The translations under genes were made by a program, and so were the position numbers. Shown one piece after another: positions 1 through 32,000 of a stretch of 32,000 nt of DNA. How positions within the stretch are numbered: position 1 is the stretch's first letter; every line of letters starts with the position of its first letter. Source of the stretch: Halobacteriales archaeon QS_4_66_20 (GTDB lineage Archaea > Halobacteriota > Halobacteria > Halobacteriales > Haloarculaceae); contig PXRK01000040.1 in assembly GCA_003021015.1 (NCBI GenBank), forward strand, positions 60,358 through 92,357. Direction: 5' to 3'. The notes under the pieces were generated by a model that did not search any database, was not told where the DNA came from, and was given only the letters and a program-made list of their open reading frames with translations.

Positions 1-753
1 GATATAAATTGAGGCACTGTCGCCCACCCCATCTGGAATGATATACTTTTCTTCGATGGAATCTTCCGGAGATAACTTGCTCCACTCCATACTGAGTGTT
101 ATCGAGTCTTCATTAGTCCAAGCCGGATATGCGTACCCGTTATCGTTAATGATGTCCTCATTGCCCTTGTAATATTCGTTGCCAAGTAATTGATGTTCAC
201 CGTCCCAAGCTAGTAAAATACCGAAATGTGGCCTACCTACATGACCCAGTTCGTAGTCTTCTTGACCTACGTTTTGGACTCTCAACGTAAGTTCTCCATC
301 AGTAAGTGATGAATCTAATGTTAGCACTCTATCAAACTCAACGACGTTATTTCGAGACCCGACAGCTATTTCGATCCCGAAAACAGTGTCTCCGTATTCT
401 ACCCACGTATTTCCGCCTTCTAGCCCTCCTTCTTCCCTTTCTTCTTTCACTGGATAGTACGTTTCCCGTGTGATCGCGAGAATTGCTTCGCGATGTTCGG
501 CTGGTTCAAGTTCTGATAGCGATCGTGAATCATTAGGAGGATCACCGTCTCGTGTATATGCTGTGATTGTTTGAATTCCCATCCCCTCCGCGGGGTAATA
601 TTCAGCAATGTCGTGAATTGTCTGGCGAGATTGATCAGGTTCTAAACTTGAAAGATCCTGAGGCTCAGAACTATCTGACTCAAGGCAACCGGCGATACCA
701 GCACTTACAAAACTTCCAGTACTTACTAATATCCAGCGTCGTGAATGTTCCAT
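1..753 (-). CDS. Tat-signal lipoprotein of unknown function, N-terminal 251 codons (ORF continues past the left edge)
   Basis: My own reverse-complement translation: ATG is the complement of 753-751 and the frame is open to base 1. It is absent from the supplied track because no stop lies in the window. The N-terminus MEHSRRWILVSTGSFVSAGIAGC has a twin-arginine motif, a hydrophobic core and a lipobox Cys. GC is about 40% versus about 66% elsewhere. Confidence 0.7.
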   Translation of the reverse strand, partial: MEHSRRWILVSTGSFVSAGIAGCLESDSSEPQDLSSLEPDQSRQTIHDIAEYYPAEGMGIQTITAYTRDGDPPNDSRSLSELEPAEHREAILAITRETYYPVKEEREEGGLEGGNTWVEYGDTVFGIEIAVGSRNNVVEFDRVLTLDSSLTDGELTLRVQNVGQEDYELGHVGRPHFGILLAWDGEHQLLGNEYYKGNEDIINDNGYAYPAWTNEDSITLSMEWSKLSPEDSIEEKYIIPDGVGDSASIYI

Positions 754-773
754 AAGAGACATTGGGGCGGGAA

Positions 774-780
774 TATTAAA
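774..780 (-). promoter_or_regulatory. Candidate TATA box for a leaderless lipoprotein transcript
   Basis: The minus strand reads cgTTTTTAATAttc, centred about 24 nt upstream of the ATG at 753. This spacing is typical of haloarchaeal leaderless promoters. Confidence 0.3.
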
Positions 781-799
781 AACGATTCGGTGAATAAAA

Positions 800-1021
800 C
801 TACTGTTTTAGAGATGCGATTAATGGATGGTCCCGATAGTCCTCCCGAAGCTCCTCGTTCGTGAACAGCGCGTGGATTTGCTTGTGGCAGGGCCGGCAGA
901 GGTCGACCGTCGGGCTCTCGGCGCGGCGCTCGGGCCGGAGGTGGTGCTCCTGGATCACCTGTGGATCGTCGATCCGCTCGTCGGGGATCGAGCGCCGGCA
1001 GAGCGCACACGTCGTGGGCAT
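800..1021 (-). CDS. Small HNH endonuclease-family protein (73 aa)
   Basis: The pattern CALC...QEHHLRPE...CRPCHKQIH matches CxxC / HH / CxxCH of the HNH zinc-finger nuclease fold. The last ~10 codons (800-830) lie in AT-rich sequence. Confidence 0.75.
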   Translation of the reverse strand: MPTTCALCRRSIPDERIDDPQVIQEHHLRPERRAESPTVDLCRPCHKQIHALFTNEELREDYRDHPLIASLKQ

Positions 1022-1059
1022 GTATCCTCGGGCGTCGAATCGTGCGCGTCGGTCACAGA

Positions 1060-1793
1060 TTACAGCCGCAGGACGTCGGACTCCGCCCAGAGCGGGTCAA
1101 ACGTCTCCTGAACGTTGGTCGCGAACTCGGTGTCCTTGAGGTTGATCAGCGCGAACAGCTCGCGGGCGTCAAGCGGGTGGGGGACCTCGATGCAGACCTC
1201 GTGGTGGTCGAGCAGTTCGAAGGTGGTCGACACCTGCTCGTTCGTGCGGACCTCGAAGGGTGCAGCAGGACGGAGATGGTGACGCCGCGCTCCAGCGCCT
1301 CCTCGAGTTCGTCACCGATCCGCTCGCCCGCGGCCTTCAGATCGACCGTCGAGGTGGTGCCCGAGCCGACGAACACGATCTCGTCGTTGGCGGCGGCGAT
1401 CCGCTCGGCGAGCAGGTCGACGGCCTCCTCGTCGCCCAGCGCGGCGGTCCAGAACGGCTCCTCGACGGGTTCGGCGATCTCCAGCTGTTGTTCGAGTTCT
1501 TCGGCGATCTCCTCGTACTGGGTGATCCTCTCCTCCAGCTCCTTGCGCTTGTCCGCGAGCAGCCGGTCGAGCGCCGTCTCCGGCTCGACGGCGACGTACT
1601 TCTTTGGCCGGCTGGCCGCCTGACTCCTGACGAGGTTTTTCGTCTCCAGGCTGTTCAGCACGTCGTAGATCCGTCCCATCGGGACGTCGCTCGACCGCGA
1701 GAGCTCCTTTGCCGTCGTCGCCCCGGTCTGGAGCAGCGATCGGTACGCGCGGGATTCGTACTCCGAGAGACCGAGATCCCTGAGACTGGCCAT
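1060..1793 (-). pseudogene. TrmB-family transcriptional regulator, interrupted by a 1-nt frameshift near 1258-1260
   Basis: The N-terminal part MASLRDLGLSEYESRAYRSLLQTGATTAKELS... is a TrmB wHTH. In track ORF 1146..1844 the tail after ...GVTISVLLH becomes Arg/Ser-rich nonsense. The adjacent frame (1260->1060) reads PFEVRTNEQVSTTFELLDHHEVCIEVPHPLDARELFALINLKDTEFATNVQETFDPLWAESDVLRL-stop, a normal acidic C-terminal domain. The span is 734 nt, one short of a multiple of 3. Confidence 0.75.
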
Positions 1794-1895
1794 TACGGGT
1801 ACCGTCTCGCTGCCGTGGTATAAACTCACCGGGTGTTTATTCACGTTGCCTCGGGCCAGGGTGGCCGAGGCGCATCGCCGGGCATACTGTTCCAG

Positions 1896-3587
1896 TCACC
1901 CGTCGCCAGTCAGCAGCGATTCCAGTTCGGCCGGTGAGTCGACGCGATCATCCTCGACGCCGTCGGTTACGACGCGCGCCTCACCGCGCGTCAGGTCCTG
2001 GGAGTCGGACCCGTCGTCGCTGCCGAGGGCGTGGCCGGCGGTGGCGGCGGCGTTGTGGTCGCTCGCCACGAGCGGCGCGACGACCGTCTCGTGGTCGGCC
2101 AAGCGGAGCGCGGCGCGGTGGAGGTCGCTGCCCGGCTCGGTCGCGACCTGGATGCAACGGGGCTCCTGCAGGCGGGCGGCGACCGTCGCGTAGCCCGCCA
2201 CCTCGACGCCCATCCGCTCGCCCGCGCCGGCGAACGCCTCGACGGCCCGGCGGGCCGCTCGTCGGTAGCGGTCGTCGCCGGTGAGCAGCGCCAGGTCGAG
2301 CAGCGCGTCGGCAGCCTCGACGGCCGAATCCAGCGGATAGAGTGGGCGGTCGAGGAGCCCGGGGCCCTCGGCAGGCCCGTCACAGAACGCCCCCTCGCCG
2401 GTCTGGAGCTGTTCGACTGTCCAGTCGGCGACGGCGACGACGGGCCCGGGTTCGCCCAGCACCTCCCAGGAGGTCGTGAGGCCGGCGAGCAGGCGGGCCT
2501 GGTCGAGCAACAGACCGGACTCGCCGCTATCGTCGCCGTCGCGGTAGTGGGTGACCTCGCCACCGTCGACGAGGTGCTCACAGACGTACTCGCGGGCCTG
2601 GCGGGCGTACCGCGTCGCGTCGGCGTCGTCGGTGTAGGCGACGTACCGCAGCAGGGCGTCGACGGCCAGCCCGTTGCGGTCCGCAAGGACGGTGTCGTCG
2701 ACGCTCGGCGGGTCGGCGTCCTCGCGGTCGGCGGGTTCGAGGGTGAAGTACGATTCGTCGCCGCCCTGGCTGGCGCCGACGGCGTCGCCGGTCCACAGCG
2801 TCGTGGTCAGGAACTCGACGCCGCGTTCGGCGGCCTCGCGGTACGAGTCCTCGCCGGTGTAGCGGTAGCCGTAGGCGAACGCCCGTACGAGGGCGGCGTT
2901 CTCGTCGGCGAGTTTCTCCCGGCGGGCGCCGCCCCAGTTTCGGTTGCGCGCGTAGCGGTAGAACCCGCCGTCGTAGGTGTCCAGCAGGTGGGTCTGGATG
3001 GCTTCCAGCGTCCGGGTGGCCTGGTCGGGCGCCCGGACGAGTGCGAATTCGATCGTACGAGGCAGCGGGAACTTGACGCCGGAGCCCCAGCCGCCGAACT
3101 CCTCGTCGAAGGTGCCCAAAAGCTGTTCGACCATGTGCTCCTCGATCCGGGCGTCGATGTCGCCCGCCGGCGTCGGGTCGTCCCGCAGTGCTCGGGGGAT
3201 CGACCCCGCCTCCTCCCCGTTGCTGTCCCACGTCTTGCGGACGCTGTCGAGGATGCCCCGGAAGCCGTCGACGCCGAGGTGGGTGGCACCGGTCAGCACT
3301 TTTCCGGAGGGTGTGAGAAAGACAGTCGAGGGAAACCCGCCCATGTTGTAGCGTTCGCGGACTCGGGGGTGGCGGTCGGCGTCGACGCGCACGGGAACGA
3401 AGCCGTCGTTGATGTTCGCGGCGATGCGCGGTTCGTCGTACGTGGTGGTGTCCATCTCCCGGCACTCCGCGGACCACGACGTGACAAGGGCGAGTAGCAC
3501 TGGTTTGGCCGCCCGGTCGGCGGCGTCGAAGGCCTTCTGGCCCCACTCGCGCCACTGGACTTTCGTCGCGTCCGCGCTCTCGGTCAT
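1896..3587 (-). CDS. Thioredoxin-domain / DUF255 (YyaL-like) protein
   Basis: It has a thioredoxin-like N-terminus (KPVLLALVTSWSAEC, FVPVRVDADRHPRVRERYN, GGFPSTVFL) followed by a long helical repeat region. The start is taken at MTESADATKVQW; the track start at 3623 lies in the MITE terminus. Confidence 0.75.
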   Translation of the reverse strand: MTESADATKVQWREWGQKAFDAADRAAKPVLLALVTSWSAECREMDTTTYDEPRIAANINDGFVPVRVDADRHPRVRERYNMGGFPSTVFLTPSGKVLTGATHLGVDGFRGILDSVRKTWDSNGEEAGSIPRALRDDPTPAGDIDARIEEHMVEQLLGTFDEEFGGWGSGVKFPLPRTIEFALVRAPDQATRTLEAIQTHLLDTYDGGFYRYARNRNWGGARREKLADENAALVRAFAYGYRYTGEDSYREAAERGVEFLTTTLWTGDAVGASQGGDESYFTLEPADREDADPPSVDDTVLADRNGLAVDALLRYVAYTDDADATRYARQAREYVCEHLVDGGEVTHYRDGDDSGESGLLLDQARLLAGLTTSWEVLGEPGPVVAVADWTVEQLQTGEGAFCDGPAEGPGLLDRPLYPLDSAVEAADALLDLALLTGDDRYRRAARRAVEAFAGAGERMGVEVAGYATVAARLQEPRCIQVATEPGSDLHRAALRLADHETVVAPLVASDHNAAATAGHALGSDDGSDSQDLTRGEARVVTDGVEDDRVDSPAELESLLTGDG

Positions 3588-3621
3588 ATCCGTAGTTGGT
3601 TTCTGGTAGTTACACCTCTTC

Positions 3622-3892
3622 ATACTGTCGGACGTGACTCTGTGGAATGGTCAGACACGCAAATCGGTGTATACAGTCAGACGTGATTCATACTGGTGGC
3701 TGTAATTCTTTTACTCGCCACTCTCTGCTACCTGAGGATACAGACCCTTTCCGCCTGGATTCTCAATTCGAGTTTTCACGTACTTACAGCCACCAGTATC
3801 AGTGAAGCTATGCCGTCCCAAATCCCGTTGTTCGGGGCATGACATAGCCGATGGACTGTCCTGGCACTGAACGGAGTCACGTCTGGCTGTAT
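3622..3892. mobile_element. Family-B MITE-like composite: solo left end (3622-3660) plus complete copy (3671-3892)
   Basis: The left ends are atactgtcggacgtgactctgtgg (3622) and atacagtcagacgtgattc (3671). The reverse complement of the right end at 3892 is atacagccagacgtgactcc. The first 45 nt match the left arm of the copy at 19514. Confidence 0.65.
3690..3799. mobile_element. Family-C 110-bp TIR element nested in the family-B copy
   Basis: There is a perfect 16-bp inverted repeat: atactggtggctgtaa (3690-3705) and ttacagccaccagtat (3784-3799). The interior is about 46% GC. It shares the ATAC..GTAT termini and size class of family A. Confidence 0.55.
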
Positions 3893-3913
3893 ATGCACAC
3901 AAAAAGCGGTGCG

Positions 3914-3919
3914 TTAAAA
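3914..3919 (+). promoter_or_regulatory. Candidate TATA box for the amidohydrolase gene
   Basis: gcgTTAAAAcac is centred about 27 nt upstream of the ATG at 3944. Confidence 0.3.
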
Positions 3920-3943
3920 CACTCGGAGGGCGAGACTGGAACT

Positions 3944-4960
3944 ATGCTTCTCGAGGGGACCATCCTCAGGGGGCGCTCGTTTCAGCCGATCGAGGGCCGG
4001 ATCGTCGTCGAGGACGGCCGGATCGAGGCGATCGAGGAGAGCGATGCGCGCAGCGACGACATTATTCTTCCGGCGTTCGTCAACGCCCACACCCACGTCG
4101 GGGATTCGATCGCGAAGGAGGCAGGCGAAGGGTTGACCCTCGAGGAACTCGTCGCGCCGCCGGACGGGCTCAAACACCGGCTGCTCGCGGAGGCCGATCG
4201 GTCGGAACTGGTCGACGCGATGGCCGAGACCCTCTCGTTCATGGAAGCTAACGGTACGGCAGCGTTTATCGAGTTCAGGGAGGGCGGCGTCGAGGGGGTC
4301 GAGGCCATCGAGGAGGCACTGCGCGGTGTCGACGTCGAATCGGTCGTCCTCGGCCGGGAATCGATCGAGGCGATGGAACGGAGCGACGGGTTCGGTGCGA
4401 GCGGCGCCAACGACGGCGAGTTCTCGCGGGAGCGTAACGCGACCGCTCGGGAGGGGAAGCTGTTCGGCATCCATGCCGGGGAGGTCGACAGCTCCGACAT
4501 CAATCCCGCGATGGATCTGGACCCGGACTTCCTCGTCCACATGGTCCACGCCGAGGAGCTCCACCTCGAACGGGTGGCAGACAGCAACATCCCGGTAGTG
4601 GTCTGTCCCCGGTCGAACGCAGTCACGGACGTGGGGCTGCCGCCGGTGAGCGACATGCTGGACGCGACGACGGTCGCGCTCGGGACGGACAACGTCATGC
4701 TCAACAGCCCGTCGATGTTCCGCGAGATGGCGTTCACCGCGAAGCTGACTGACGCCTCGACGGCCGACGTGCTCCGGATGGCGACGATCAACGGCGCGGA
4801 AATCGCCGGCCTGAACTGCGGGCTGATCGAGGAGGGCCGTGATGCACGGCTCGTCGTCCTCGACGGGACCTCGCCGAACCTCTCCGGCGCGAAAGATCCC
4901 TGCCGGGCGGTCGTCCGGCGGGCCGGCGTCGACGACATCAAGGACGTAATCAGGCCCTGA
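3944..4960 (+). CDS. Amidohydrolase-superfamily protein (chlorohydrolase/deaminase-like)
   Basis: It has the metal-binding motif PAFVNAHTHVGDS, then HAGE and ALGTDNVM. The start is taken at MLLEGTILRG downstream of the MITE. Confidence 0.8.
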   Translation: MLLEGTILRGRSFQPIEGRIVVEDGRIEAIEESDARSDDIILPAFVNAHTHVGDSIAKEAGEGLTLEELVAPPDGLKHRLLAEADRSELVDAMAETLSFMEANGTAAFIEFREGGVEGVEAIEEALRGVDVESVVLGRESIEAMERSDGFGASGANDGEFSRERNATAREGKLFGIHAGEVDSSDINPAMDLDPDFLVHMVHAEELHLERVADSNIPVVVCPRSNAVTDVGLPPVSDMLDATTVALGTDNVMLNSPSMFREMAFTAKLTDASTADVLRMATINGAEIAGLNCGLIEEGRDARLVVLDGTSPNLSGAKDPCRAVVRRAGVDDIKDVIRP

Positions 4961-5014
4961 ACGCCCCTGGATTTATCGGTGGGGGTCGAGTAACGTCCGT
5001 GTGAGTGGTGCACA

Positions 5015-5461
5015 GTGTACGACCACATTCTGGTCCCGACGGACGGCTCGGCAGGGATGGAGACCGTCATCGAGCACGCCGTCTCGCTGGCCCAACTCCA
5101 CGGCGGGACCCTCCACGGCCTGTACGTCGTCAACACCGCGGCGCTGACCGATCTCCCGATGGAGTCCTCCTGGGAGGGCGTCAGCCAGGCGCTCGAACAG
5201 GAGGGCCAGGTCGCGCTCAACGAGGTCGAACAGCTGGCCCGTGACGTCCCGGTCGAGGTGACCCGGATCGAGGGGTCGCCCGCCCGGGAGATCGTCTCCT
5301 ACGCCGAGGACAACGACGTGGACGTGATCGTCATGGGAACACACGGCCGCTCGGGCGTGGACCGACTGCTGCTGGGCAGCGTCGCTGAACGGGTCGTCCG
5401 GTCCTCCAGCGTCCCCGTGTTGACGATCCGCGTGGCGGGGAACCGCGAGGACGACTCCTGA
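5015..5461 (+). CDS. Universal stress protein (UspA family)
   Basis: MYDHILVPTDGS...DVIVMGTHGRSGVDRLLLGSVAERVVRSSSVPVLTI. GTG start. Confidence 0.9.
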   Translation: MYDHILVPTDGSAGMETVIEHAVSLAQLHGGTLHGLYVVNTAALTDLPMESSWEGVSQALEQEGQVALNEVEQLARDVPVEVTRIEGSPAREIVSYAEDNDVDVIVMGTHGRSGVDRLLLGSVAERVVRSSSVPVLTIRVAGNREDDS

Positions 5462-6394
5462 TCAGGGGTCGGCGGGGCGGAGGTGCTCACAGTCGCCGGC
5501 AGTGACCTCCCTGGTGCCCTCAGCCGTCTCGACGACGAGGCTGCCGGGGAAGCGCACGTCGACGGCGTCGCCGACGATCTCCTCGCCCGGAGTTTCGACC
5601 CGGACACGCTGTCCCAGCGTCGAGGAGAGCTTCCGCCAGGCGGGCAGCACTTGCTGCAGATCGACCGTTAGCTCGTGAAACGCCGCGAGCAGGCTCTGGG
5701 TGAGTTCCCGCCTGTCGACGTCACCGACCTCCTCCCGGACTGTGGTGACTGGCCGGTCAGTCGGCAGATCGGCCGCGTCGACGTTCGCGTTGACGCCGAT
5801 GCCCACTACCAGCCAGGAGACGCGGTCGGCCTCCCCTTCCATCTCCGTGAGAATGCCTGCCAGTTTGCGATCCCCGACCAGTACGTCGTTGGGCCACTTG
5901 ATCGAGGCGTCAACGCCGGCCTCGCGGACGGCCCGGGTCGTCGCAACCGCGGCCGCGAGGGTGTAGGCGGGCGCCTGCGTGGGCGGAACGTCCGGTCTGC
6001 TCAGAATCGAGAGCCAGATCCCGCCCGACGGCGAGGACCAACCCCGATCGAGCCGCCCCCGACCGCCTGTCTGGGCGTCAGCGAGGACGACCACGTTCTC
6101 CCGGCCGTCGACCGCGAGGTCGCGCGCCCTGGCGTTCGTGCTGTCGATCGTCTCGTGGTACTCTACCTCGTACGGTGCGTCGAGCCCGAACTCCACTGCC
6201 GGCCCGCCGAACTCCGGGACTCCCGCCAGGTCGTACCCCGCCTCGGCGCTGTCGATCTCGAAGCCGGCCGCACGGAGCGCCTCGACGTGTTTCCAGACCG
6301 CCGCCCGGGAGACGCCGAGGTCCTCGGCGATCTGGGGGCCGCCGACAGGACCCGCCGCGATCCGGTCGAGGACGCGAGCGCGAGTCTCCTGCAT
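5462..6394 (-). CDS. birA: Biotin--[acetyl-CoA-carboxylase] ligase with N-terminal HTH
   Basis: The HTH is IAEDLGVSRAAVWKHVEALRAAGFEI. The ligase motifs are GGRGRLDRGWSSPSGG and KWPNDVL. It lies directly downstream of the biotin-dependent carboxylase genes. Confidence 0.9.
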   Translation of the reverse strand: MQETRARVLDRIAAGPVGGPQIAEDLGVSRAAVWKHVEALRAAGFEIDSAEAGYDLAGVPEFGGPAVEFGLDAPYEVEYHETIDSTNARARDLAVDGRENVVVLADAQTGGRGRLDRGWSSPSGGIWLSILSRPDVPPTQAPAYTLAAAVATTRAVREAGVDASIKWPNDVLVGDRKLAGILTEMEGEADRVSWLVVGIGVNANVDAADLPTDRPVTTVREEVGDVDRRELTQSLLAAFHELTVDLQQVLPAWRKLSSTLGQRVRVETPGEEIVGDAVDVRFPGSLVVETAEGTREVTAGDCEHLRPADP

Positions 6395-6442
6395 GACTCA
6401 CCCTCCGCAGGGGGGGACAACCAAGGTTTCGGCTGTGCCTGC

Positions 6443-8293
6443 TCACTCGATCACGAACAGCACGTCGCCCATGTCGACGCTGTCGTCCTCGGCGACCGTG
6501 ATCTCGGCGATCGTCCCGCCGTACTCCGCGACGACGTCGTTCTCCATCTTCATCGCCTCCAGCACGCAGAGCACGTCGCCGGCCTCCACCTCGTCGCCCT
6601 CCTCGACGGTGGTTTCGAGGATCGTACCCTGCATCTCGGCTGTGACCGTCTCACCGTCGGTCGCCGCCGCGCTGCCCTCGCTGGCCCCCTCGTCCGGGCC
6701 GGCGCGGCCGGGGCGGTTCGCGGAGCCGCCGGCGTCGATCTCCCCGACGTCGAGGGCGGGAGCGCCGTGCTCCTCCAGTTCGACCTCGAAGCGCCTGCCG
6801 TCGACCTCGACGGTGAACTCGCGGGTGGTCGACTCCTCGCCGTCCGCCTCCGCCGAGGTTTCAGTCCCCCACCGTTGTTGGGCCTCCTCGATCCGGCTGT
6901 CGGCGAGCTGTTCGTCGAGGTACTTCGTGGTGTGCTTGCCGTCGAGGAACGTCCCGTCGGTGAGCATCAGGCGGTGGAAGGGGATGATCGTCACGACGCC
7001 CTCGATGTCGTACTCCGAGAGCGCGCGCAGCGACCGGTCGATGCACTCCGCGCGGTCGCTGCCGTGGACGATCAGCTTCGCGATCATCGAGTCGTAGTCG
7101 GTGACGAGTTCGTCGCCCTGCCGGAGCGCGTCGTCGATCCGGACGCCGATGCCGCCCGGCGGATCGTACGTGTCCAGGACGCCGCCCGTCGCCGGCGCGA
7201 ACTCCTGGGCGGCGTTCTCCGCGTTGATCCGGAACTCCATCGCGTGACCCTCCAGGTCGACCGACTCCTGGGAGAAGCTGAGCTCCTCGCCCGCTGCGAC
7301 CCTGAGCTGCCAGTTCACGATGTCGACGCCCGTCAGCTCCTCGGTGACGGTGTGTTCGACCTGGATCCGCGTGTTGACCTCCAGGAAGTAGAAGTTCGTG
7401 TCGGATCCCAGCGGCTCGTCGGGATCCCGGCCGGGGTCCTCCTCGACGAGGAACTCCACGGTCCCGGCGTTCGTGTAGCCAGCGGCGTCGACACCGCGGC
7501 GGGCCGCCTCGCCGATCTCCTCGCGGAGGTCGTCGGACAGCGCCGGCGAGGGCCCTTCCTCGATCACCTTCTGGTGGCGCCGCTGCAGCGAGCAGTCACG
7601 CTCGCCGAGGTGCCGGACGTTGCCGTGGTGGTCCGCGAGGATCTGGATCTCGACGTGACGGGGGTGTTCGAGGTACCGCTCCAGGTACACCGAGTCGTTG
7701 TCGAAGTAAGCCTCGCCCTCCCGCTTCGCGCTCTCCAGTTCGTCCGCGGCCTGGCCGGCGTCCCGGACTACTTTCATGCCGCGGCCACCGCCGCCGCCTT
7801 CGGCTTTGATCGCCACGGGATAGCCGTGTTCGTCACCGAACGCCGTGACCTCCTCGGGGTCGGTGACGGGGTCCGTCGTGCCGGGAACGATCGGGACGTC
7901 GGCCTCCTGCATGATCTGGCGGGCTTGCGTCTTCTCGCCGAGCTGTTCCATGCCGTCGCTGTCGGGCCCGACCCAGGTCACGCCCTCTGTCGCCTCCACC
8001 TCGGCGGCGAAGTCGGCGTTCTCCGCGAGGAAGCCATAGCCCGGGTGGATCGCGTCTGCATCCGCCCGCTGGGCAGCGTCGATGATCGCGTCGTGGTCCA
8101 GGTACGAGTCGGCGGCCCGCGCGGGGCCGACGTTGTACGCTTCGTCGGCGTACCGGACGTGGCCGCCGTCGCTGTCGGCATCGCTGTAGACGGCGACGGT
8201 TTCGATGCCCATGTCGTGGCAGGCCCGCATCACCCGGACGGCGATCTCGCCGCGGTTCGCGACCAGTACCTTCTCGAACGGTTTCGCTGTCAT
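6443..8293 (-). CDS. pccA: Biotin carboxylase fused to biotin carboxyl carrier domain (acyl-CoA carboxylase alpha subunit)
   Basis: [18 protein letters not shown], the ATP-grasp [10 protein letters not shown], and a C-terminal biotinyl domain with EAMKMEN. The start at MTAKPFEKV forms an ATGA overlap with the upstream small gene. Confidence 0.9.
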
Positions 8294-8586
8294 TCGAGCC
8301 CCTCCAGTCGTCCGGCGGTGGTCCACCCGTCGGTCGGTGCGTTCCGCGGCACCCGCCGTGCGGTGCCGGTCACGGCTTCCAGGCGGCCAGCGTACTTGAA
8401 GCGCGTGCCGTCCCAGCTCTCAGCAGCCCTACTCGCGCTCGCCGCCGCGGCTGTGGCCGCAGCGACCTCCTGATCCCGGAGGTGCGCGCCGATGGCGGCA
8501 GCGATGGCCGCCGCCTCCTCCCGTGTCGCGGCGGGTGGCACGTCCAGCGTCGGGTCATCCAGCAGTACCGGCGTTTCTTCAGTCAT
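8290..8586 (-). CDS. pccX: Small acyl-CoA carboxylase-associated subunit (PccX-like)
   Basis: This 98-aa Ala-rich acidic protein sits between the carboxyltransferase and biotin carboxylase genes. It is coupled at both ends (stop/start 1 nt apart at 8586/8588, ATGA overlap at 8290-8293). The arrangement matches the pccB-pccX-pccA layout known in Haloferax. Confidence 0.6.
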
Positions 8587-8587
8587 G

Positions 8588-10138
8588 TCAGAGGGGGATG
8601 TTGCCATGTTTCTTGTCGGGCTGTGATTTCCGTTTCGACCGCAGCATCTCCAGGTCACTGATCAGCTGTGGGCGGGTGTCCTGGGGTTCGAGCACGTCGT
8701 CGACGAACCCTCGATCCGCCGCGATGTAGGGGTTGGCAAACTGCTCGCGGTACTCCTCGATCAGTTCCTCGCGGCGCTGTTCGGGATCCTCGGCGGCCTC
8801 AAGTTCGTCGCTGTACAGCACGTTGACCGCCCCTTTCGGCCCCATCACCGCGATCTCGGCGCTCGGCCAGGCGTAGTTGACGTCCGCGCCGATGTGTTTC
8901 GAGGCCATGACGTCGTAGGCGCCGCCGTAGGCCTTCCGGGTGATAACGGTCAGCAGTGGGACCGTCGCCTCGGAGAAGGCGTACAGCAGTTTCGCGCCGT
9001 GCTTGATGATGCCGTTGTGCTCCTGGTCGGTACCGGGCATGAACCCCGGCACGTCGACGAACGTGAGAATCGGGATGTTGAACGCGTCACAAAAGCGGAC
9101 GAACCGCGCGCCCTTGACCGAGGAGTCGATGTCGAGTGTCCCGGCGTTGACCCGGGGCTGGTTCGCGACGACGCCGATGGCGTGGCCGTCGAGACGGGCA
9201 AAGCCGATCACGAGGTTGCGGGCGAACGCCTCCGCGACCTCGAAGAAGGAGCCCTCGTCGGTGATCCGATCGATCACGTCGATCATGTCGTACGGTTTCC
9301 GGGGCTGATCGGGGACGATCTCCGTGAGTTCCTCGTCGCGGCGCTCGGGGTCGTCCCAGGGGTCGACCCGCGGCGGGTCCTCGACGTTGTTCTGCGGGAG
9401 ATACGAGAGGAGGTGCCGGATGTCGTCGAGCGCCTCCTTCTCGTCGGCGGCGGTGAACTGGGCGACGCCGGACTCGGATGCGTGGGTGTTCGCGCCGCCG
9501 AGTTCGTCGAAGCCGACCTCCTCGCCGGTGACCGTTTCGATCACGTCCGGCCCGGTGATGAACATGTGGCTGGTGTCCTGGACCATCATCACGAAGTCCG
9601 TGATCGCCGGCGAGTACACCGCGCCGCCGGCGCACGGCCCCATGATCGCTGAGATCTGGGGGATGACACCGCTGGCCTGTTGATTGCGATGAAAGATGTG
9701 GGCGTACCCCGCCAGCGAGTCGATCCCCTCCTGGATGCGTGCGCCCGCGGAGTCGTTCAGGCCGATGATCGGGGCGCCGGTCTCCATCGCCCGGTCCATC
9801 ACCTTCGTCACCTTCTCGGCGAACACCTTGCCGAGCGACCCGCCAAACACCGTGAAGTCGTGGGCGAACACGAACACTTTCCGGCCGTCGACCTCGCCGT
9901 AGCCGGTGACGACCCCGTCGCCCAGCACCTCCCTGTCCTCCATGTCGAAGTTGGTGCACTGGTGGGTCCGGAACTGGTCGAACTCCACGAAGCTGTCGTC
10001 GTCGAGGAAGTAGTCGATCCGCTCGCGGGCCGTCAGTTTCCCGCGCTCGTGTTGCTTCTCGATGCGCTCCTCGCCACCTCCCTTCCGTGCCTCCGCACGG
10101 AGCCGCTGGAGCTCCTCGATGCGCTCTTCCATCGTCAT
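8588..10138 (-). CDS. pccB: Acyl-CoA (propionyl-CoA) carboxylase carboxyltransferase beta subunit
   Basis: It shows the carboxyltransferase hallmarks ERIDYFLDDDSF, FGGSLG, NDSAGARIQEG, MGPCAGGAVYSPA and AYGGAYDVM. The start could be ATG 10138 or GTG 10180. Confidence 0.9.
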   Translation of the reverse strand: MTMEERIEELQRLRAEARKGGGEERIEKQHERGKLTARERIDYFLDDDSFVEFDQFRTHQCTNFDMEDREVLGDGVVTGYGEVDGRKVFVFAHDFTVFGGSLGKVFAEKVTKVMDRAMETGAPIIGLNDSAGARIQEGIDSLAGYAHIFHRNQQASGVIPQISAIMGPCAGGAVYSPAITDFVMMVQDTSHMFITGPDVIETVTGEEVGFDELGGANTHASESGVAQFTAADEKEALDDIRHLLSYLPQNNVEDPPRVDPWDDPERRDEELTEIVPDQPRKPYDMIDVIDRITDEGSFFEVAEAFARNLVIGFARLDGHAIGVVANQPRVNAGTLDIDSSVKGARFVRFCDAFNIPILTFVDVPGFMPGTDQEHNGIIKHGAKLLYAFSEATVPLLTVITRKAYGGAYDVMASKHIGADVNYAWPSAEIAVMGPKGAVNVLYSDELEAAEDPEQRREELIEEYREQFANPYIAADRGFVDDVLEPQDTRPQLISDLEMLRSKRKSQPDKKHGNIPL

Positions 10139-10311
10139 CCGTGGTGCCTCCGGGCCATCGTTTGCTGTGCCATACACCACCGACGTACAAAGAATTCCCT
10201 AAATCGAATCGGGCCGCGGCGCTGCTCGTATACAGTAAGTTTTCACGCCTCGAACGCGTACCTGGGAACAGTGCTGCTCGCACTCGTCATCGAAACGCTG
10301 GTGGTGCTGCC

Positions 10312-10752
10312 GTGACGCGCTATCGCTCGCTCGGCGCCGCAATCCCGTTCGGACCCCCGACGTCAGGCGCCGGCTTCGCCGTCCTGCTCGGCGACCTGGC
10401 GGTCATCACCGGACTCGTGTCCTTCGGTCTCCTCTCGCACAACATCCCCGACCCGTGGCAGTACCCGGGCTACCTGCTCAGCCGCATCCTCCCGTTCCTT
10501 CTCGCCTGGCTCGCGGTCTCGCCGTTCTTCCGGCTGTTCGACCGCGACCGACTGGAGAGCTACTGGCTGACGCTGCTCGCCGTGGTGCCTGCCTGGATCG
10601 GAGCGGCGGTCCTCGGGGCAGCGATCCGTGCGGTCGCCACGTCCGGCGGCGCCTCGCCCGTGTTCGTCGGCGTCATGAGCGGTTTCGGGCTGCTCGCGCT
10701 GACGCCATGGCGGTTGTCGGCCGTGACGCTTTACCGCCGTCAGACAGGCTGA
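10312..10752 (+). CDS. DUF3054-like integral membrane protein
   Basis: It has four predicted hydrophobic segments. The GTG start at 10312 is chosen because the upstream part of track ORF 10087..10752 overlaps pccB antisense and is Arg/Pro-rich. Confidence 0.6.
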   Translation: MTRYRSLGAAIPFGPPTSGAGFAVLLGDLAVITGLVSFGLLSHNIPDPWQYPGYLLSRILPFLLAWLAVSPFFRLFDRDRLESYWLTLLAVVPAWIGAAVLGAAIRAVATSGGASPVFVGVMSGFGLLALTPWRLSAVTLYRRQTG

Positions 10753-10805
10753 TACGGTCGTGGCCTGCCACGTCGAGAACCCGCAGGGGGTCGATCGGGT
10801 GATCG

Positions 10806-10812
10806 TTTATAC
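10806..10812 (+). promoter_or_regulatory. Candidate TATA box for the glutamine amidotransferase gene
   Basis: cgTTTATACtcc is centred 28 nt upstream of the ATG at 10837. Confidence 0.35.
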
Positions 10813-10836
10813 TCCTCCAGTGACTACGGAGGGCAT

Positions 10837-11568
10837 ATGTCGAGGCCACGACTCTGCCTGCTGATGGCGTCGTACGACGCCGAGAACACCCGGCGCAATT
10901 TCCGCCGGGAGCTGGACGCGGACCTGGTCGAGTTCCACACGCCGGAGGGCGAACTCCCGCCGCCGGAGACGGCTGGGGCGTTCGAGGCGTTCGACGGCTG
11001 CGTCGTGACGGGGTCGCGGGCGTCGGTCTACTGGGAGGACAAGTGGATCGAGGACGTGGCCGAGTGGGTCGCCGAGGCTATCGCCGACGGCATGCCGTTC
11101 CTGGGTGTCTGCTGGGGCCACCAGCTGCTGGCCCACGTCCTCGGGGGCGACGTCGAGGACATGGGCGAGTACGAGATTGGCTACCGGACCGTGTCACAGG
11201 TCGGCGACTCGCGGCTCTTTGCCGGCCTCGACGACGAGTTCACCGCCTTCGAGACGCACTCGGACTCCGTCGCGGCGCTTCCCGAGGGGGCGGAGTTGAT
11301 CGCCGAAAACGAGTACGGGATCCAGGGGTTCCAAGAGGGGGACGTGTTCGGCGTCCAGTTCCACCCCGAGTACGACCAGCGGACGGCAGCGACGGTCACC
11401 CGGGGCAAGGAGTCGCTCTCACAGGAGCGCATTGACGCGGTTCTGGAGGGGATCACAGACGAGGCCTACGCCGAAGCCTGCGAGACGAAACAGCTGTTCG
11501 ACAACTTCGTCGGGCTGGTGTGCGAGCGGCGGGCAGCGGCGCTCGGCGCCCGTCCAACCCAGGACTGA
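10837..11568 (+). CDS. Class I glutamine amidotransferase (GMP synthase-like GATase1 domain)
   Basis: It has the nucleophile elbow GVCWGHQLL and the catalytic motif FGVQFHPE. The stop TGA (11566-11568) overlaps the first base of a family-B element. Confidence 0.85.
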   Translation: MSRPRLCLLMASYDAENTRRNFRRELDADLVEFHTPEGELPPPETAGAFEAFDGCVVTGSRASVYWEDKWIEDVAEWVAEAIADGMPFLGVCWGHQLLAHVLGGDVEDMGEYEIGYRTVSQVGDSRLFAGLDDEFTAFETHSDSVAALPEGAELIAENEYGIQGFQEGDVFGVQFHPEYDQRTAATVTRGKESLSQERIDAVLEGITDEAYAEACETKQLFDNFVGLVCERRAAALGARPTQD

Positions 11569-11760
11569 TACTGCCGGACGTGATTCCGTTACTACCCGGA
11601 TAGCACTCAGCATCTGATAGTGATTATTGTGAGTCGTTCCGGTATCGACCGCGGTACTGCGTGCGGTCGACCCGGTAAACAGTCACAATAATCACTATGA
11701 GACAACCGAAAACCCCAGTCCGAGCATCACTCGGAGTAACATAGTCACGTCCGGCAGTAT
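11568..11760. mobile_element. Family-B MITE-like element (193 bp) carrying a nested family-A element
   Basis: The left end is atactgccggacgtgattccgttact. The reverse complement of the right end is atactgccggacgtgactatgttact, which matches at 16/16 terminal nt and extends to about 30. Confidence 0.7.
11617..11698. mobile_element. Family-A short variant (82 bp), nested
   Basis: The TIRs are atagtgattattgtgag and (reverse complement) atagtgattattgtgac. The interior is itself a hairpin: ccggtatcgaccgc...gcggtcgacccgg. Confidence 0.7.
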
Positions 11761-11773
11761 GACGACGCCCCGA

Positions 11774-12238
11774 TCAGGAGAAGCGGCCGGTTTCTCCGCC
11801 GCAGGTTTCACAGATTGTCACCAGCGCATCCTCGCCGTCAGCCCGCTCGATGCGGGTCGGCTGCCGTCCACCGCAGCCCGCACACTCCCGGGTCAGTTCG
11901 GTGTCGCTGTCCGGGGGCGCGCCCAGCGCGAGCGCACGCAGTCGCTCGTCGCCGTCGTTGCGTCCGAGTTGCCACTCGCCGGGTTCGAAGCGGATAGCCC
12001 CGTCGCCGGAGACGGTAACGTCGCCGTCCTCCGTCTCGAACGTCGCTGTCCCATCCAGGACGTAGAACACCTCCTCCTGGTCCGGGTGGCGGTGGTAGCC
12101 GAACCCGAACTGCTCACCGGGTTCGAGTTCGAAGTAGTTGATCGCGACGTTCTCGGCTCCCAGCGCCTTCGCGAGCGGGCGCCGTTCCGACGCCGGGCTT
12201 ATCCAGGACTCGACGTCCGCGATTGGGACGCGTTTCAT
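11774..12238 (-). CDS. Cupin-domain protein with C-terminal zinc ribbon
   Basis: The cupin motif is GYHRHPDQEEVFYVLDG. The C-terminus carries CAGCG...CETCGG. Start at MKRVPIADV. Confidence 0.8.
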   Translation of the reverse strand: MKRVPIADVESWISPASERRPLAKALGAENVAINYFELEPGEQFGFGYHRHPDQEEVFYVLDGTATFETEDGDVTVSGDGAIRFEPGEWQLGRNDGDERLRALALGAPPDSDTELTRECAGCGGRQPTRIERADGEDALVTICETCGGETGRFS

Positions 12239-12376
12239 GCTCGCGTGTTTTGCGGCGCAGTACAAACAGGTTGGGGTTGCCGAAGCGACTGGCTGGCCCG
12301 CAGAGATGCGGGCGGCCGGGAGGGACTGACGGGGCGACGGGGGTGGGGACCGGGATGGCGGACTGTCGCGATGGGG

Positions 12377-12541
12377 TCACTCCGCGCGGTCGACGTCGAG
12401 CTGGTCGTCGAGGTCCTCGATCCACTCCGAGTCTGCGAGTTCCTCCATCTGCTCGCGGAAGTGTGCTTCACAGACGCCGACCCGCACGCCGTCCTTCTCG
12501 ACCACGACGTCGGCACTGCCATCGCAGTAGTGACATTCCAT
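12377..12541 (-). CDS. Small zinc-finger protein (54 aa)
   Basis: MECHYCDGSADVVVEKDGVRVGVCEAHF has a CxxC...CxxH pattern and is followed by an acidic tail. The longer track start at 12625 overlaps the PHP gene end. Confidence 0.55.
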   Translation of the reverse strand: MECHYCDGSADVVVEKDGVRVGVCEAHFREQMEELADSEWIEDLDDQLDVDRAE

Positions 12542-12606
12542 ACTACATCTTACAGACCGTGTAAGTTGAACCCTGCGGAGGAGCGGGCCTCTGCCGGGAC
12601 CGTCGT

Positions 12607-13386
12607 TTATATACCGGCGGAGCACCGGAACTGCTCGAACGCCTCTCCGTCCAGCCCCGCCAGCCCGAGCGTCTCGTCGTGTGCGTCGCTCCCGCCGGTC
12701 ACGAGTAGGTCGTGCTCGCGGGCGAGCCTGGCTGCGGGCTCGACGTCCACCTCGCGGCTGTAGGGATAGGCAACCTCGACGGCGTCCAGTTCTCTCGCCC
12801 GTTCCAGCGCCGCCCCCGGTTGCCCGTACCGGAACGGGTGCGCGAGCCCGACGACGTCACAGGCCCCCGACAGGATCCGGGTACCCTCCTCGAACGAGGG
12901 GATGTCCCGGGACACGTAGCACGGGTCGCCGTCGCCGATCATGCCGTCGAAGGCATCGTCGTACCCGACGTCGGCTTCGCTGTCCGCGATGGCACGGGCG
13001 ATGTGGGGCCGGCCGACGCCCGGTTCGAACGGCACCGCCAGGTCGACGCCGAGCCTGTCCTCCACGCACTCGACGATGGCCCGCGCACGCTCCACGCGGT
13101 CAGTCTGGAGATGCTCGACCAGCCCCTGGAGGTCGTCGGTTCGCTCGACGCCGTAGCCCAGCAGGTCGATCCGTTGGACCGGCGTTTCGACCCTGAGCTC
13201 GATGCCGTGGATCACCGTGATGCCGTCGAGGGTACTGACGCCGTCCGCCAGGTCCGGATGGAGTCTGTCGTGATCCGTCACCGCGACGGCCGTCAAATCT
13301 GCGCACTTCGCCGCCGGCGCCAGCGTCTCCAGTGTGAGCGTGCCGTCGGAGTTCGTCGTATGAACGTGCAGGTCAGCGACAGTCAT
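12607..13386 (-). CDS. PHP-domain metal-dependent phosphoesterase (TrpH/YciV-like)
   Basis: ADLHVHTTNSDG, AVTDHD and GGSDAHD. Confidence 0.85.
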   Translation of the reverse strand: MTVADLHVHTTNSDGTLTLETLAPAAKCADLTAVAVTDHDRLHPDLADGVSTLDGITVIHGIELRVETPVQRIDLLGYGVERTDDLQGLVEHLQTDRVERARAIVECVEDRLGVDLAVPFEPGVGRPHIARAIADSEADVGYDDAFDGMIGDGDPCYVSRDIPSFEEGTRILSGACDVVGLAHPFRYGQPGAALERARELDAVEVAYPYSREVDVEPAARLAREHDLLVTGGSDAHDETLGLAGLDGEAFEQFRCSAGI

Positions 13387-13415
13387 CTACCTCAACGGGG
13401 TGTCCGGGCGCGTGA

Positions 13416-13688
13416 TCACTGGAGACGTTCCCCGCAGTGCTTGCAGAAGGTGAACATCGGGTCGTTCTCGTTGTACGCCCCGCAGTTCGAACAGCTCGCG
13501 GCGTCCGTGTCGGCGACCCCCTCGGGTGCCTCCACTGCACCGCTGGACCGTTCGGGTGCGCTCGGCGGCGCCGTTCCGGGGGACGACTCCGCTCCAGTCG
13601 ACCGACCTTTGATGAAGTACAGGTACAGGTACACCTGCAACAGGGCAAACCCGATGACGTACGCCACGAGCCAGGCCCAGGTTTCCAT
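13416..13688 (-). CDS. Membrane-anchored zinc-ribbon protein (90 aa)
   Basis: It has one N-terminal TM helix (WAWLVAYVIGFALLQVYLYLYFI), a Pro/Ser/Ala linker and a C-terminal CSNCG...CKHCG. Confidence 0.65.
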   Translation of the reverse strand: METWAWLVAYVIGFALLQVYLYLYFIKGRSTGAESSPGTAPPSAPERSSGAVEAPEGVADTDAASCSNCGAYNENDPMFTFCKHCGERLQ

Positions 13689-13784
13689 ACCGTATGGTAC
13701 GGCGTCACACTACTTGGGTATTTGGGATCAGTCCGACACGGGCACGCGGGAAACGCATTTGACTGCCTGTCCCCAACGGTGGGT

Positions 13785-13997
13785 ATGGCGAGCGAACCCT
13801 GCGACGGCTGTGGCCAGAAGGTGAACATCGGGGGTGGGATCGCGGACATCTGGACGCTGGAGAACCGCCAGACCGAAGGGATGACGCTCGAACTCGCCGA
13901 CGGGACCGAACACTTTCTCTGTTATGACTGCATGGACCGGCTGCCCGACGACAGGGATGTCGTGGCCGCGGACGTCCGGAACCTCTGCGAGGAGTAG
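13785..13997 (+). CDS. Small zinc-ribbon protein (70 aa)
   Basis: MASEPCDGCGQK...FLCYDCMDRL (CxxC...CxxC), acidic. This is the ATG-initiated C-terminal part of track ORF 13437..13997; the upstream part is antisense to the previous gene. Confidence 0.6.
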   Translation: MASEPCDGCGQKVNIGGGIADIWTLENRQTEGMTLELADGTEHFLCYDCMDRLPDDRDVVAADVRNLCEE

Positions 13998-14022
13998 GGC
14001 CTGCCCGCGAGTACGGCGCCGT

Positions 14023-15063
14023 TCAGTGCTCGTGGGCGATCCGTTCGCCAGTGTCGAGCCCGTTTCCCAGCGCCGCGTGCAGGCGACCTTCGCCAGCGAC
14101 CCAGTCGCCGAGGAGATACAGGTCCTGCGTGGCCGCGCTGTCGACGACGCCCGAGGAAACCCCAGTTTCGGGCAGCGCGTACCGCCACCGCTGGTGGTCG
14201 ACCCAGGCCGGGTCGGCGAGCCGCTCGTCGCCGATGACGTCTGCTGTGAGCCCCGCAAGTTCGTCGGTCACGAACCCCGGGGAGGCCTCCAGGTGCTGGA
14301 GTGACCAGTCGTGGTTCGCCTGGACGATCAGGACCGACTCGCCGTCGGGGACGTGGCCCGGCTTGCACTCCTCGCGAGCGATCCACCCGATCTCGTGGTC
14401 CTTCCCGGGGTTGACCAGCGCGTAGTACGGGGTCGAGAGCTCGAACTCGTAGCCGAGGATCGCCGTCCAGATCCGTCGGTACTCGACAGCCGAGAGAGCG
14501 TCGACGAGTTCCGATCGGAGCGGGTCGTCCCAGGCAGCCTCCCGGAGCAGGGCCCCGGTCTGTGGTGCCGGCGGATTCGCAAGGAGGACGTCGAACGGTC
14601 CCCACTCCTCGCCGTCGGTGTCGGAGAGCGTCCAGGTGCCTGCCCCCTCGTCGCGCCTAATCCCCTCGACGCGGGTCCGGCGGTGCACGGTCGCGTCCGT
14701 CGCGCCGAACAGCCGTTTCGCGACGCTCGTCAAGCCGTCGCGGTAGGTCCACTTCTCACCCTCGTTGTCGCGTCCTTCCGAGATAGTTTCCTCTTCGTCG
14801 AACACGTAGATCGGCTCCTCGACCGAGACGAGCCCTTCCGCAGAGAGCTGTTCGGTCACCAGGTCCGCGACGCGCTCCTCTTCGTCTTTGAGGTAGTTCG
14901 CACCGTAGTCGTAGGTGATCGGGCCCCGGCGGCGCGTCGCTGCCCGGCCACAGACGCCGCCGGATTTCTCCAGCACGGTGACCGTGGCTTCGGGGCGCGT
15001 TTCGTCCAGCACGTAGGTGGCTGCCGCGGCGGCGCCACCGGCGCCGATGACACCGATGTGCAT
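14023..15063 (-). CDS. NAD(P)/FAD-dependent oxidoreductase (renalase-like)
   Basis: The N-terminal dinucleotide-binding motif is MHIGVIGAGGAAAAATYVL..VTVLEKS. Acidic composition. Confidence 0.8.
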   Translation of the reverse strand: MHIGVIGAGGAAAAATYVLDETRPEATVTVLEKSGGVCGRAATRRRGPITYDYGANYLKDEEERVADLVTEQLSAEGLVSVEEPIYVFDEEETISEGRDNEGEKWTYRDGLTSVAKRLFGATDATVHRRTRVEGIRRDEGAGTWTLSDTDGEEWGPFDVLLANPPAPQTGALLREAAWDDPLRSELVDALSAVEYRRIWTAILGYEFELSTPYYALVNPGKDHEIGWIAREECKPGHVPDGESVLIVQANHDWSLQHLEASPGFVTDELAGLTADVIGDERLADPAWVDHQRWRYALPETGVSSGVVDSAATQDLYLLGDWVAGEGRLHAALGNGLDTGERIAHEH

Positions 15064-15089
15064 GCCCGACGGTTGGATTCCAGGGACTA

Positions 15090-15200
15090 ATAGTGATTGT
15101 TGTGATTATTTTCGGCACCATGTCGCAATAGCGGCGATTTCACGGCCCGAAACTGGCGTCTGAGGAATACCCGGCGGTAAAGAGTCACAACAATCACTAT
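15090..15200. mobile_element. Family-A MITE-like element, full 111-bp copy (forward orientation)
   Basis: It runs atagtgattgttgtga...tcacaacaatcactat. It differs at 7 of 111 positions from the copy at 28360-28470. No ORF. Confidence 0.75.
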
Positions 15201-15215
15201 CAGAGGGTGTAGCTG

Positions 15216-15230
15216 ATACTGTCGGACGTG
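15216..15230. repeat. Solo family-B terminus
   Basis: ctgATACTGTCGGACGTGgg is identical to the first 15 nt of the copy at 3622. No partner end was found. Confidence 0.4.
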
Positions 15231-15321
15231 GGATCTTTATAGCTAGAGGGGGGCCGATCGGCTACGTCCAGATAGCTAGCCACGGATTGTAGGATGCAGA
15301 GTGGAGACAACTACAGTAACA

Positions 15322-15714
15322 ATGGCGACGAAGCTACCCGCCCGTGATCCGGTCCAGCGCAGAGACGGACGTACAGAGGCCCTCGACGAGGAAACCGGTG
15401 CCCAGGCGGCGTCCGGTGAGGAGTTGCTCGAACTGCTCGGCGACGAGTACACGCGTCGCGTCCTCCAGGCAGTCGTCTCGGAACCCAAAAGCGGACGTGA
15501 GGTCGTCGAGGAAGCGTCCGTGTCGAAGGCGACCGCGTACCGCCGACTGGAGACCCTCCAGGAAGCAGGGCTCGTGGAGTCGAGGACCGTGTTCGACCCA
15601 GACGGTCACCACCACGAGCAGTTCCGGGCGATCCTCGACGGCGTGACAGTCGAACTGCGAAACGAGAGCGTCACGACGACGATCCATACCGACGCATCCC
15701 CCGCTGACGATTGA
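15322..15714 (+). CDS. Winged-helix (ArsR-like) transcriptional regulator
   Basis: ELLELLGDEYTRRVLQAVVSEPKSGREVVEEASVSKATAYRRLETLQEAGLVE. ATG at 15322; a GTG at 15301 is also possible. Confidence 0.75.
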   Translation: MATKLPARDPVQRRDGRTEALDEETGAQAASGEELLELLGDEYTRRVLQAVVSEPKSGREVVEEASVSKATAYRRLETLQEAGLVESRTVFDPDGHHHEQFRAILDGVTVELRNESVTTTIHTDASPADD

Positions 15715-15899
15715 CGAGCGGCGCCTTTCTGGCGTCGATGTGGCGGCGCCGGGCAGAACCGCTGGCGCTCCCCCTGCTGGACGTCGCCGTCCGCGACGAT
15801 GGCCCTAGAATCCCGGAGCACGAACAGGCAGTCCTCCTGGAAGGCGAGGAGACGCCGCTGAGCCACGGGAGCGGCCTCGGGCTCTGGCTCGTCTACTGA
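15711..15899 (+). pseudogene. Histidine-kinase remnant (part of the HATPase_c domain only)
   Basis: LDVAVRDDGPRIPEHEQAVLLEGEETPLSHGSGLGLWLVY contains degenerate G1 and intact G2 boxes. There is no HisKA or N box. The track start is a TTG. The C-terminus is cut by the family-A terminus, which supplies the TGA. Confidence 0.7.
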
Positions 15900-15988
15900 T
15901 ACTGATTGTTGTGACTCGTTACCTCGGGTATTCGCCAGACGCCAGTTTCGGGACGTGAAACCGCCGCTACTGCGATGTCGTGCCGAAA
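15899..15988. mobile_element. Family-A element, reverse orientation, one TIR missing
   Basis: atactgattgttgtgactcgttacctcgggtattcgccagacgccagtttcggg... aligns with the reverse complement of 28360-28470. It diverges after ...gtgccgaaa into a local inverted duplication (gtgaaaccgccgcta / tagcggcggttcgtcac). Confidence 0.65.
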
Positions 15989-16141
15989 GTAAATAGCGGC
16001 GGTTCGTCACGAAAACTCTGTATAGCTAGGCTCCACCACTAAGAGTGGGGAGCTACAAGAAGACGTTAGCATGAGCGCACCGGCCCACGACCGAACCGGC
16101 GACGACTCCGTCGTTCGGGCCACTGTCCGCCGAGCCAGCAT

Positions 16142-17224
16142 ATGATCGAGGGGAACGACTGTCGGGACGCCGTCTCGATCGATCGCTACCCGGGGCCAGT
16201 GTGCAGCTACACCTGCCGGAACGGGGAACCGGTGATCGAGCGGGCAAACGAGGCCTTCGAGGGGGCGTTCGGGGCGGTCGCGGCGGGCGACGCGCTCGCG
16301 CCCGTGTTCGAGGAGTACGGGATCGAACCGATCGACGGCCCGGCGCCGCTGTCAGCGATGATGAACGAGGATCGCACCCAGCAGGTCCGCGTCGAATCGC
16401 CACCGGAGACGGGGGCGGGGGCGAACAGGTACCTGGCGCAGGTGATCGCACCGGACGGCGAGCGACCGGGGCACCTGCTGTTGACTGACGCCAGCGCCGG
16501 CGACGGCGACTTCGGCGTCGACAGGGTCGCGAGCGTGATCAGTCACGACCTCCGCAACCCGCTCGACGTCGCCAAGGCGCGACTCAGGGCCGGACGGGAG
16601 CTGGACTCCGGGGAGGATCACCTCGAACACGTCGAACAGGCCCACGACCGCATGGAGCGGATTATCCAGGACGTGCTGACGCTCGCGCGCGGCGAGGAAG
16701 TGATCGAACCGGAGGGGACGGTCGACCTCGGGGCAGTCGCCGAGGACGCCTGGGAGACCGTCGAGACGAACGGCGCGTCGCTGTCGGTCACCGATTCGTT
16801 GCCGTCGACAGTCGCGGACCGCGACCGGGTCAAGCGGCTGTTCGAGAACCTGTTTCGCAACGCCGTGGAACACGGTTCCACGAGCCGGCAGCCTCCAGCT
16901 GACGACGCCGTCGAGCACAGCTCCACGGGCAGTGGGCCCTCTGCCGACAACGACGACGAACACGGCGGCGACGAAATCACGATCACGGTCGGCCGCATCG
17001 AAGACGGGACGACGGGGTTCTACGTCGCGGACGACGGACGGGGCATCCCGGCGGACCGCCGGGAGGCCGTCTTCAGGCCGGGGTACAGTTCCGACGAGCA
17101 CGGCACGGGGCTCGGTCTCGCTATCGTCCGGCGGATCGCGGACGTCCACGGGTGGTCGGTCTCGGTGACGGACGCCGCGGGCGGCGGCGCACGGTTCGAG
17201 TTCGTCGGCGTCGAACCTGCCTGA
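16142..17224 (+). CDS. Sensor histidine kinase (PAS-like N-terminus, HisKA, HATPase_c)
   Basis: The boxes are H box SVISHDLRNPL, N box FENLFRNAVEHG, G1 VADDGRGIP and G2 GTGLGLAIV. The stop TGA overlaps the family-A terminus. Confidence 0.9.
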   Translation: MIEGNDCRDAVSIDRYPGPVCSYTCRNGEPVIERANEAFEGAFGAVAAGDALAPVFEEYGIEPIDGPAPLSAMMNEDRTQQVRVESPPETGAGANRYLAQVIAPDGERPGHLLLTDASAGDGDFGVDRVASVISHDLRNPLDVAKARLRAGRELDSGEDHLEHVEQAHDRMERIIQDVLTLARGEEVIEPEGTVDLGAVAEDAWETVETNGASLSVTDSLPSTVADRDRVKRLFENLFRNAVEHGSTSRQPPADDAVEHSSTGSGPSADNDDEHGGDEITITVGRIEDGTTGFYVADDGRGIPADRREAVFRPGYSSDEHGTGLGLAIVRRIADVHGWSVSVTDAAGGGARFEFVGVEPA

Positions 17225-17334
17225 TAGTGATTGTTGCGACTCTTTCCCGCCGGGGAGTCACAATTCGTGGGCTTCAGCCCGCGAACCAACCGTTCACGCG
17301 TCGTGGTGCCGAAAATAATCGCAACAATCACTAT
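17224..17334. mobile_element. Family-A element, 111 bp, variant interior (reverse orientation)
   Basis: The outer ~33 and ~31 nt match family A, with the TIR atagtgattgttgCga in both arms. The central ~47 nt is unrelated to the other copies. Confidence 0.7.
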
Positions 17335-17397
17335 GAGAGCGAGGGTGAAGGAGAGTCAGACAGATGCTTACGTCCCACACTCGAATCGGGAGCAAAG

Positions 17398-18888
17398 ATG
17401 GACGAGCGAGCTGAGCGAGCGCCCATCGGGATTCTCGAAGCGGCGCCCGACGGGACGGTAACTGCGGTGAACGAAACGGCGGGGGCGTTGCTCGACACCG
17501 ACCACAGCGCGACGGGACAGAGCATCGAAGCGCTGTTCCCGGAGTCGGTCGACAACACGGTGCCGGGGGCGTTCGATGGGGCGGTCTCCGAACAGCTGCG
17601 GGTCGAGGAGTACTACCCCGCGCTGGAGTCGTGGTTCGAGGTGACGATCGTCCCCGGCGGGGAGACGGTGACGGTGTACCTCGAGGACATCACCGGGTAC
17701 AAGCGCGACGAGCAGTCCCGGCAGGCGCTGGAGAGCGACCTGAACCGGCTGACGATCATCAACGAACTCATCTCGGACATCCTGGCGGAACTGGTGGGTG
17801 CCTCTTCGCGGGAGGAGATCGCCCGGACCATCTCGACCCGGCTGGGCGAGACCGACATCTACGAGTTCGCCTGGATTGGCGAGCGCGAACTCGGCGGCGA
17901 GGACATCGTCGTGCGGGCCGCTGCGGGCTCGACCGGCCGCACGCTCGACCAGATCGAGGAGAGCCTCGACGGCAGGAAGACCCCGCCCGAACAGCGGGTC
18001 GTCGAAACGGGCGAGCCGACGATCATCGCCGACGGCCTGCAGTCGCTTCTGGCGATCCCGCTGACCTACGGGTCGAGCGTCCACGGCGTCGTCGGGATCT
18101 ACGCCGCCGACAGGGACGCCTTCTCCGAGCGCGAGCGCGCGAGCTTCGAGACGCTCGGGGAGATGGCCGGGTTCGCGGTCAACGCCGCCCGCAACCGGAA
18201 CCTCCTGCTGTCGGACTCGATCGTCGAGCTGACGATCGAACTGCGCGACACCGAGGCGCCGCTGTGCGACGCCGCCACTGGCCGGGAGGCGACGCTGAAC
18301 GTCGACGGCGTCGTCCCGCAGGGCGACGACCCGCTACTGTGTTACCTGGTGGTAGAGGACGGCTCTCCCAACGCAGTCGCCGACGCCCTCGACGACCACG
18401 ACAGGGTGGTGTCGACGCGCGTGATCGGCGACCACGGCGAGACCGGCTCGATCGAGGTCGGGCTGAACGAGGAGACGCCGCTGGGCCACCTCGCCTCCCA
18501 CGGCGTGACGATCGCCGACGCGGAGTTCGCGTCGGGGCGTGGCCGGGTCGTCACCGAACTCTCGCCGGAGGAGGACGTCCGCCGGATTGCGACCGCGCTC
18601 ACGCGGCGGTACGACGCCGAGGTGGTGGCGAAACGCGAACGCGACAGGTCGATCAGGACCGCGCAGGCGTTCCGCGACGACCTCAGCGAGCGGCTGACCG
18701 GGCGCCAGGAGAGCGCGCTGCGGACCGCGTTCTTCGCGAACTACTTCGAGTCGCCGCGGGGCAGCACCGCAGCAGAGGTCGGCGAGGCGCTGGACATCAC
18801 CGGCCCGACGCTGCTGCATCACCTCCGTGCGGGCCAGCGCAAGCTCCTTTCGGAGTTTTTCGAAACCGGCGGCGATCGGCGCCCCTAG
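17398..18888 (+). CDS. Bat-like transcriptional regulator (PAS, GAF, HTH_10)
   Basis: It has an N-terminal PAS (GILEAAPDGTVTAVNETAGALL), a GAF-like centre, and a C-terminal LTGRQESALRTAFFANYFESPRGSTAAEVGEALDITGPTLLHHLRAGQRKL. Start at MDERAER; upstream track sequence crosses the MITE. Confidence 0.85.
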   Translation: MDERAERAPIGILEAAPDGTVTAVNETAGALLDTDHSATGQSIEALFPESVDNTVPGAFDGAVSEQLRVEEYYPALESWFEVTIVPGGETVTVYLEDITGYKRDEQSRQALESDLNRLTIINELISDILAELVGASSREEIARTISTRLGETDIYEFAWIGERELGGEDIVVRAAAGSTGRTLDQIEESLDGRKTPPEQRVVETGEPTIIADGLQSLLAIPLTYGSSVHGVVGIYAADRDAFSERERASFETLGEMAGFAVNAARNRNLLLSDSIVELTIELRDTEAPLCDAATGREATLNVDGVVPQGDDPLLCYLVVEDGSPNAVADALDDHDRVVSTRVIGDHGETGSIEVGLNEETPLGHLASHGVTIADAEFASGRGRVVTELSPEEDVRRIATALTRRYDAEVVAKRERDRSIRTAQAFRDDLSERLTGRQESALRTAFFANYFESPRGSTAAEVGEALDITGPTLLHHLRAGQRKLLSEFFETGGDRRP

Positions 18889-19466
18889 CGCCCTTCCCGC
18901 TGGACGCCGCTGAACTGTTCGAACAGTGTCGACGGCTCCTCCAGCAGGCGCCCGATCCGCCCGGCCAACTCCGCCGAGCGTTTCTGGAGCCGCTGGTACT
19001 CCTCGCTGTCCTCGCGCTCGCTGGCGGGCAGTTCCGCCTCGATGACACTCCGCTTGGATTCGAGGCTGAAGTACTCCCCGAGCAGTTCGTACCCGAGGAC
19101 CCGACACTGCTGGGTGACTGCAGCGCGGAGATGCTCCCGTTCCAGCGGTTTGCAGAGGTAGTCGTCGAACGGCATGTCGAGCACGTCGAACCCGGGATCG
19201 ATTGCGGTGACCATGATGACGCGCCCCTCGAAGCTGCGGTCCGTCAGCTCCTCGAGCACCTCATCACCCGACAGCCCCGGCATGTGTCTGTCGAGCAACA
19301 CAACGTCGATACTGGACTCCTCGACGGTCTCGAGTGCGCTCTCGCCGTCGTAGACGGTTTCGATTTCGCAGAGTCCCCGGAGCCGGAGCGCGTACGCGTC
19401 GGCGACCTCCCGCTCGTCGTCGACGAGAAGCGCCCGTGGGAGTTCCGCTTCGCTCGCGTCAGCCAT
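18885..19466 (-). CDS. Response regulator with C-terminal HalX domain
   Basis: The receiver domain shows LLVDDE, VVLLDRHMPGLSG and CKP. The helical C-terminal part is typical of HalX. Start at MADASEAE. Confidence 0.85.
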   Translation of the reverse strand: MADASEAELPRALLVDDEREVADAYALRLRGLCEIETVYDGESALETVEESSIDVVLLDRHMPGLSGDEVLEELTDRSFEGRVIMVTAIDPGFDVLDMPFDDYLCKPLEREHLRAAVTQQCRVLGYELLGEYFSLESKRSVIEAELPASEREDSEEYQRLQKRSAELAGRIGRLLEEPSTLFEQFSGVQREGR

Positions 19467-19513
19467 ACTGTACTCTACGCCGGTCTTGCGGTGGAGGTGT
19501 CTTAACACCTCCT

Positions 19514-19699
19514 ATACACCCGGACGTGACTCTGTTAGATGTCAGGACACGATATCCACGAGTATCGACCCTGACAGTCCCGAGTTGTGTCGAGATGACT
19601 GAGGTGAATCACGTCTCTCCTCGCGGGGGTCGGTTGCGAACCGCTCGGCAGCCCGAGTTGTGTCGAGATGACTGAGGTGAATCACGTCCGGGTGTCTAT
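19514..19699. mobile_element. Family-B MITE-like element (186 bp) with duplicated right arm
   Basis: The left end is atacacccggacgtgactctgtt. The reverse complement of the right end is atagacacccggacgtgattc. An internal 37-bp perfect direct repeat lies at 19579-19615 and 19652-19688. Confidence 0.65.
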
Positions 19700-19743
19700 C
19701 GTGGTTCATCGCCCCGGGCTCCGGCGGGACAGGCTTGAAGGTC

Positions 19744-19805
19744 GGTCGGCAACAGTTAAACATCGGCCCTGCTTTCTGGGAGGTGTGAGCCGGATTCTCA
19801 TCGGG
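19744..19805 (+). repeat. 62-bp direct repeat, copy 1 (duplicate of the PiT promoter and first 7 codons)
   Basis: It matches 20798-20859 at 60 of 62 positions. It contains TTAAAC (19756-19761) and GTG (19785), the latter opening only a 20-codon ORF. Confidence 0.85.
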
Positions 19806-19828
19806 TTGACCAGCGCCTCGACGTCGGC

Positions 19829-19912
19829 CACCTCGAAGGCGGCGTGATACAGCCCGACGCCCTCGCCGGGCACCTCGAAGGCGGCGTGGTACAGCCCGAC
19901 GCCCTCGCCGGG
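19829..19912. repeat. 42-bp tandem duplication (2 units, 1 mismatch)
   Basis: The units are cacctcgaaggcggcgtgatacagcccgacgccctcgccggg (19829-19870) and 19871-19912, differing only a/g at 19847/19889. They encode PGEGVGLYHAAFEV twice. Confidence 0.9.
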
Positions 19913-20159
19913 GCCCGGCGCTCCCCGCCCGACCTCCTGGAGGGCGACGTCGTGGTGGCGCTCGCCGGAGGAGAGGAACGCGAAGCAGTTGTGCCGCTCC
20001 TCGACGTTGAGGCTCAGCACCTCCGCGTAAAATTCGACGGCGCGCTCGACGTCGCGTACTTTCAGGTGGACATGTCCGACCATCTACGGCCGGCCGGCTG
20101 CGTCGGGTTGCTCTGCCATGCTCACACTGTGGTGCGAGACGGACAAAAAATCGGCGGGG

Positions 20160-20714
20160 TCACTCCCCGTCGTACCGGTCGGCGGCGGACTCGAAGCCCA
20201 GCTCCTCTTGCTGGCGGCCCCGGCGGCGCTCGCGCTCGGCGATCGCCTCCGGATCGGGGTTGACGTCGTCGTCGATCCGCGCCCACGAGCCGTGGACCTT
20301 CGCGTGACACCACCGGCAGAGGTAGATCGTGATCTCGTGGGCGGCCTGGCCGGTGCCCGCCTCCGATTCCTCGGCGTACGAGAGGTGGTGCTCCTCCAGC
20401 AGCGGCCGGCCGTCGTCGTGGGCCATCCGCTCCTCCGTGAGCCCACACCGGACGCACTCGCGGTCGTGCTGCCGACACCGGAACTGCGGGCAGTCCTGCC
20501 ACTCCCAGGGCCCGGTCGGCCCCTCCTCGGTCGGGTCGCCCGCGACGGGACACTGGTACTCCCCCTCGCGCAGGCGGGTCGCAAACTCCGGGTCGCGGTC
20601 GCCCTGCTCGACCGCGAACCGGCACTTGCCCTCGCTGGTGAGGTGATCGCAGCGGTCGACGTGGGCGTACGGGTCGTCGACCCCGACCGGGGTGCCCGCG
20701 TCCGTCTTCTCCAT
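20160..20714 (-). CDS. Cys-rich protein with C-terminal HNH nuclease motif (184 aa)
   Basis: The HNH motif is CVRCG...LLEEHHLSY...LCRWCHAKVH. The N-terminal half has five further Cys (RCDHLTSEGKC, YQC, QDC, FRC). ATG at 20714; the track start at 20744 is a TTG. Confidence 0.7.
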   Translation of the reverse strand: MEKTDAGTPVGVDDPYAHVDRCDHLTSEGKCRFAVEQGDRDPEFATRLREGEYQCPVAGDPTEEGPTGPWEWQDCPQFRCRQHDRECVRCGLTEERMAHDDGRPLLEEHHLSYAEESEAGTGQAAHEITIYLCRWCHAKVHGSWARIDDDVNPDPEAIAERERRRGRQQEELGFESAADRYDGE

Positions 20715-20797
20715 GTGTTCGGGGTGGTGGCCGGGCGACTTCAACGTTCAGTTCGGCGAGAACTGGTTAGAGGTGGAGGCGTTGGTGCTGCTGGGAC

Positions 20798-20859
20798 GGT
20801 CGGCAACAGTTAAACATCGGCCACGCTTTCTGGGAGGTGTGAGCCAGATTCTCATCGGG
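20798..20859 (+). repeat. 62-bp direct repeat, copy 2 (functional PiT promoter and start)
   Basis: TTAAAC at 20810-20815 is centred about 27 nt upstream of the GTG start at 20839. Confidence 0.85.
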
Positions 20860-22014
20860 CTGGGAGTTCTCGTGGTCGTCTTCGTCGGCTACAACATCGG
20901 CGGGTCGACGACCGGCCCGGCGTTCGGGCCAGCCGTCGGTTCGGCCGTCATCTCGAAGGTGGCGGCCGCGGCGCTGATGGCGGTGTTTTTCTTCGTCGGT
21001 GCGATCACGCTCGGCCGCAGGGTCGTCGAGACGCTCGGCTCGGATCTCGTCACGTCGACCGCCATCTTCACGCTCGAAGCCAACGTCGTCGTGCTCTTTT
21101 TCATCGGCGGCGCGCTGTTCATCGGCAACTACGCCGGCGTCCCGGCGTCGACGTCGATGACGGCCGTCGGTGCGATCGCCGGGCTCGCGCTGTCCGCCGA
21201 CGCGCTCAACTGGACGGAGATGAGCCAGATCATGGCCTGGTGGATCGTCGCCCCGGTGATCGCCTTCTGGGTGTCCGGCGTCATCGGCCGGTACTTCTAC
21301 CCGCGACTCAACCGCCGCGTCGCGCTCGTCCAGAGCGAGGGGCCGTTGATCGAACTCGACCGCTCGGCTGCGGTGCCGCGGCCGGTCCCGGGCCCGAACA
21401 CGACGCGCCGGGAGTTCGCCGGCACCGTGATCGTGGTCGCGATCGGCTGTCTCATGGCGTTCTCCTCAGGCACCTCCAACATCGCCAACGCGATCGCACC
21501 GCTGGTCGGGAGCGACACCATCGGGATGAACGAGGGGATTGTCCTCGGGTCGGCCGCGGTCGCCATCGGCGCGTTCACGATCGGCCGCAAGACGCTCGAC
21601 ACACTCGGGAACGACCTGACTGCACTGCCGCTGACGGCGTCGATCGTCGTTGCGACCGTCAGCGCGACGATCGTGACGCTCCTCTCGTCGATCGGCATCC
21701 CCGCGAGTTTCGTCATCGTCGCCACGATGAGCATCATCGGCCTGGGCTGGGGGCGCGCGACGCGGACGACGACGGTCGAATCGATGCGCGACGGCGAACC
21801 GACCGCGGTCTCGCCGGCCTCCCTCGCCGCCGACGAGGGCGGCGAGGAACTGCCCGATATCGGCGAGGAGAACCCCGAGGAGCTCCCCTCCGCGGGCGAA
21901 CTGTTCAACCCTTCCACCACCGTTCGGGTCGTGCTGATGCAGAACGTCGTCCCCGTGATCGCCACCGTCGCGGCCTATCTGACGTTCACCTTCGTGCCGG
22001 TGTTCGGCCTGTGA
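20839..22014 (+). CDS. PiT-family inorganic phosphate transporter
   Basis: It is a multi-TM protein with the paired PiT signatures GYNIGGSTTGPAFGPAVGS and SGTSNIANAIAPLVGS. The GTG start gives VSQILIGLGVLVV. Confidence 0.85.
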   Translation: MSQILIGLGVLVVVFVGYNIGGSTTGPAFGPAVGSAVISKVAAAALMAVFFFVGAITLGRRVVETLGSDLVTSTAIFTLEANVVVLFFIGGALFIGNYAGVPASTSMTAVGAIAGLALSADALNWTEMSQIMAWWIVAPVIAFWVSGVIGRYFYPRLNRRVALVQSEGPLIELDRSAAVPRPVPGPNTTRREFAGTVIVVAIGCLMAFSSGTSNIANAIAPLVGSDTIGMNEGIVLGSAAVAIGAFTIGRKTLDTLGNDLTALPLTASIVVATVSATIVTLLSSIGIPASFVIVATMSIIGLGWGRATRTTTVESMRDGEPTAVSPASLAADEGGEELPDIGEENPEELPSAGELFNPSTTVRVVLMQNVVPVIATVAAYLTFTFVPVFGL

Positions 22015-22075
22015 GCGTCTTACGACGGGGACCCCGAGGCGATAGCCTATTGTCCTGGCGGCACCCACGGTACCC

Positions 22076-23512
22076 ATGGTCACGCTCGCCTTCGACGGTC
22101 GAACCGGTGCGAGTGGGGACATGCTGCTGGGTGCGCTGCTGGCCGCCGGCGCCGACCGGTCGGCGCTGGACGTCCTGGAGCGAGAGCTAGGTGTCCGGTA
22201 CGATGTCGCCGAGACGACCCGGTGTGGCATCACCGCGACGCGGGTCGAGGTGGTGCTGGCAGACGAATCCACCAGTCACGATCGTTCCCACGACCAGTCC
22301 GACGGGGGACATTCTCAGGATCGTTCCCACGACCAGTCTGACGGGGGTCATTCTCAGGATCATTCCCACGACCAGTCTGACGGGGGTCGTTCTCAGGATC
22401 ATTCCCACGATCACTCTGACGAAGTACATTCCCACGATCACTCTGACGAAGTACATTCCCACGAAGGAACCGAGGGACACGCTCACGAACACACACACGC
22501 TGAGGGACAGGGGCCGGAACGCAGCTATGGCGAAGTCGTCGACCTCGTGGAGTCGATGGGGCTGACAGGGACGGTGGAGGACACGGCCCTGGCTATCTTC
22601 GAATTACTGGGGGAGGCAGAGGCGAGCGTCCACGGAACGGACCTCGAATCGACGCAGTTCCACGAGGTCGGCGCCGACGACGCGATCGCGGACGTGGTGG
22701 GCGTCGCGCTGTTGCTCGCGGACCTCGACCCCGACAGGGTCGTTACCACGCCGCTCGCGGCCGGGGGCGGAGAGGTGTCGATGAGTCACGGCATCTACCC
22801 GGTCCCGACGCCTGCCGTGGTCGAACTCGCCGAACGCGCCGACTGGTCGCTGCGGGGCGGACCCGTCGAAACGGAGCTCCTGACGCCGACGGGCGCCGCG
22901 GTGCTCGCCCACGTCGCGGCGGGCGTCGAGCGGCTTCCGTCCCTCAATATCGAGCAGTCGGGGTACGGCGCCGGGGCAAAATCCTTCGACCGGCAGCCGA
23001 ACGTCCTCCGGGCGGTCGTCGGCGAAGAGGCGGAGCGACTCAGACAGGAGCCGATCACGGTGCTGGAGACGAACCTCGACGATGCCAGCCCGGAGATCGT
23101 CGGCAGCCTGCAGGAGACGCTCGTCGACGCTGGCGCGCTCGACGTCACCGTGGTGCCGACGACGATGAAGAAGTCACGGCCGGGCCATCTCCTGAAGGTG
23201 ATCGTTCCGCCGGCCGACGCGGCGCAGGTCGCGCGGGCGCTGGCGGCCGAGACGGGAACCCTCGGCGTGCGCGAACACGGCAGCGGGCACCGCTTCGTCG
23301 CCGACCGCTCCGTCGAATCCGTCACCGTCGACGTCGAGGGTCGCTCCTGCGAACTGGACGTCAAGATCGGACGGTTCGGCGGCGATCCGGGCGAGGTGTT
23401 CGACGTCAGCGCGGAGTACGACGACGCGCTCCGGGTCGCCGGCGAGACCGACCTCCCCGTCCGGGAGGTTTGTCGGCGTGCAGAAAACCGTGCTCGCTCT
23501 CGATTTCTCTGA
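22076..23512 (+). CDS. larC: LarC-family nickel insertion protein (DUF111) with expanded His/Asp-rich tract
   Basis: MVTLAFDGRTGASGDMLLGALL, FHEVGADDAIADVVG and LLTPTGAAVLA, plus a C-terminal domain GTLGVRE. The His-rich insert spans residues ~66-145. Confidence 0.85.
   Translation: MVTLAFDGRTGASGDMLLGALLAAGADRSALDVLERELGVRYDVAETTRCGITATRVEVVLADESTSHDRSHDQSDGGHSQDRSHDQSDGGHSQDHSHDQSDGGRSQDHSHDHSDEVHSHDHSDEVHSHEGTEGHAHEHTHAEGQGPERSYGEVVDLVESMGLTGTVEDTALAIFELLGEAEASVHGTDLESTQFHEVGADDAIADVVGVALLLADLDPDRVVTTPLAAGGGEVSMSHGIYPVPTPAVVELAERADWSLRGGPVETELLTPTGAAVLAHVAAGVERLPSLNIEQSGYGAGAKSFDRQPNVLRAVVGEEAERLRQEPITVLETNLDDASPEIVGSLQETLVDAGALDVTVVPTTMKKSRPGHLLKVIVPPADAAQVARALAAETGTLGVREHGSGHRFVADRSVESVTVDVEGRSCELDVKIGRFGGDPGEVFDVSAEYDDALRVAGETDLPVREVCRRAENRARSRFL
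22280..22462 (+). repeat. Coding tandem repeats: 3 x 39 bp followed by 2 x 27 bp
   Basis: The 39-bp units are at 22280-22318, 22319-22357 and 22358-22396 (gatcRttcccacgaccagtcYgacggggg...). The 27-bp units are at 22409-22435 and 22436-22462 (gatcactctgacgaagtacattcccac, identical). Confidence 0.9.
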
Positions 23513-23619
23513 AATTGAGTGGCTATTTCACTTTGGTTCCGAAACTCTGGATAGGCTCAGACTTTGGATTGAGAGTGAAAAACCGGATAAAGCACAGGCT
23601 CTTACAGTAAAGCAAGAGC

Positions 23620-26055
23620 ATGGTCCAGCAATCAATCGAGATATCGGGAATGTCCTGCGCGACGTGCTCGGGAAACATCGAGGAGGCAGTGAAATCGCTG
23701 GACGGCGTCGATGAGGTCAGCGCCAACTTCGCCAGCGACGAGGCGCTGGTCACGTACAACCCGGCCGAAACCGACGTCGAGGCGGTCTACGAGGCCATCG
23801 AGGACGCCGGGTACGAGCCGGTGCGTAACGAGGAGGGTGACGGCGACATGACAGAGCAGCGCGAGCGCGCGGTCGAACGCGACCTCCGCAAGCAGCGCCG
23901 ACTCGTGCTGTTCGGGGGCGTGCTGACGGCGCCGTTCATCGTCGCGATGATCGGGATGGTCCCGGGCGTGCCGGACCTGCTGCCGGAGACGCTGTTCGGC
24001 GTCGGGTTCGGCTGGGTCGAGTTCGCCCTCGCCACGGTGTTGATGGCGACGCTCGGCCGCGAGTTCCTGGCCGGCGCGTACCGGGCGTTCGTCAACAACC
24101 GCCAGGCGAACATGGATACGCTGGTGGCGACAGGCACCAGCGCCGGCTACGTCTACAGCACCGCCGTCATCGTCGGGTTGATCCCCGAGGGCGGGCTGTA
24201 CTTCGAGGCGGTCGCGTTCATCCTGTGGTTCATCACCGTCGGCAACTGGCTGGAGGTCCGCTCGAAGGTCCGCGCGGGCGACGCCCTGCGGGAACTCCTG
24301 GAGATGGAGGCCGAGGAAGCAACGCTCCTCGTCGACGGCGAGGAGCGGACGGTGCCGCTGGACGAGGTCGAGGTCGGCGACCGACTGAGGGTCCGGCCGG
24401 GCGAGAAGATCCCCACAGACGGCGTCGTGGTCGAGGGCGAGAGCGCCGTCGACGAGTCGATGGTGACCGGCGAGTCGGTCCCCGTCGAGAAACGCGAGGA
24501 CGATCACGTGGTCGGCTCGACGATCAACGAGAACGGCGTGCTGGTCGTCGAGGCGACGAAGGTCGGCTCCGATACGGCGATCCAGCAGATCGTCAAGCGC
24601 GTCAAGGAGGCCCAGGCCAGACAGCCCGACGTCCAGCGGCTGGTCGACCGCGTCTCGGCAGTTTTCGTCCCGGCAGTGATCGTGAACGCCGTCCTCTGGG
24701 CGGTGCTGTGGGGGCTGTTCCCCGGGATACTGGCAGGATTCGTCGAGTGGTTGCCGCTGTTGGAGCCGGTGCGCGGCGGCCCCGAAGTCGCCGTCGGCGG
24801 CGGCGTGCCTGTCTTCGAGTTCTCGGTGATCGTTCTCGCCAGCGCGCTGCTGATCGCCTGCCCCTGTGCGCTCGGACTTGCGACGCCGGCCGCGACGATG
24901 GTCGGCTCGACGATCAGCGCGCGCAACGGCGTCCTGTTCAAAGGTGCCGACGTGCTCGAACGCGCACGCGGGGTCGATACTGTCGTGTTCGACAAGACCG
25001 GGACACTCACCCACGGCGAGATGGAGCTGACCGACGTCGTTCCGGCAGGGGAGTTCGAGGCCGCGGCGGCCGACGGCGGACGCGGCGACGACCCCGAGAG
25101 ACGGGGCGCCCATCCGGACGGCGGCGCACTCGTGGGCCACGACCAGGGCGCCGGGGACCTGCTGGCGGCCGCCGCAGGCGCGGAGAGCGGCAGCGAGCAC
25201 CCGCTGGCGGAGGCGGTCGTCGAGGGAGCTGAGGAGCGTGGGATCGATGTCAGCGACCCGTCAGAGTTCGAGAACGTCCCCGGACACGGCATCCGTGCGA
25301 CGGTCGACGGGCGCGAACTGCTCGTGGGCAACCGAAAGCTGCTGGGCGAGGAGGGCGTCGACCCGTCGCCTGCGGCCGCGACGATGGAACGGCTCGAACG
25401 CGAGGGCAAGACCGCGATGCTGGTCGCGATCGACGGCGACCTCGCTGGCGTGCTCGCGACAGCCGACACGGTGCGTGAGAGCGCGAAGACGACGGTCGGG
25501 GCGCTGCAGGAACGCGGCTTCGAGGTCGTCCTGCTCACCGGCGACAACGAGCGGACGGCCCGCGCGGTGGCCAAAGAGGTCGGCATCGACCTCGACAACG
25601 TCCACGCGGAGGTGTTGCCGGAGGACAAGGCCGAGGCCGTCGAGGAAATCCAGGCCGACGGGACCCGCGCGATGATGGTCGGCGACGGCGTCAACGACGC
25701 GCCCGCGCTGACGACGGCCTACGTCGGCGCCGCCATCGGGAGCGGCACGGACGTCGCCATCGAGAGCGCGGACGTGACGCTCATGCGCGACGACCCGGCG
25801 GACGTCCTGAAAGTGATGAACGTCTCCGAGGCGACGATCCGGAAGGTCCACCAGAACCTCTTCTGGGCGCTGGGGTACAACGCGACGCTGCTCCCGGTGG
25901 CCTCGCTCGGGTTGCTCAACCCCGCGCTGGCGGGGCTGGCGATGGCCGCCTCCAGCGTCTCGGTGATGACCAACAGCCTCTCGTTCGTCAGCTACGACCC
26001 CCACGAGGAGTACGTGTTCCTCCCGTTCCGGCCGATCAGGCTGCTCCGCTCGTGA
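23620..26055 (+). CDS. copA: Heavy-metal (Cu+) translocating P1B-type ATPase
   Basis: It has the HMA domain GMSCATCSG, the TM CPC motif [12 protein letters not shown], the phosphorylation site DKTGTLT, and the hinge [10 protein letters not shown]. Confidence 0.92.
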
Positions 26056-26189
26056 GTGGTGCTGATACTCCCGGCTGCAGGTCCGAGACGATCCTCCAAA
26101 ACTTATGACGAGGTGGATCGAACGCAACGCCATGAGAACGCTGGGACGTATCGGCACCGAACGAGTGTGCGGACGGCCGGACTGCCGGA

Positions 26190-26759
26190 GTGGCGACGAT
26201 GACGAGCGTTGACGACCTCTGGTTTCTCGGCGACGAAGCCCTCCAGGTGGCCGAACAGACGTATCACCGCCTCACCGAGCAGTACGGCGGATTCCTCGAA
26301 TACGAGACGACGAAACGGGTATCCCGCGATCGGTTCCGGACGGTCGCAGGGCGGATCAAGGACAACGGCGCCCCCTACGGCGCACACACCATCCCCTACA
26401 GGGAAGACGGATCGATCCTCCTGGTTCGCCACGATCCGATCGACCTCTGGGTGTTGCCGGGCGGGGAGACTGACGGCAACGAGACGTTCCGCGAGGCCGC
26501 AGCGCGCGAACTGAGCGAGGAGGCCGGGATAGCCGTCACTTACGAGGGGCTCGCGCTGCTCGGTCGCGTCCGCTTCGAGTCCGGCGATCACCGGACCTGG
26601 GGCGTTCTTCCCATCTTCGAGGCGGCGGCGGAGACGACCGAGCCGTCGGTCGACGATCCGGACCGCGAAATCACCCGAGCGCGGTGGTTCAAAGAGCTGC
26701 CGGCGGACACGCGCGACCGGGAGCAGCTTCGCTCCTGGCGCGAGCGGCGGTTCGACTAG
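26190..26759 (+). CDS. NUDIX hydrolase
   Basis: The Nudix box is GGETDGNETFREAAARELSEEAGI. The start is GTG 26190 or ATG 26199. Confidence 0.85.
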   Translation: MATMTSVDDLWFLGDEALQVAEQTYHRLTEQYGGFLEYETTKRVSRDRFRTVAGRIKDNGAPYGAHTIPYREDGSILLVRHDPIDLWVLPGGETDGNETFREAAARELSEEAGIAVTYEGLALLGRVRFESGDHRTWGVLPIFEAAAETTEPSVDDPDREITRARWFKELPADTRDREQLRSWRERRFD

Positions 26760-27610
26760 GTCTCCGAGTCGTCGCCGGCGTCCGAGTCCGGGCCGTGGGA
26801 GACGCCGTCGCGTTCCTCCGCACGCCGGCGCCTGATAGCAGCCCTGGCGTTTCCCGCTTCGTAGCCGAACAGGACGGCGGTCCCGTACGCTTCGGCGACC
26901 TCCGCCGCGTGGATCAGGTTATCGACGTCGATGTTGATCGCGTACAGTTCGATACTGAACGGCACCGGGAGACGGTCCTCGAAGCCGCTCGCGATCACTT
27001 CGATCCAGTAGGTCGTCTCGTAGGCCATGTCGTAGACGGGGACGACGAACTCGTCGACGTACTCCGAGAGGGCGTCGACGCCGATGCCGCTGCGGCGTTC
27101 CAGGTGGCCCGGATACGGGTCCGGATACAGCGTCATGTACAGCCGACCAGGAACCCGCTCGCGCGCCTCCCGGACGAACTCCGTGATGACGTTCGTCCGC
27201 CAGGCCTGCCGGTCGTCGAACTCGCTGGCCTCGAATCGTCGGGTGCAGCGCTCGCAGTGGCAGTACTCTTGGCGCGGGAAGCCAACGTCGTCGAGGCGGA
27301 CGTCCTCGTTTGCCGCCGCCGCGTCCTCGATCATCTCCAGGATGCCGGTACGATACTCCTGGTGGGTCGGACAGACGTAGTCCCAGTCGAAGTACGGCCG
27401 CTCCCGGGTGGCGCGCTCGCCGTCCGCGCTCACCGGCACGACGTCCGGGTTGCCCTCCGCGGCGGCGTTGTCGCCGAAACAGGAGATCATGTTCACTGCG
27501 CTGGCGACTGGTTCGGTAGCGCGGCCGGTCACGTCTTTCGTCTCGAAGAACGCCCGGTCGAACTCCGCCCAGGAGAGTTCCTCTTCGTTGCGCGTCACGA
27601 CGCCGTACAT
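26756..27610 (-). CDS. Conserved-looking hypothetical protein (284 aa), possible TIM-barrel hydrolase-like fold
   Basis: It is an acidic protein with the Cys/His cluster YVCPTH...YCHCERC. Its ATG lies 6 nt downstream of the rhomboid stop on the same strand. I recognise no confident family. Confidence 0.6.
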   Translation of the reverse strand: MYGVVTRNEEELSWAEFDRAFFETKDVTGRATEPVASAVNMISCFGDNAAAEGNPDVVPVSADGERATRERPYFDWDYVCPTHQEYRTGILEMIEDAAAANEDVRLDDVGFPRQEYCHCERCTRRFEASEFDDRQAWRTNVITEFVREARERVPGRLYMTLYPDPYPGHLERRSGIGVDALSEYVDEFVVPVYDMAYETTYWIEVIASGFEDRLPVPFSIELYAINIDVDNLIHAAEVAEAYGTAVLFGYEAGNARAAIRRRRAEERDGVSHGPDSDAGDDSET

Positions 27611-27616
27611 GTCACG

Positions 27617-28249
27617 CTACCCGGCGACTCCCGCTCGCGGCGCCGCGGGGTCGACGTTCAGCACGCGCATCCGACCCGCGAGCAGGCCGAACAGGAGGCC
27701 AGTAAAGTGTGCGATCAGTGCGACGCCGGGGCTGGCGGTCAGCACCGTGACCGCGGCTGCCACGATGGTGAACACCAGAATCGAGAGCCAGAACGGGATC
27801 TGGACGAAGCCCGCGACGCCGGTCGAGAGGCGGTTGCTGGCGAGCAGGTAGCCCAGGAGTGCGAACACCGCGCCGCTGGCGCCCAGCACGCCCGCCGTGG
27901 CGTCGGCGCCGATGACGGGGAACCCCGCCAGCGCGTCGCTGATGACGATCTGCGAGACGCCCGCCAGCGCCCCGCTGACGATGAAAAACAGGTGAAATCG
28001 GGTGCGGGTTGTCGCCCTCGCGACGGGCCAGCCGAACAGCACGAGGGCGATTGCGTTCGAGACCAGATGTCCGATACCCCCGTGAGCGTAGACGCTGGTC
28101 ACGACCGTCCACGGGTTCTCGGTGATCGGCGGCGAAAGGATGAACAGCGCACCCAGGAGGTCAGCGAGCGCAGTCACGACCTGTGCGACGTAGACGAGGA
28201 TGAACAGCAGGAGGACTTCGAGTATCGGGCTCCCCGATCGGTCAACCAT
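27617..28249 (-). CDS. Rhomboid-family intramembrane serine protease
   Basis: It has HGGIGHLVSNAIAL and the catalytic GASGAVFALLGY, with multiple TM segments. Start at MVDRSGSPILE; the longer track ORF runs into the MITE nest. Confidence 0.85.
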   Translation of the reverse strand: MVDRSGSPILEVLLLFILVYVAQVVTALADLLGALFILSPPITENPWTVVTSVYAHGGIGHLVSNAIALVLFGWPVARATTRTRFHLFFIVSGALAGVSQIVISDALAGFPVIGADATAGVLGASGAVFALLGYLLASNRLSTGVAGFVQIPFWLSILVFTIVAAAVTVLTASPGVALIAHFTGLLFGLLAGRMRVLNVDPAAPRAGVAG

Positions 28250-28295
28250 ACGACTAGTAGGGCTGATTCGTTCATTATACTGTCGGATGTGACTC

Positions 28296-28358
28296 TGTGG
28301 ATTATGACTGTTTACCGGGTCGACCACACGACTGCGTGCGGTCGATTCCGGAACGACG
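28296..28358. repeat. Family-A short variant, degenerate copy lacking intact TIRs
   Basis: gactgtttaccgggtcgacc...ggtcgattccggaacgac matches the arms of 11617-11698 in inverted orientation (37 of 38 arm positions). Confidence 0.6.
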
Positions 28359-28359
28359 C

Positions 28360-28470
28360 ATAGTGATTGTTGTGAGTATTTTCGGCACCACATCGCAGTA
28401 GCGGCGGTTTCACGGCCCGAAACTGGCGTCTGGCGAATACCCGGCGGTAAAGAGTCACAACAATCACTAT
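28360..28470. mobile_element. Family-A MITE-like element, full 111-bp copy (forward orientation), nested
   Basis: It runs atagtgattgttgtgagt...gagtcacaacaatcactat. A further partial TIR, atagtgattgt, follows at 28472-28482. Confidence 0.75.
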
Positions 28471-28578
28471 CATAGTGATTGTATCACCATGACGTGTCAC
28501 AGAGTCACGTCCGGGTGTATATGAGACCGAAACCAACTTTGATTAGTCCCGGTGTCGAACTCACAGAGAGGGAAGACG

Positions 28579-29718
28579 ATGGATATTGCTGACATAGCTA
28601 CTCCGGAGTACGTGGAGATCGACGCCGACAAGCGCCTCTCGAAAGTTCGATCGATCTTCGAGCGCGAGAACCCCAAGGGGATTGTCGTCACGGAGGACGG
28701 CGAGTATGCGGGCATCATCAACCAGAAACAGCTGCTGCAGTCACATATCCAGGACGATGCGAAAGTCCGCGGGATGATCCGCTCGGCGCCGCGGGTCAAC
28801 CGCCGCGACGACGTCCGCGAGGTCGCTCGCGTGCTGGTCGAGAGCGGAGCGAAGCTGGCTCCCGTCTTCGAGGGCGATAATCTCTGGGGCGTCGTGACCG
28901 AGGACGCCATCTTGGAGGCGGTGCTAGAGAACCTCGACGCACTCGACGTCTCGGAGATCTACACCGACGACATCGTGACCGTCACGACGGACACGAGCAT
29001 CGGGACAGTGATCAACCGCCTGCGCGAGCACGGCGTCTCCCGGCTGCCGGTGCTCGACGACAACGGCCAGCTAACCGGCATGGTCACCACCCACGACATC
29101 GCCGACTTCGCCGTCCGTAACATGGAGCGCCAGCAGAAAGGCGACCGCTCGGGCGACATCGACCGGATTCTCGACATCCGCGTATACGACATCATGAACA
29201 GCCCGGTCGAGACGACCACGCCGACCGAATCGGTCCGGGACGCCGTCACGCGGATGCTCGACAACGACTACGCTGGACTCGTGGTCACACCCGAGGACGA
29301 CGGGACCGTCGTGGGCATCATCACGAAGACGGACGTGATGCGCGCGCTGACGTTCACAGAGGAGGAGCACCTGGACGTCCAGATCACGAACATCACGCTG
29401 CTGGACGCGATCACGCGCGACGAGATCCGCCAGCGCATCGAGGGCGTCTCCGAAAAGTACCAGAAGATGCACGTTCAGCACGCCCACGTCCGCTTTCACA
29501 AGCACAAGGAACGGCTGCGGGGCACGCCACTGATCCAGTGTCAGATCCGGCTGCGGACGAACCGCGGGCAGGTCGCCGGCTCCGGCGAGGGGTACGGCGC
29601 CGACGCCGCGTTCGGGGTGGCGATCGACAAACTCGAACGGCGCGTGCTCGAACTCAAGGGCGTCCAGGCCGACGAAGAGTACCGCGGCCAGCTGCTCCGG
29701 AAGCTGGGCGAACTCTGA
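28579..29718 (+). CDS. Four-CBS-domain protein fused to an HPF/RaiA-like (S30AE) C-terminal domain
   Basis: Four CBS-like repeats occupy residues ~12-265 of the track ORF. The C-terminal part is LDVQITNI..DEIRQRIEGVSEKY..AHVRFHKHKE..QCQIRLRTNRGQVAGSGEGYGADAAFGVAIDKLERRVLELKG. It aligns by eye, element by element, with E. coli HPF as I remember it (QLNITG..., ...AAIDGLIDKLARQLTKHK). Start at MDIADIATPEY. Confidence 0.8.
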   Translation: MDIADIATPEYVEIDADKRLSKVRSIFERENPKGIVVTEDGEYAGIINQKQLLQSHIQDDAKVRGMIRSAPRVNRRDDVREVARVLVESGAKLAPVFEGDNLWGVVTEDAILEAVLENLDALDVSEIYTDDIVTVTTDTSIGTVINRLREHGVSRLPVLDDNGQLTGMVTTHDIADFAVRNMERQQKGDRSGDIDRILDIRVYDIMNSPVETTTPTESVRDAVTRMLDNDYAGLVVTPEDDGTVVGIITKTDVMRALTFTEEEHLDVQITNITLLDAITRDEIRQRIEGVSEKYQKMHVQHAHVRFHKHKERLRGTPLIQCQIRLRTNRGQVAGSGEGYGADAAFGVAIDKLERRVLELKGVQADEEYRGQLLRKLGEL

Positions 29719-29734
29719 TACTGTCAGACGCGAC
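29718..29734. repeat. Solo family-B-like terminus overlapping the stop codon
   Basis: ctctgATACTGTCAGACGCGAC matches 13 of the first 15 nt of the 3622 terminus. It lies in the 32-bp convergent spacer. Confidence 0.35.
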
Positions 29735-29750
29735 GACCGAGAGGCGCGGA

Positions 29751-31094
29751 TCAGACGCCAGCTGCTTTTTCTGCCTCGACCTGGACGATGTAGGAGCGAT
29801 CGTCGGCGTACTTTGCCGCCGTTTCGAGCGCCTTCTGGGTTCCGATCTGGTTGAGCGCCCAGGCCGCACTCGCGCGAACGCTGTCGTCCTCGTCCTCGTC
29901 GAGCACGTCACCCAGCGGTTCGATGGCGCGGGTGTCGCCGATCATCCCCAGCGCGCGGGCTGCGGCGGACCGGATCGACGGGTCGTCGGCTGCGAGCCGC
30001 TGGGCGACCGGCTCCGTCGACTCCTCGCTCCCGATGGCGCCCAGCGCCCGGAGCGAGACCTGTTCGAGCCCGACGTCGCCGCCCCCGAGGAAGTCGGCCA
30101 GCGTGTCGCAGGCCCGTTCGTCGGCGATCCGACCGAGAATCCGTACTGGCTGCTTGTTGCGCCGCTGGGCCAGCGCGTGGACGGGCTCGTAGGCCGCCGT
30201 CGGCGCCTCGTGCTCGATGCTGTCGAGGATGTTGTCCTCCATGAAATCGGAGTCGAGTTTCTCCATCGCCGACAGGATCGGCTCGAACTCGCCGGCCTTC
30301 TCGTAGAGCTTGATCGCGGACCACTCTGGCGGGAAGTCCTTCCGGGTTTCGGGGTCGAGCACGTCGTAAAACCCCTCGCGGCGGAGCTGTTCGCGCACCT
30401 CCAGGTCGCTCCAGATCTGCGCGTCGTCCAGGTCCGAGGAGAGGTTCTCCGTGGCGACCAGCAACGAGTCGATCGTTTCGGCGTCGTCGTCGGGGTCCAG
30501 CGGCGTCTCGTTCACCGCATCCTTCACGCTCGCGAGCGCCATCGCGGCGTCGGCGGGCGTCTCCGCGTCGTAGGCGAACGTCTCGTCGAGTGTGTCGCCG
30601 ACGCGTTCGACGTACTTCCCGACTGCGTCGACGACCGAGTCGGCGCCCTCTTTCGTCCATTCGCTGTCCTCGATCGTCGAGACGGCGTCGTCCAGCGCGT
30701 CGGTGACGTCCTCGCGGTACGGGCCGCGCTGGTCCTCGACATCGGCCCGGAGGTCGTCGAGGCGGTCCTCGAACTCGTCGCGGGGGTTCGCCTCCTCCGA
30801 TTCTTCCGCCTCGTCCTCGTCCTCCTCGGCTTCGTCCGCCTCGTCCTCCTCGGCTTCGTCCGCCTCGTCCTCGATTTCGACGGCGAAGACGGCGTCCTCG
30901 AGGTCGGCCTCGATCTCGTCGAGCGTGGTCTCGACTCTGTCGAGGTCGTCCTCGGTCTCCGCCCGGTCGACGGCGTCGGCGGCCTCGTCGAGGCGCTCGG
31001 CGAACGGCTCGGGGTCGGCCGGTTCGGGTGGCTCGCTGCTCCCCTCGGCTGCCTCCGTCTTCTCCGCGTCTGGTTCCTCGTCCCCGTTGCTCAT
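29751..31094 (-). CDS. HEAT-repeat (PBS-lyase-type) protein with very acidic N-terminal half
   Basis: The C-terminal repeats are LRALGAIGSEESTEPVAQRLAADDPSIRSAAARALGMIGDTRAIEPLGDVLDEDEDDSVRASAAWALNQIG. The N-terminus is Asp/Glu-rich, with a 24-bp tandem duplication encoding EDEADEAE. Confidence 0.8.
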   Translation of the reverse strand: MSNGDEEPDAEKTEAAEGSSEPPEPADPEPFAERLDEAADAVDRAETEDDLDRVETTLDEIEADLEDAVFAVEIEDEADEAEEDEADEAEEDEDEAEESEEANPRDEFEDRLDDLRADVEDQRGPYREDVTDALDDAVSTIEDSEWTKEGADSVVDAVGKYVERVGDTLDETFAYDAETPADAAMALASVKDAVNETPLDPDDDAETIDSLLVATENLSSDLDDAQIWSDLEVREQLRREGFYDVLDPETRKDFPPEWSAIKLYEKAGEFEPILSAMEKLDSDFMEDNILDSIEHEAPTAAYEPVHALAQRRNKQPVRILGRIADERACDTLADFLGGGDVGLEQVSLRALGAIGSEESTEPVAQRLAADDPSIRSAAARALGMIGDTRAIEPLGDVLDEDEDDSVRASAAWALNQIGTQKALETAAKYADDRSYIVQVEAEKAAGV

Positions 31095-31214
31095 GTGTCA
31101 ACGTGTGGCTGTTCGCGCCAAAGGCGTTTCCATTAACGTGCATGGGCCACGGCGACCCGCTGACCAGCGGGGACAGCGTCTCCCCACCCGGGGAGTCCTC
31201 GCCGATGGGATTAG

Positions 31215-31718
31215 GTGTCGGGCGCGCGAACTCCGGACGTGGACGAGCACACGCGGGACCCGTCGGTTGACGGTCCGTCCGGCAGTCCGACCGGGTGGCT
31301 CCCCGAGGAGGGCCGCTGGGAACACGACACGCTGCGGCGGGCCGTCGTCCACGGCGTCCGCCTGTACAACGCCGGCGCGTTCCATGAATCGCATGACTGC
31401 TTTGAATCAGAGTGGTACAACTACGGGAGCGGGACCACCGAGAGCGCCTTCCTTCACGGGATGGTGCAGGTCGCCGCGGGGGCCTACAAGCAGTACGACT
31501 TCGGAGACGACGACGGGATGCGGAGCCTCTTTCAGACGGCTCTCCAGTATCTTCAGGGCGTCCCCAACGATTACTACGGCGTCGACGTGCTCGACGTGCG
31601 GACGGCACTCACGAACGCATGCGCGGACCCGGCCTCACTCGACGGCTGGCGCATCCGGCTGGACCGGGACACACCTGTCGCGACGGCAGCGGATCACGAG
31701 TTCGTCCGCGAGCGATGA
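31215..31718 (+). CDS. DUF309-domain protein
   Basis: [22 protein letters not shown]...[13 protein letters not shown] matches the DUF309 signature helix pair. The GTG start is uncertain. Confidence 0.7.
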
Positions 31719-31921
31719 GCCGTTCACACGTGAGAATATACCCTTTCGAACACCTGGACACTCCTTGATGAATGATCTGTGATATGGATCGTAAGTTTCA
31801 CTTGCGCTGGTCTCTTGGAGAATTAGTCGAAATCGGACCTGAAGGGTTTATTATATAAACGGAACTGGATAAATTAGCTTTATGAGCGAGCGCATTCAAT
31901 CATCCGAGAGAGGTGAAAACG

Positions 31922-32000
31922 ATGCGACTCGAAGGCCGTACATGTCTGGTTACTGGTGCATCGAAGGGAATTGGGCGAGGGATCGCCGAGGAGATCGGCG
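31922..32000 (+). CDS. Short-chain dehydrogenase/reductase (SDR), first 26 codons only
   Basis: MRLEGRTCLVTGASKGIGRGIAEEIG contains the TGxxxGxG cofactor motif. The ORF runs off the right edge and lies in AT-rich sequence. Confidence 0.6.
   Translation, partial: MRLEGRTCLVTGASKGIGRGIAEEIG

Follow-up and report, generated by a model that had tools for sequence, protein, structure and literature searches.

The window (the whole 32-kb stretch of DNA analyzed here) holds chromosomal genes interspersed with short noncoding repeats. The ten genes flanking the repeat copies were ordinary chromosomal genes by Pfam, and there was no transposase among these ten. They include a GATase gene (10864..11568), an amine-oxidase-like gene (14023..15063, minus strand), a helix-turn-helix (HTH) regulator gene (15301..15714, plus strand), and a histidine-kinase gene (16142..17224), which was confirmed by Pfam HisKA and HATPase_c matches as well as by independent gene calls. 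The window is GC-rich (∼62 to 74% across most of its length), and no tRNAs were found in the 32 kb. The 16-nt terminus of the repeat that we call family A, ATAGTGATTGTTGTGA, had 9 matches in the window compared to 0.00 expected from shuffled sequences (at most 2 mismatches). The family A copies are as follows.

15088..15202, plus strand: long copy; element proper 15091-15199, 109 bp, TAGTG...CACTA
28358..28472, plus strand: long copy; element proper 28361-28469, flanked by GCA and TCA
17222..17336, minus strand: long copy of a different subfamily; element proper 17225-17333, TGA duplicated on both sides
15897..15992, minus strand: truncated long copy; TGA at 15897-15899, then 15900-15992, with the far terminus (∼17 nt) lost
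11615..11700, plus strand: short copy; element proper 11618-11697, 80 bp, TGA duplicated on both sides
28296..28357, minus strand: degenerate short copy without an intact terminus, interrupted by the 28361-28469 copy

All six copies claimed by the original prediction were present at these places, although several details changed. The copies at 15090-15200 and 28360-28470 were 94% identical, in agreement with the 104 of 111 positions given originally. The copy at 17224-17334 does have the same length, but it is more than a copy with a different core; it is the same element inverted and is 76% identical to 15090-15200 once reverse-complemented. The copy described as 15899-15988 has indeed lost one end, but it lies in the opposite orientation and extends to 15992, and its core (15899-15992) was 96% identical to the 28360 copy when reverse-complemented. 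The short form at 11617-11698, described as 82 bp, is real but measures 80 bp as an element proper; it is a near-perfect hairpin with arms of ∼40 nt (DNA folding energy of −29.2 kcal/mol; z = −9.1). The degenerate short form at 28296-28358 was also confirmed and matched the 11617 copy at 93% over 30 nt. Its right terminus is where the 28361-28469 copy is inserted, and a further terminus fragment, TAGTGATTGT, lies at 28473-28482. Across the family, the termini are 16-nt perfect inverted repeats, TAGTGATTGTTGTGA(T/C), with an imperfect extension to ∼27 nt, and the left and right subterminal regions carry conserved differences. No family A copy had any coding capacity, and 109 or 80 bp leaves no room for a transposase gene.

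Two sister families share this architecture and also have TNA duplications. Family B has termini TACTGYCGGACGTGA and is 107 to 109 bp long; the termini of family C are TACTGGTGGCTGTAA, and its elements measure 108 bp, with related forms of 77 to 78 bp. Their copies in the window are as follows.

3623-3669: family B, fragment
3672-3891: family B
3691-3798: family C
11569..11759, no strand assigned: family B, hosting the short family A copy; own TGA duplication at 11566-11568 and 11760-11762
15217-15232: family B, fragment
19515-19696: family B
28278..28519, no strand assigned: family B, termini TACTGTCGGATGTGA ... TCACGTCCGGGTGTA, hosting the 28361-28469 copy and the degenerate short family A copy
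29719 onward: family B, fragment

Thus, the high local density noted originally is in fact even higher, with at least 7 further elements or fragments of these two related families; counted over families A, B, and C, the window holds at least 13. The families nest in each other: family B and C elements are inserted into family A copies, and family A copies into family B and C elements. The 80-bp copy at 11618-11697 lies within the family B element at 11569-11759 in this way.

The original prediction called family A a TIR-bounded, noncoding, multicopy mobile element of the MITE type, and the wider survey bore this out. We scanned 185,579 species-representative genomes with a two-terminus pattern (gap of 50 to 80, positions 10 and 14 left free). 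The matches listed comprised at least 82 stretches, spread over seven haloarchaeal genomes or MAGs; copies thus exist elsewhere in genomes. The carriers among the matches listed were the Halobacteriales MAGs SW_10_66_29, SW_7_65_23, QS_1_68_17, and QH_10_67_22, a Halovenus MAG, a Halococcaceae MAG, and Halorubrum sp. 48-1-W. Plasmid copies were found in Halovenus salina and, in a diverged form, on Halobacterium sp. BOL4-2. A local search of the loci, which allowed at most 2 mismatches per arm, yielded at least 108 nonredundant copies across the seven genomes or MAGs, and these 108 copies are the basis for the counts that follow.

Family A came in two length classes. Measured as in the original prediction (n = 108), 73 copies were 111 nt, 3 were 110 nt, 31 were 82 nt, and 1 was 81 nt. 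The long form comprises at least 8 subfamilies with cores that are only ∼50 to 75% identical, and yet its length is unchanged; the short form was more homogeneous (mean pairwise identity, 93%). The retention of 109 bp across divergent cores, together with sister families of 107 to 109 bp and a short class of 77 to 80 bp, indicates that only certain lengths are propagated. This constraint probably comes from the geometry of bringing two ends together on a short piece of DNA, or it may alternatively reflect a fold-back intermediate.

The flanks of the copies define the target. Among the 76 long copies, position −2 was T in 75 and position +2 was A in 75, and the base at −1 equaled the base at +1. 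Farther out, position −3 was C in 55 of the 76 and position +3 was G in 50. Identical TNA triplets stood on both sides of 99 of all 108 copies (TGA, 48; TCA, 47; TAA, 3; TTA, 1), and the middle base of the triplet was both G and C inside one subfamily. The wider target is palindromic and close to SWC-TSA-GWS (CTNAG-like). Because the triplet T-N-A is duplicated, the first A and the last T of the 111-mer belong to the duplication, and the element proper is TAGTG...CACTA, of 109 or 80 bp, with a 3-bp TNA target duplication.

Empty sites gave the same answer. Loci L004 and L076, on contig PXSF01000100.1 of MAG SW_10_66_29, align in synteny with the window at 95 to 98% identity. At the orthologous site near 6250 in L076, the 17224 copy is missing, and the sequence reads GCTTGAGGG with a single TGA. 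Aligned, the empty site is ...CCTGCTTGAGGGCG... and the filled site is ...CCTGCCTGA[TAGTG...CACTA]TGAGAGCG..., or in short C-TGA-G (CTTGAG) versus C-TGA-[TAGTG...CACTA]-TGA-G. The orthologous site is therefore not always filled, and this presence/absence polymorphism between close relatives favors mobility. Nested copies behave likewise. The short copy at 11618-11697 sits inside another repeat between ...GCATCTGA on its left and TGAGACAACC on its right, and the uninterrupted paralogue of its host in L028 reads GCATCTGAGACAACC, again with a single TGA. At three further loci (L074, L009, and L014), family A copies host or sit inside other copies with TCA or TGA duplications. More generally, uninterrupted paralogues of host elements have a single TNA where A, B, or C copies nest elsewhere. 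The duplications, empty sites, and nesting establish that transposition creates the family A copies.

These sites also bear on the assignment made originally, which was a TA target duplication and an IS630/mariner-type element. The A...T flank beside termini that themselves contain TA does invite the reading that family A is a Stowaway-like MITE moved by an IS630/Tc1-mariner transposase. One sub-group of family B (the TACAGCCAGACGTGA type) also has TA at either flank, a pattern compatible with a 2-bp duplication. A TA duplication at the 17224 locus, however, is excluded, because the empty site would then have to contain TATGA or CTGATATGAG, whereas it reads C-TGA-G. The middle base of the triplet argues against it as well, since 99 of 108 copies carry the same base on their two sides, and yet this base is G in some copies and C in others within one subfamily. 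We consider an IS630/Tc1-mariner origin of family A highly improbable. The MITE interpretation is right, and the TA, IS630/mariner sub-classification is wrong.

The position of the copies relative to genes was biased toward stop codons. None of the 108 copies lay inside a called gene, and in 49 of them (45%) the duplicated TNA was the stop codon of the neighboring gene. Among sites that are nongenic or stop codons, the expected share of stop codons was 9% for TNA, 14% for CTNAG, and 16% for CTSAG sites, and the excess was significant against each (binomial P = 4e-23, 4e-15, and 7e-13, respectively). Orientation next to stop codons was unbiased (19 versus 18). The window has examples for two families: the left TGA (17222-17224) of the 17225-17333 copy is the stop codon of the histidine-kinase gene at 16142..17224, and the TGA at 11566-11568 beside a family B element is the stop codon of the GATase gene at 10864..11568. 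These statistics depend on gene calls from a home-made codon model trained on acidic ORFs, which agreed with Pfam for ten genes in the window and with independent calls on an ENA contig that covers this region. Simple GC3-based and naive codon-based gene callers were discarded since they mis-called antisense ORFs on this GC-rich DNA. Genes are hit as well: at L001, 2696-2804, an extra copy whose terminus is divergent splits an alpha/beta-hydrolase-like ORF, as judged by translation only; with its duplication this copy adds 112 bp, and so the frame is shifted.

The simplest account of this bias would have the element insert at TNA sites in general, with purifying selection removing the copies that damage genes. 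An insertion on a TGA or TAA stop codon would regenerate the stop through the duplication, and such a copy would be harmless and survive. Nearly half of the copies would thus sit exactly on stop codons because the stop is rebuilt there while other genic insertions are purged. We also considered a mobile promoter, with CGAAAATAAT at the left end as an outward BRE/TATA-like site. Roughly half of the ends point toward gene starts, and their distances from these starts scatter from 6 to 1,788 nt with no peak, which does not support a fixed promoter-donor geometry.

The two arms of each copy tended to change together. The original prediction had noticed concerted substitutions at position 10 in the 11617 copy and at position 14 in the 17224 copy, and both are real. 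In 71 distinct long copies, the pair at positions 4 and 108 was GC in 65 and CG in 6, the pair at 10 and 102 was GC in 64 and AU in 7, and the pair at 14 and 98 was UA in 40, CG in 26, and discordant (CA) in 5. None of 500 shuffles reached the observed covariation score. Arms were perfect (16/16) in 90 of 108 copies. Family-wide, five symmetric haplotypes at positions 4, 10, and 14 covered 99 of the 108 copies (GGT, 36; GAT, 27; GGC, 21; GAC, 9; CGT, 6). Positions 10 and 14 were seen in all four combinations, and the TACTG variant was found on two different long-core backgrounds and in the short form. The extra L001 copy carries two further substitutions, each on both arms. It is important to note that the search pattern fixed most terminus positions, so that symmetry can be read without bias at positions 10 and 14 and in the by-catch copies alone. 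Since those two positions were left free and the position-4 variants were by-catch, the symmetry there is not an ascertainment artifact.

Such two-sided changes at three pairs are what selection on RNA pairing would produce, and the original prediction had offered pairing as an alternative. Family A would then be a structured noncoding RNA or regulatory hairpin, such as a terminator or a stabilizer of mRNA 3′ ends. Single strands of the element fold strongly (z from −4.4 to −9.1), 45% of copies begin at a stop codon, a position from which a 3′ hairpin could work, and the lack of orientation preference is what a symmetric hairpin would show. The folding, though, follows from the termini. Across subfamilies, RNAalifold (71 distinct copies) gave no conserved interior RNA structure, only the terminal stem and weak interior pairs. 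The subterminal region (positions 17 to 28) is conserved yet asymmetric: pairs 19/93, 23/89, 25/87, and 28/84 never form, and these mismatches are conserved rather than repaired. No known structured RNA family matched, as Rfam 15 gave 0 matches at gathering thresholds across the 32 kb and none on 15050-15250 at E ≤ 1. Copies also lie beside genes in either orientation, with about half of their ends facing gene starts at scattered distances, and their duplications, empty sites, and nesting mark them as products of transposition. A dedicated RNA function is not supported, and we regard the RNA reading as a whole as unlikely; a secondary, exapted RNA role of the elements may exist.

The two arms are homogenized. 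Likely causes are the correction of mismatches while the element forms a hairpin or cruciform, template switching, or selection for a single protein to bind both ends. Template switching at quasi-palindromes is an established process in bacteria. From the conserved asymmetry of the subterminal regions, we conclude that the left and right differences are retained and that both would be needed for mobility.

The elements also mark a region prone to rearrangement, as seen beside the 15090 and 15899 copies. The 15091-15199 copy lies between the divergent starts of the amine-oxidase-like and HTH regulator genes, with TAA on its left (15088-15090) and TCA on its right (15200-15202). Its ortholog (L076, 737-847; 99% identity) is flanked by TAA on either side; thus, the right flank has been rearranged in the window, where it differs from that of the ortholog and abuts the family B fragment at 15217-15232. 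In L076, two histidine-kinase genes are intact (1725-4978); near these two copies the window lacks both and retains no more than a fused histidine-kinase remnant at 15712-15898. The truncated copy at 15897..15992 is located in this rearranged remnant of the two genes. Family A is thereby linked to the loss and fusion of two histidine-kinase genes and so shapes strain-level variation.

Taken together, family A is very probably a non-autonomous haloarchaeal DNA transposon of the MITE or "small mobile repeat" type, with 109- and 80-bp forms that would be moved in trans. A transposase supplied in trans would bind the two termini and make a 3-nt staggered cut within a palindromic SWC-TSA-GWS-like site; joining of the element and gap filling would then produce the TNA duplication. 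We looked for the source of this enzyme in several ways. No autonomous element with family A termini was found in 640 kb of related loci. Single termini across the loci all belonged to truncated or nested copies, with no autonomous IS among them. Self-BLAST of the 640 kb returned orthologous synteny only, and terminus pairs 400 to 5,000 bp apart with matching TNA were merely combinations of separate copies. A search of 72,556 plasmid records in PLSDB with the full element and the A, B, and C termini (E ≤ 10) returned only copies, on Halovenus and Halobacterium plasmids, and the viral contigs searched gave only chance matches. Hence the autonomous IS with the same TIR that the original prediction proposed to look for was absent from the 640 kb of loci, the 72,556 plasmid records, and the viral contigs. 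Two candidate partners were rejected. An IS5-like transposase adjoining the Halobacterium copy (L083, 4181-4889) has unrelated ends, and the sequence beyond a truncated copy in L072 has ORF translations that look like a toxin-antitoxin pair rather than a transposase.

An enzyme of a different kind might explain this pattern. In such a case, family A would be a REPIN-like hairpin moved as single-stranded DNA by an HUH enzyme (RAYT or IS200/IS605 type) or by another unrecognized chromosomal enzyme, with the hairpin as the substrate. HUH transposition (IS200/IS605) creates no target duplication, whereas the flanking triplet of family A varies by site and is duplicated; moreover, no candidate gene was identified. 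The reading draws on the five symmetric haplotypes and the extra copy with two concerted substitutions, on the failure to find a partner IS in the searched loci and plasmids, and on the small mobile repeats of Haloquadratum, which are of the same size, lack a partner, and target IS605-type palindromes (PMC3119063). Weighing the duplicated triplet against these points, we find this single-strand route improbable.

For the transposon moved in trans, the target duplication is the best guide to its enzyme. Duplication of a 3-bp TNA is characteristic of two groups of the IS5 family, IS1031 and ISL2, as well as of PIF/Harbinger elements ("Tourist-like" MITEs). PMC4482050 likewise describes the TNA duplication as typical of the IS1031/ISL2 and PIF/Harbinger groups. 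Judged solely by the length and sequence of the duplication, our best but tentative guess would be a DDE transposase of the IS5 (IS1031/ISL2) or PIF-Harbinger kind. Any such enzyme is constrained by three properties of family A, namely, a fixed length of 109 or 80 bp despite divergence of the core, symmetric arms, and the lack of a partner IS in the searches above.

Knowledge of the exact ends, target, and duplication should allow clean annotation of many "intergenic repeats" of Halobacteria in genomes and MAGs. Family A further illustrates the survival of a transposon among densely packed genes: it lands on stop codons, which its own duplication rebuilds.

Among known systems, the small mobile repeats (SMRs) of Haloquadratum walsbyi are the most similar to family A. 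HqIRS42, HqIRS43, and HqIRS55 are ∼103 to 122 bp long, HqIRS41 is 79 to 80 bp long, and their mobilization was called enigmatic (Dyall-Smith et al. 2011, PMC3119063). By their published description, SMRs resemble family A in many respects: both live in haloarchaea, fall into size classes of roughly 110 and 80 bp, end in prominent inverted repeats unlike those of any known transposon, comprise several families whose cores are unrelated, reach tens of copies in a genome, show strain-specific insertions, and frequently insert into other mobile elements. The fit in size holds for family A (109 and 80 bp) and for families B and C (107 to 109 bp, with short forms of 77 to 78 bp). Unlike family A, with its 3-bp TNA duplication and CTNAG-like target, SMRs were stated to cause no target duplication and to prefer the palindromes of PATEs and IS605-type elements (PMC3119063). 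Since a 3-bp TNA beside ends that start with TA reads as an extension of the inverted repeat, a duplication in SMRs may have been overlooked in 2011. One listed SMR insertion is annotated "in_gene, sequence not affected" (PMC3119063), which is what an insertion into a stop codon would look like. Beyond PMC3119063, none of the papers that we searched refers to SMRs or to the sequence of the terminus. Neither of two Haloquadratum plasmids, PL47 and PL100, had a TNA-flanked TIR element of family A size. A 111-bp palindromic candidate on PL100 proved to be an ordinary conserved intergenic region; it has the same flanks in two metagenome contigs and is therefore not mobile.

A more speculative possibility, which we hold to be rather doubtful, is that families A, B, and C and the Haloquadratum SMRs form one length-quantized (∼80/∼109 bp) class of fold-back transposons that has no autonomous counterpart. 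These would be moved by an unrecognized enzyme that cuts CTNAG-like sites with a 3-nt stagger and that may be encoded by a single-copy gene of the chromosome, and their arms would be kept identical by hairpin or cruciform mismatch correction. If true, this would resolve the mobilization that was enigmatic in 2011 and explain both the strict length and the arm symmetry.

Other systems are more distant. Tourist-like MITEs and the IS5 (IS1031, ISL2) and PIF-Harbinger elements share the TNA duplication with family A, and small, TIR-bounded, noncoding elements near genes occur there too. The ends of the IS5 family are G-rich, whereas family A termini start with TA(G/C)TG, and no IS5-type element with such termini was found in the loci, plasmid records, and viral contigs searched. 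Correia/NEMIS, RUP, and ERIC elements are ∼100 to 150 bp long, with long inverted termini, intergenic locations, and high copy numbers; family A resembles them in its size and in its hairpin-forming termini, intergenic placement, and copy number. Correia and RUP elements have a TA duplication and are linked to IS630-type enzymes, whereas family A duplicates TNA, is archaeal, and has no sequence in common with Correia/NEMIS, RUP, or ERIC. Unlike REP/REPIN-RAYT systems or the PATEs derived from IS200/IS605, which insert without duplicating their target and carry subterminal palindromes, family A has inverted repeats that are terminal and a TNA duplication. Family A thus adds to the already described haloarchaeal small mobile repeats, its closest described class, and what it brings to them is landing on stop codons, strict length classes, and symmetric arms without a visible partner element.

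In total, three families of TIR elements occupy the window, and two of them, families B and C, accompany the family A elements. Family B, the second family, consists of elements of 107 to 109 bp with termini TACTGYCGGACGTGA... and TNA duplications; several of its copies in the window have family A or C copies nested within them. Two family B copies directly adjoin a stop codon, that of the GATase gene (11566-11568) and that of the CBS gene (29716-29718). The third family, C, has termini TACTGGTGGCTGTAA..., a length of 108 bp and a TNA duplication, and related forms of 77 to 78 bp are found in Halovenus and Halococcaceae MAGs. Within family B, a sub-group with termini TACAGCCAGACGTGA or TACACCCGGACGTGA has TA on either side rather than TNA. 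On the basis of these flanks, the sequences suggest a 2-bp duplication, or integration into a TATA target, by a related but distinct enzyme.

Copies of families B and C in the window and in loci (L) from related haloarchaeal sequences
Window 3623-3669, family B
Window 3672-3891, family B, TA-flanked sub-group
Window 11569-11759, family B
Window 15217-15232, family B
Window 19515-19696, family B, TA-flanked sub-group
Window 28278-28519, family B, TA-flanked sub-group
Window 29719-29735, family B
L019 3333-3441, family B, TA-flanked sub-group
L031 6393-6501, family B, TA-flanked sub-group
L074 4641-4748, family B, TA-flanked sub-group
L077 1589-1697, family B, TA-flanked sub-group
Window 3691-3798, family C
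L004 3784-3891, family C

The family B copy at 19515-19696 contains an internal tandem duplication of ∼73 bp (19578-19690), in which the block CCCGAGTTGTGTCGAGATGACTGAGGTGAATCACGTC is present twice. Elsewhere in the window, a 69-nt direct repeat (19740-19808 and 20794-20862; 93% identical, copies 1,054 bp apart) bears no relation to families A, B, or C, and a tandem repeat with a 39-bp period (22276-22470; ∼5 copies, 85 to 94% identity) lies within the ORF at 22076 to 23512.

Comparison with the syntenic contig of MAG SW_10_66_29 (L004 and L076) revealed several differences. The family C copy of L004 is missing at window position 11723, which is a second presence/absence polymorphism. Two histidine-kinase genes are intact in the related MAG (L076 1725-4978), whereas the window retains only a fused remnant (15712-15898); family A copies bound this deletion, and one is truncated in each genome. 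A 1.5-kb indel found only in the MAG (L004 5585-7059 versus window 13412/13413) encodes a small acidic protein and an ATPase that, by the look of its translation, is KaiC/RecA-like, and it contains neither a transposase nor element termini.

At the start of the window (1-1000), GC content is 48%, compared with ∼62 to 74% in the remainder, and an ORF lies on the minus strand; this stretch is probably part of a foreign or island segment.

Outside the window, a family A copy (L001 2696-2804), with two extra substitutions each present on both arms (TAGTGATTAGTGCGA / TCGCACTAATCACTA), interrupts an alpha/beta-hydrolase-like ORF, which now terminates within the element; the sequence that formerly encoded its C terminus follows downstream in a different reading frame. 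In Haloquadratum walsbyi C23 plasmid PL100, an intergenic palindrome of 111 bp (L201 30510-30620) resembled a small mobile repeat, but its flanks are identical in two metagenome contigs (L204 and L205), and it is therefore a conserved intergenic region rather than a mobile element. Another locus (L036, ∼6900-7050) has a single family A terminus beside an apparent haloarchaeal CRISPR repeat (GTTTCAGAC...ATTGAA), which makes this site look like a CRISPR array adjoined by a family A element copy.

Follow-up and report, generated by a model that had tools for sequence, protein, structure and literature searches.

Insertion sequences and transposons duplicate about 2–15 bp of their target, the att repeats of archaeal integrated elements are comparable in length to the 62–66-bp repeat described below, and some integrative elements restore the 5' end of their target gene on integration. 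Templated sequence insertions and rearrangements of the MMBIR-FoSTeS type have been described mainly in eukaryotes (PMC5110952, PMC6902434), and end joining at microhomology has been documented in haloarchaea (PMC5435918, PMC12281630). We compared these systems with a 988-bp cassette that lies between two copies of a direct repeat (R) at the start of a PiT phosphate transporter gene in the window, by which we mean the whole 32-kb stretch of DNA analyzed. As with a transposon or insertion sequence, target DNA is directly duplicated around the cassette, but the duplication measures 63–66 bp, the cargo is a truncated chromosomal fragment, and the cassette has neither a transposase nor convincing terminal inverted repeats. 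Campbell integration and archaeal attL/attR structures resemble it in that the insert sits between direct repeats tens of base pairs long and the target gene is kept intact by its duplicated end; the cassette differs in having no recombinase and no R-bearing circular donor. With MMBIR-FoSTeS-type rearrangements it shares a stretch from a distant locus at a non-homologous site, 0–3 nt of junction microhomology, a target duplication, and a short stretch of mutated or unsourced sequence at one junction. It is set apart from them by its polyploid haloarchaeal host, by the length of the target duplication, and by a mechanism that is read from the end product alone.

A repeat search of the window gave an initial match of 69 nt between 19740–19808 and 20794–20862 (64/69 identical). 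Comparison with empty sites set the limits at 19743–19808 for the left target copy (R1, plus strand) and 20797–20862 for the right one (R2, plus strand), with 62/66 identical positions. An earlier note on this DNA had reported 62-nt repeats at 19744–19805 and 20798–20859; the direct repeat stands, but its identity of 60/62 becomes 59/62 on recounting. Each half of R occurs exactly twice in the 32-kb window, with no occurrence expected from 100 shuffles, which agrees with the note's reading of a local duplication rather than a dispersed family, as does the measured duplication with its remark that such a length is far beyond a transposase footprint.

The left native neighbor of the target is a HalX-type response regulator gene (18885–19466, minus strand; Pfam Response_reg and HalX), which adjoins PiT in both the empty-site strains and the outgroups. 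In four near-identical strain contigs (L101, L102, L109, L110), HalX lies beside PiT with a single copy of R. The two outgroups (L095, L096) likewise have a single copy, with PiT at 81–82% amino acid identity. In outgroups and strain contigs alike, HalX on the minus strand abuts PiT on the plus strand, followed by LarC and CopA. The dS of L101 and L102 relative to the window was 0.025–0.07 in PiT, HalX, and BAT, and blastn of a reconstructed empty site against the four strain contigs gave 94–99% nucleotide identity to the window. In the alignment, the empty site is rebuilt base for base from the left flank with R1 and R2 with the right flank, and the segment at 19809–20796 (988 bp, minus strand) is absent from it. 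Since HalX and PiT adjoin across a single R copy in four strain contigs and two outgroups, the window carries a 988-bp insertion flanked by a target duplication, and the insertion, its polarity, and its exact limits are demonstrated. The synteny comparison that the earlier note had proposed for the HalX-to-PiT interval therefore favors a lineage-specific cassette, and the cassette is a strain-level structural variant within one haloarchaeal species.

Contig L105 has two target copies without a single difference over 63 nt. In the window, they differ at CT/AC and T/C, alleles that also segregate among empty-site strains: R2 carries the L110 allele, and R1 carries the L102 allele except for one base. 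Because both copies are identical in L105, the allele differences in the window are secondary. R1 is gathering substitutions, as a neutral relic would.

The insert copies part of another chromosomal locus, with ends at arbitrary points: it consists of DUF7097 and a VOC gene truncated in its middle, and this chromosomal origin of the cargo is demonstrated. The VOC/glyoxalase-family fragment (19809–20083, minus strand; Pfam and alignment) comprises the first ~78 codons together with a 14-codon in-frame tandem duplication (19822–19905). The Pfam Glyoxalase match of the VOC open reading frame (19706–20083, minus strand) is limited to profile positions 2–86 of 121, the tail at 19706–19808 being read-through of R1 and intergenic DNA, and the length of this frame differs among strains (125, 133, and 153 aa). 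VOC homology ends at the repeat edge, as noted earlier, with alignment to residues 2–72 of full-length relatives of 135–140 aa, and the interpretation of this junction as a rearrangement breakpoint was correct. In loci of the L001 type, a 125-nt segment that takes the place of the VOC 5' half had no match elsewhere. The DUF7097–VOC intergenic spacer (20084–20159, minus strand) contains a T6 run at 20145–20150 on the minus strand, just past the DUF7097 stop codon; contig L106 is homologous to the window down to 20066.

The DUF7097 gene itself (20160–20714, minus strand; PF23382, E = 5e-85) is intact and encodes a Cys/His-rich protein of 184 aa with a putative HNH-like motif; its dN/dS of 0.13–0.29 relative to related sequences indicates purifying selection. 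Calling it an HNH gene, as had been done, went too far: it is a full-length DUF7097 gene with only sub-threshold HNH similarity and no Pfam HNH match. In most haloarchaea, its native context is different from that in the cassette and is conserved. Upstream flanks fell into one similarity cluster at 38 of the 63 loci with usable flank, DUF192 was a neighbor at 37–38 of the DUF7097 loci, and a guaA-type amidotransferase lay downstream at 31 loci, with VOC intervening in L025, L035, L040, and L047. PiT was found near DUF7097 at none of 70 related haloarchaeal loci, and next to it in none of 70 species-representative genomes. The closest native loci (L099, 96.7% nucleotide identity; L100, 93.9%; L001, 92%) are homologous to the window over 20163–20766 only. 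One and the same DUF7097 protein sequence is found both in cassettes and next to native upstream DNA.

The insert also includes DNA upstream of DUF7097 (20715–20796, minus strand), which we followed with alignments and a variable-site table. Positions 20715–20744 are identical to native DUF7097 loci, and 20745–20766 are homologous to native upstream DNA with five substitutions and a 1-nt deletion in 22 nt; for 20767–20796, alignments to the native loci gave no identifiable source. Relative to native upstream DNA, the 52 bp beside R2 (20745–20796) show far more divergence than the 935 bp next to them. When the origin of these 52 bp was tested, only the 22 in-register nucleotides resembled native upstream DNA (local-alignment p ~0.03–0.05), and local alignment to the VOC 3' half gave no signal. 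Clean copying leaves the raised divergence of this stretch unexplained, which counts against a one-step insertion.

Comparison of empty-site and donor-like sequences showed at most 3 nt of microhomology at either junction of the cassette. Read from the sequence, the insert ends share only a 5-nt CCAGC/GCTGG inverted match, and no transposase or integrase open reading frame was found in 19809–20796 or the flanks; the absence of mobile-element features is demonstrated. We consider it likely that the cassette arose by a one-time illegitimate, duplicative insertion of an ordinary chromosomal fragment into the first PiT codons. The captured fragment would have comprised DUF7097 with 31–82 bp of its upstream DNA, its terminator spacer, and the opening ~78 codons of the VOC neighbor. 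It would have entered by non-homologous (illegitimate) recombination, with 63–66 bp of target copied on both sides, either as the ends of a long staggered break were filled in around the captured fragment, or as a replicating strand switched template to the DUF7097–VOC locus and returned 63–66 nt behind its departure point. We infer the route (staggered break or template switch), any retention of the donor copy, and any promoter activity of R1. The duplicated piece would hold the whole leaderless core promoter (BRE/TATA at −37 to −24, TT at −11/−10), the GTG, and eight codons; with promoter and start duplicated, PiT would have stayed intact behind R2, so that the insertion could survive, and R1 would be left over, retaining the native upstream DNA. 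The history of tandem duplication and deletion suggested in the earlier note is not needed, as a single insertion with target duplication suffices.

In contigs L107 and L108 (and possibly L106), the same R1–VOC' junction is linked not to R2–PiT but, on the CoxL side, to the native upstream DNA of DUF7097. One-step insertion predicts this arrangement only if there is also a native copy, which either recombines with the cassette or misleads the assembler. Two successive large rearrangements could account for it. The first, an inversion or translocation, would have run between the 5' end of PiT and mid-VOC and given the L107/L108 order (HalX–R1–VOC'–DUF7097–native upstream–CoxL); the second, breaking immediately upstream of DUF7097 and immediately beyond the other R copy, would have returned PiT, with the net effect that DUF7097 is relocated between R copies. 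Different samples and assembly sources (ENA, JGI) underlie L107 and L108, which share the R1 junction with native upstream DNA, and each sample shows one contig type. From 19809 to 20744, window-type sequences cannot be told apart from those of the L107/L108 type, after which the two diverge abruptly. In the same direction, and against a one-step insertion, an intact native, full-length VOC of the cassette allele was not found in a shallow search of 5.8 billion proteins that collected 22 candidates. We nevertheless judge this history unlikely: it requires two illegitimate events with near-coincident breakpoints, and R must still be duplicated in the first step, since PiT would otherwise be left without promoter and start. 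At 1.6 kb, moreover, L107 and L108 are short metagenome contigs, and they traverse a segment common to other strains; a chimeric assembly or a later homologous exchange accounts for them just as well.

A single homologous crossover at R with a circularized fragment bearing R beside VOC'–DUF7097 (Campbell-type insertion-duplication) would also yield an insert between direct 63–66-bp copies of the homology; haloarchaea recombine readily, and R1 and R2 in the window carry different population alleles. We hold it very unlikely, however, as the copies are identical in L105 and R is joined to DUF7097 or VOC at no locus except the cassette, so the circle itself would first need the illegitimate joins it should explain. 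R was absent from all native DUF7097 loci compared (L001–L070, L099, L100) and occurs at the HalX–PiT site only, which also speaks against the suggestion of the earlier note that the repeat is an att-like recombination site that an element left behind on excision or decay. Although the repeat length and the restored PiT 5' end fit known integrative elements, we find it extremely improbable that the cassette is the remnant of one, since its 988 bp hold no integrase or other element genes, its cargo comes from a conserved chromosomal gene pair and is truncated, and its minimal content is the same in all five cassette-bearing assemblies. No more credible is a scenario that makes DUF7097 a free-standing homing endonuclease of the HNH type, which cut the 5' region of PiT and was copied in during break repair. 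Residues C87, C90, H109, H110, H126, C133, C136, H137, and H141 are invariant in 32 homologues (CxxC...HH...CxxCH...H), there are sub-threshold matches to the HNH nucleases RecA_dep_nuc (Pfam, E = 0.019) and McrA (PDB 6ghc, E = 1.7), and an AF2 model places a strand-strand-helix at residues 106–142, at a pLDDT of 47.5 that is too low for a fold search. Yet each of the 70 related haloarchaeal loci retrieved has DUF7097, which mostly keeps a single conserved syntenic context and evolves under purifying selection, unlike a selfish gene; homing needs flanking homology at an allelic site, which is lacking here, and the insertion occurs at a single site. As for a chimeric join at the repeat during assembly, the data do come from metagenomes, and some contigs (L111, for example) begin inside R. 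However, the window, L071, L104, and L105, which stem from different samples and differ by SNPs, each run across both junctions (L072 holds the right junction only). Because the junctions recur in independent, SNP-distinct assemblies, we give an assembly artefact practically no weight. We retain the single illegitimate insertion as the preferred reading, which draws further support from the purifying selection on DUF7097, from the microhomology end joining documented in haloarchaea, and from a second, smaller event of like shape in the HalX–PiT spacer, described below. The cassette is a well-documented one-off rearrangement, and neither a new mobile element nor a new kind of genetic system.

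The PiT/PHO4 gene behind the cassette is intact (20839–22014, plus strand; PF01384 (PHO4), E = 3.6e-40; 391 aa), its protein is identical in L071 and L072, and the GTG at 20839 is kept as the start in relatives. R2 has TTAAAC at −29 to −24 (20810–20815) and TTT at −12 to −10 (20827–20829) relative to this GTG, and these elements mark it as the predicted working leaderless promoter and start of PiT, with codons 1–8. The core promoter and GTG had been assigned to this copy before, and the duplicated piece spans the first eight codons. R1 carries the same PiT core promoter (TTAAAC at 19756–19761), a GTG at 19785, and the first eight codons, and it opens the 20-codon orphan frame already described (19785–19847, plus strand; open reading frame list), which runs into antisense VOC sequence. 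The core promoter elements of R1 are intact, and there is no T-run of at least 4 ahead of PiT. R1 appears to be a drifting relic that, judged by these signals, could plausibly still drive antisense RNA over the VOC fragment and DUF7097. PiT is now separated from its native upstream DNA by 1 kb, and the spare promoter points antisense into DUF7097 and, since no T-run intervenes, could read on as far as PiT. The cassette thus offers a testable regulatory side effect on PiT or DUF7097.

A scan of JGI metagenomes with PiT returned 65–71% relatives only, without conserved context. The PiT cluster in a protein database clustered at 90% has 37 members, empty-site MAGs included. An identity gap in PiT (99%, then ≤83%) had suggested horizontal transfer of the gene, which we rejected, the gap being an artefact of this clustering.

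The cassette provides a clean natural case of archaeal gene relocation without any mobile element, in which empty, filled, and later-modified alleles have all been sampled from one population. It also illustrates that a long target duplication can rescue an interrupted gene by regenerating a leaderless promoter and start codon.

A smaller insertion lies in the native HalX–PiT intergenic DNA left of the target (19467–19742; alignments). At 19579–19688, the repeat search and contig comparison revealed a 36-nt insert (19616–19651) between perfect 37-nt direct repeats (19579–19615 and 19652–19688). This structure is present in the window and L071 only, with a single copy in L102, L104, L105, L107, and L108. 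From this distribution, the 36-nt insert with its 37-nt target duplication appears to have arisen later, in the window/L071 sub-lineage, and it has the same architecture as the 988-bp event. No source of the insert was found in the window, in all loci, or in IMG/VR, searched with the 36-mer and its 24-mers. Off-target CRISPR spacer integration is described as generating "neo-CRISPR" arrays by Nivala et al. 2018, as cited in bioRxiv 10.1101/148544. An insert of ~36 nt with a perfect target duplication of ~37 nt has the geometry of Cas1-Cas2 integration. In contrast to spacer integration, the 37-nt repeat has no Rfam CRISPR-DR match and the insert no viral match, Rfam gave no credible CRISPR repeat or other RNA family in 19300–21000, and an unsystematic look at the window noticed no cas genes or array; spacer integration cannot account for the 988-bp insert with its 63–66-bp duplication. 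It is improbable, in our assessment, that a recurrent, undescribed route in this lineage makes 37–66-bp target duplications around captured DNA and lies behind both inserts, possibly through paired nicks made by a specific enzyme, for instance the HNH-like DUF7097 protein or a CRISPR integrase acting off target. If it did, haloarchaea could relocate chromosomal genes while preserving the disrupted target.

A length of 37–66 bp is unusual for a target duplication, and the analysis points to no enzyme or pathway that would produce it; both count against the proposed insertion. The HalX–PiT spacer holds, in addition, a ~113-nt element with 20-nt inverted ends (19513–19698) that is present in L102 and missing from L101. 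The spacer and the middle of VOC are flagged as local rearrangement hot spots.

We searched the window for repeats and found a direct repeat of 69 nt (19740-19808 versus 20794-20862; 64/69 identical), each half of which has exactly two copies in the window against an expectation of zero from shuffled sequence. The 62-nt repeat described in the earlier note lies where that note placed it, although its identity is 59/62 by our count instead of the 60/62 claimed. Upstream are a BAT-type regulator (about 17400-18888, +) and HalX (18885-19466, -). A VOC/glyoxalase ORF (19706-20083, -), with a Pfam profile match limited to positions 2-86 of 121, and a full-length DUF7097 gene (20160-20714, -) then precede PiT/PHO4 (+), which runs from a GTG at 20839 to 22014 and is followed by LarC and a CopA-type ATPase.

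Synteny comparison of the HalX-PiT interval, the check suggested with the original claim, found the two genes adjacent and the cassette absent in six relatives. In the outgroup loci L095 and L096 (PiT 81-82% identity), HalX(-) adjoins PiT(+), followed by LarC and CopA, with HisK and BAT genes also upstream in L096; these outgroups fix the ancestral state as empty. Closer relatives came from the 90%-identity cluster of the window PiT, which includes MAG proteins of Halobacteriales archaeon SW_10_66_29 and QH_2_66_30. Contigs of these MAGs (L101, L102) and two JGI contigs (L109, L110) match the reconstructed empty-site sequence at 94-99% identity, and HalX adjoins PiT without intervening sequence in all four; dS for PiT, HalX and BAT is 0.025-0.07 between the window and L101 or L102. 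Joining the left flank and copy 1 of the window to the right flank of copy 2 rebuilds the empty site base for base. This alignment places the left copy of the duplicated target, R1, at 19743-19808, the right copy, R2, at 20797-20862, and the inserted segment of 988 bp at 19809-20796. The filled arrangement recurs in L071 (~98-99% identical to the window), L104 and L105, with the right junction alone in L072; as these are independent assemblies with SNP differences, it is not an assembly artefact. Since empty and filled alleles come from related sample series, the cassette looks like a presence/absence polymorphism within a natural population. Precise deletion between R1 and R2 could have produced some of the empty alleles secondarily.

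DUF7097 is widespread in haloarchaea and was carried by 70/70 loci retrieved from species-representative genomes, none of which (0/70) has PiT near the native gene. The upstream flanks of 38 of the 63 loci with a usable upstream flank form one similarity cluster; a DUF192 gene is present at 37-38 loci, a guaA-type glutamine amidotransferase lies downstream at 31, and four (L025, L035, L040, L047) have a VOC gene between DUF7097 and the amidotransferase. At the nearest native loci (L099, L100, L001 and L103; 92-97% nucleotide identity), homology to the window is confined to 20163-20766. This homology and the conserved native context identify the cargo as a piece of the ordinary DUF7097-VOC chromosomal neighbourhood; one cut lies mid-VOC and the other some tens of bp before the DUF7097 start. 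The cassette DUF7097 is intact and evolves under purifying selection (dN/dS 0.13-0.29). Its description as an HNH gene is not supported: Pfam gives DUF7097 only. The hints of an HNH fold, all sub-threshold or indirect, are matches to RecA_dep_nuc (E = 0.019) and McrA (PDB 6ghc, E = 1.7), an invariant CxxC...HH...CxxCH...H pattern among homologues and a predicted strand-strand-helix at residues 106-142 (model pLDDT 47.5). An HNH-like character is no more than plausible.

Full-length VOC relatives have 135-140 aa, the window copy aligns with residues 2-72 (by eye to ~78), and homology stops exactly at the start of repeat copy 1. With small corrections, the observation in the earlier note is confirmed, and its reading of a breakpoint, a duplication and a duplicated promoter is right. 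The VOC fragment is a pseudogene: it is truncated, its ORF varies between 125, 133 and 153 aa among strains, and it carries a lineage-specific, in-frame 42-nt tandem duplication (14 codons, 19822-19905). A shallow search found no full-length VOC gene of the cassette allele. The closest native loci, L001 and L100, keep the complementary half, residues 73-135, against 1 to ~78 in the cassette. The native and cassette breakpoints are 17 nt apart with the 42-nt duplication directly beside, which gives the central part of this VOC gene the look of a local hot spot. At L001 (864-1193), L100 (1280-1544) and L099 (932-1250) only the VOC 3' half (73-135) remains, the 5' half being replaced by an unrelated 125-nt segment whose opposite strand resembles the end of a coding sequence. 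In L001, a ~35-nt unit (ATGTGGTATAGTCACTTTAGCAGGATTCCTCATAG) is also repeated three times in tandem just upstream of DUF7097 (79-200), at the end of the MAG contig.

We next weighed how the segment arrived. The att-like or decayed-element origin offered in the earlier note is not supported: no transposase or integrase gene lies within or beside the insert, and the repeat occurs at the HalX-PiT site only, being absent from native DUF7097 loci. The insert ends share an inverted match of only 5 nt, junction microhomology is at most 3 nt, and the GC content of 70.5% resembles that of DUF7097 genes at large and is close to the 66% of the window. The product combines a templated chromosomal segment, junctions that are nearly blunt and a target duplication that is both long and perfect, exactly as expected from a single illegitimate, duplicative insertion, the most likely event. 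A captured fragment may have entered a break with 63-66-nt staggered ends, followed by fill-in; equally, replication may have switched template to the DUF7097-VOC locus and returned 63-66 nt upstream, and the sequence would fit both routes alike. Haloarchaea have polyploid genomes and have been shown to carry out microhomology-mediated end joining (PMC5435918, PMC12281630, PMC7776575). The event is a well-resolved new example of a templated insertion that arises by illegitimate recombination and duplicates its target, which is a known type of event; unusual here are the length of the duplication and a polymorphism caught in the wild.

R1 equals R2 over 63 nt in L105 (19743-19805 versus 20797-20859), and in L104 they differ through one private SNP; the target duplication was perfect at the time of origin. 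In the window, the copies differ at a CT/AC dinucleotide and at single A/G and T/C positions, the T/C being at the edge. All but the A/G also segregate in empty-site strains, R1 being of the L102/L109 type and R2 identical to the L110 allele, which points to later allelic exchange plus private mutation. The differences therefore do not come from a foreign att site and are unusable as a clock. Across cassette-bearing contigs R1 has four private substitutions (one in L104, two in L107, one in window/L071) and R2 none beyond the allele swap, as a relaxed relic beside a constrained promoter would show, although the counts are small.

The duplicated segment carries TTAAAC at -29 to -24 of the PiT start, TT at -11/-10, an A-rich stretch at the BRE position and a conserved GTG, placed as these elements are in haloarchaeal promoters. 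It is easy to see how the insertion survived, since the segment holds a complete haloarchaeal leaderless-mRNA promoter. In Haloferax most mRNAs are leaderless as a rule, GUG-initiated ones included (PMC4983044). R2 leaves PiT with just 42 bp of native sequence ahead of its start; whatever lay farther upstream is now 1 kb away, beside R1. The R1 TATA box is intact in most strains, and the + strand of 19785-20845 has no T run of four or more; given this and the orientation of R1, a putative R1 transcript would, if started, run antisense across the VOC fragment and DUF7097 and might extend into PiT. On the DUF7097 strand, a T6 run comes shortly behind the stop codon of that gene. Antisense transcripts are common in Haloferax and anticorrelated with sense levels (PMC4983044).

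Some contigs have another right-hand partner. L107, L108 and the shorter L106 carry the DUF7097 allele of L104 and L105 (identical protein), and L107 and L108 share the VOC-R1-HalX junction of the cassette; upstream of DUF7097, they run into native DNA on the CoxL side, not R2-PiT. The cassette and L107/L108 forms are indistinguishable over 19809-20744, then diverge abruptly: the following 22 nt hold five substitutions and a 1-nt deletion, and the sequences beyond are unrelated. These contigs could be real inversion isomers, produced when a native copy that had been retained underwent homologous exchange; they could instead represent an intermediate stage in a relocation by two steps, or strain-chimeric assemblies. 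The DUF7097 block is also inverted relative to the neighbouring CoxL-type molybdopterin oxidoreductase gene between L106-L108 and L103 or L001, reflecting either several real rearrangement isomers in the species complex or assembly chimeras. Divergence from the native upstream DNA is much greater in the 52 bp beside R2 than in the remaining insert; each of the five edge substitutions either removes A/T or leaves G/C content as it was, and an AATATT box at about -30 of DUF7097 became AACGTT. The changes may stem from error-prone synthesis near the junction, from filler DNA or from promoter remodelling at a later time. Relative to all native loci, A/T-removing changes cluster in the promoter-proximal region of the cassette DUF7097 (20735-20766), the adjoining 935 bp being indistinguishable from the L106-L108 copies.

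A second insertion lies nearby. In the window and L071 only, a 36-nt insert (19616-19651) sits between perfect 37-nt direct repeats (19579-19688), single-copy in seven relatives. It shares the geometry of a CRISPR repeat-spacer-repeat unit and, with the 1-kb cassette, the combination of insert and long target duplication. We found no Rfam match to a CRISPR repeat, no IMG/VR match to the 36-mer or its 24-mers, and no other source in the window or collected loci. Two long-target-duplication insertions within ~250 bp of one lineage are the most intriguing loose end.

The HalX-PiT spacer holds a ~113-nt element (19513-19698, 73-nt duplication removed) with 20-nt inverted ends (TATACACCCGGACGTGACTC / GAATCACGTCCGGGTGTCTA), which the cassette strains share with L102, L109 and L110 and which L101 and L096 lack; an inverted copy of its first 23 nt lies at 28499-28521, with a related motif at 3622-3659 and 28277-28314. 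A dispersed MITE-like family of ~120 nt with inverted ends (ATAGTGATTGTTGTGA...TCACAACAATCACTAT) has copies at 11614-11706, 15085-15208, 15896-15991, 17221-17342 and 28355-28478, and relative to L001 a copy is inserted just after DUF7097 in L099 and L100. Another ~120-nt non-coding sequence is shared, at 80-91% identity, between the window (3684-3803) and related genomes, where it stands in unrelated places (L001 5217-5336 and 8466-8573; L103 3735-3850); it probably represents either a further family of small repeats or an RNA gene. Within LarC, 39-nt and 27-nt tandem repeats (22276-22470) encode a His/Asp-rich stretch (SHDQSDGGHSQD...) whose copy number varies among strains, LarC having 478 aa in the window and 469, 456, 451, 446 and 443 in relatives.

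Follow-up and report, generated by a model that had tools for sequence, protein, structure and literature searches.

MITEs derived from transposons of the IS630/Tc1-mariner group include Stowaway of plants, the pneumococcal RUP with its IS630-Spn1, and the cyanobacterial Nezha. The classical target duplication of IS630/Tc1/mariner elements is TA and not 3 bp (PMC7386202), and duplications of 3 bp are on record for two eukaryotic transposons of the ITm group, Fot (TAA) and Zator (PMC7386202). Among Archaea, an 89-bp MITE related to ISMma9 has been reported from Methanosarcina mazei (PMC3852290), while Haloquadratum walsbyi, whose genome does carry IS630-type elements, possesses the small mobile repeats (SMRs) HqIRS41, 42, 43 and 55 (Dyall-Smith et al. 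2011, PMC3119063).

The locus described here lies in a stretch of 32,000 nt (the window) from Halobacteriales archaeon QS_4_66_20, a segment of a haloarchaeal chromosome with a GC content of about 67% and ordinary housekeeping genes. Between two divergent genes of this segment we find a 244-bp block in which tiny (80- and 109-bp) non-coding transposons, related to the IS630-family insertion sequences of haloarchaea, are piled up as copies and fragments. Probably these are stacked non-autonomous cut-and-paste MITEs of the IS630/Tc1-mariner group, moved in trans by transposases with HTH and DDE_3 domains. The flanking genes are:

27617-28249, minus strand: rhomboid-family protease gene, left neighbor (Pfam Rhomboid, E=1e-22; the same gene call in metagenome contigs L001-L003)
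28579-29718, plus strand: gene for a CBS-domain and S30AE/HPF-like protein, right neighbor (Pfam CBS, E=1e-43, and Ribosomal_S30AE)

The Pfam domains agree with the rhomboid and CBS-HPF genes, starting at 28249 (minus) and 28579 (plus), that a preliminary description of the region had named. The nest is separated by 28 bp from the start codon of the rhomboid gene and by 59 bp from the start of the CBS gene, and with it the region between the divergent genes has grown from 212 to 329 bp. In the window there are 18 matches to the generic terminus ATASTGNNNGNNGTGAYTC versus 0.28 expected from shuffles, four of them inside the nest (28277, 28360, and on the minus strand 28452 and 28502), which rules out chance and shows that the repeats placed there by the preliminary description are real. 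An identical CBS protein is encoded by contigs of brine/halite metagenomes from ENA and JGI, with 96.7-99% identity to the window. When the species-representative genomes were scanned with the combined A/B terminus pattern, the matches fell almost exclusively in MAGs from Atacama halite (Halobacteriales archaeon SW_10_66_29, SW_7_65_23, QS_1_68_17 and QS_9_68_17), with one Halovenus MAG in addition; two contigs of SW_10_66_29 are 95-97% identical to parts of the window. The orthologous metagenome loci (79 contigs, 60-89% protein identity) have no rhomboid neighbor and hence offer no pre-insertion state of the intergenic region.

A census of the MITE loci in relatives of the window yielded 62 complete copies with discrete sizes of 79-80 and 107-109 bp. 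The families distinguished in this work are:

Family A: 108-109 bp, 40 copies, at least four unrelated cores; terminus TAGTGATTGTTG
Family As: 79-80 bp, 6 copies
Family B: 107-108 bp, 10 copies; terminus TACTGTCGGACG
Family B': 108 bp, known only carrying a nested insertion
Family C: 108 bp, 6 copies; terminus TACTGGTGGCTG
Family D: 108-110 bp; terminus TACAGCCAGACG
Family E: consensus of 109 bp, with a TACACCC.. end, of the TA-flanked class
Family F: 109 bp, from a brine metagenome

Members of all families start with TA(C/G)(T/A)G, followed by variable positions 6-12 and by a GT(G/A)A(C/T)T block; the ends of A and B contain a GTGAYTC / TCTTTACC block. A further block, AGAGTCAC followed by 9 nt and TA, had been proposed earlier as common to the right ends of A and B. 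It is indeed conserved, and it is also found in the ends of B, D and E, but in family A it is confined to one end (as GTGACTCT in 29 of the 40 copies, and in none at the opposite end). The repeats make up about 4% of the window and occupy most of its intergenic regions; they are short, bear TIRs and are non-coding, as no ORF fits an element of this size.

Identical 3-bp flanks accompany 54 of the 62 complete copies (TGA in 27, TCA in 24, TAA in 2 and TTA in 1), the duplication is preceded by C in 38/62 and followed by G in 44/62, and the target is thus C-TSA-G: insertion occurs at 5'-C-TSA-G-3', with the central 3 bp duplicated. Clean empty sites were found for three copies. The copy at 17225-17333 of the window is matched in L055 by just one TGA, which serves a histidine-kinase gene as its stop codon, the copy at L015:757-920 by a TCA in the window near 31180, and the copy at L026:5345 by a TGA in L007. 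Hence A, As, B, B', C and F all duplicate T-S-A and not the TA dinucleotide of IS630/Tc1-mariner elements, and TA flanks are characteristic of the elements with TACAG/TACAC ends (D and E), in which TA was seen on both sides in 10 of 10 copies, including the one in the nest (scored in L015). While IS630-derived MITEs are already known as a kind, the 3-bp duplication in place of TA and the very high density of copies are unusual features.

Since resident copies and their flanking duplications hold good target sites, new copies land in or next to old ones. At least 10 of the 62 complete copies are located inside other small elements, and pairs of ends that abut on a common TNA were found at three other loci (L042, L057 and L074). 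In the window, the following further copies were identified:

3623-3891: third nest, a B fragment (3623-3671) and next to it a D element (3672-3891) with a 108-bp C inside (3691-3798, TCA duplication)
11569-11759: second nest, a 108-bp B' that carries an 80-bp As (11618-11697), with a TGA duplication
15091-15199, minus strand: 109-bp A copy, common to the window and L055
17225-17333, plus strand: 109-bp A copy of subfamily A2, at the TGA stop codon of the histidine-kinase gene, missing from the orthologous contig L055
19515-19696, plus strand: copy of family E, flanked by TA and containing an internal duplication of 74 bp

Family B' contains two TCTGAG sites, into which As or C have inserted independently at four loci (including L067, L006 and L017), illustrating the target specificity. 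D is found inside C, at the same position, at no fewer than four loci, which shows that nested composites are able to spread as units.

Against this background the block between the rhomboid and CBS genes can be read from left to right as follows (L003 is a metagenome contig and L015 belongs to the SW_10_66_29 MAG; both cover the same locus):

28275-28277: flank on the left, TTA, with the T-N-A form that the duplication at a TACTG-type (B) end should have, from the sequence and the B-type flank statistics
28278-28301, plus strand: 24 nt of family B from an end of type 1 (TACTGTCGGATGTGACTCTGTGGA), 23/24 nt identical to the start of complete copies
28302-28357, minus strand: body of an 80-bp short element (family As) without nt 1-6 and 11-13, by alignment to complete 79-80-bp As copies
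28358-28360: GCA, a degenerate form of the TCA that A duplicated on inserting (left copy); L003 and L015 read GAC-TCA-CAATAATCAC here
28361-28469, minus strand: MITE of family A, complete with 109 bp (TAGTG..CACTA) and the youngest layer, with 105/109 identity to other A copies
28470-28472: TCA, right copy of the duplication, shared with the abutting remnant
28473-28482, plus strand: remnant of 10 nt from another A-type left end (TAGTGATTGT), missing from L003 and L015
28483-28489, minus strand: right tip of As (ATCACCA), cut off from the As body by the A insertion and contiguous with it in L003 and L015 (..CACAATAATCACCA)
28490-28492: TGA, duplication from the insertion of As at positions 28-30 of E (read as TCA in the E orientation), from the E consensus
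28493-28519, minus strand: 27 nt of family E from an end of type 1 (TACACCCGGACGTGACTCTGTGACACG on the minus strand), by comparison with E or E-like copies at window 19515, L067:7780 and L040:5894
28520-28521: TA flank of the E-type end

The B fragment was compared with the first 24 nt of complete 108-bp copies (e.g. L038:1484 and L079:6354), and the B sequence ends abruptly at the junction with As. The reference copies for As were those at 11618-11697 of the window, L054:1310 and L058:3095, and the E consensus (..GTGACACG-TCA-GGACA..) was derived from L040, L067, L029 and the window copy at 19515. Positions 28460-28472, together with the remnant at 28473-28482, form a perfect palindrome of 23 nt.

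The preliminary description was thus right to call the block a nest of MITEs, composed of short non-coding elements with TIRs, target duplications, many copies and presence/absence polymorphism, and the extra partial left TIR of A that it reported is the 10- to 11-nt remnant at 28473-28482. Its full A copy is present as well, but the element measures 109 and not 111 bp, the outermost A and T being part of the T-S-A duplication. What had been taken for a degenerate short copy of A exists too, but as a member of the separate 79-80-bp family As, whose right tip lies beyond the A insertion. The view that the two outer ends are the termini of one B element hosting three A pieces has to be abandoned: the left end is that of B, the right one belongs to the 109-bp family E and is flanked by TA and not by TSA, and the whole is a chimera of a B end, As and an E end, built by several insertions and at least one deletion.

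On that view the block would be one intact composite, i.e. a single B-type MITE with slightly divergent ends that transposes whole with its A-family passengers. The outer termini are complementary at 20 of 24 positions and both have T.A-type flanks, and the recurrent D-in-C arrangement described above provides a precedent for the propagation of nested composites. However, the B-As and As-E junctions are unique to this locus among all loci searched, the two outer ends are both of type 1 and come from two families with different flanks (TNA vs TA), and the hosts are reduced to 24 and 27 nt. We therefore regard the intact composite as improbable and interpret the block as a chimera that arose from insertions and a deletion, and not as a B element with passengers.

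The locus is polymorphic for an insertion, as the preliminary description would require. L003 and L015 display the B-As-E arrangement without the A copy, in flanking DNA that is 95-98% identical. At the point of the A insertion they retain the right TIR of As in its intact, canonical form, CGGAACGAC-TCACAATAATCAC(C/T)A. Because excision cannot regenerate a canonical TIR, the absence of A is ancestral, and A was gained recently by the lineage that comprises the window, L001 and L002. The duplication at the junction of this insertion is imperfect: on the left it has GCA instead of TCA, and 5 target nucleotides (CAATA) are replaced by the 10-nt TIR remnant. Given the remnant palindrome and the end-TNA-end abutments at L042, L057 and L074, we infer that a second A-type element was once placed on the shared TCA and was later trimmed, as long palindromes often are.

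The preliminary description had proposed to reconstruct the order of insertions by alignment with other copies. The comparison with L003 and L015 identifies A as the youngest layer; the order of the earlier steps is deduced from the single surviving arrangement and the E consensus. In the proposed scenario, a 109-bp E would have inserted first, at a TA upstream of the CBS gene, and an 80-bp As would then have inserted at a TCA located 27 nt inside E. Next, B would have landed beside E, and a deletion of about 180 bp would have brought the truncated As into contact with the initial 24 nt of B. The B-As-E state that resulted is common to all haplotypes. Finally, in one sub-lineage only, the 109-bp A would have inserted at the TCA within the right TIR of As, and the second A-type end that abutted on it would have been cut back to 10 nt, probably because it belonged to a palindrome.

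Two observations concern the sequence context of these layers. The left end and its flank spell TATAAT (28274-28279), centered about 27 nt upstream of the rhomboid ATG, and an almost invariant A/T-rich block, CGAAAATAAT, is present near one end of A. Both may possibly have putative regulatory side-effects on flanking genes.

The MITEs have no coding capacity, and their TIRs of 20-25 nt probably copy the ends of IS630-family insertion sequences, whose transposases would move them in trans. There is no transposase gene within the window. Among 56 haloarchaeal loci, the TIR pairs spaced by 140-4000 bp and enclosing an ORF proved to be pairs of separate MITEs only, and an all-against-all BLAST of the loci revealed no multi-copy IS. 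A 3.6-kb segment of L055 (not in the window, 15714-15996), considered as an autonomous element, encodes two histidine kinases and no transposase, and a 'low-GC ORF' between two A copies in L073 turned out to be an artefact of a masked run of N. Across about 400 kb of MITE-centered loci in the MAGs nearest to the window, IS630 genes are represented solely by a truncated copy in the sister MAG QS_8_69_26. In the population of the window, the IS630 enzymes described below are a candidate partner family for the A copy, identified from the ends of elements found elsewhere.

Transposase-bearing elements with matching ends and the terminal octamer of family A, for which the preliminary description had suggested a search, were found in Halovenus salina, in other haloarchaea and in brine metagenomes. 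BLAST of the MITE consensuses against plasmid records revealed a 109-bp A-like copy with a TGA duplication in a plasmid of the cultured Halovenus salina JCM 30072, and another plasmid of this strain, NZ_CP112973.1, carries two copies of an IS630-family element that are 99.7% identical to each other. The first reads TCA-TAGTGATTAGG..CTAGTCACTA-TCA (also written TCA-TAGTGATTAGGCAAGTGATTTGC...CCTAGTCACTA-TCA), while the second is flanked by TGA on both sides; the element therefore combines the terminal octamer of family A with the same 3-bp duplication. It contains two ORFs with HTH_32/HTH_33 and DDE_3 domains, i.e. the N-terminal HTH and catalytic DDE_3 of an IS630 partner; among the elements with matching ends the Pfam E-values for DDE_3 range from 1e-28 to 1e-34, and the RefSeq name is 'IS630 family transposase'. 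Homologs are frequent in hypersaline metagenomes and on plasmids of Halorubrum, Natribaculum, Natrinema, Natrarchaeobaculum, Halocatena, Halococcus and Haloarcula. In eight haloarchaeal genera and metagenomes, 19 IS630 elements have both ends readable, and 13 of them are flanked by identical T(G/C)A; the remaining six comprise four TGA/TCA pairs, which could come from inversion between IS copies, one TGA/CGA and one TGA/TAA. Thus, the haloarchaeal IS630 elements themselves duplicate T-S-A, with TA flanks restricted to the D/E class of MITEs.

The similarity extends beyond the duplication. The ENA project to which the window's own contigs belong also contains an IS630 element, L247 (TGA-TAGGGACTAG...TTAATCACTA-TGA), and the ends of A (those of the copy at 28361-28469 included) and As match its right end at 19 of the first 25 nt, ungapped (P<0.0005). 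The ends of F match those of a Natronomonas / brine IS at 20/25 by the same comparison (P<0.0005), for which the maximum among shuffles is about 11. The ends of B and C match the two-ORF IS630 lineage of A/As poorly and resemble, in gapped alignments (P<=0.002), the right and left ends of a single-ORF IS630 type from Haloarcula sinaiiensis, a lineage flanked by TGA on both sides and with about 37% protein identity to the two-ORF lineage. A relationship to the TIRs of a transposase-encoding element is therefore found for A, As, F, B and C, and the ends of D and E do not resemble any of the sampled IS ends. The block of AGAGTCAC, 9 nt and TA in A takes the same subterminal positions as a conserved block of the IS ends (..GAATCTTTACC), and AGAGTCAC may be part of a putative transposase-binding region. 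The suggestion that A and B are related and served by the same transposase holds as far as the shared terminal architecture and the IS630-family character of both ends are concerned, but the MITE families track distinct IS lineages, which makes one transposase common to A and B unlikely.

The 3-bp duplication initially pointed elsewhere. T-N-A is exactly the signature of the IS1031 subgroup of the IS5 family (PMC12016507), and a MITE with a 3-bp duplication related to IS5 is on record in Methanosarcina (PMC3852290), so that the present elements might be MITEs of the IS5 family (IS1031 subgroup or PIF/Harbinger-like, with a TNA target). However, the TIRs of the three DDE_Tnp_1 (IS5/IS4-type) elements on the Halovenus salina plasmid are unrelated to those of the MITEs, the DDE_Tnp_1 element at L231:32713-33780 duplicates 9 bp, none with matching termini was found among the 56 haloarchaeal loci, and both the matching termini and the same 3-bp duplication belong to elements of the IS630 family. 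An IS5/IS1031 partner was accordingly dropped, and we consider this origin very unlikely.

A further alternative is that the elements are orphan SMRs of the Haloquadratum type, with a mover unrelated to any transposon that shares their TIRs, the likeness to IS630 being convergent or ancestral only. The sizes agree well (79-80 bp in HqIRS41, 107-109 bp in HqIRS43 and 103-112 bp in HqIRS42), prominent ITRs and a preference for insertion into other mobile elements are found on both sides, no partner of the SMRs was known in a complete genome (PMC3119063), and the loci of the MAGs closest to the window likewise provided no intact IS630 copy. On the other hand, SMRs have been reported to lack a target duplication and to possess ITRs unlike those of any transposon, whereas the present elements duplicate TSA, and IS630 end matches of 19-20/25 in register, combined with an identical TSD, are hard to attribute to chance. 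An orphan origin therefore appears extremely unlikely to us. Plasmid PL47 of H. walsbyi, scanned for TIR elements of 75-125 bp, contained none.

In family A, consensus folding of 22 diverse copies with RNAalifold revealed no conserved structure and no covariation in the core; conserved is the 15-bp TIR stem alone, with a coordinated change from G-C to C-G at position 3, from which it follows that selection on the A copies acts on the ends. The 242-nt block as a whole folds far better than shuffles (z = -6.9), as stacked inverted repeats would. The idea that the repeats are structural or regulatory palindromes (REP-like sequences, terminators or small RNA genes) spread by recombination between intergenic regions could appeal to this strong fold and to the location of every copy between genes or at a gene end, but its probability is negligible in view of the precise presence/absence with a 3-bp duplication at three loci, the structureless core, and the lack of any Rfam family at gathering score in a scan of the whole window.

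Searches for earlier descriptions gave the following results. We found no description of a T-S-A duplication for haloarchaeal IS630 elements, or of these MITE sequences, in the searchable literature, which does not prove novelty. A full-text search with the terminal sequences returned only unrelated primer matches, matches of the B/D-type and A-type termini in viral contigs were chance ones, and BLAST of four MITE consensuses against phage records gave no match.

These results tie the very abundant tiny repeats of uncultured Halobacteriales of the Atacama type to a concrete enzyme family, by which their spread becomes experimentally testable. The elements are active, or were so very recently, in a natural population, where they have remodelled a divergent promoter region. 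Recognition of an IS630 lineage that duplicates TSA should help annotation, as the boundaries and TSDs of haloarchaeal IS630 elements are easily mis-set by 1-3 bases, and repeats that form hairpins and nest in themselves are a practical cause of breaks and strain-level indels in the assembly and binning of halophile metagenomes. The results also provide a candidate explanation for the puzzle of the Haloquadratum SMRs. One may go further and consider, as a possibility that we regard as doubtful when taken as a whole, that haloarchaeal IS630 transposases cut C-TSA-G with a 3-nt stagger, that their derivatives of about 80 and 109 bp constitute the SMR class, and that these lengths are constrained by the transpososome or by chromatin. 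If this were true, haloarchaeal IS630 elements would represent a systematic departure from the TA rule that defines IS630/Tc1/mariner, the mobilization of the Haloquadratum SMRs, called enigmatic since 2011, would be answered, and a limit on end-to-end spacing would explain why lengths of about 80 and 109 bp recur in at least seven families whose cores are unrelated.

In comparison with the known systems, the elements of the nest most closely resemble the MITEs of the IS630/Tc1-mariner group: they are short and non-coding, their TIRs copy IS630-type ends, their target has a T..A core, they occur in high copy number with frequent nesting, and, as the matching ends suggest, they would be mobilized in trans by an HTH and DDE_3 transposase. 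They differ in the 3-bp duplication of TGA/TCA at C-TSA-G, where the former duplicate TA at (C)TA(G), as well as in the haloarchaeal host, in the existence of several families at discrete sizes of about 80 and 109 bp, and in a density of about 4% of the window. With the Fot and Zator transposons they share the capacity of IS630-Tc1-mariner members to leave the TA rule and to duplicate 3 bp; however, those are transposons of eukaryotes from other clades, with a duplication that in Fot is specifically TAA, whereas the elements described here are archaeal and have G/C in the central position. The IS1031 subgroup of IS5 likewise targets TNA and makes direct repeats of exclusively 3 bp (PMC12016507), but employs DDE_Tnp_1 with different TIRs, while the matching ends in our case are those of IS630 elements. 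Finally, the Haloquadratum SMRs, by their published description (Table S8), are similar in their haloarchaeal host, in sizes of 79-80 and about 107-112 bp, in prominent inverted terminal repeats, in several unrelated cores and in strong insertion into other mobile elements; unlike the present elements, they are described as having no target duplication and ITRs unlike any transposon (PMC3119063), and their targets are palindromes of IS605-type elements and PATEs rather than C-TSA-G, often in their own kind. Compared in this way, by description, the two groups may plausibly be regarded as one class.

Comparison with the orthologous contig of the sister MAG (L055) suggests that a deletion associated with the MITEs, short non-coding TIR elements that are probably IS630-derived, removed a histidine-kinase segment from the window. 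Opposite window positions 15714-15996, L055 carries an extra 3.6 kb (1410-5023) with two histidine-kinase genes, of which only a 180-bp kinase tail remains in the window; the association with MITEs is suggested because partial elements of family A lie at both edges of the length difference. Another A copy went into the TGA that ends a histidine-kinase gene (window 17222-17224), and this stop codon has been retained through the target duplication.

The family E copy at window 19515-19696 contains an internal 74-bp duplication, which includes a second partial right end. At several unrelated loci, an element of family D occupies the identical TA within an element of family C, which shows that the nested composite was copied as such:

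L057, 1589-1737, 2688-2861 and 7025-7242: C::D composites
L038, 1802-1950: C::D composite
L023, 5529: C::D composite

Among the haloarchaeal IS630 copies, those in L252 (Natrinema gelatinilyticum), L241, L246 and L248 have unlike flanks, TCA at one end and TGA at the opposite end; the difference reaches further in L252 (TCTCA|..|TGAGA). Such flanks are what an inversion between a pair of copies in opposite orientation would produce. The two-ORF transposase was read by eye from two sequences:

L238, 3003-4072: haloarchaeal two-ORF IS630 transposase
L243, 557-1626: haloarchaeal two-ORF IS630 transposase

In this by-eye reading, about 51 residues appear to separate the second D (FLDRAG) from the E (NAVE), an apparent spacing larger than the DD34-37E that is typical of IS630/Tc1. 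An insertion sequence on a Halovenus salina plasmid, with a 9-bp duplication (AGTTTAGAC), is unrelated to the MITEs:

L231 (plasmid unnamed3), 32713-33780: DDE_Tnp_1 insertion sequence, 1068 bp, GAGGGTGTCATAGAAG termini

The window also contains repeats within and beside genes, and a small ORF near its start:

19740-19808 and 20794-20862: 69-nt direct repeat, 93% identical, spacing 1054 bp
22276-22470: tandem 39- and 27-bp repeats, within gene 22046-23512
800-1021, minus strand: 73-aa ORF with CxxC...HH...CxxCH spacing

Of the two copies of the 69-nt repeat, one lies in the 3' part of a glyoxalase gene, and the second is upstream of a PHO4 transporter gene and overlaps its start; the repeat is kept in the near-identical metagenome contigs L001-L003. 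The copy number of the tandem repeats varies among the window and these three contigs, with indels in multiples of 3 bp, and the gene that contains them encodes a Ni_insertion domain, as seen in L001. Window 1-760 looks like part of a minus-strand gene extending past the window start, and is possibly foreign DNA. The motif spacing of the 73-aa ORF recalls that of small HNH or zinc-ribbon proteins; a Pfam search with this ORF returned no match. The GC content of window 1-760 is 48%, versus 65-70% in the rest of the window.

Despite their unrelated cores, all MITE families fall into two sharp length classes that differ by about 29 bp: about 108-109 bp for A, B, B', C, D, E and F, and about 78-80 bp for As and for one copy in L187 that resembles C. 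The same two length classes characterize the small mobile repeats (SMRs) of Haloquadratum (PMC3119063).

Follow-up and report, generated by a model that had tools for sequence, protein, structure and literature searches.

A haloarchaeal protein joining a CBS tetrad to an HPF-type domain is very probably a member of the archaeal HibA/AHA ribosome hibernation factor family

The stretch of DNA analysed here (32,000 nucleotides, hereafter the window) is high-GC and haloarchaeal, and its source is an uncultured Halobacteriales MAG. The gene under study and its surroundings comprise the following features:

27617..28252, minus strand: rhomboid protease, neighbouring gene
28579..29718, plus strand: candidate hibA/AHA-type gene, 379 amino acids plus stop (open reading frame, domains, full-length homology)
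28579..29370, plus strand: N-terminal CBS tetrad, residues 1-264, two Bateman modules (four Pfam CBS matches)
29122..29175, plus strand: long CBS3 loop, residues 182-199, MERQQKGDRSGDIDRILD (gapless alignment to residues 190-207 of P. abyssi HibA)
29371..29661, plus strand: HPF/RaiA domain, residues 265-361 (PF02482, AF2 model, Foldseek)
29662..29715, plus strand: C-terminal tail, residues 362-379, containing an extra helix and ending ...ADEEYRGQLLRKLGEL (model helix 366-378)
29751..31094, minus strand: HEAT-repeat protein, neighbouring gene

The listing of open reading frames gives a frame open over 28552..29718 (+), which would encode 388 amino acids if read from a GTG at 28552. The homologues nearest to the window protein are 379-380 amino acids long and begin MDIADI..., the phmmer alignments with its two PDB relatives (9SR9_H and 9L96_a) begin at residue 1-3, and the sequence around ATG 28579 is conserved in two related MAGs. 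We therefore took ATG 28579 as the start; the GTG was dismissed because the nearest homologues and both PDB relatives align from the ATG methionine. The product is an acidic protein of 379 amino acids (42,502 Da, pI 4.99). An earlier note, made from the sequence alone, had placed an HPF-like domain at residues 273-372; the region is the same, but the numbering ran from the GTG and corresponds to 264-363 counted from the ATG.

Pfam recognised four CBS stretches in the window protein (E 1.3e-43), and four beta-alpha-beta-beta-alpha CBS units were present in an AF2 model of the whole protein (pLDDT 79.3). G-h-h-T/S-x-x-D motifs occur as GVVTEDA (104-110), GMVTTHD (167-173) and GIITKTD (246-252), while that of CBS1 is degenerate (GIINQKQ). 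Across 40 orthologues T170, D173, G246, T249, T251 and D252 are invariant, and these CBS3 and CBS4 residues fall in the ribose-binding motifs GMVTTHD and GIITKTD. Six residues of the CBS3 loop (G188, R190, G192, R196, L198 and D199) are invariant in the same 40 proteins; the loop is flexible in the model, with pLDDT <50 at 188-194. By analogy with published homologues, the window protein is expected to bind an adenine nucleotide at its CBS3/CBS4 interface.

When the whole model was compared with known structures using Foldseek, the matches were CBS-tetrad proteins: SriA/B of the Methanosarcina ribosome, AMPK-gamma, MJ1225 and Dri. Neither 9SR9 nor 9L96 was among these matches in a structure library extending to 8 April 2026. 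Since the CBS-tetrad matches swamped this search, the C-terminal domain was modelled alone. The separate AF2 model of residues 265-379 (pLDDT 84.5) has the topology E-H-E-E-E-H, and its top 24 Foldseek matches in the PDB are all bacterial or plastid YfiA/RaiA/HPF/pY proteins. The best of them has E 1.1e-4, a target TM of 0.72 and an rmsd of 2.8 A over 99 columns; the best matches together span TM 0.70-0.75 and rmsd 2.5-2.8 A, with 83-96% of the targets covered. Searching with a profile built from just this C-terminal domain again gives 9SR9_H and 9L96_a as matches.

The sequence profiles agree with the structures. Pfam PF02482 (Ribosomal_S30AE) matches residues 280-360 with 25.0 bits and E 3.3e-5, a score that exceeds the gathering cut-off of 23.7 by just 1.3 bits and in which 81 residues are aligned over 70 profile positions. 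The earlier note had proposed a fusion of four CBS domains to an HPF domain, to be abandoned if profile and structure searches gave no significant HPF/S30AE match for the C-terminal domain; such a match was found, and the observation thus stands. The comparison with HPF structures that it had called for came out in the same sense, and every motif that it had named as HPF-like sits on a secondary-structure element of the whole-protein AlphaFold model: LDVQITNI on strand 266-270, IRQRIEGVSEKY on helix 280-293, AHVRFHK on strand 299-313, QCQIRL on strand 316-327, GQVAGSGEG on strand 330-339 and AFGVAIDKLERRVLELKG on helix 341-356. In this model the C-terminal unit ends with an extra helix at 366-378, and the tail that contains it is nearly invariant among orthologues. 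Two archaeal-specific insertions, defined by means of a published P. abyssi HibA deletion construct (PMC13324472), are both present: TLL 273-275 and, between strands 2 and 3, RLRGTPL 312-318, which align to 283SAL285 and 324KFRGVHL330 of P. abyssi HibA. The marginal score of the HPF match explains why most close relatives carry a CBS-only annotation at NCBI; JGI names close relatives 'CBS domain-containing protein/ribosome-associated translation inhibitor RaiA'.

Full-length matches were found with phmmer among the PDB sequences. The window protein aligns over residues 3-376 with residues 6-388 of 9SR9 chain H (labelled 'Dehydrogenase', 392 amino acids; E 2.1e-50) and over its full length with 9L96 chain a (labelled 'CBS domain-containing protein', 406 amino acids; E 1.2e-70). 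The first belongs to a family that is already known: it has been named, resolved on the ribosome, tested genetically, including in a haloarchaeon, and surveyed phylogenetically. P. abyssi HibA, published in 2026 in Nat Commun after a preprint in October 2025, consists of a CBS module (1-269) and an HPF/RaiA-like domain (270-392), and its cryo-EM structures are 9SR9-9SRF and 9T7H (PMC13324472). [quoted passage not shown] For the CBS module three placements on the 50S subunit were seen, and in one of them loop 190-207 enters the peptidyl-transferase centre; HibA inhibits translation (PMC13324472). The Hfx. volcanii protein AHA (HVO_2384), published in February 2026, has the same architecture as HibA (PMC12934967). 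In lysates, AHA was observed bound to the 70S ribosome; two AMP molecules occupied its CBS3/CBS4, in sites corresponding to AMPK-gamma sites 3 and 4, and its loop 3 lay in the peptidyl-transferase centre; in stationary phase, the knockout lost viability, ribosomal proteins and the capacity to regrow (PMC12934967). The statement in the earlier note that such factors were uncharacterised in haloarchaea is consequently out of date. One family survey found members in 47% of archaeal genomes and the other listed 3,160 homologues from 2,723 species; both covered Halobacteria, and in both the distribution of Dri and of Sri/ARC was largely exclusive with that of HibA/AHA (PMC12934967, PMC13324472).

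Given its domains, its fold and its collinearity with ribosome-bound HibA, the product of the window gene very probably belongs to the archaeal HibA/AHA hibernation factor family and is most likely the orthologue of HVO_2384. From the published homologues, the window protein is predicted to bind the ribosome and to inhibit translation. [quoted passage not shown] With the two elements so placed, a single protein would span both subunits and block translation. The 70S ribosome would be kept together and shielded from degradation in stationary phase or under stress, and AMP, ADP or ATP at the CBS3/CBS4 interface may tune ribosome affinity. The earlier note had suggested a nucleotide-gated ribosome silencer. 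Silencing of ribosomes and binding of AMP have both been published for the family, but gating goes beyond the evidence and is still hypothetical even in the proteins that have been characterised: the isolated HibA CBS module has affinity for AMP (12 uM) > ADP > ATP, and the ribosome-bound states of HibA were barely altered by AMP or ATP in P. abyssi reconstitution (PMC13324472).

We then considered how the gene is distributed. Scanning a single genome for each species gave 314 relatives, the best 80 of which are full-length, 70-100% identical to the window protein, and come from Halovenus, Halosimplex, Haloarcula, Natronomonas, Halorientalis, Salinibaculum and halite MAGs. Identity across Haloarculaceae is 70-79%. 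The copy in the MAG 'Halobacteriales archaeon SW_10_66_29' (L001) is 100% identical in protein, and all of its nucleotide differences from the window gene are synonymous (25/25). The gene is conserved and under purifying selection, with dN/dS of 0.06-0.18 against five more distant orthologues. As the earlier note had it, the gene stands alone; it is monocistronic, both neighbours lying on the opposite strand, and no conserved operon partner was found in the 80 related loci, where the HEAT-repeat neighbour recurs in 9 and the rhomboid neighbour in 2. Pfam searches of 20 other genes of the window returned none tied to translation or hibernation.

Haloarchaea can carry several proteins of this architecture. 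The second PDB relative, 9L96 chain a, is WP_004060604.1, which tblastn against plasmids located on the Hfx. mediterranei megaplasmid pHM500; a second Hfx. mediterranei copy of this type lies on pHM100. (A full-text literature search for the codes 9L96, 9L98, 9L9C and 9L9V found no paper on these entries, and a Genome Biology paper considered as their source was ruled out; a protein search with the C-terminal half of 9L96_a gave fragments only and no exact match.) These proteins, which we call type 2, share 38-39% identity with the window protein, have a CBS3 loop extended by 21-25 Gly/Ser-rich residues and a longer, Trp-containing tail, and occur as near-full-length copies on about 47 megaplasmid records. 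In Salinibaculum CP147838.1, a type-1 copy at 0.82 Mb coexists with a type-2 copy at 3.56 Mb that is split by an IS element. Judged by its short loop and its tail, which resemble those of P. abyssi HibA, the window protein is type 1, a form that is chromosomal in complete genomes.

The abundance of paralogues in Salinibaculum, on pHM500 and pHM100 and on the other megaplasmid records raises the question of whether the window protein is instead a paralogue that has diverged in function from the characterised factor and acts in different circumstances or on different targets. We consider this unlikely. The window protein sits with the chromosomal form of 379-380 amino acids that has a short loop, and HVO_2384 is probably of the same form, as judged from its published acetylation sites, mass, pI and replicon rather than from its sequence. 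Its acetylated residues K311/K313 (PMC12607858) coincide with KEK 311-313 of the 380-amino-acid type-1 orthologues, and its 42,521 Da and pI of 4.87 fit type 1 (42.1-42.6 kDa, pI 4.7-5.0) and not type 2 (about 43.2 kDa, pI 4.6). Moreover, even a paralogue would retain every feature of the HibA/AHA family. At the acetylation-equivalent positions the window protein has K310 and R312, the arginine standing where orthologues have the acetylatable K313, a difference that weighs against the assignment; this substitution might possibly remove a layer of Pat2-type regulation in the window lineage.

CBS tetrads serve many roles, and it could be asked whether the window protein regulates a non-ribosomal target in the manner of HhpR or AMPK-gamma, with a C-terminal domain that only looks like HPF. 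Some observations point in this direction: Foldseek finds the tetrad similar to AMPK-gamma, an inactive variant of the Pat2 acetyltransferase was purified together with HVO_2384 (PMC12607858), and there is a weak match to HhpR. However, the HhpR (CM-3) transcription regulator model, NCBIfam NF053603, gives 62.2 bits, far under its cut-off of 520, and membership was rejected; all matches of the window protein to CBS-containing NCBIfam models are likewise sub-threshold. HhpR and the Sri proteins have no HPF domain, while the C-terminal domain of the window protein matches HPF by both sequence profile and structure and is collinear with ribosome-bound HibA. We therefore regard a non-ribosomal regulator as very improbable.

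The DNA upstream of the gene, which the earlier note had described as made of MITE DNA, contains the following features:

28277-28525, unstranded: nested MITE-like repeat in the divergent intergenic region (repeat families, end motifs)
28277-28314 and 28490-28525: inverted ends of the outer element
28355-28475: inner element of 121 nt, with ends ATAGTGATTGTTGTGA and TCACAACAATCACTAT
28526..28578, plus strand: conserved non-repeat segment, likely core promoter and short leader, GAGACCGAAACCAACTTTGATTAGTCC...

That description holds for 28277-28525, where repeats with terminal inverted repeats are found, but not for 28526-28578, which is unique and conserved. Repeat families D5, D6, D8, D9, D13 and I2, I3, I5, I25 lie over the nested element. 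Copies of the outer element recur in the window near 3622-3892 and 11568-11760, with a solo end at 19509-19551, and the inner element is 92% identical to 15085-15205, with more copies at 17221-17337 and 11613-11702 and a partial one at 15896-15992. The end motifs are in excess in both cases (inner, 9 against 0 expected; outer, 7 against 0.85 expected). In the otherwise near-identical SW_10 MAG the outer element is present and the inner one absent, which indicates a recent insertion/deletion polymorphism. The older MITE-like element that hosts the inner insertion abuts the likely core promoter.

The 53 nt next to the ATG are identical in the SW_10 MAG and almost fully conserved, with few substitutions, in a second related locus, L002, whose protein is 90% identical and whose DNA further upstream is unrelated to the window. 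Since this segment is conserved and free of repeats, the core promoter appears intact; CGAAAC and TTTGATTA within the upstream DNA may represent BRE/TATA-like elements. There is a slim chance that the inner MITE-like insertion, 104 nt before the ATG, alters expression of the hibernation factor or of the divergent rhomboid gene, in which case close halite strains would differ in their entry into or exit from dormancy. That the reading frame is decaying or silent, its expression disturbed by the upstream MITE-like insertions, might be suspected from the nested repeat, whose end lies 54 nt from the ATG, and from the strain specificity of its inner part; this is hardly credible in view of the intact frame, the exclusively synonymous differences from the SW_10 copy, the low dN/dS against more distant orthologues and the conserved, repeat-free segment before the ATG.

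Membership in the HibA/AHA family thus remains the preferred reading of the gene. Because the biology of HibA/AHA was published in 2025-2026, with surveys that include Halobacteria, the locus adds one orthologue and not new biology: the function guessed from sequence alone was essentially right, and the claim of novelty failed. The family itself is of wider interest, as it shows that HPF-type hibernation spans Bacteria and Archaea and ties hibernation to AMPK-gamma-like energy sensing. For dwellers in halite, survival hinges on dormancy and the preservation of ribosomes. The practical value of the present analysis lies in annotation, given that the NCBI label is still 'CBS domain-containing protein' and that Pfam detection of the HPF domain is marginal. 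The split between short-loop chromosomal and long-loop megaplasmid paralogues may merit further study.

The window protein can also be set beside named systems. Eukaryotic AMPK gamma has a four-CBS adenine-nucleotide sensor fold like that of the window tetrad (Foldseek E about 1e-18; 15-17% identity), but what it controls is a kinase rather than the ribosome, and it lacks an HPF domain. Dri of Pyrobaculum and SriA-D/ARC-A,P of the Methanosarcinales do act on ribosomes with a similar CBS tetrad (Foldseek E-values of 1e-21 for SriA/B chain 9znf_4 and 4e-16 for Dri). Dri, like HibA/AHA, puts a loop into the peptidyl-transferase centre, with its tetrad rotated about 180 degrees, whereas Sri/ARC proteins sit in pairs on the small subunit, unlike HibA/AHA. 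None of these proteins has an HPF domain; their class is defined by one or two tetrads and the window protein, which has the domain, falls outside it. In keeping with this, the PDB sequence matches to Sri chains (E 1e-14 to 1e-17) cover the tetrad alone.

Bacterial HPF/RaiA proteins (YfiA, protein Y) share the fold of the window C-terminal domain at 12-26% identity and, according to the published HibA/AHA homologues, the same binding site on the 30S subunit. They are either short (~95-115 amino acids) or long (~180 amino acids, with a C-terminal dimerisation domain); HPF is N-terminal in them and never preceded by a CBS tetrad. The window protein departs from this architecture, with its HPF domain C-terminal to a tetrad of 264 residues, and the archaeal domain is further set apart from the bacterial one by its two insertions and by an additional helix at its C-terminus.

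Three of the named archaeal proteins share the complete architecture. WP_004060604.1 of Hfx. mediterranei (chain a of 9L96, 9L98, 9L9C and 9L9V) is the best PDB sequence match; it is nevertheless a type-2 paralogue of 406 amino acids, 38% identical, encoded on a megaplasmid, with an extended CBS3 loop and a tail with a W-rich end. P. abyssi HibA (UniProt Q9UYR4) is like the window protein in the length of the loop that enters the peptidyl-transferase centre, in both HPF insertions and in the C-terminal helix and tail; it differs in overall sequence (31% identity), in loop residues, which are not conserved between the two, and in surface chemistry, that of a hyperthermophile as opposed to a halophile. 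Hfx. volcanii, the source of AHA, is placed in another halobacterial family than the Haloarculaceae-like window (the window protein shares 64% identity with a type-1 orthologue from Natrialbaceae), and AHA has lysine where the window protein has the arginine described above. It is, like the window protein, a haloarchaeal, acidic and chromosomally encoded protein of about 42.5 kDa in which a CBS tetrad with its CBS3 loop is followed by a C-terminal HPF domain.

Two families of short intergenic repeats, each with terminal inverted repeats, are found in the 32-kb window: the first is bounded by ATAGTGATTGTTGTGA...TCACAACAATCACTAT and the second by ATACTGYCGGAYGTGA...TCACGTCCGGNNGTAT, and two of the sites hold a copy of the first inside a copy of the second.

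3622-3892, 11568-11760, 15085-15205, 15896-15992, 17221-17337, 19509-19551, 28277-28525: repeat sites of both families, window

Such a density of intergenic inverted-end repeats is high for a window of this size. Upstream of hibA, the gene of the CBS4-HPF protein, a 121-nt inner MITE-like element fills window 28355-28475, and the corresponding site is empty in MAG SW_10_66_29 (L001, ~2300-2400), which is otherwise near-identical to the window and encodes a 100% identical HibA protein. Such a filled/empty-site difference between the two implies that the element has moved or been deleted recently; no target-site duplication was resolved.

For the rhomboid gene (27617-28393, reverse strand), the longest ORF has 258 aa, ~47 codons of which lie inside the MITE-like element. 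A start at 28252 is more plausible, and the resulting 211-aa product retains a full Pfam Rhomboid match. The HEAT-repeat gene (29751-31094, reverse strand) encodes a low-complexity acidic repeat, EEDEADEAEE... (window 30780-30900), in the N-terminal half of this HEAT/PBS-lyase-repeat protein, visible in the DNA as a 9/15-nt periodic repeat. Three further repeats occur in the window.

22276-22470: tandem repeat, period 39 nt, ~5 decaying copies, at the 5' end of a nickel-insertion ORF (22076-23512; LarC-like, PF01969)
19579-19688: exact 37-nt direct repeat, copies 73 nt apart
19740-19808 / 20794-20862: 69-nt repeat, 93% identical, copies 1054 nt apart, bracketing the DUF7097 gene region

Long-loop (type 2) CBS4-HPF paralogues are carried by ~47 haloarchaeal megaplasmid records. 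Chain a of PDB 9L96/9L98/9L9C/9L9V is a megaplasmid-encoded paralogue, from pHM500 of Hfx. mediterranei; its CBS3 (PTC) loop is extended by 21-25 Gly/Ser-rich residues and its C-terminal tail is W-rich. We found no paper on these paralogues or on these PDB entries.

L084 6001-7221: long-loop paralogue, Hfx. mediterranei pHM500
L085 3001-4209: long-loop paralogue, Hfx. mediterranei pHM100
L081 1056-3711: split type-2 paralogue, Salinibaculum CP147838.1 (3.556 Mb)

The Salinibaculum copy is in two pieces, an N-terminal ORF of 173 aa and a C-terminal ORF of 236 aa, separated by a transposase-like, reverse-strand ORF of 388 aa; an IS element has probably disrupted it and left a pseudogene. Fragments of this kind, or gene calls cut short, may also account for many of the short 'CBS+RaiA' entries in the protein database.

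The window protein itself carries HKHKER at residues 307-312 (window 29497-29514). Most 380-aa orthologues have K-E-K at the acetyl-lysine-equivalent positions; the acetylated K311 and K313 of HVO_2384, the characterised Haloferax volcanii hibernation factor, correspond to K310 and R312 in the window protein.
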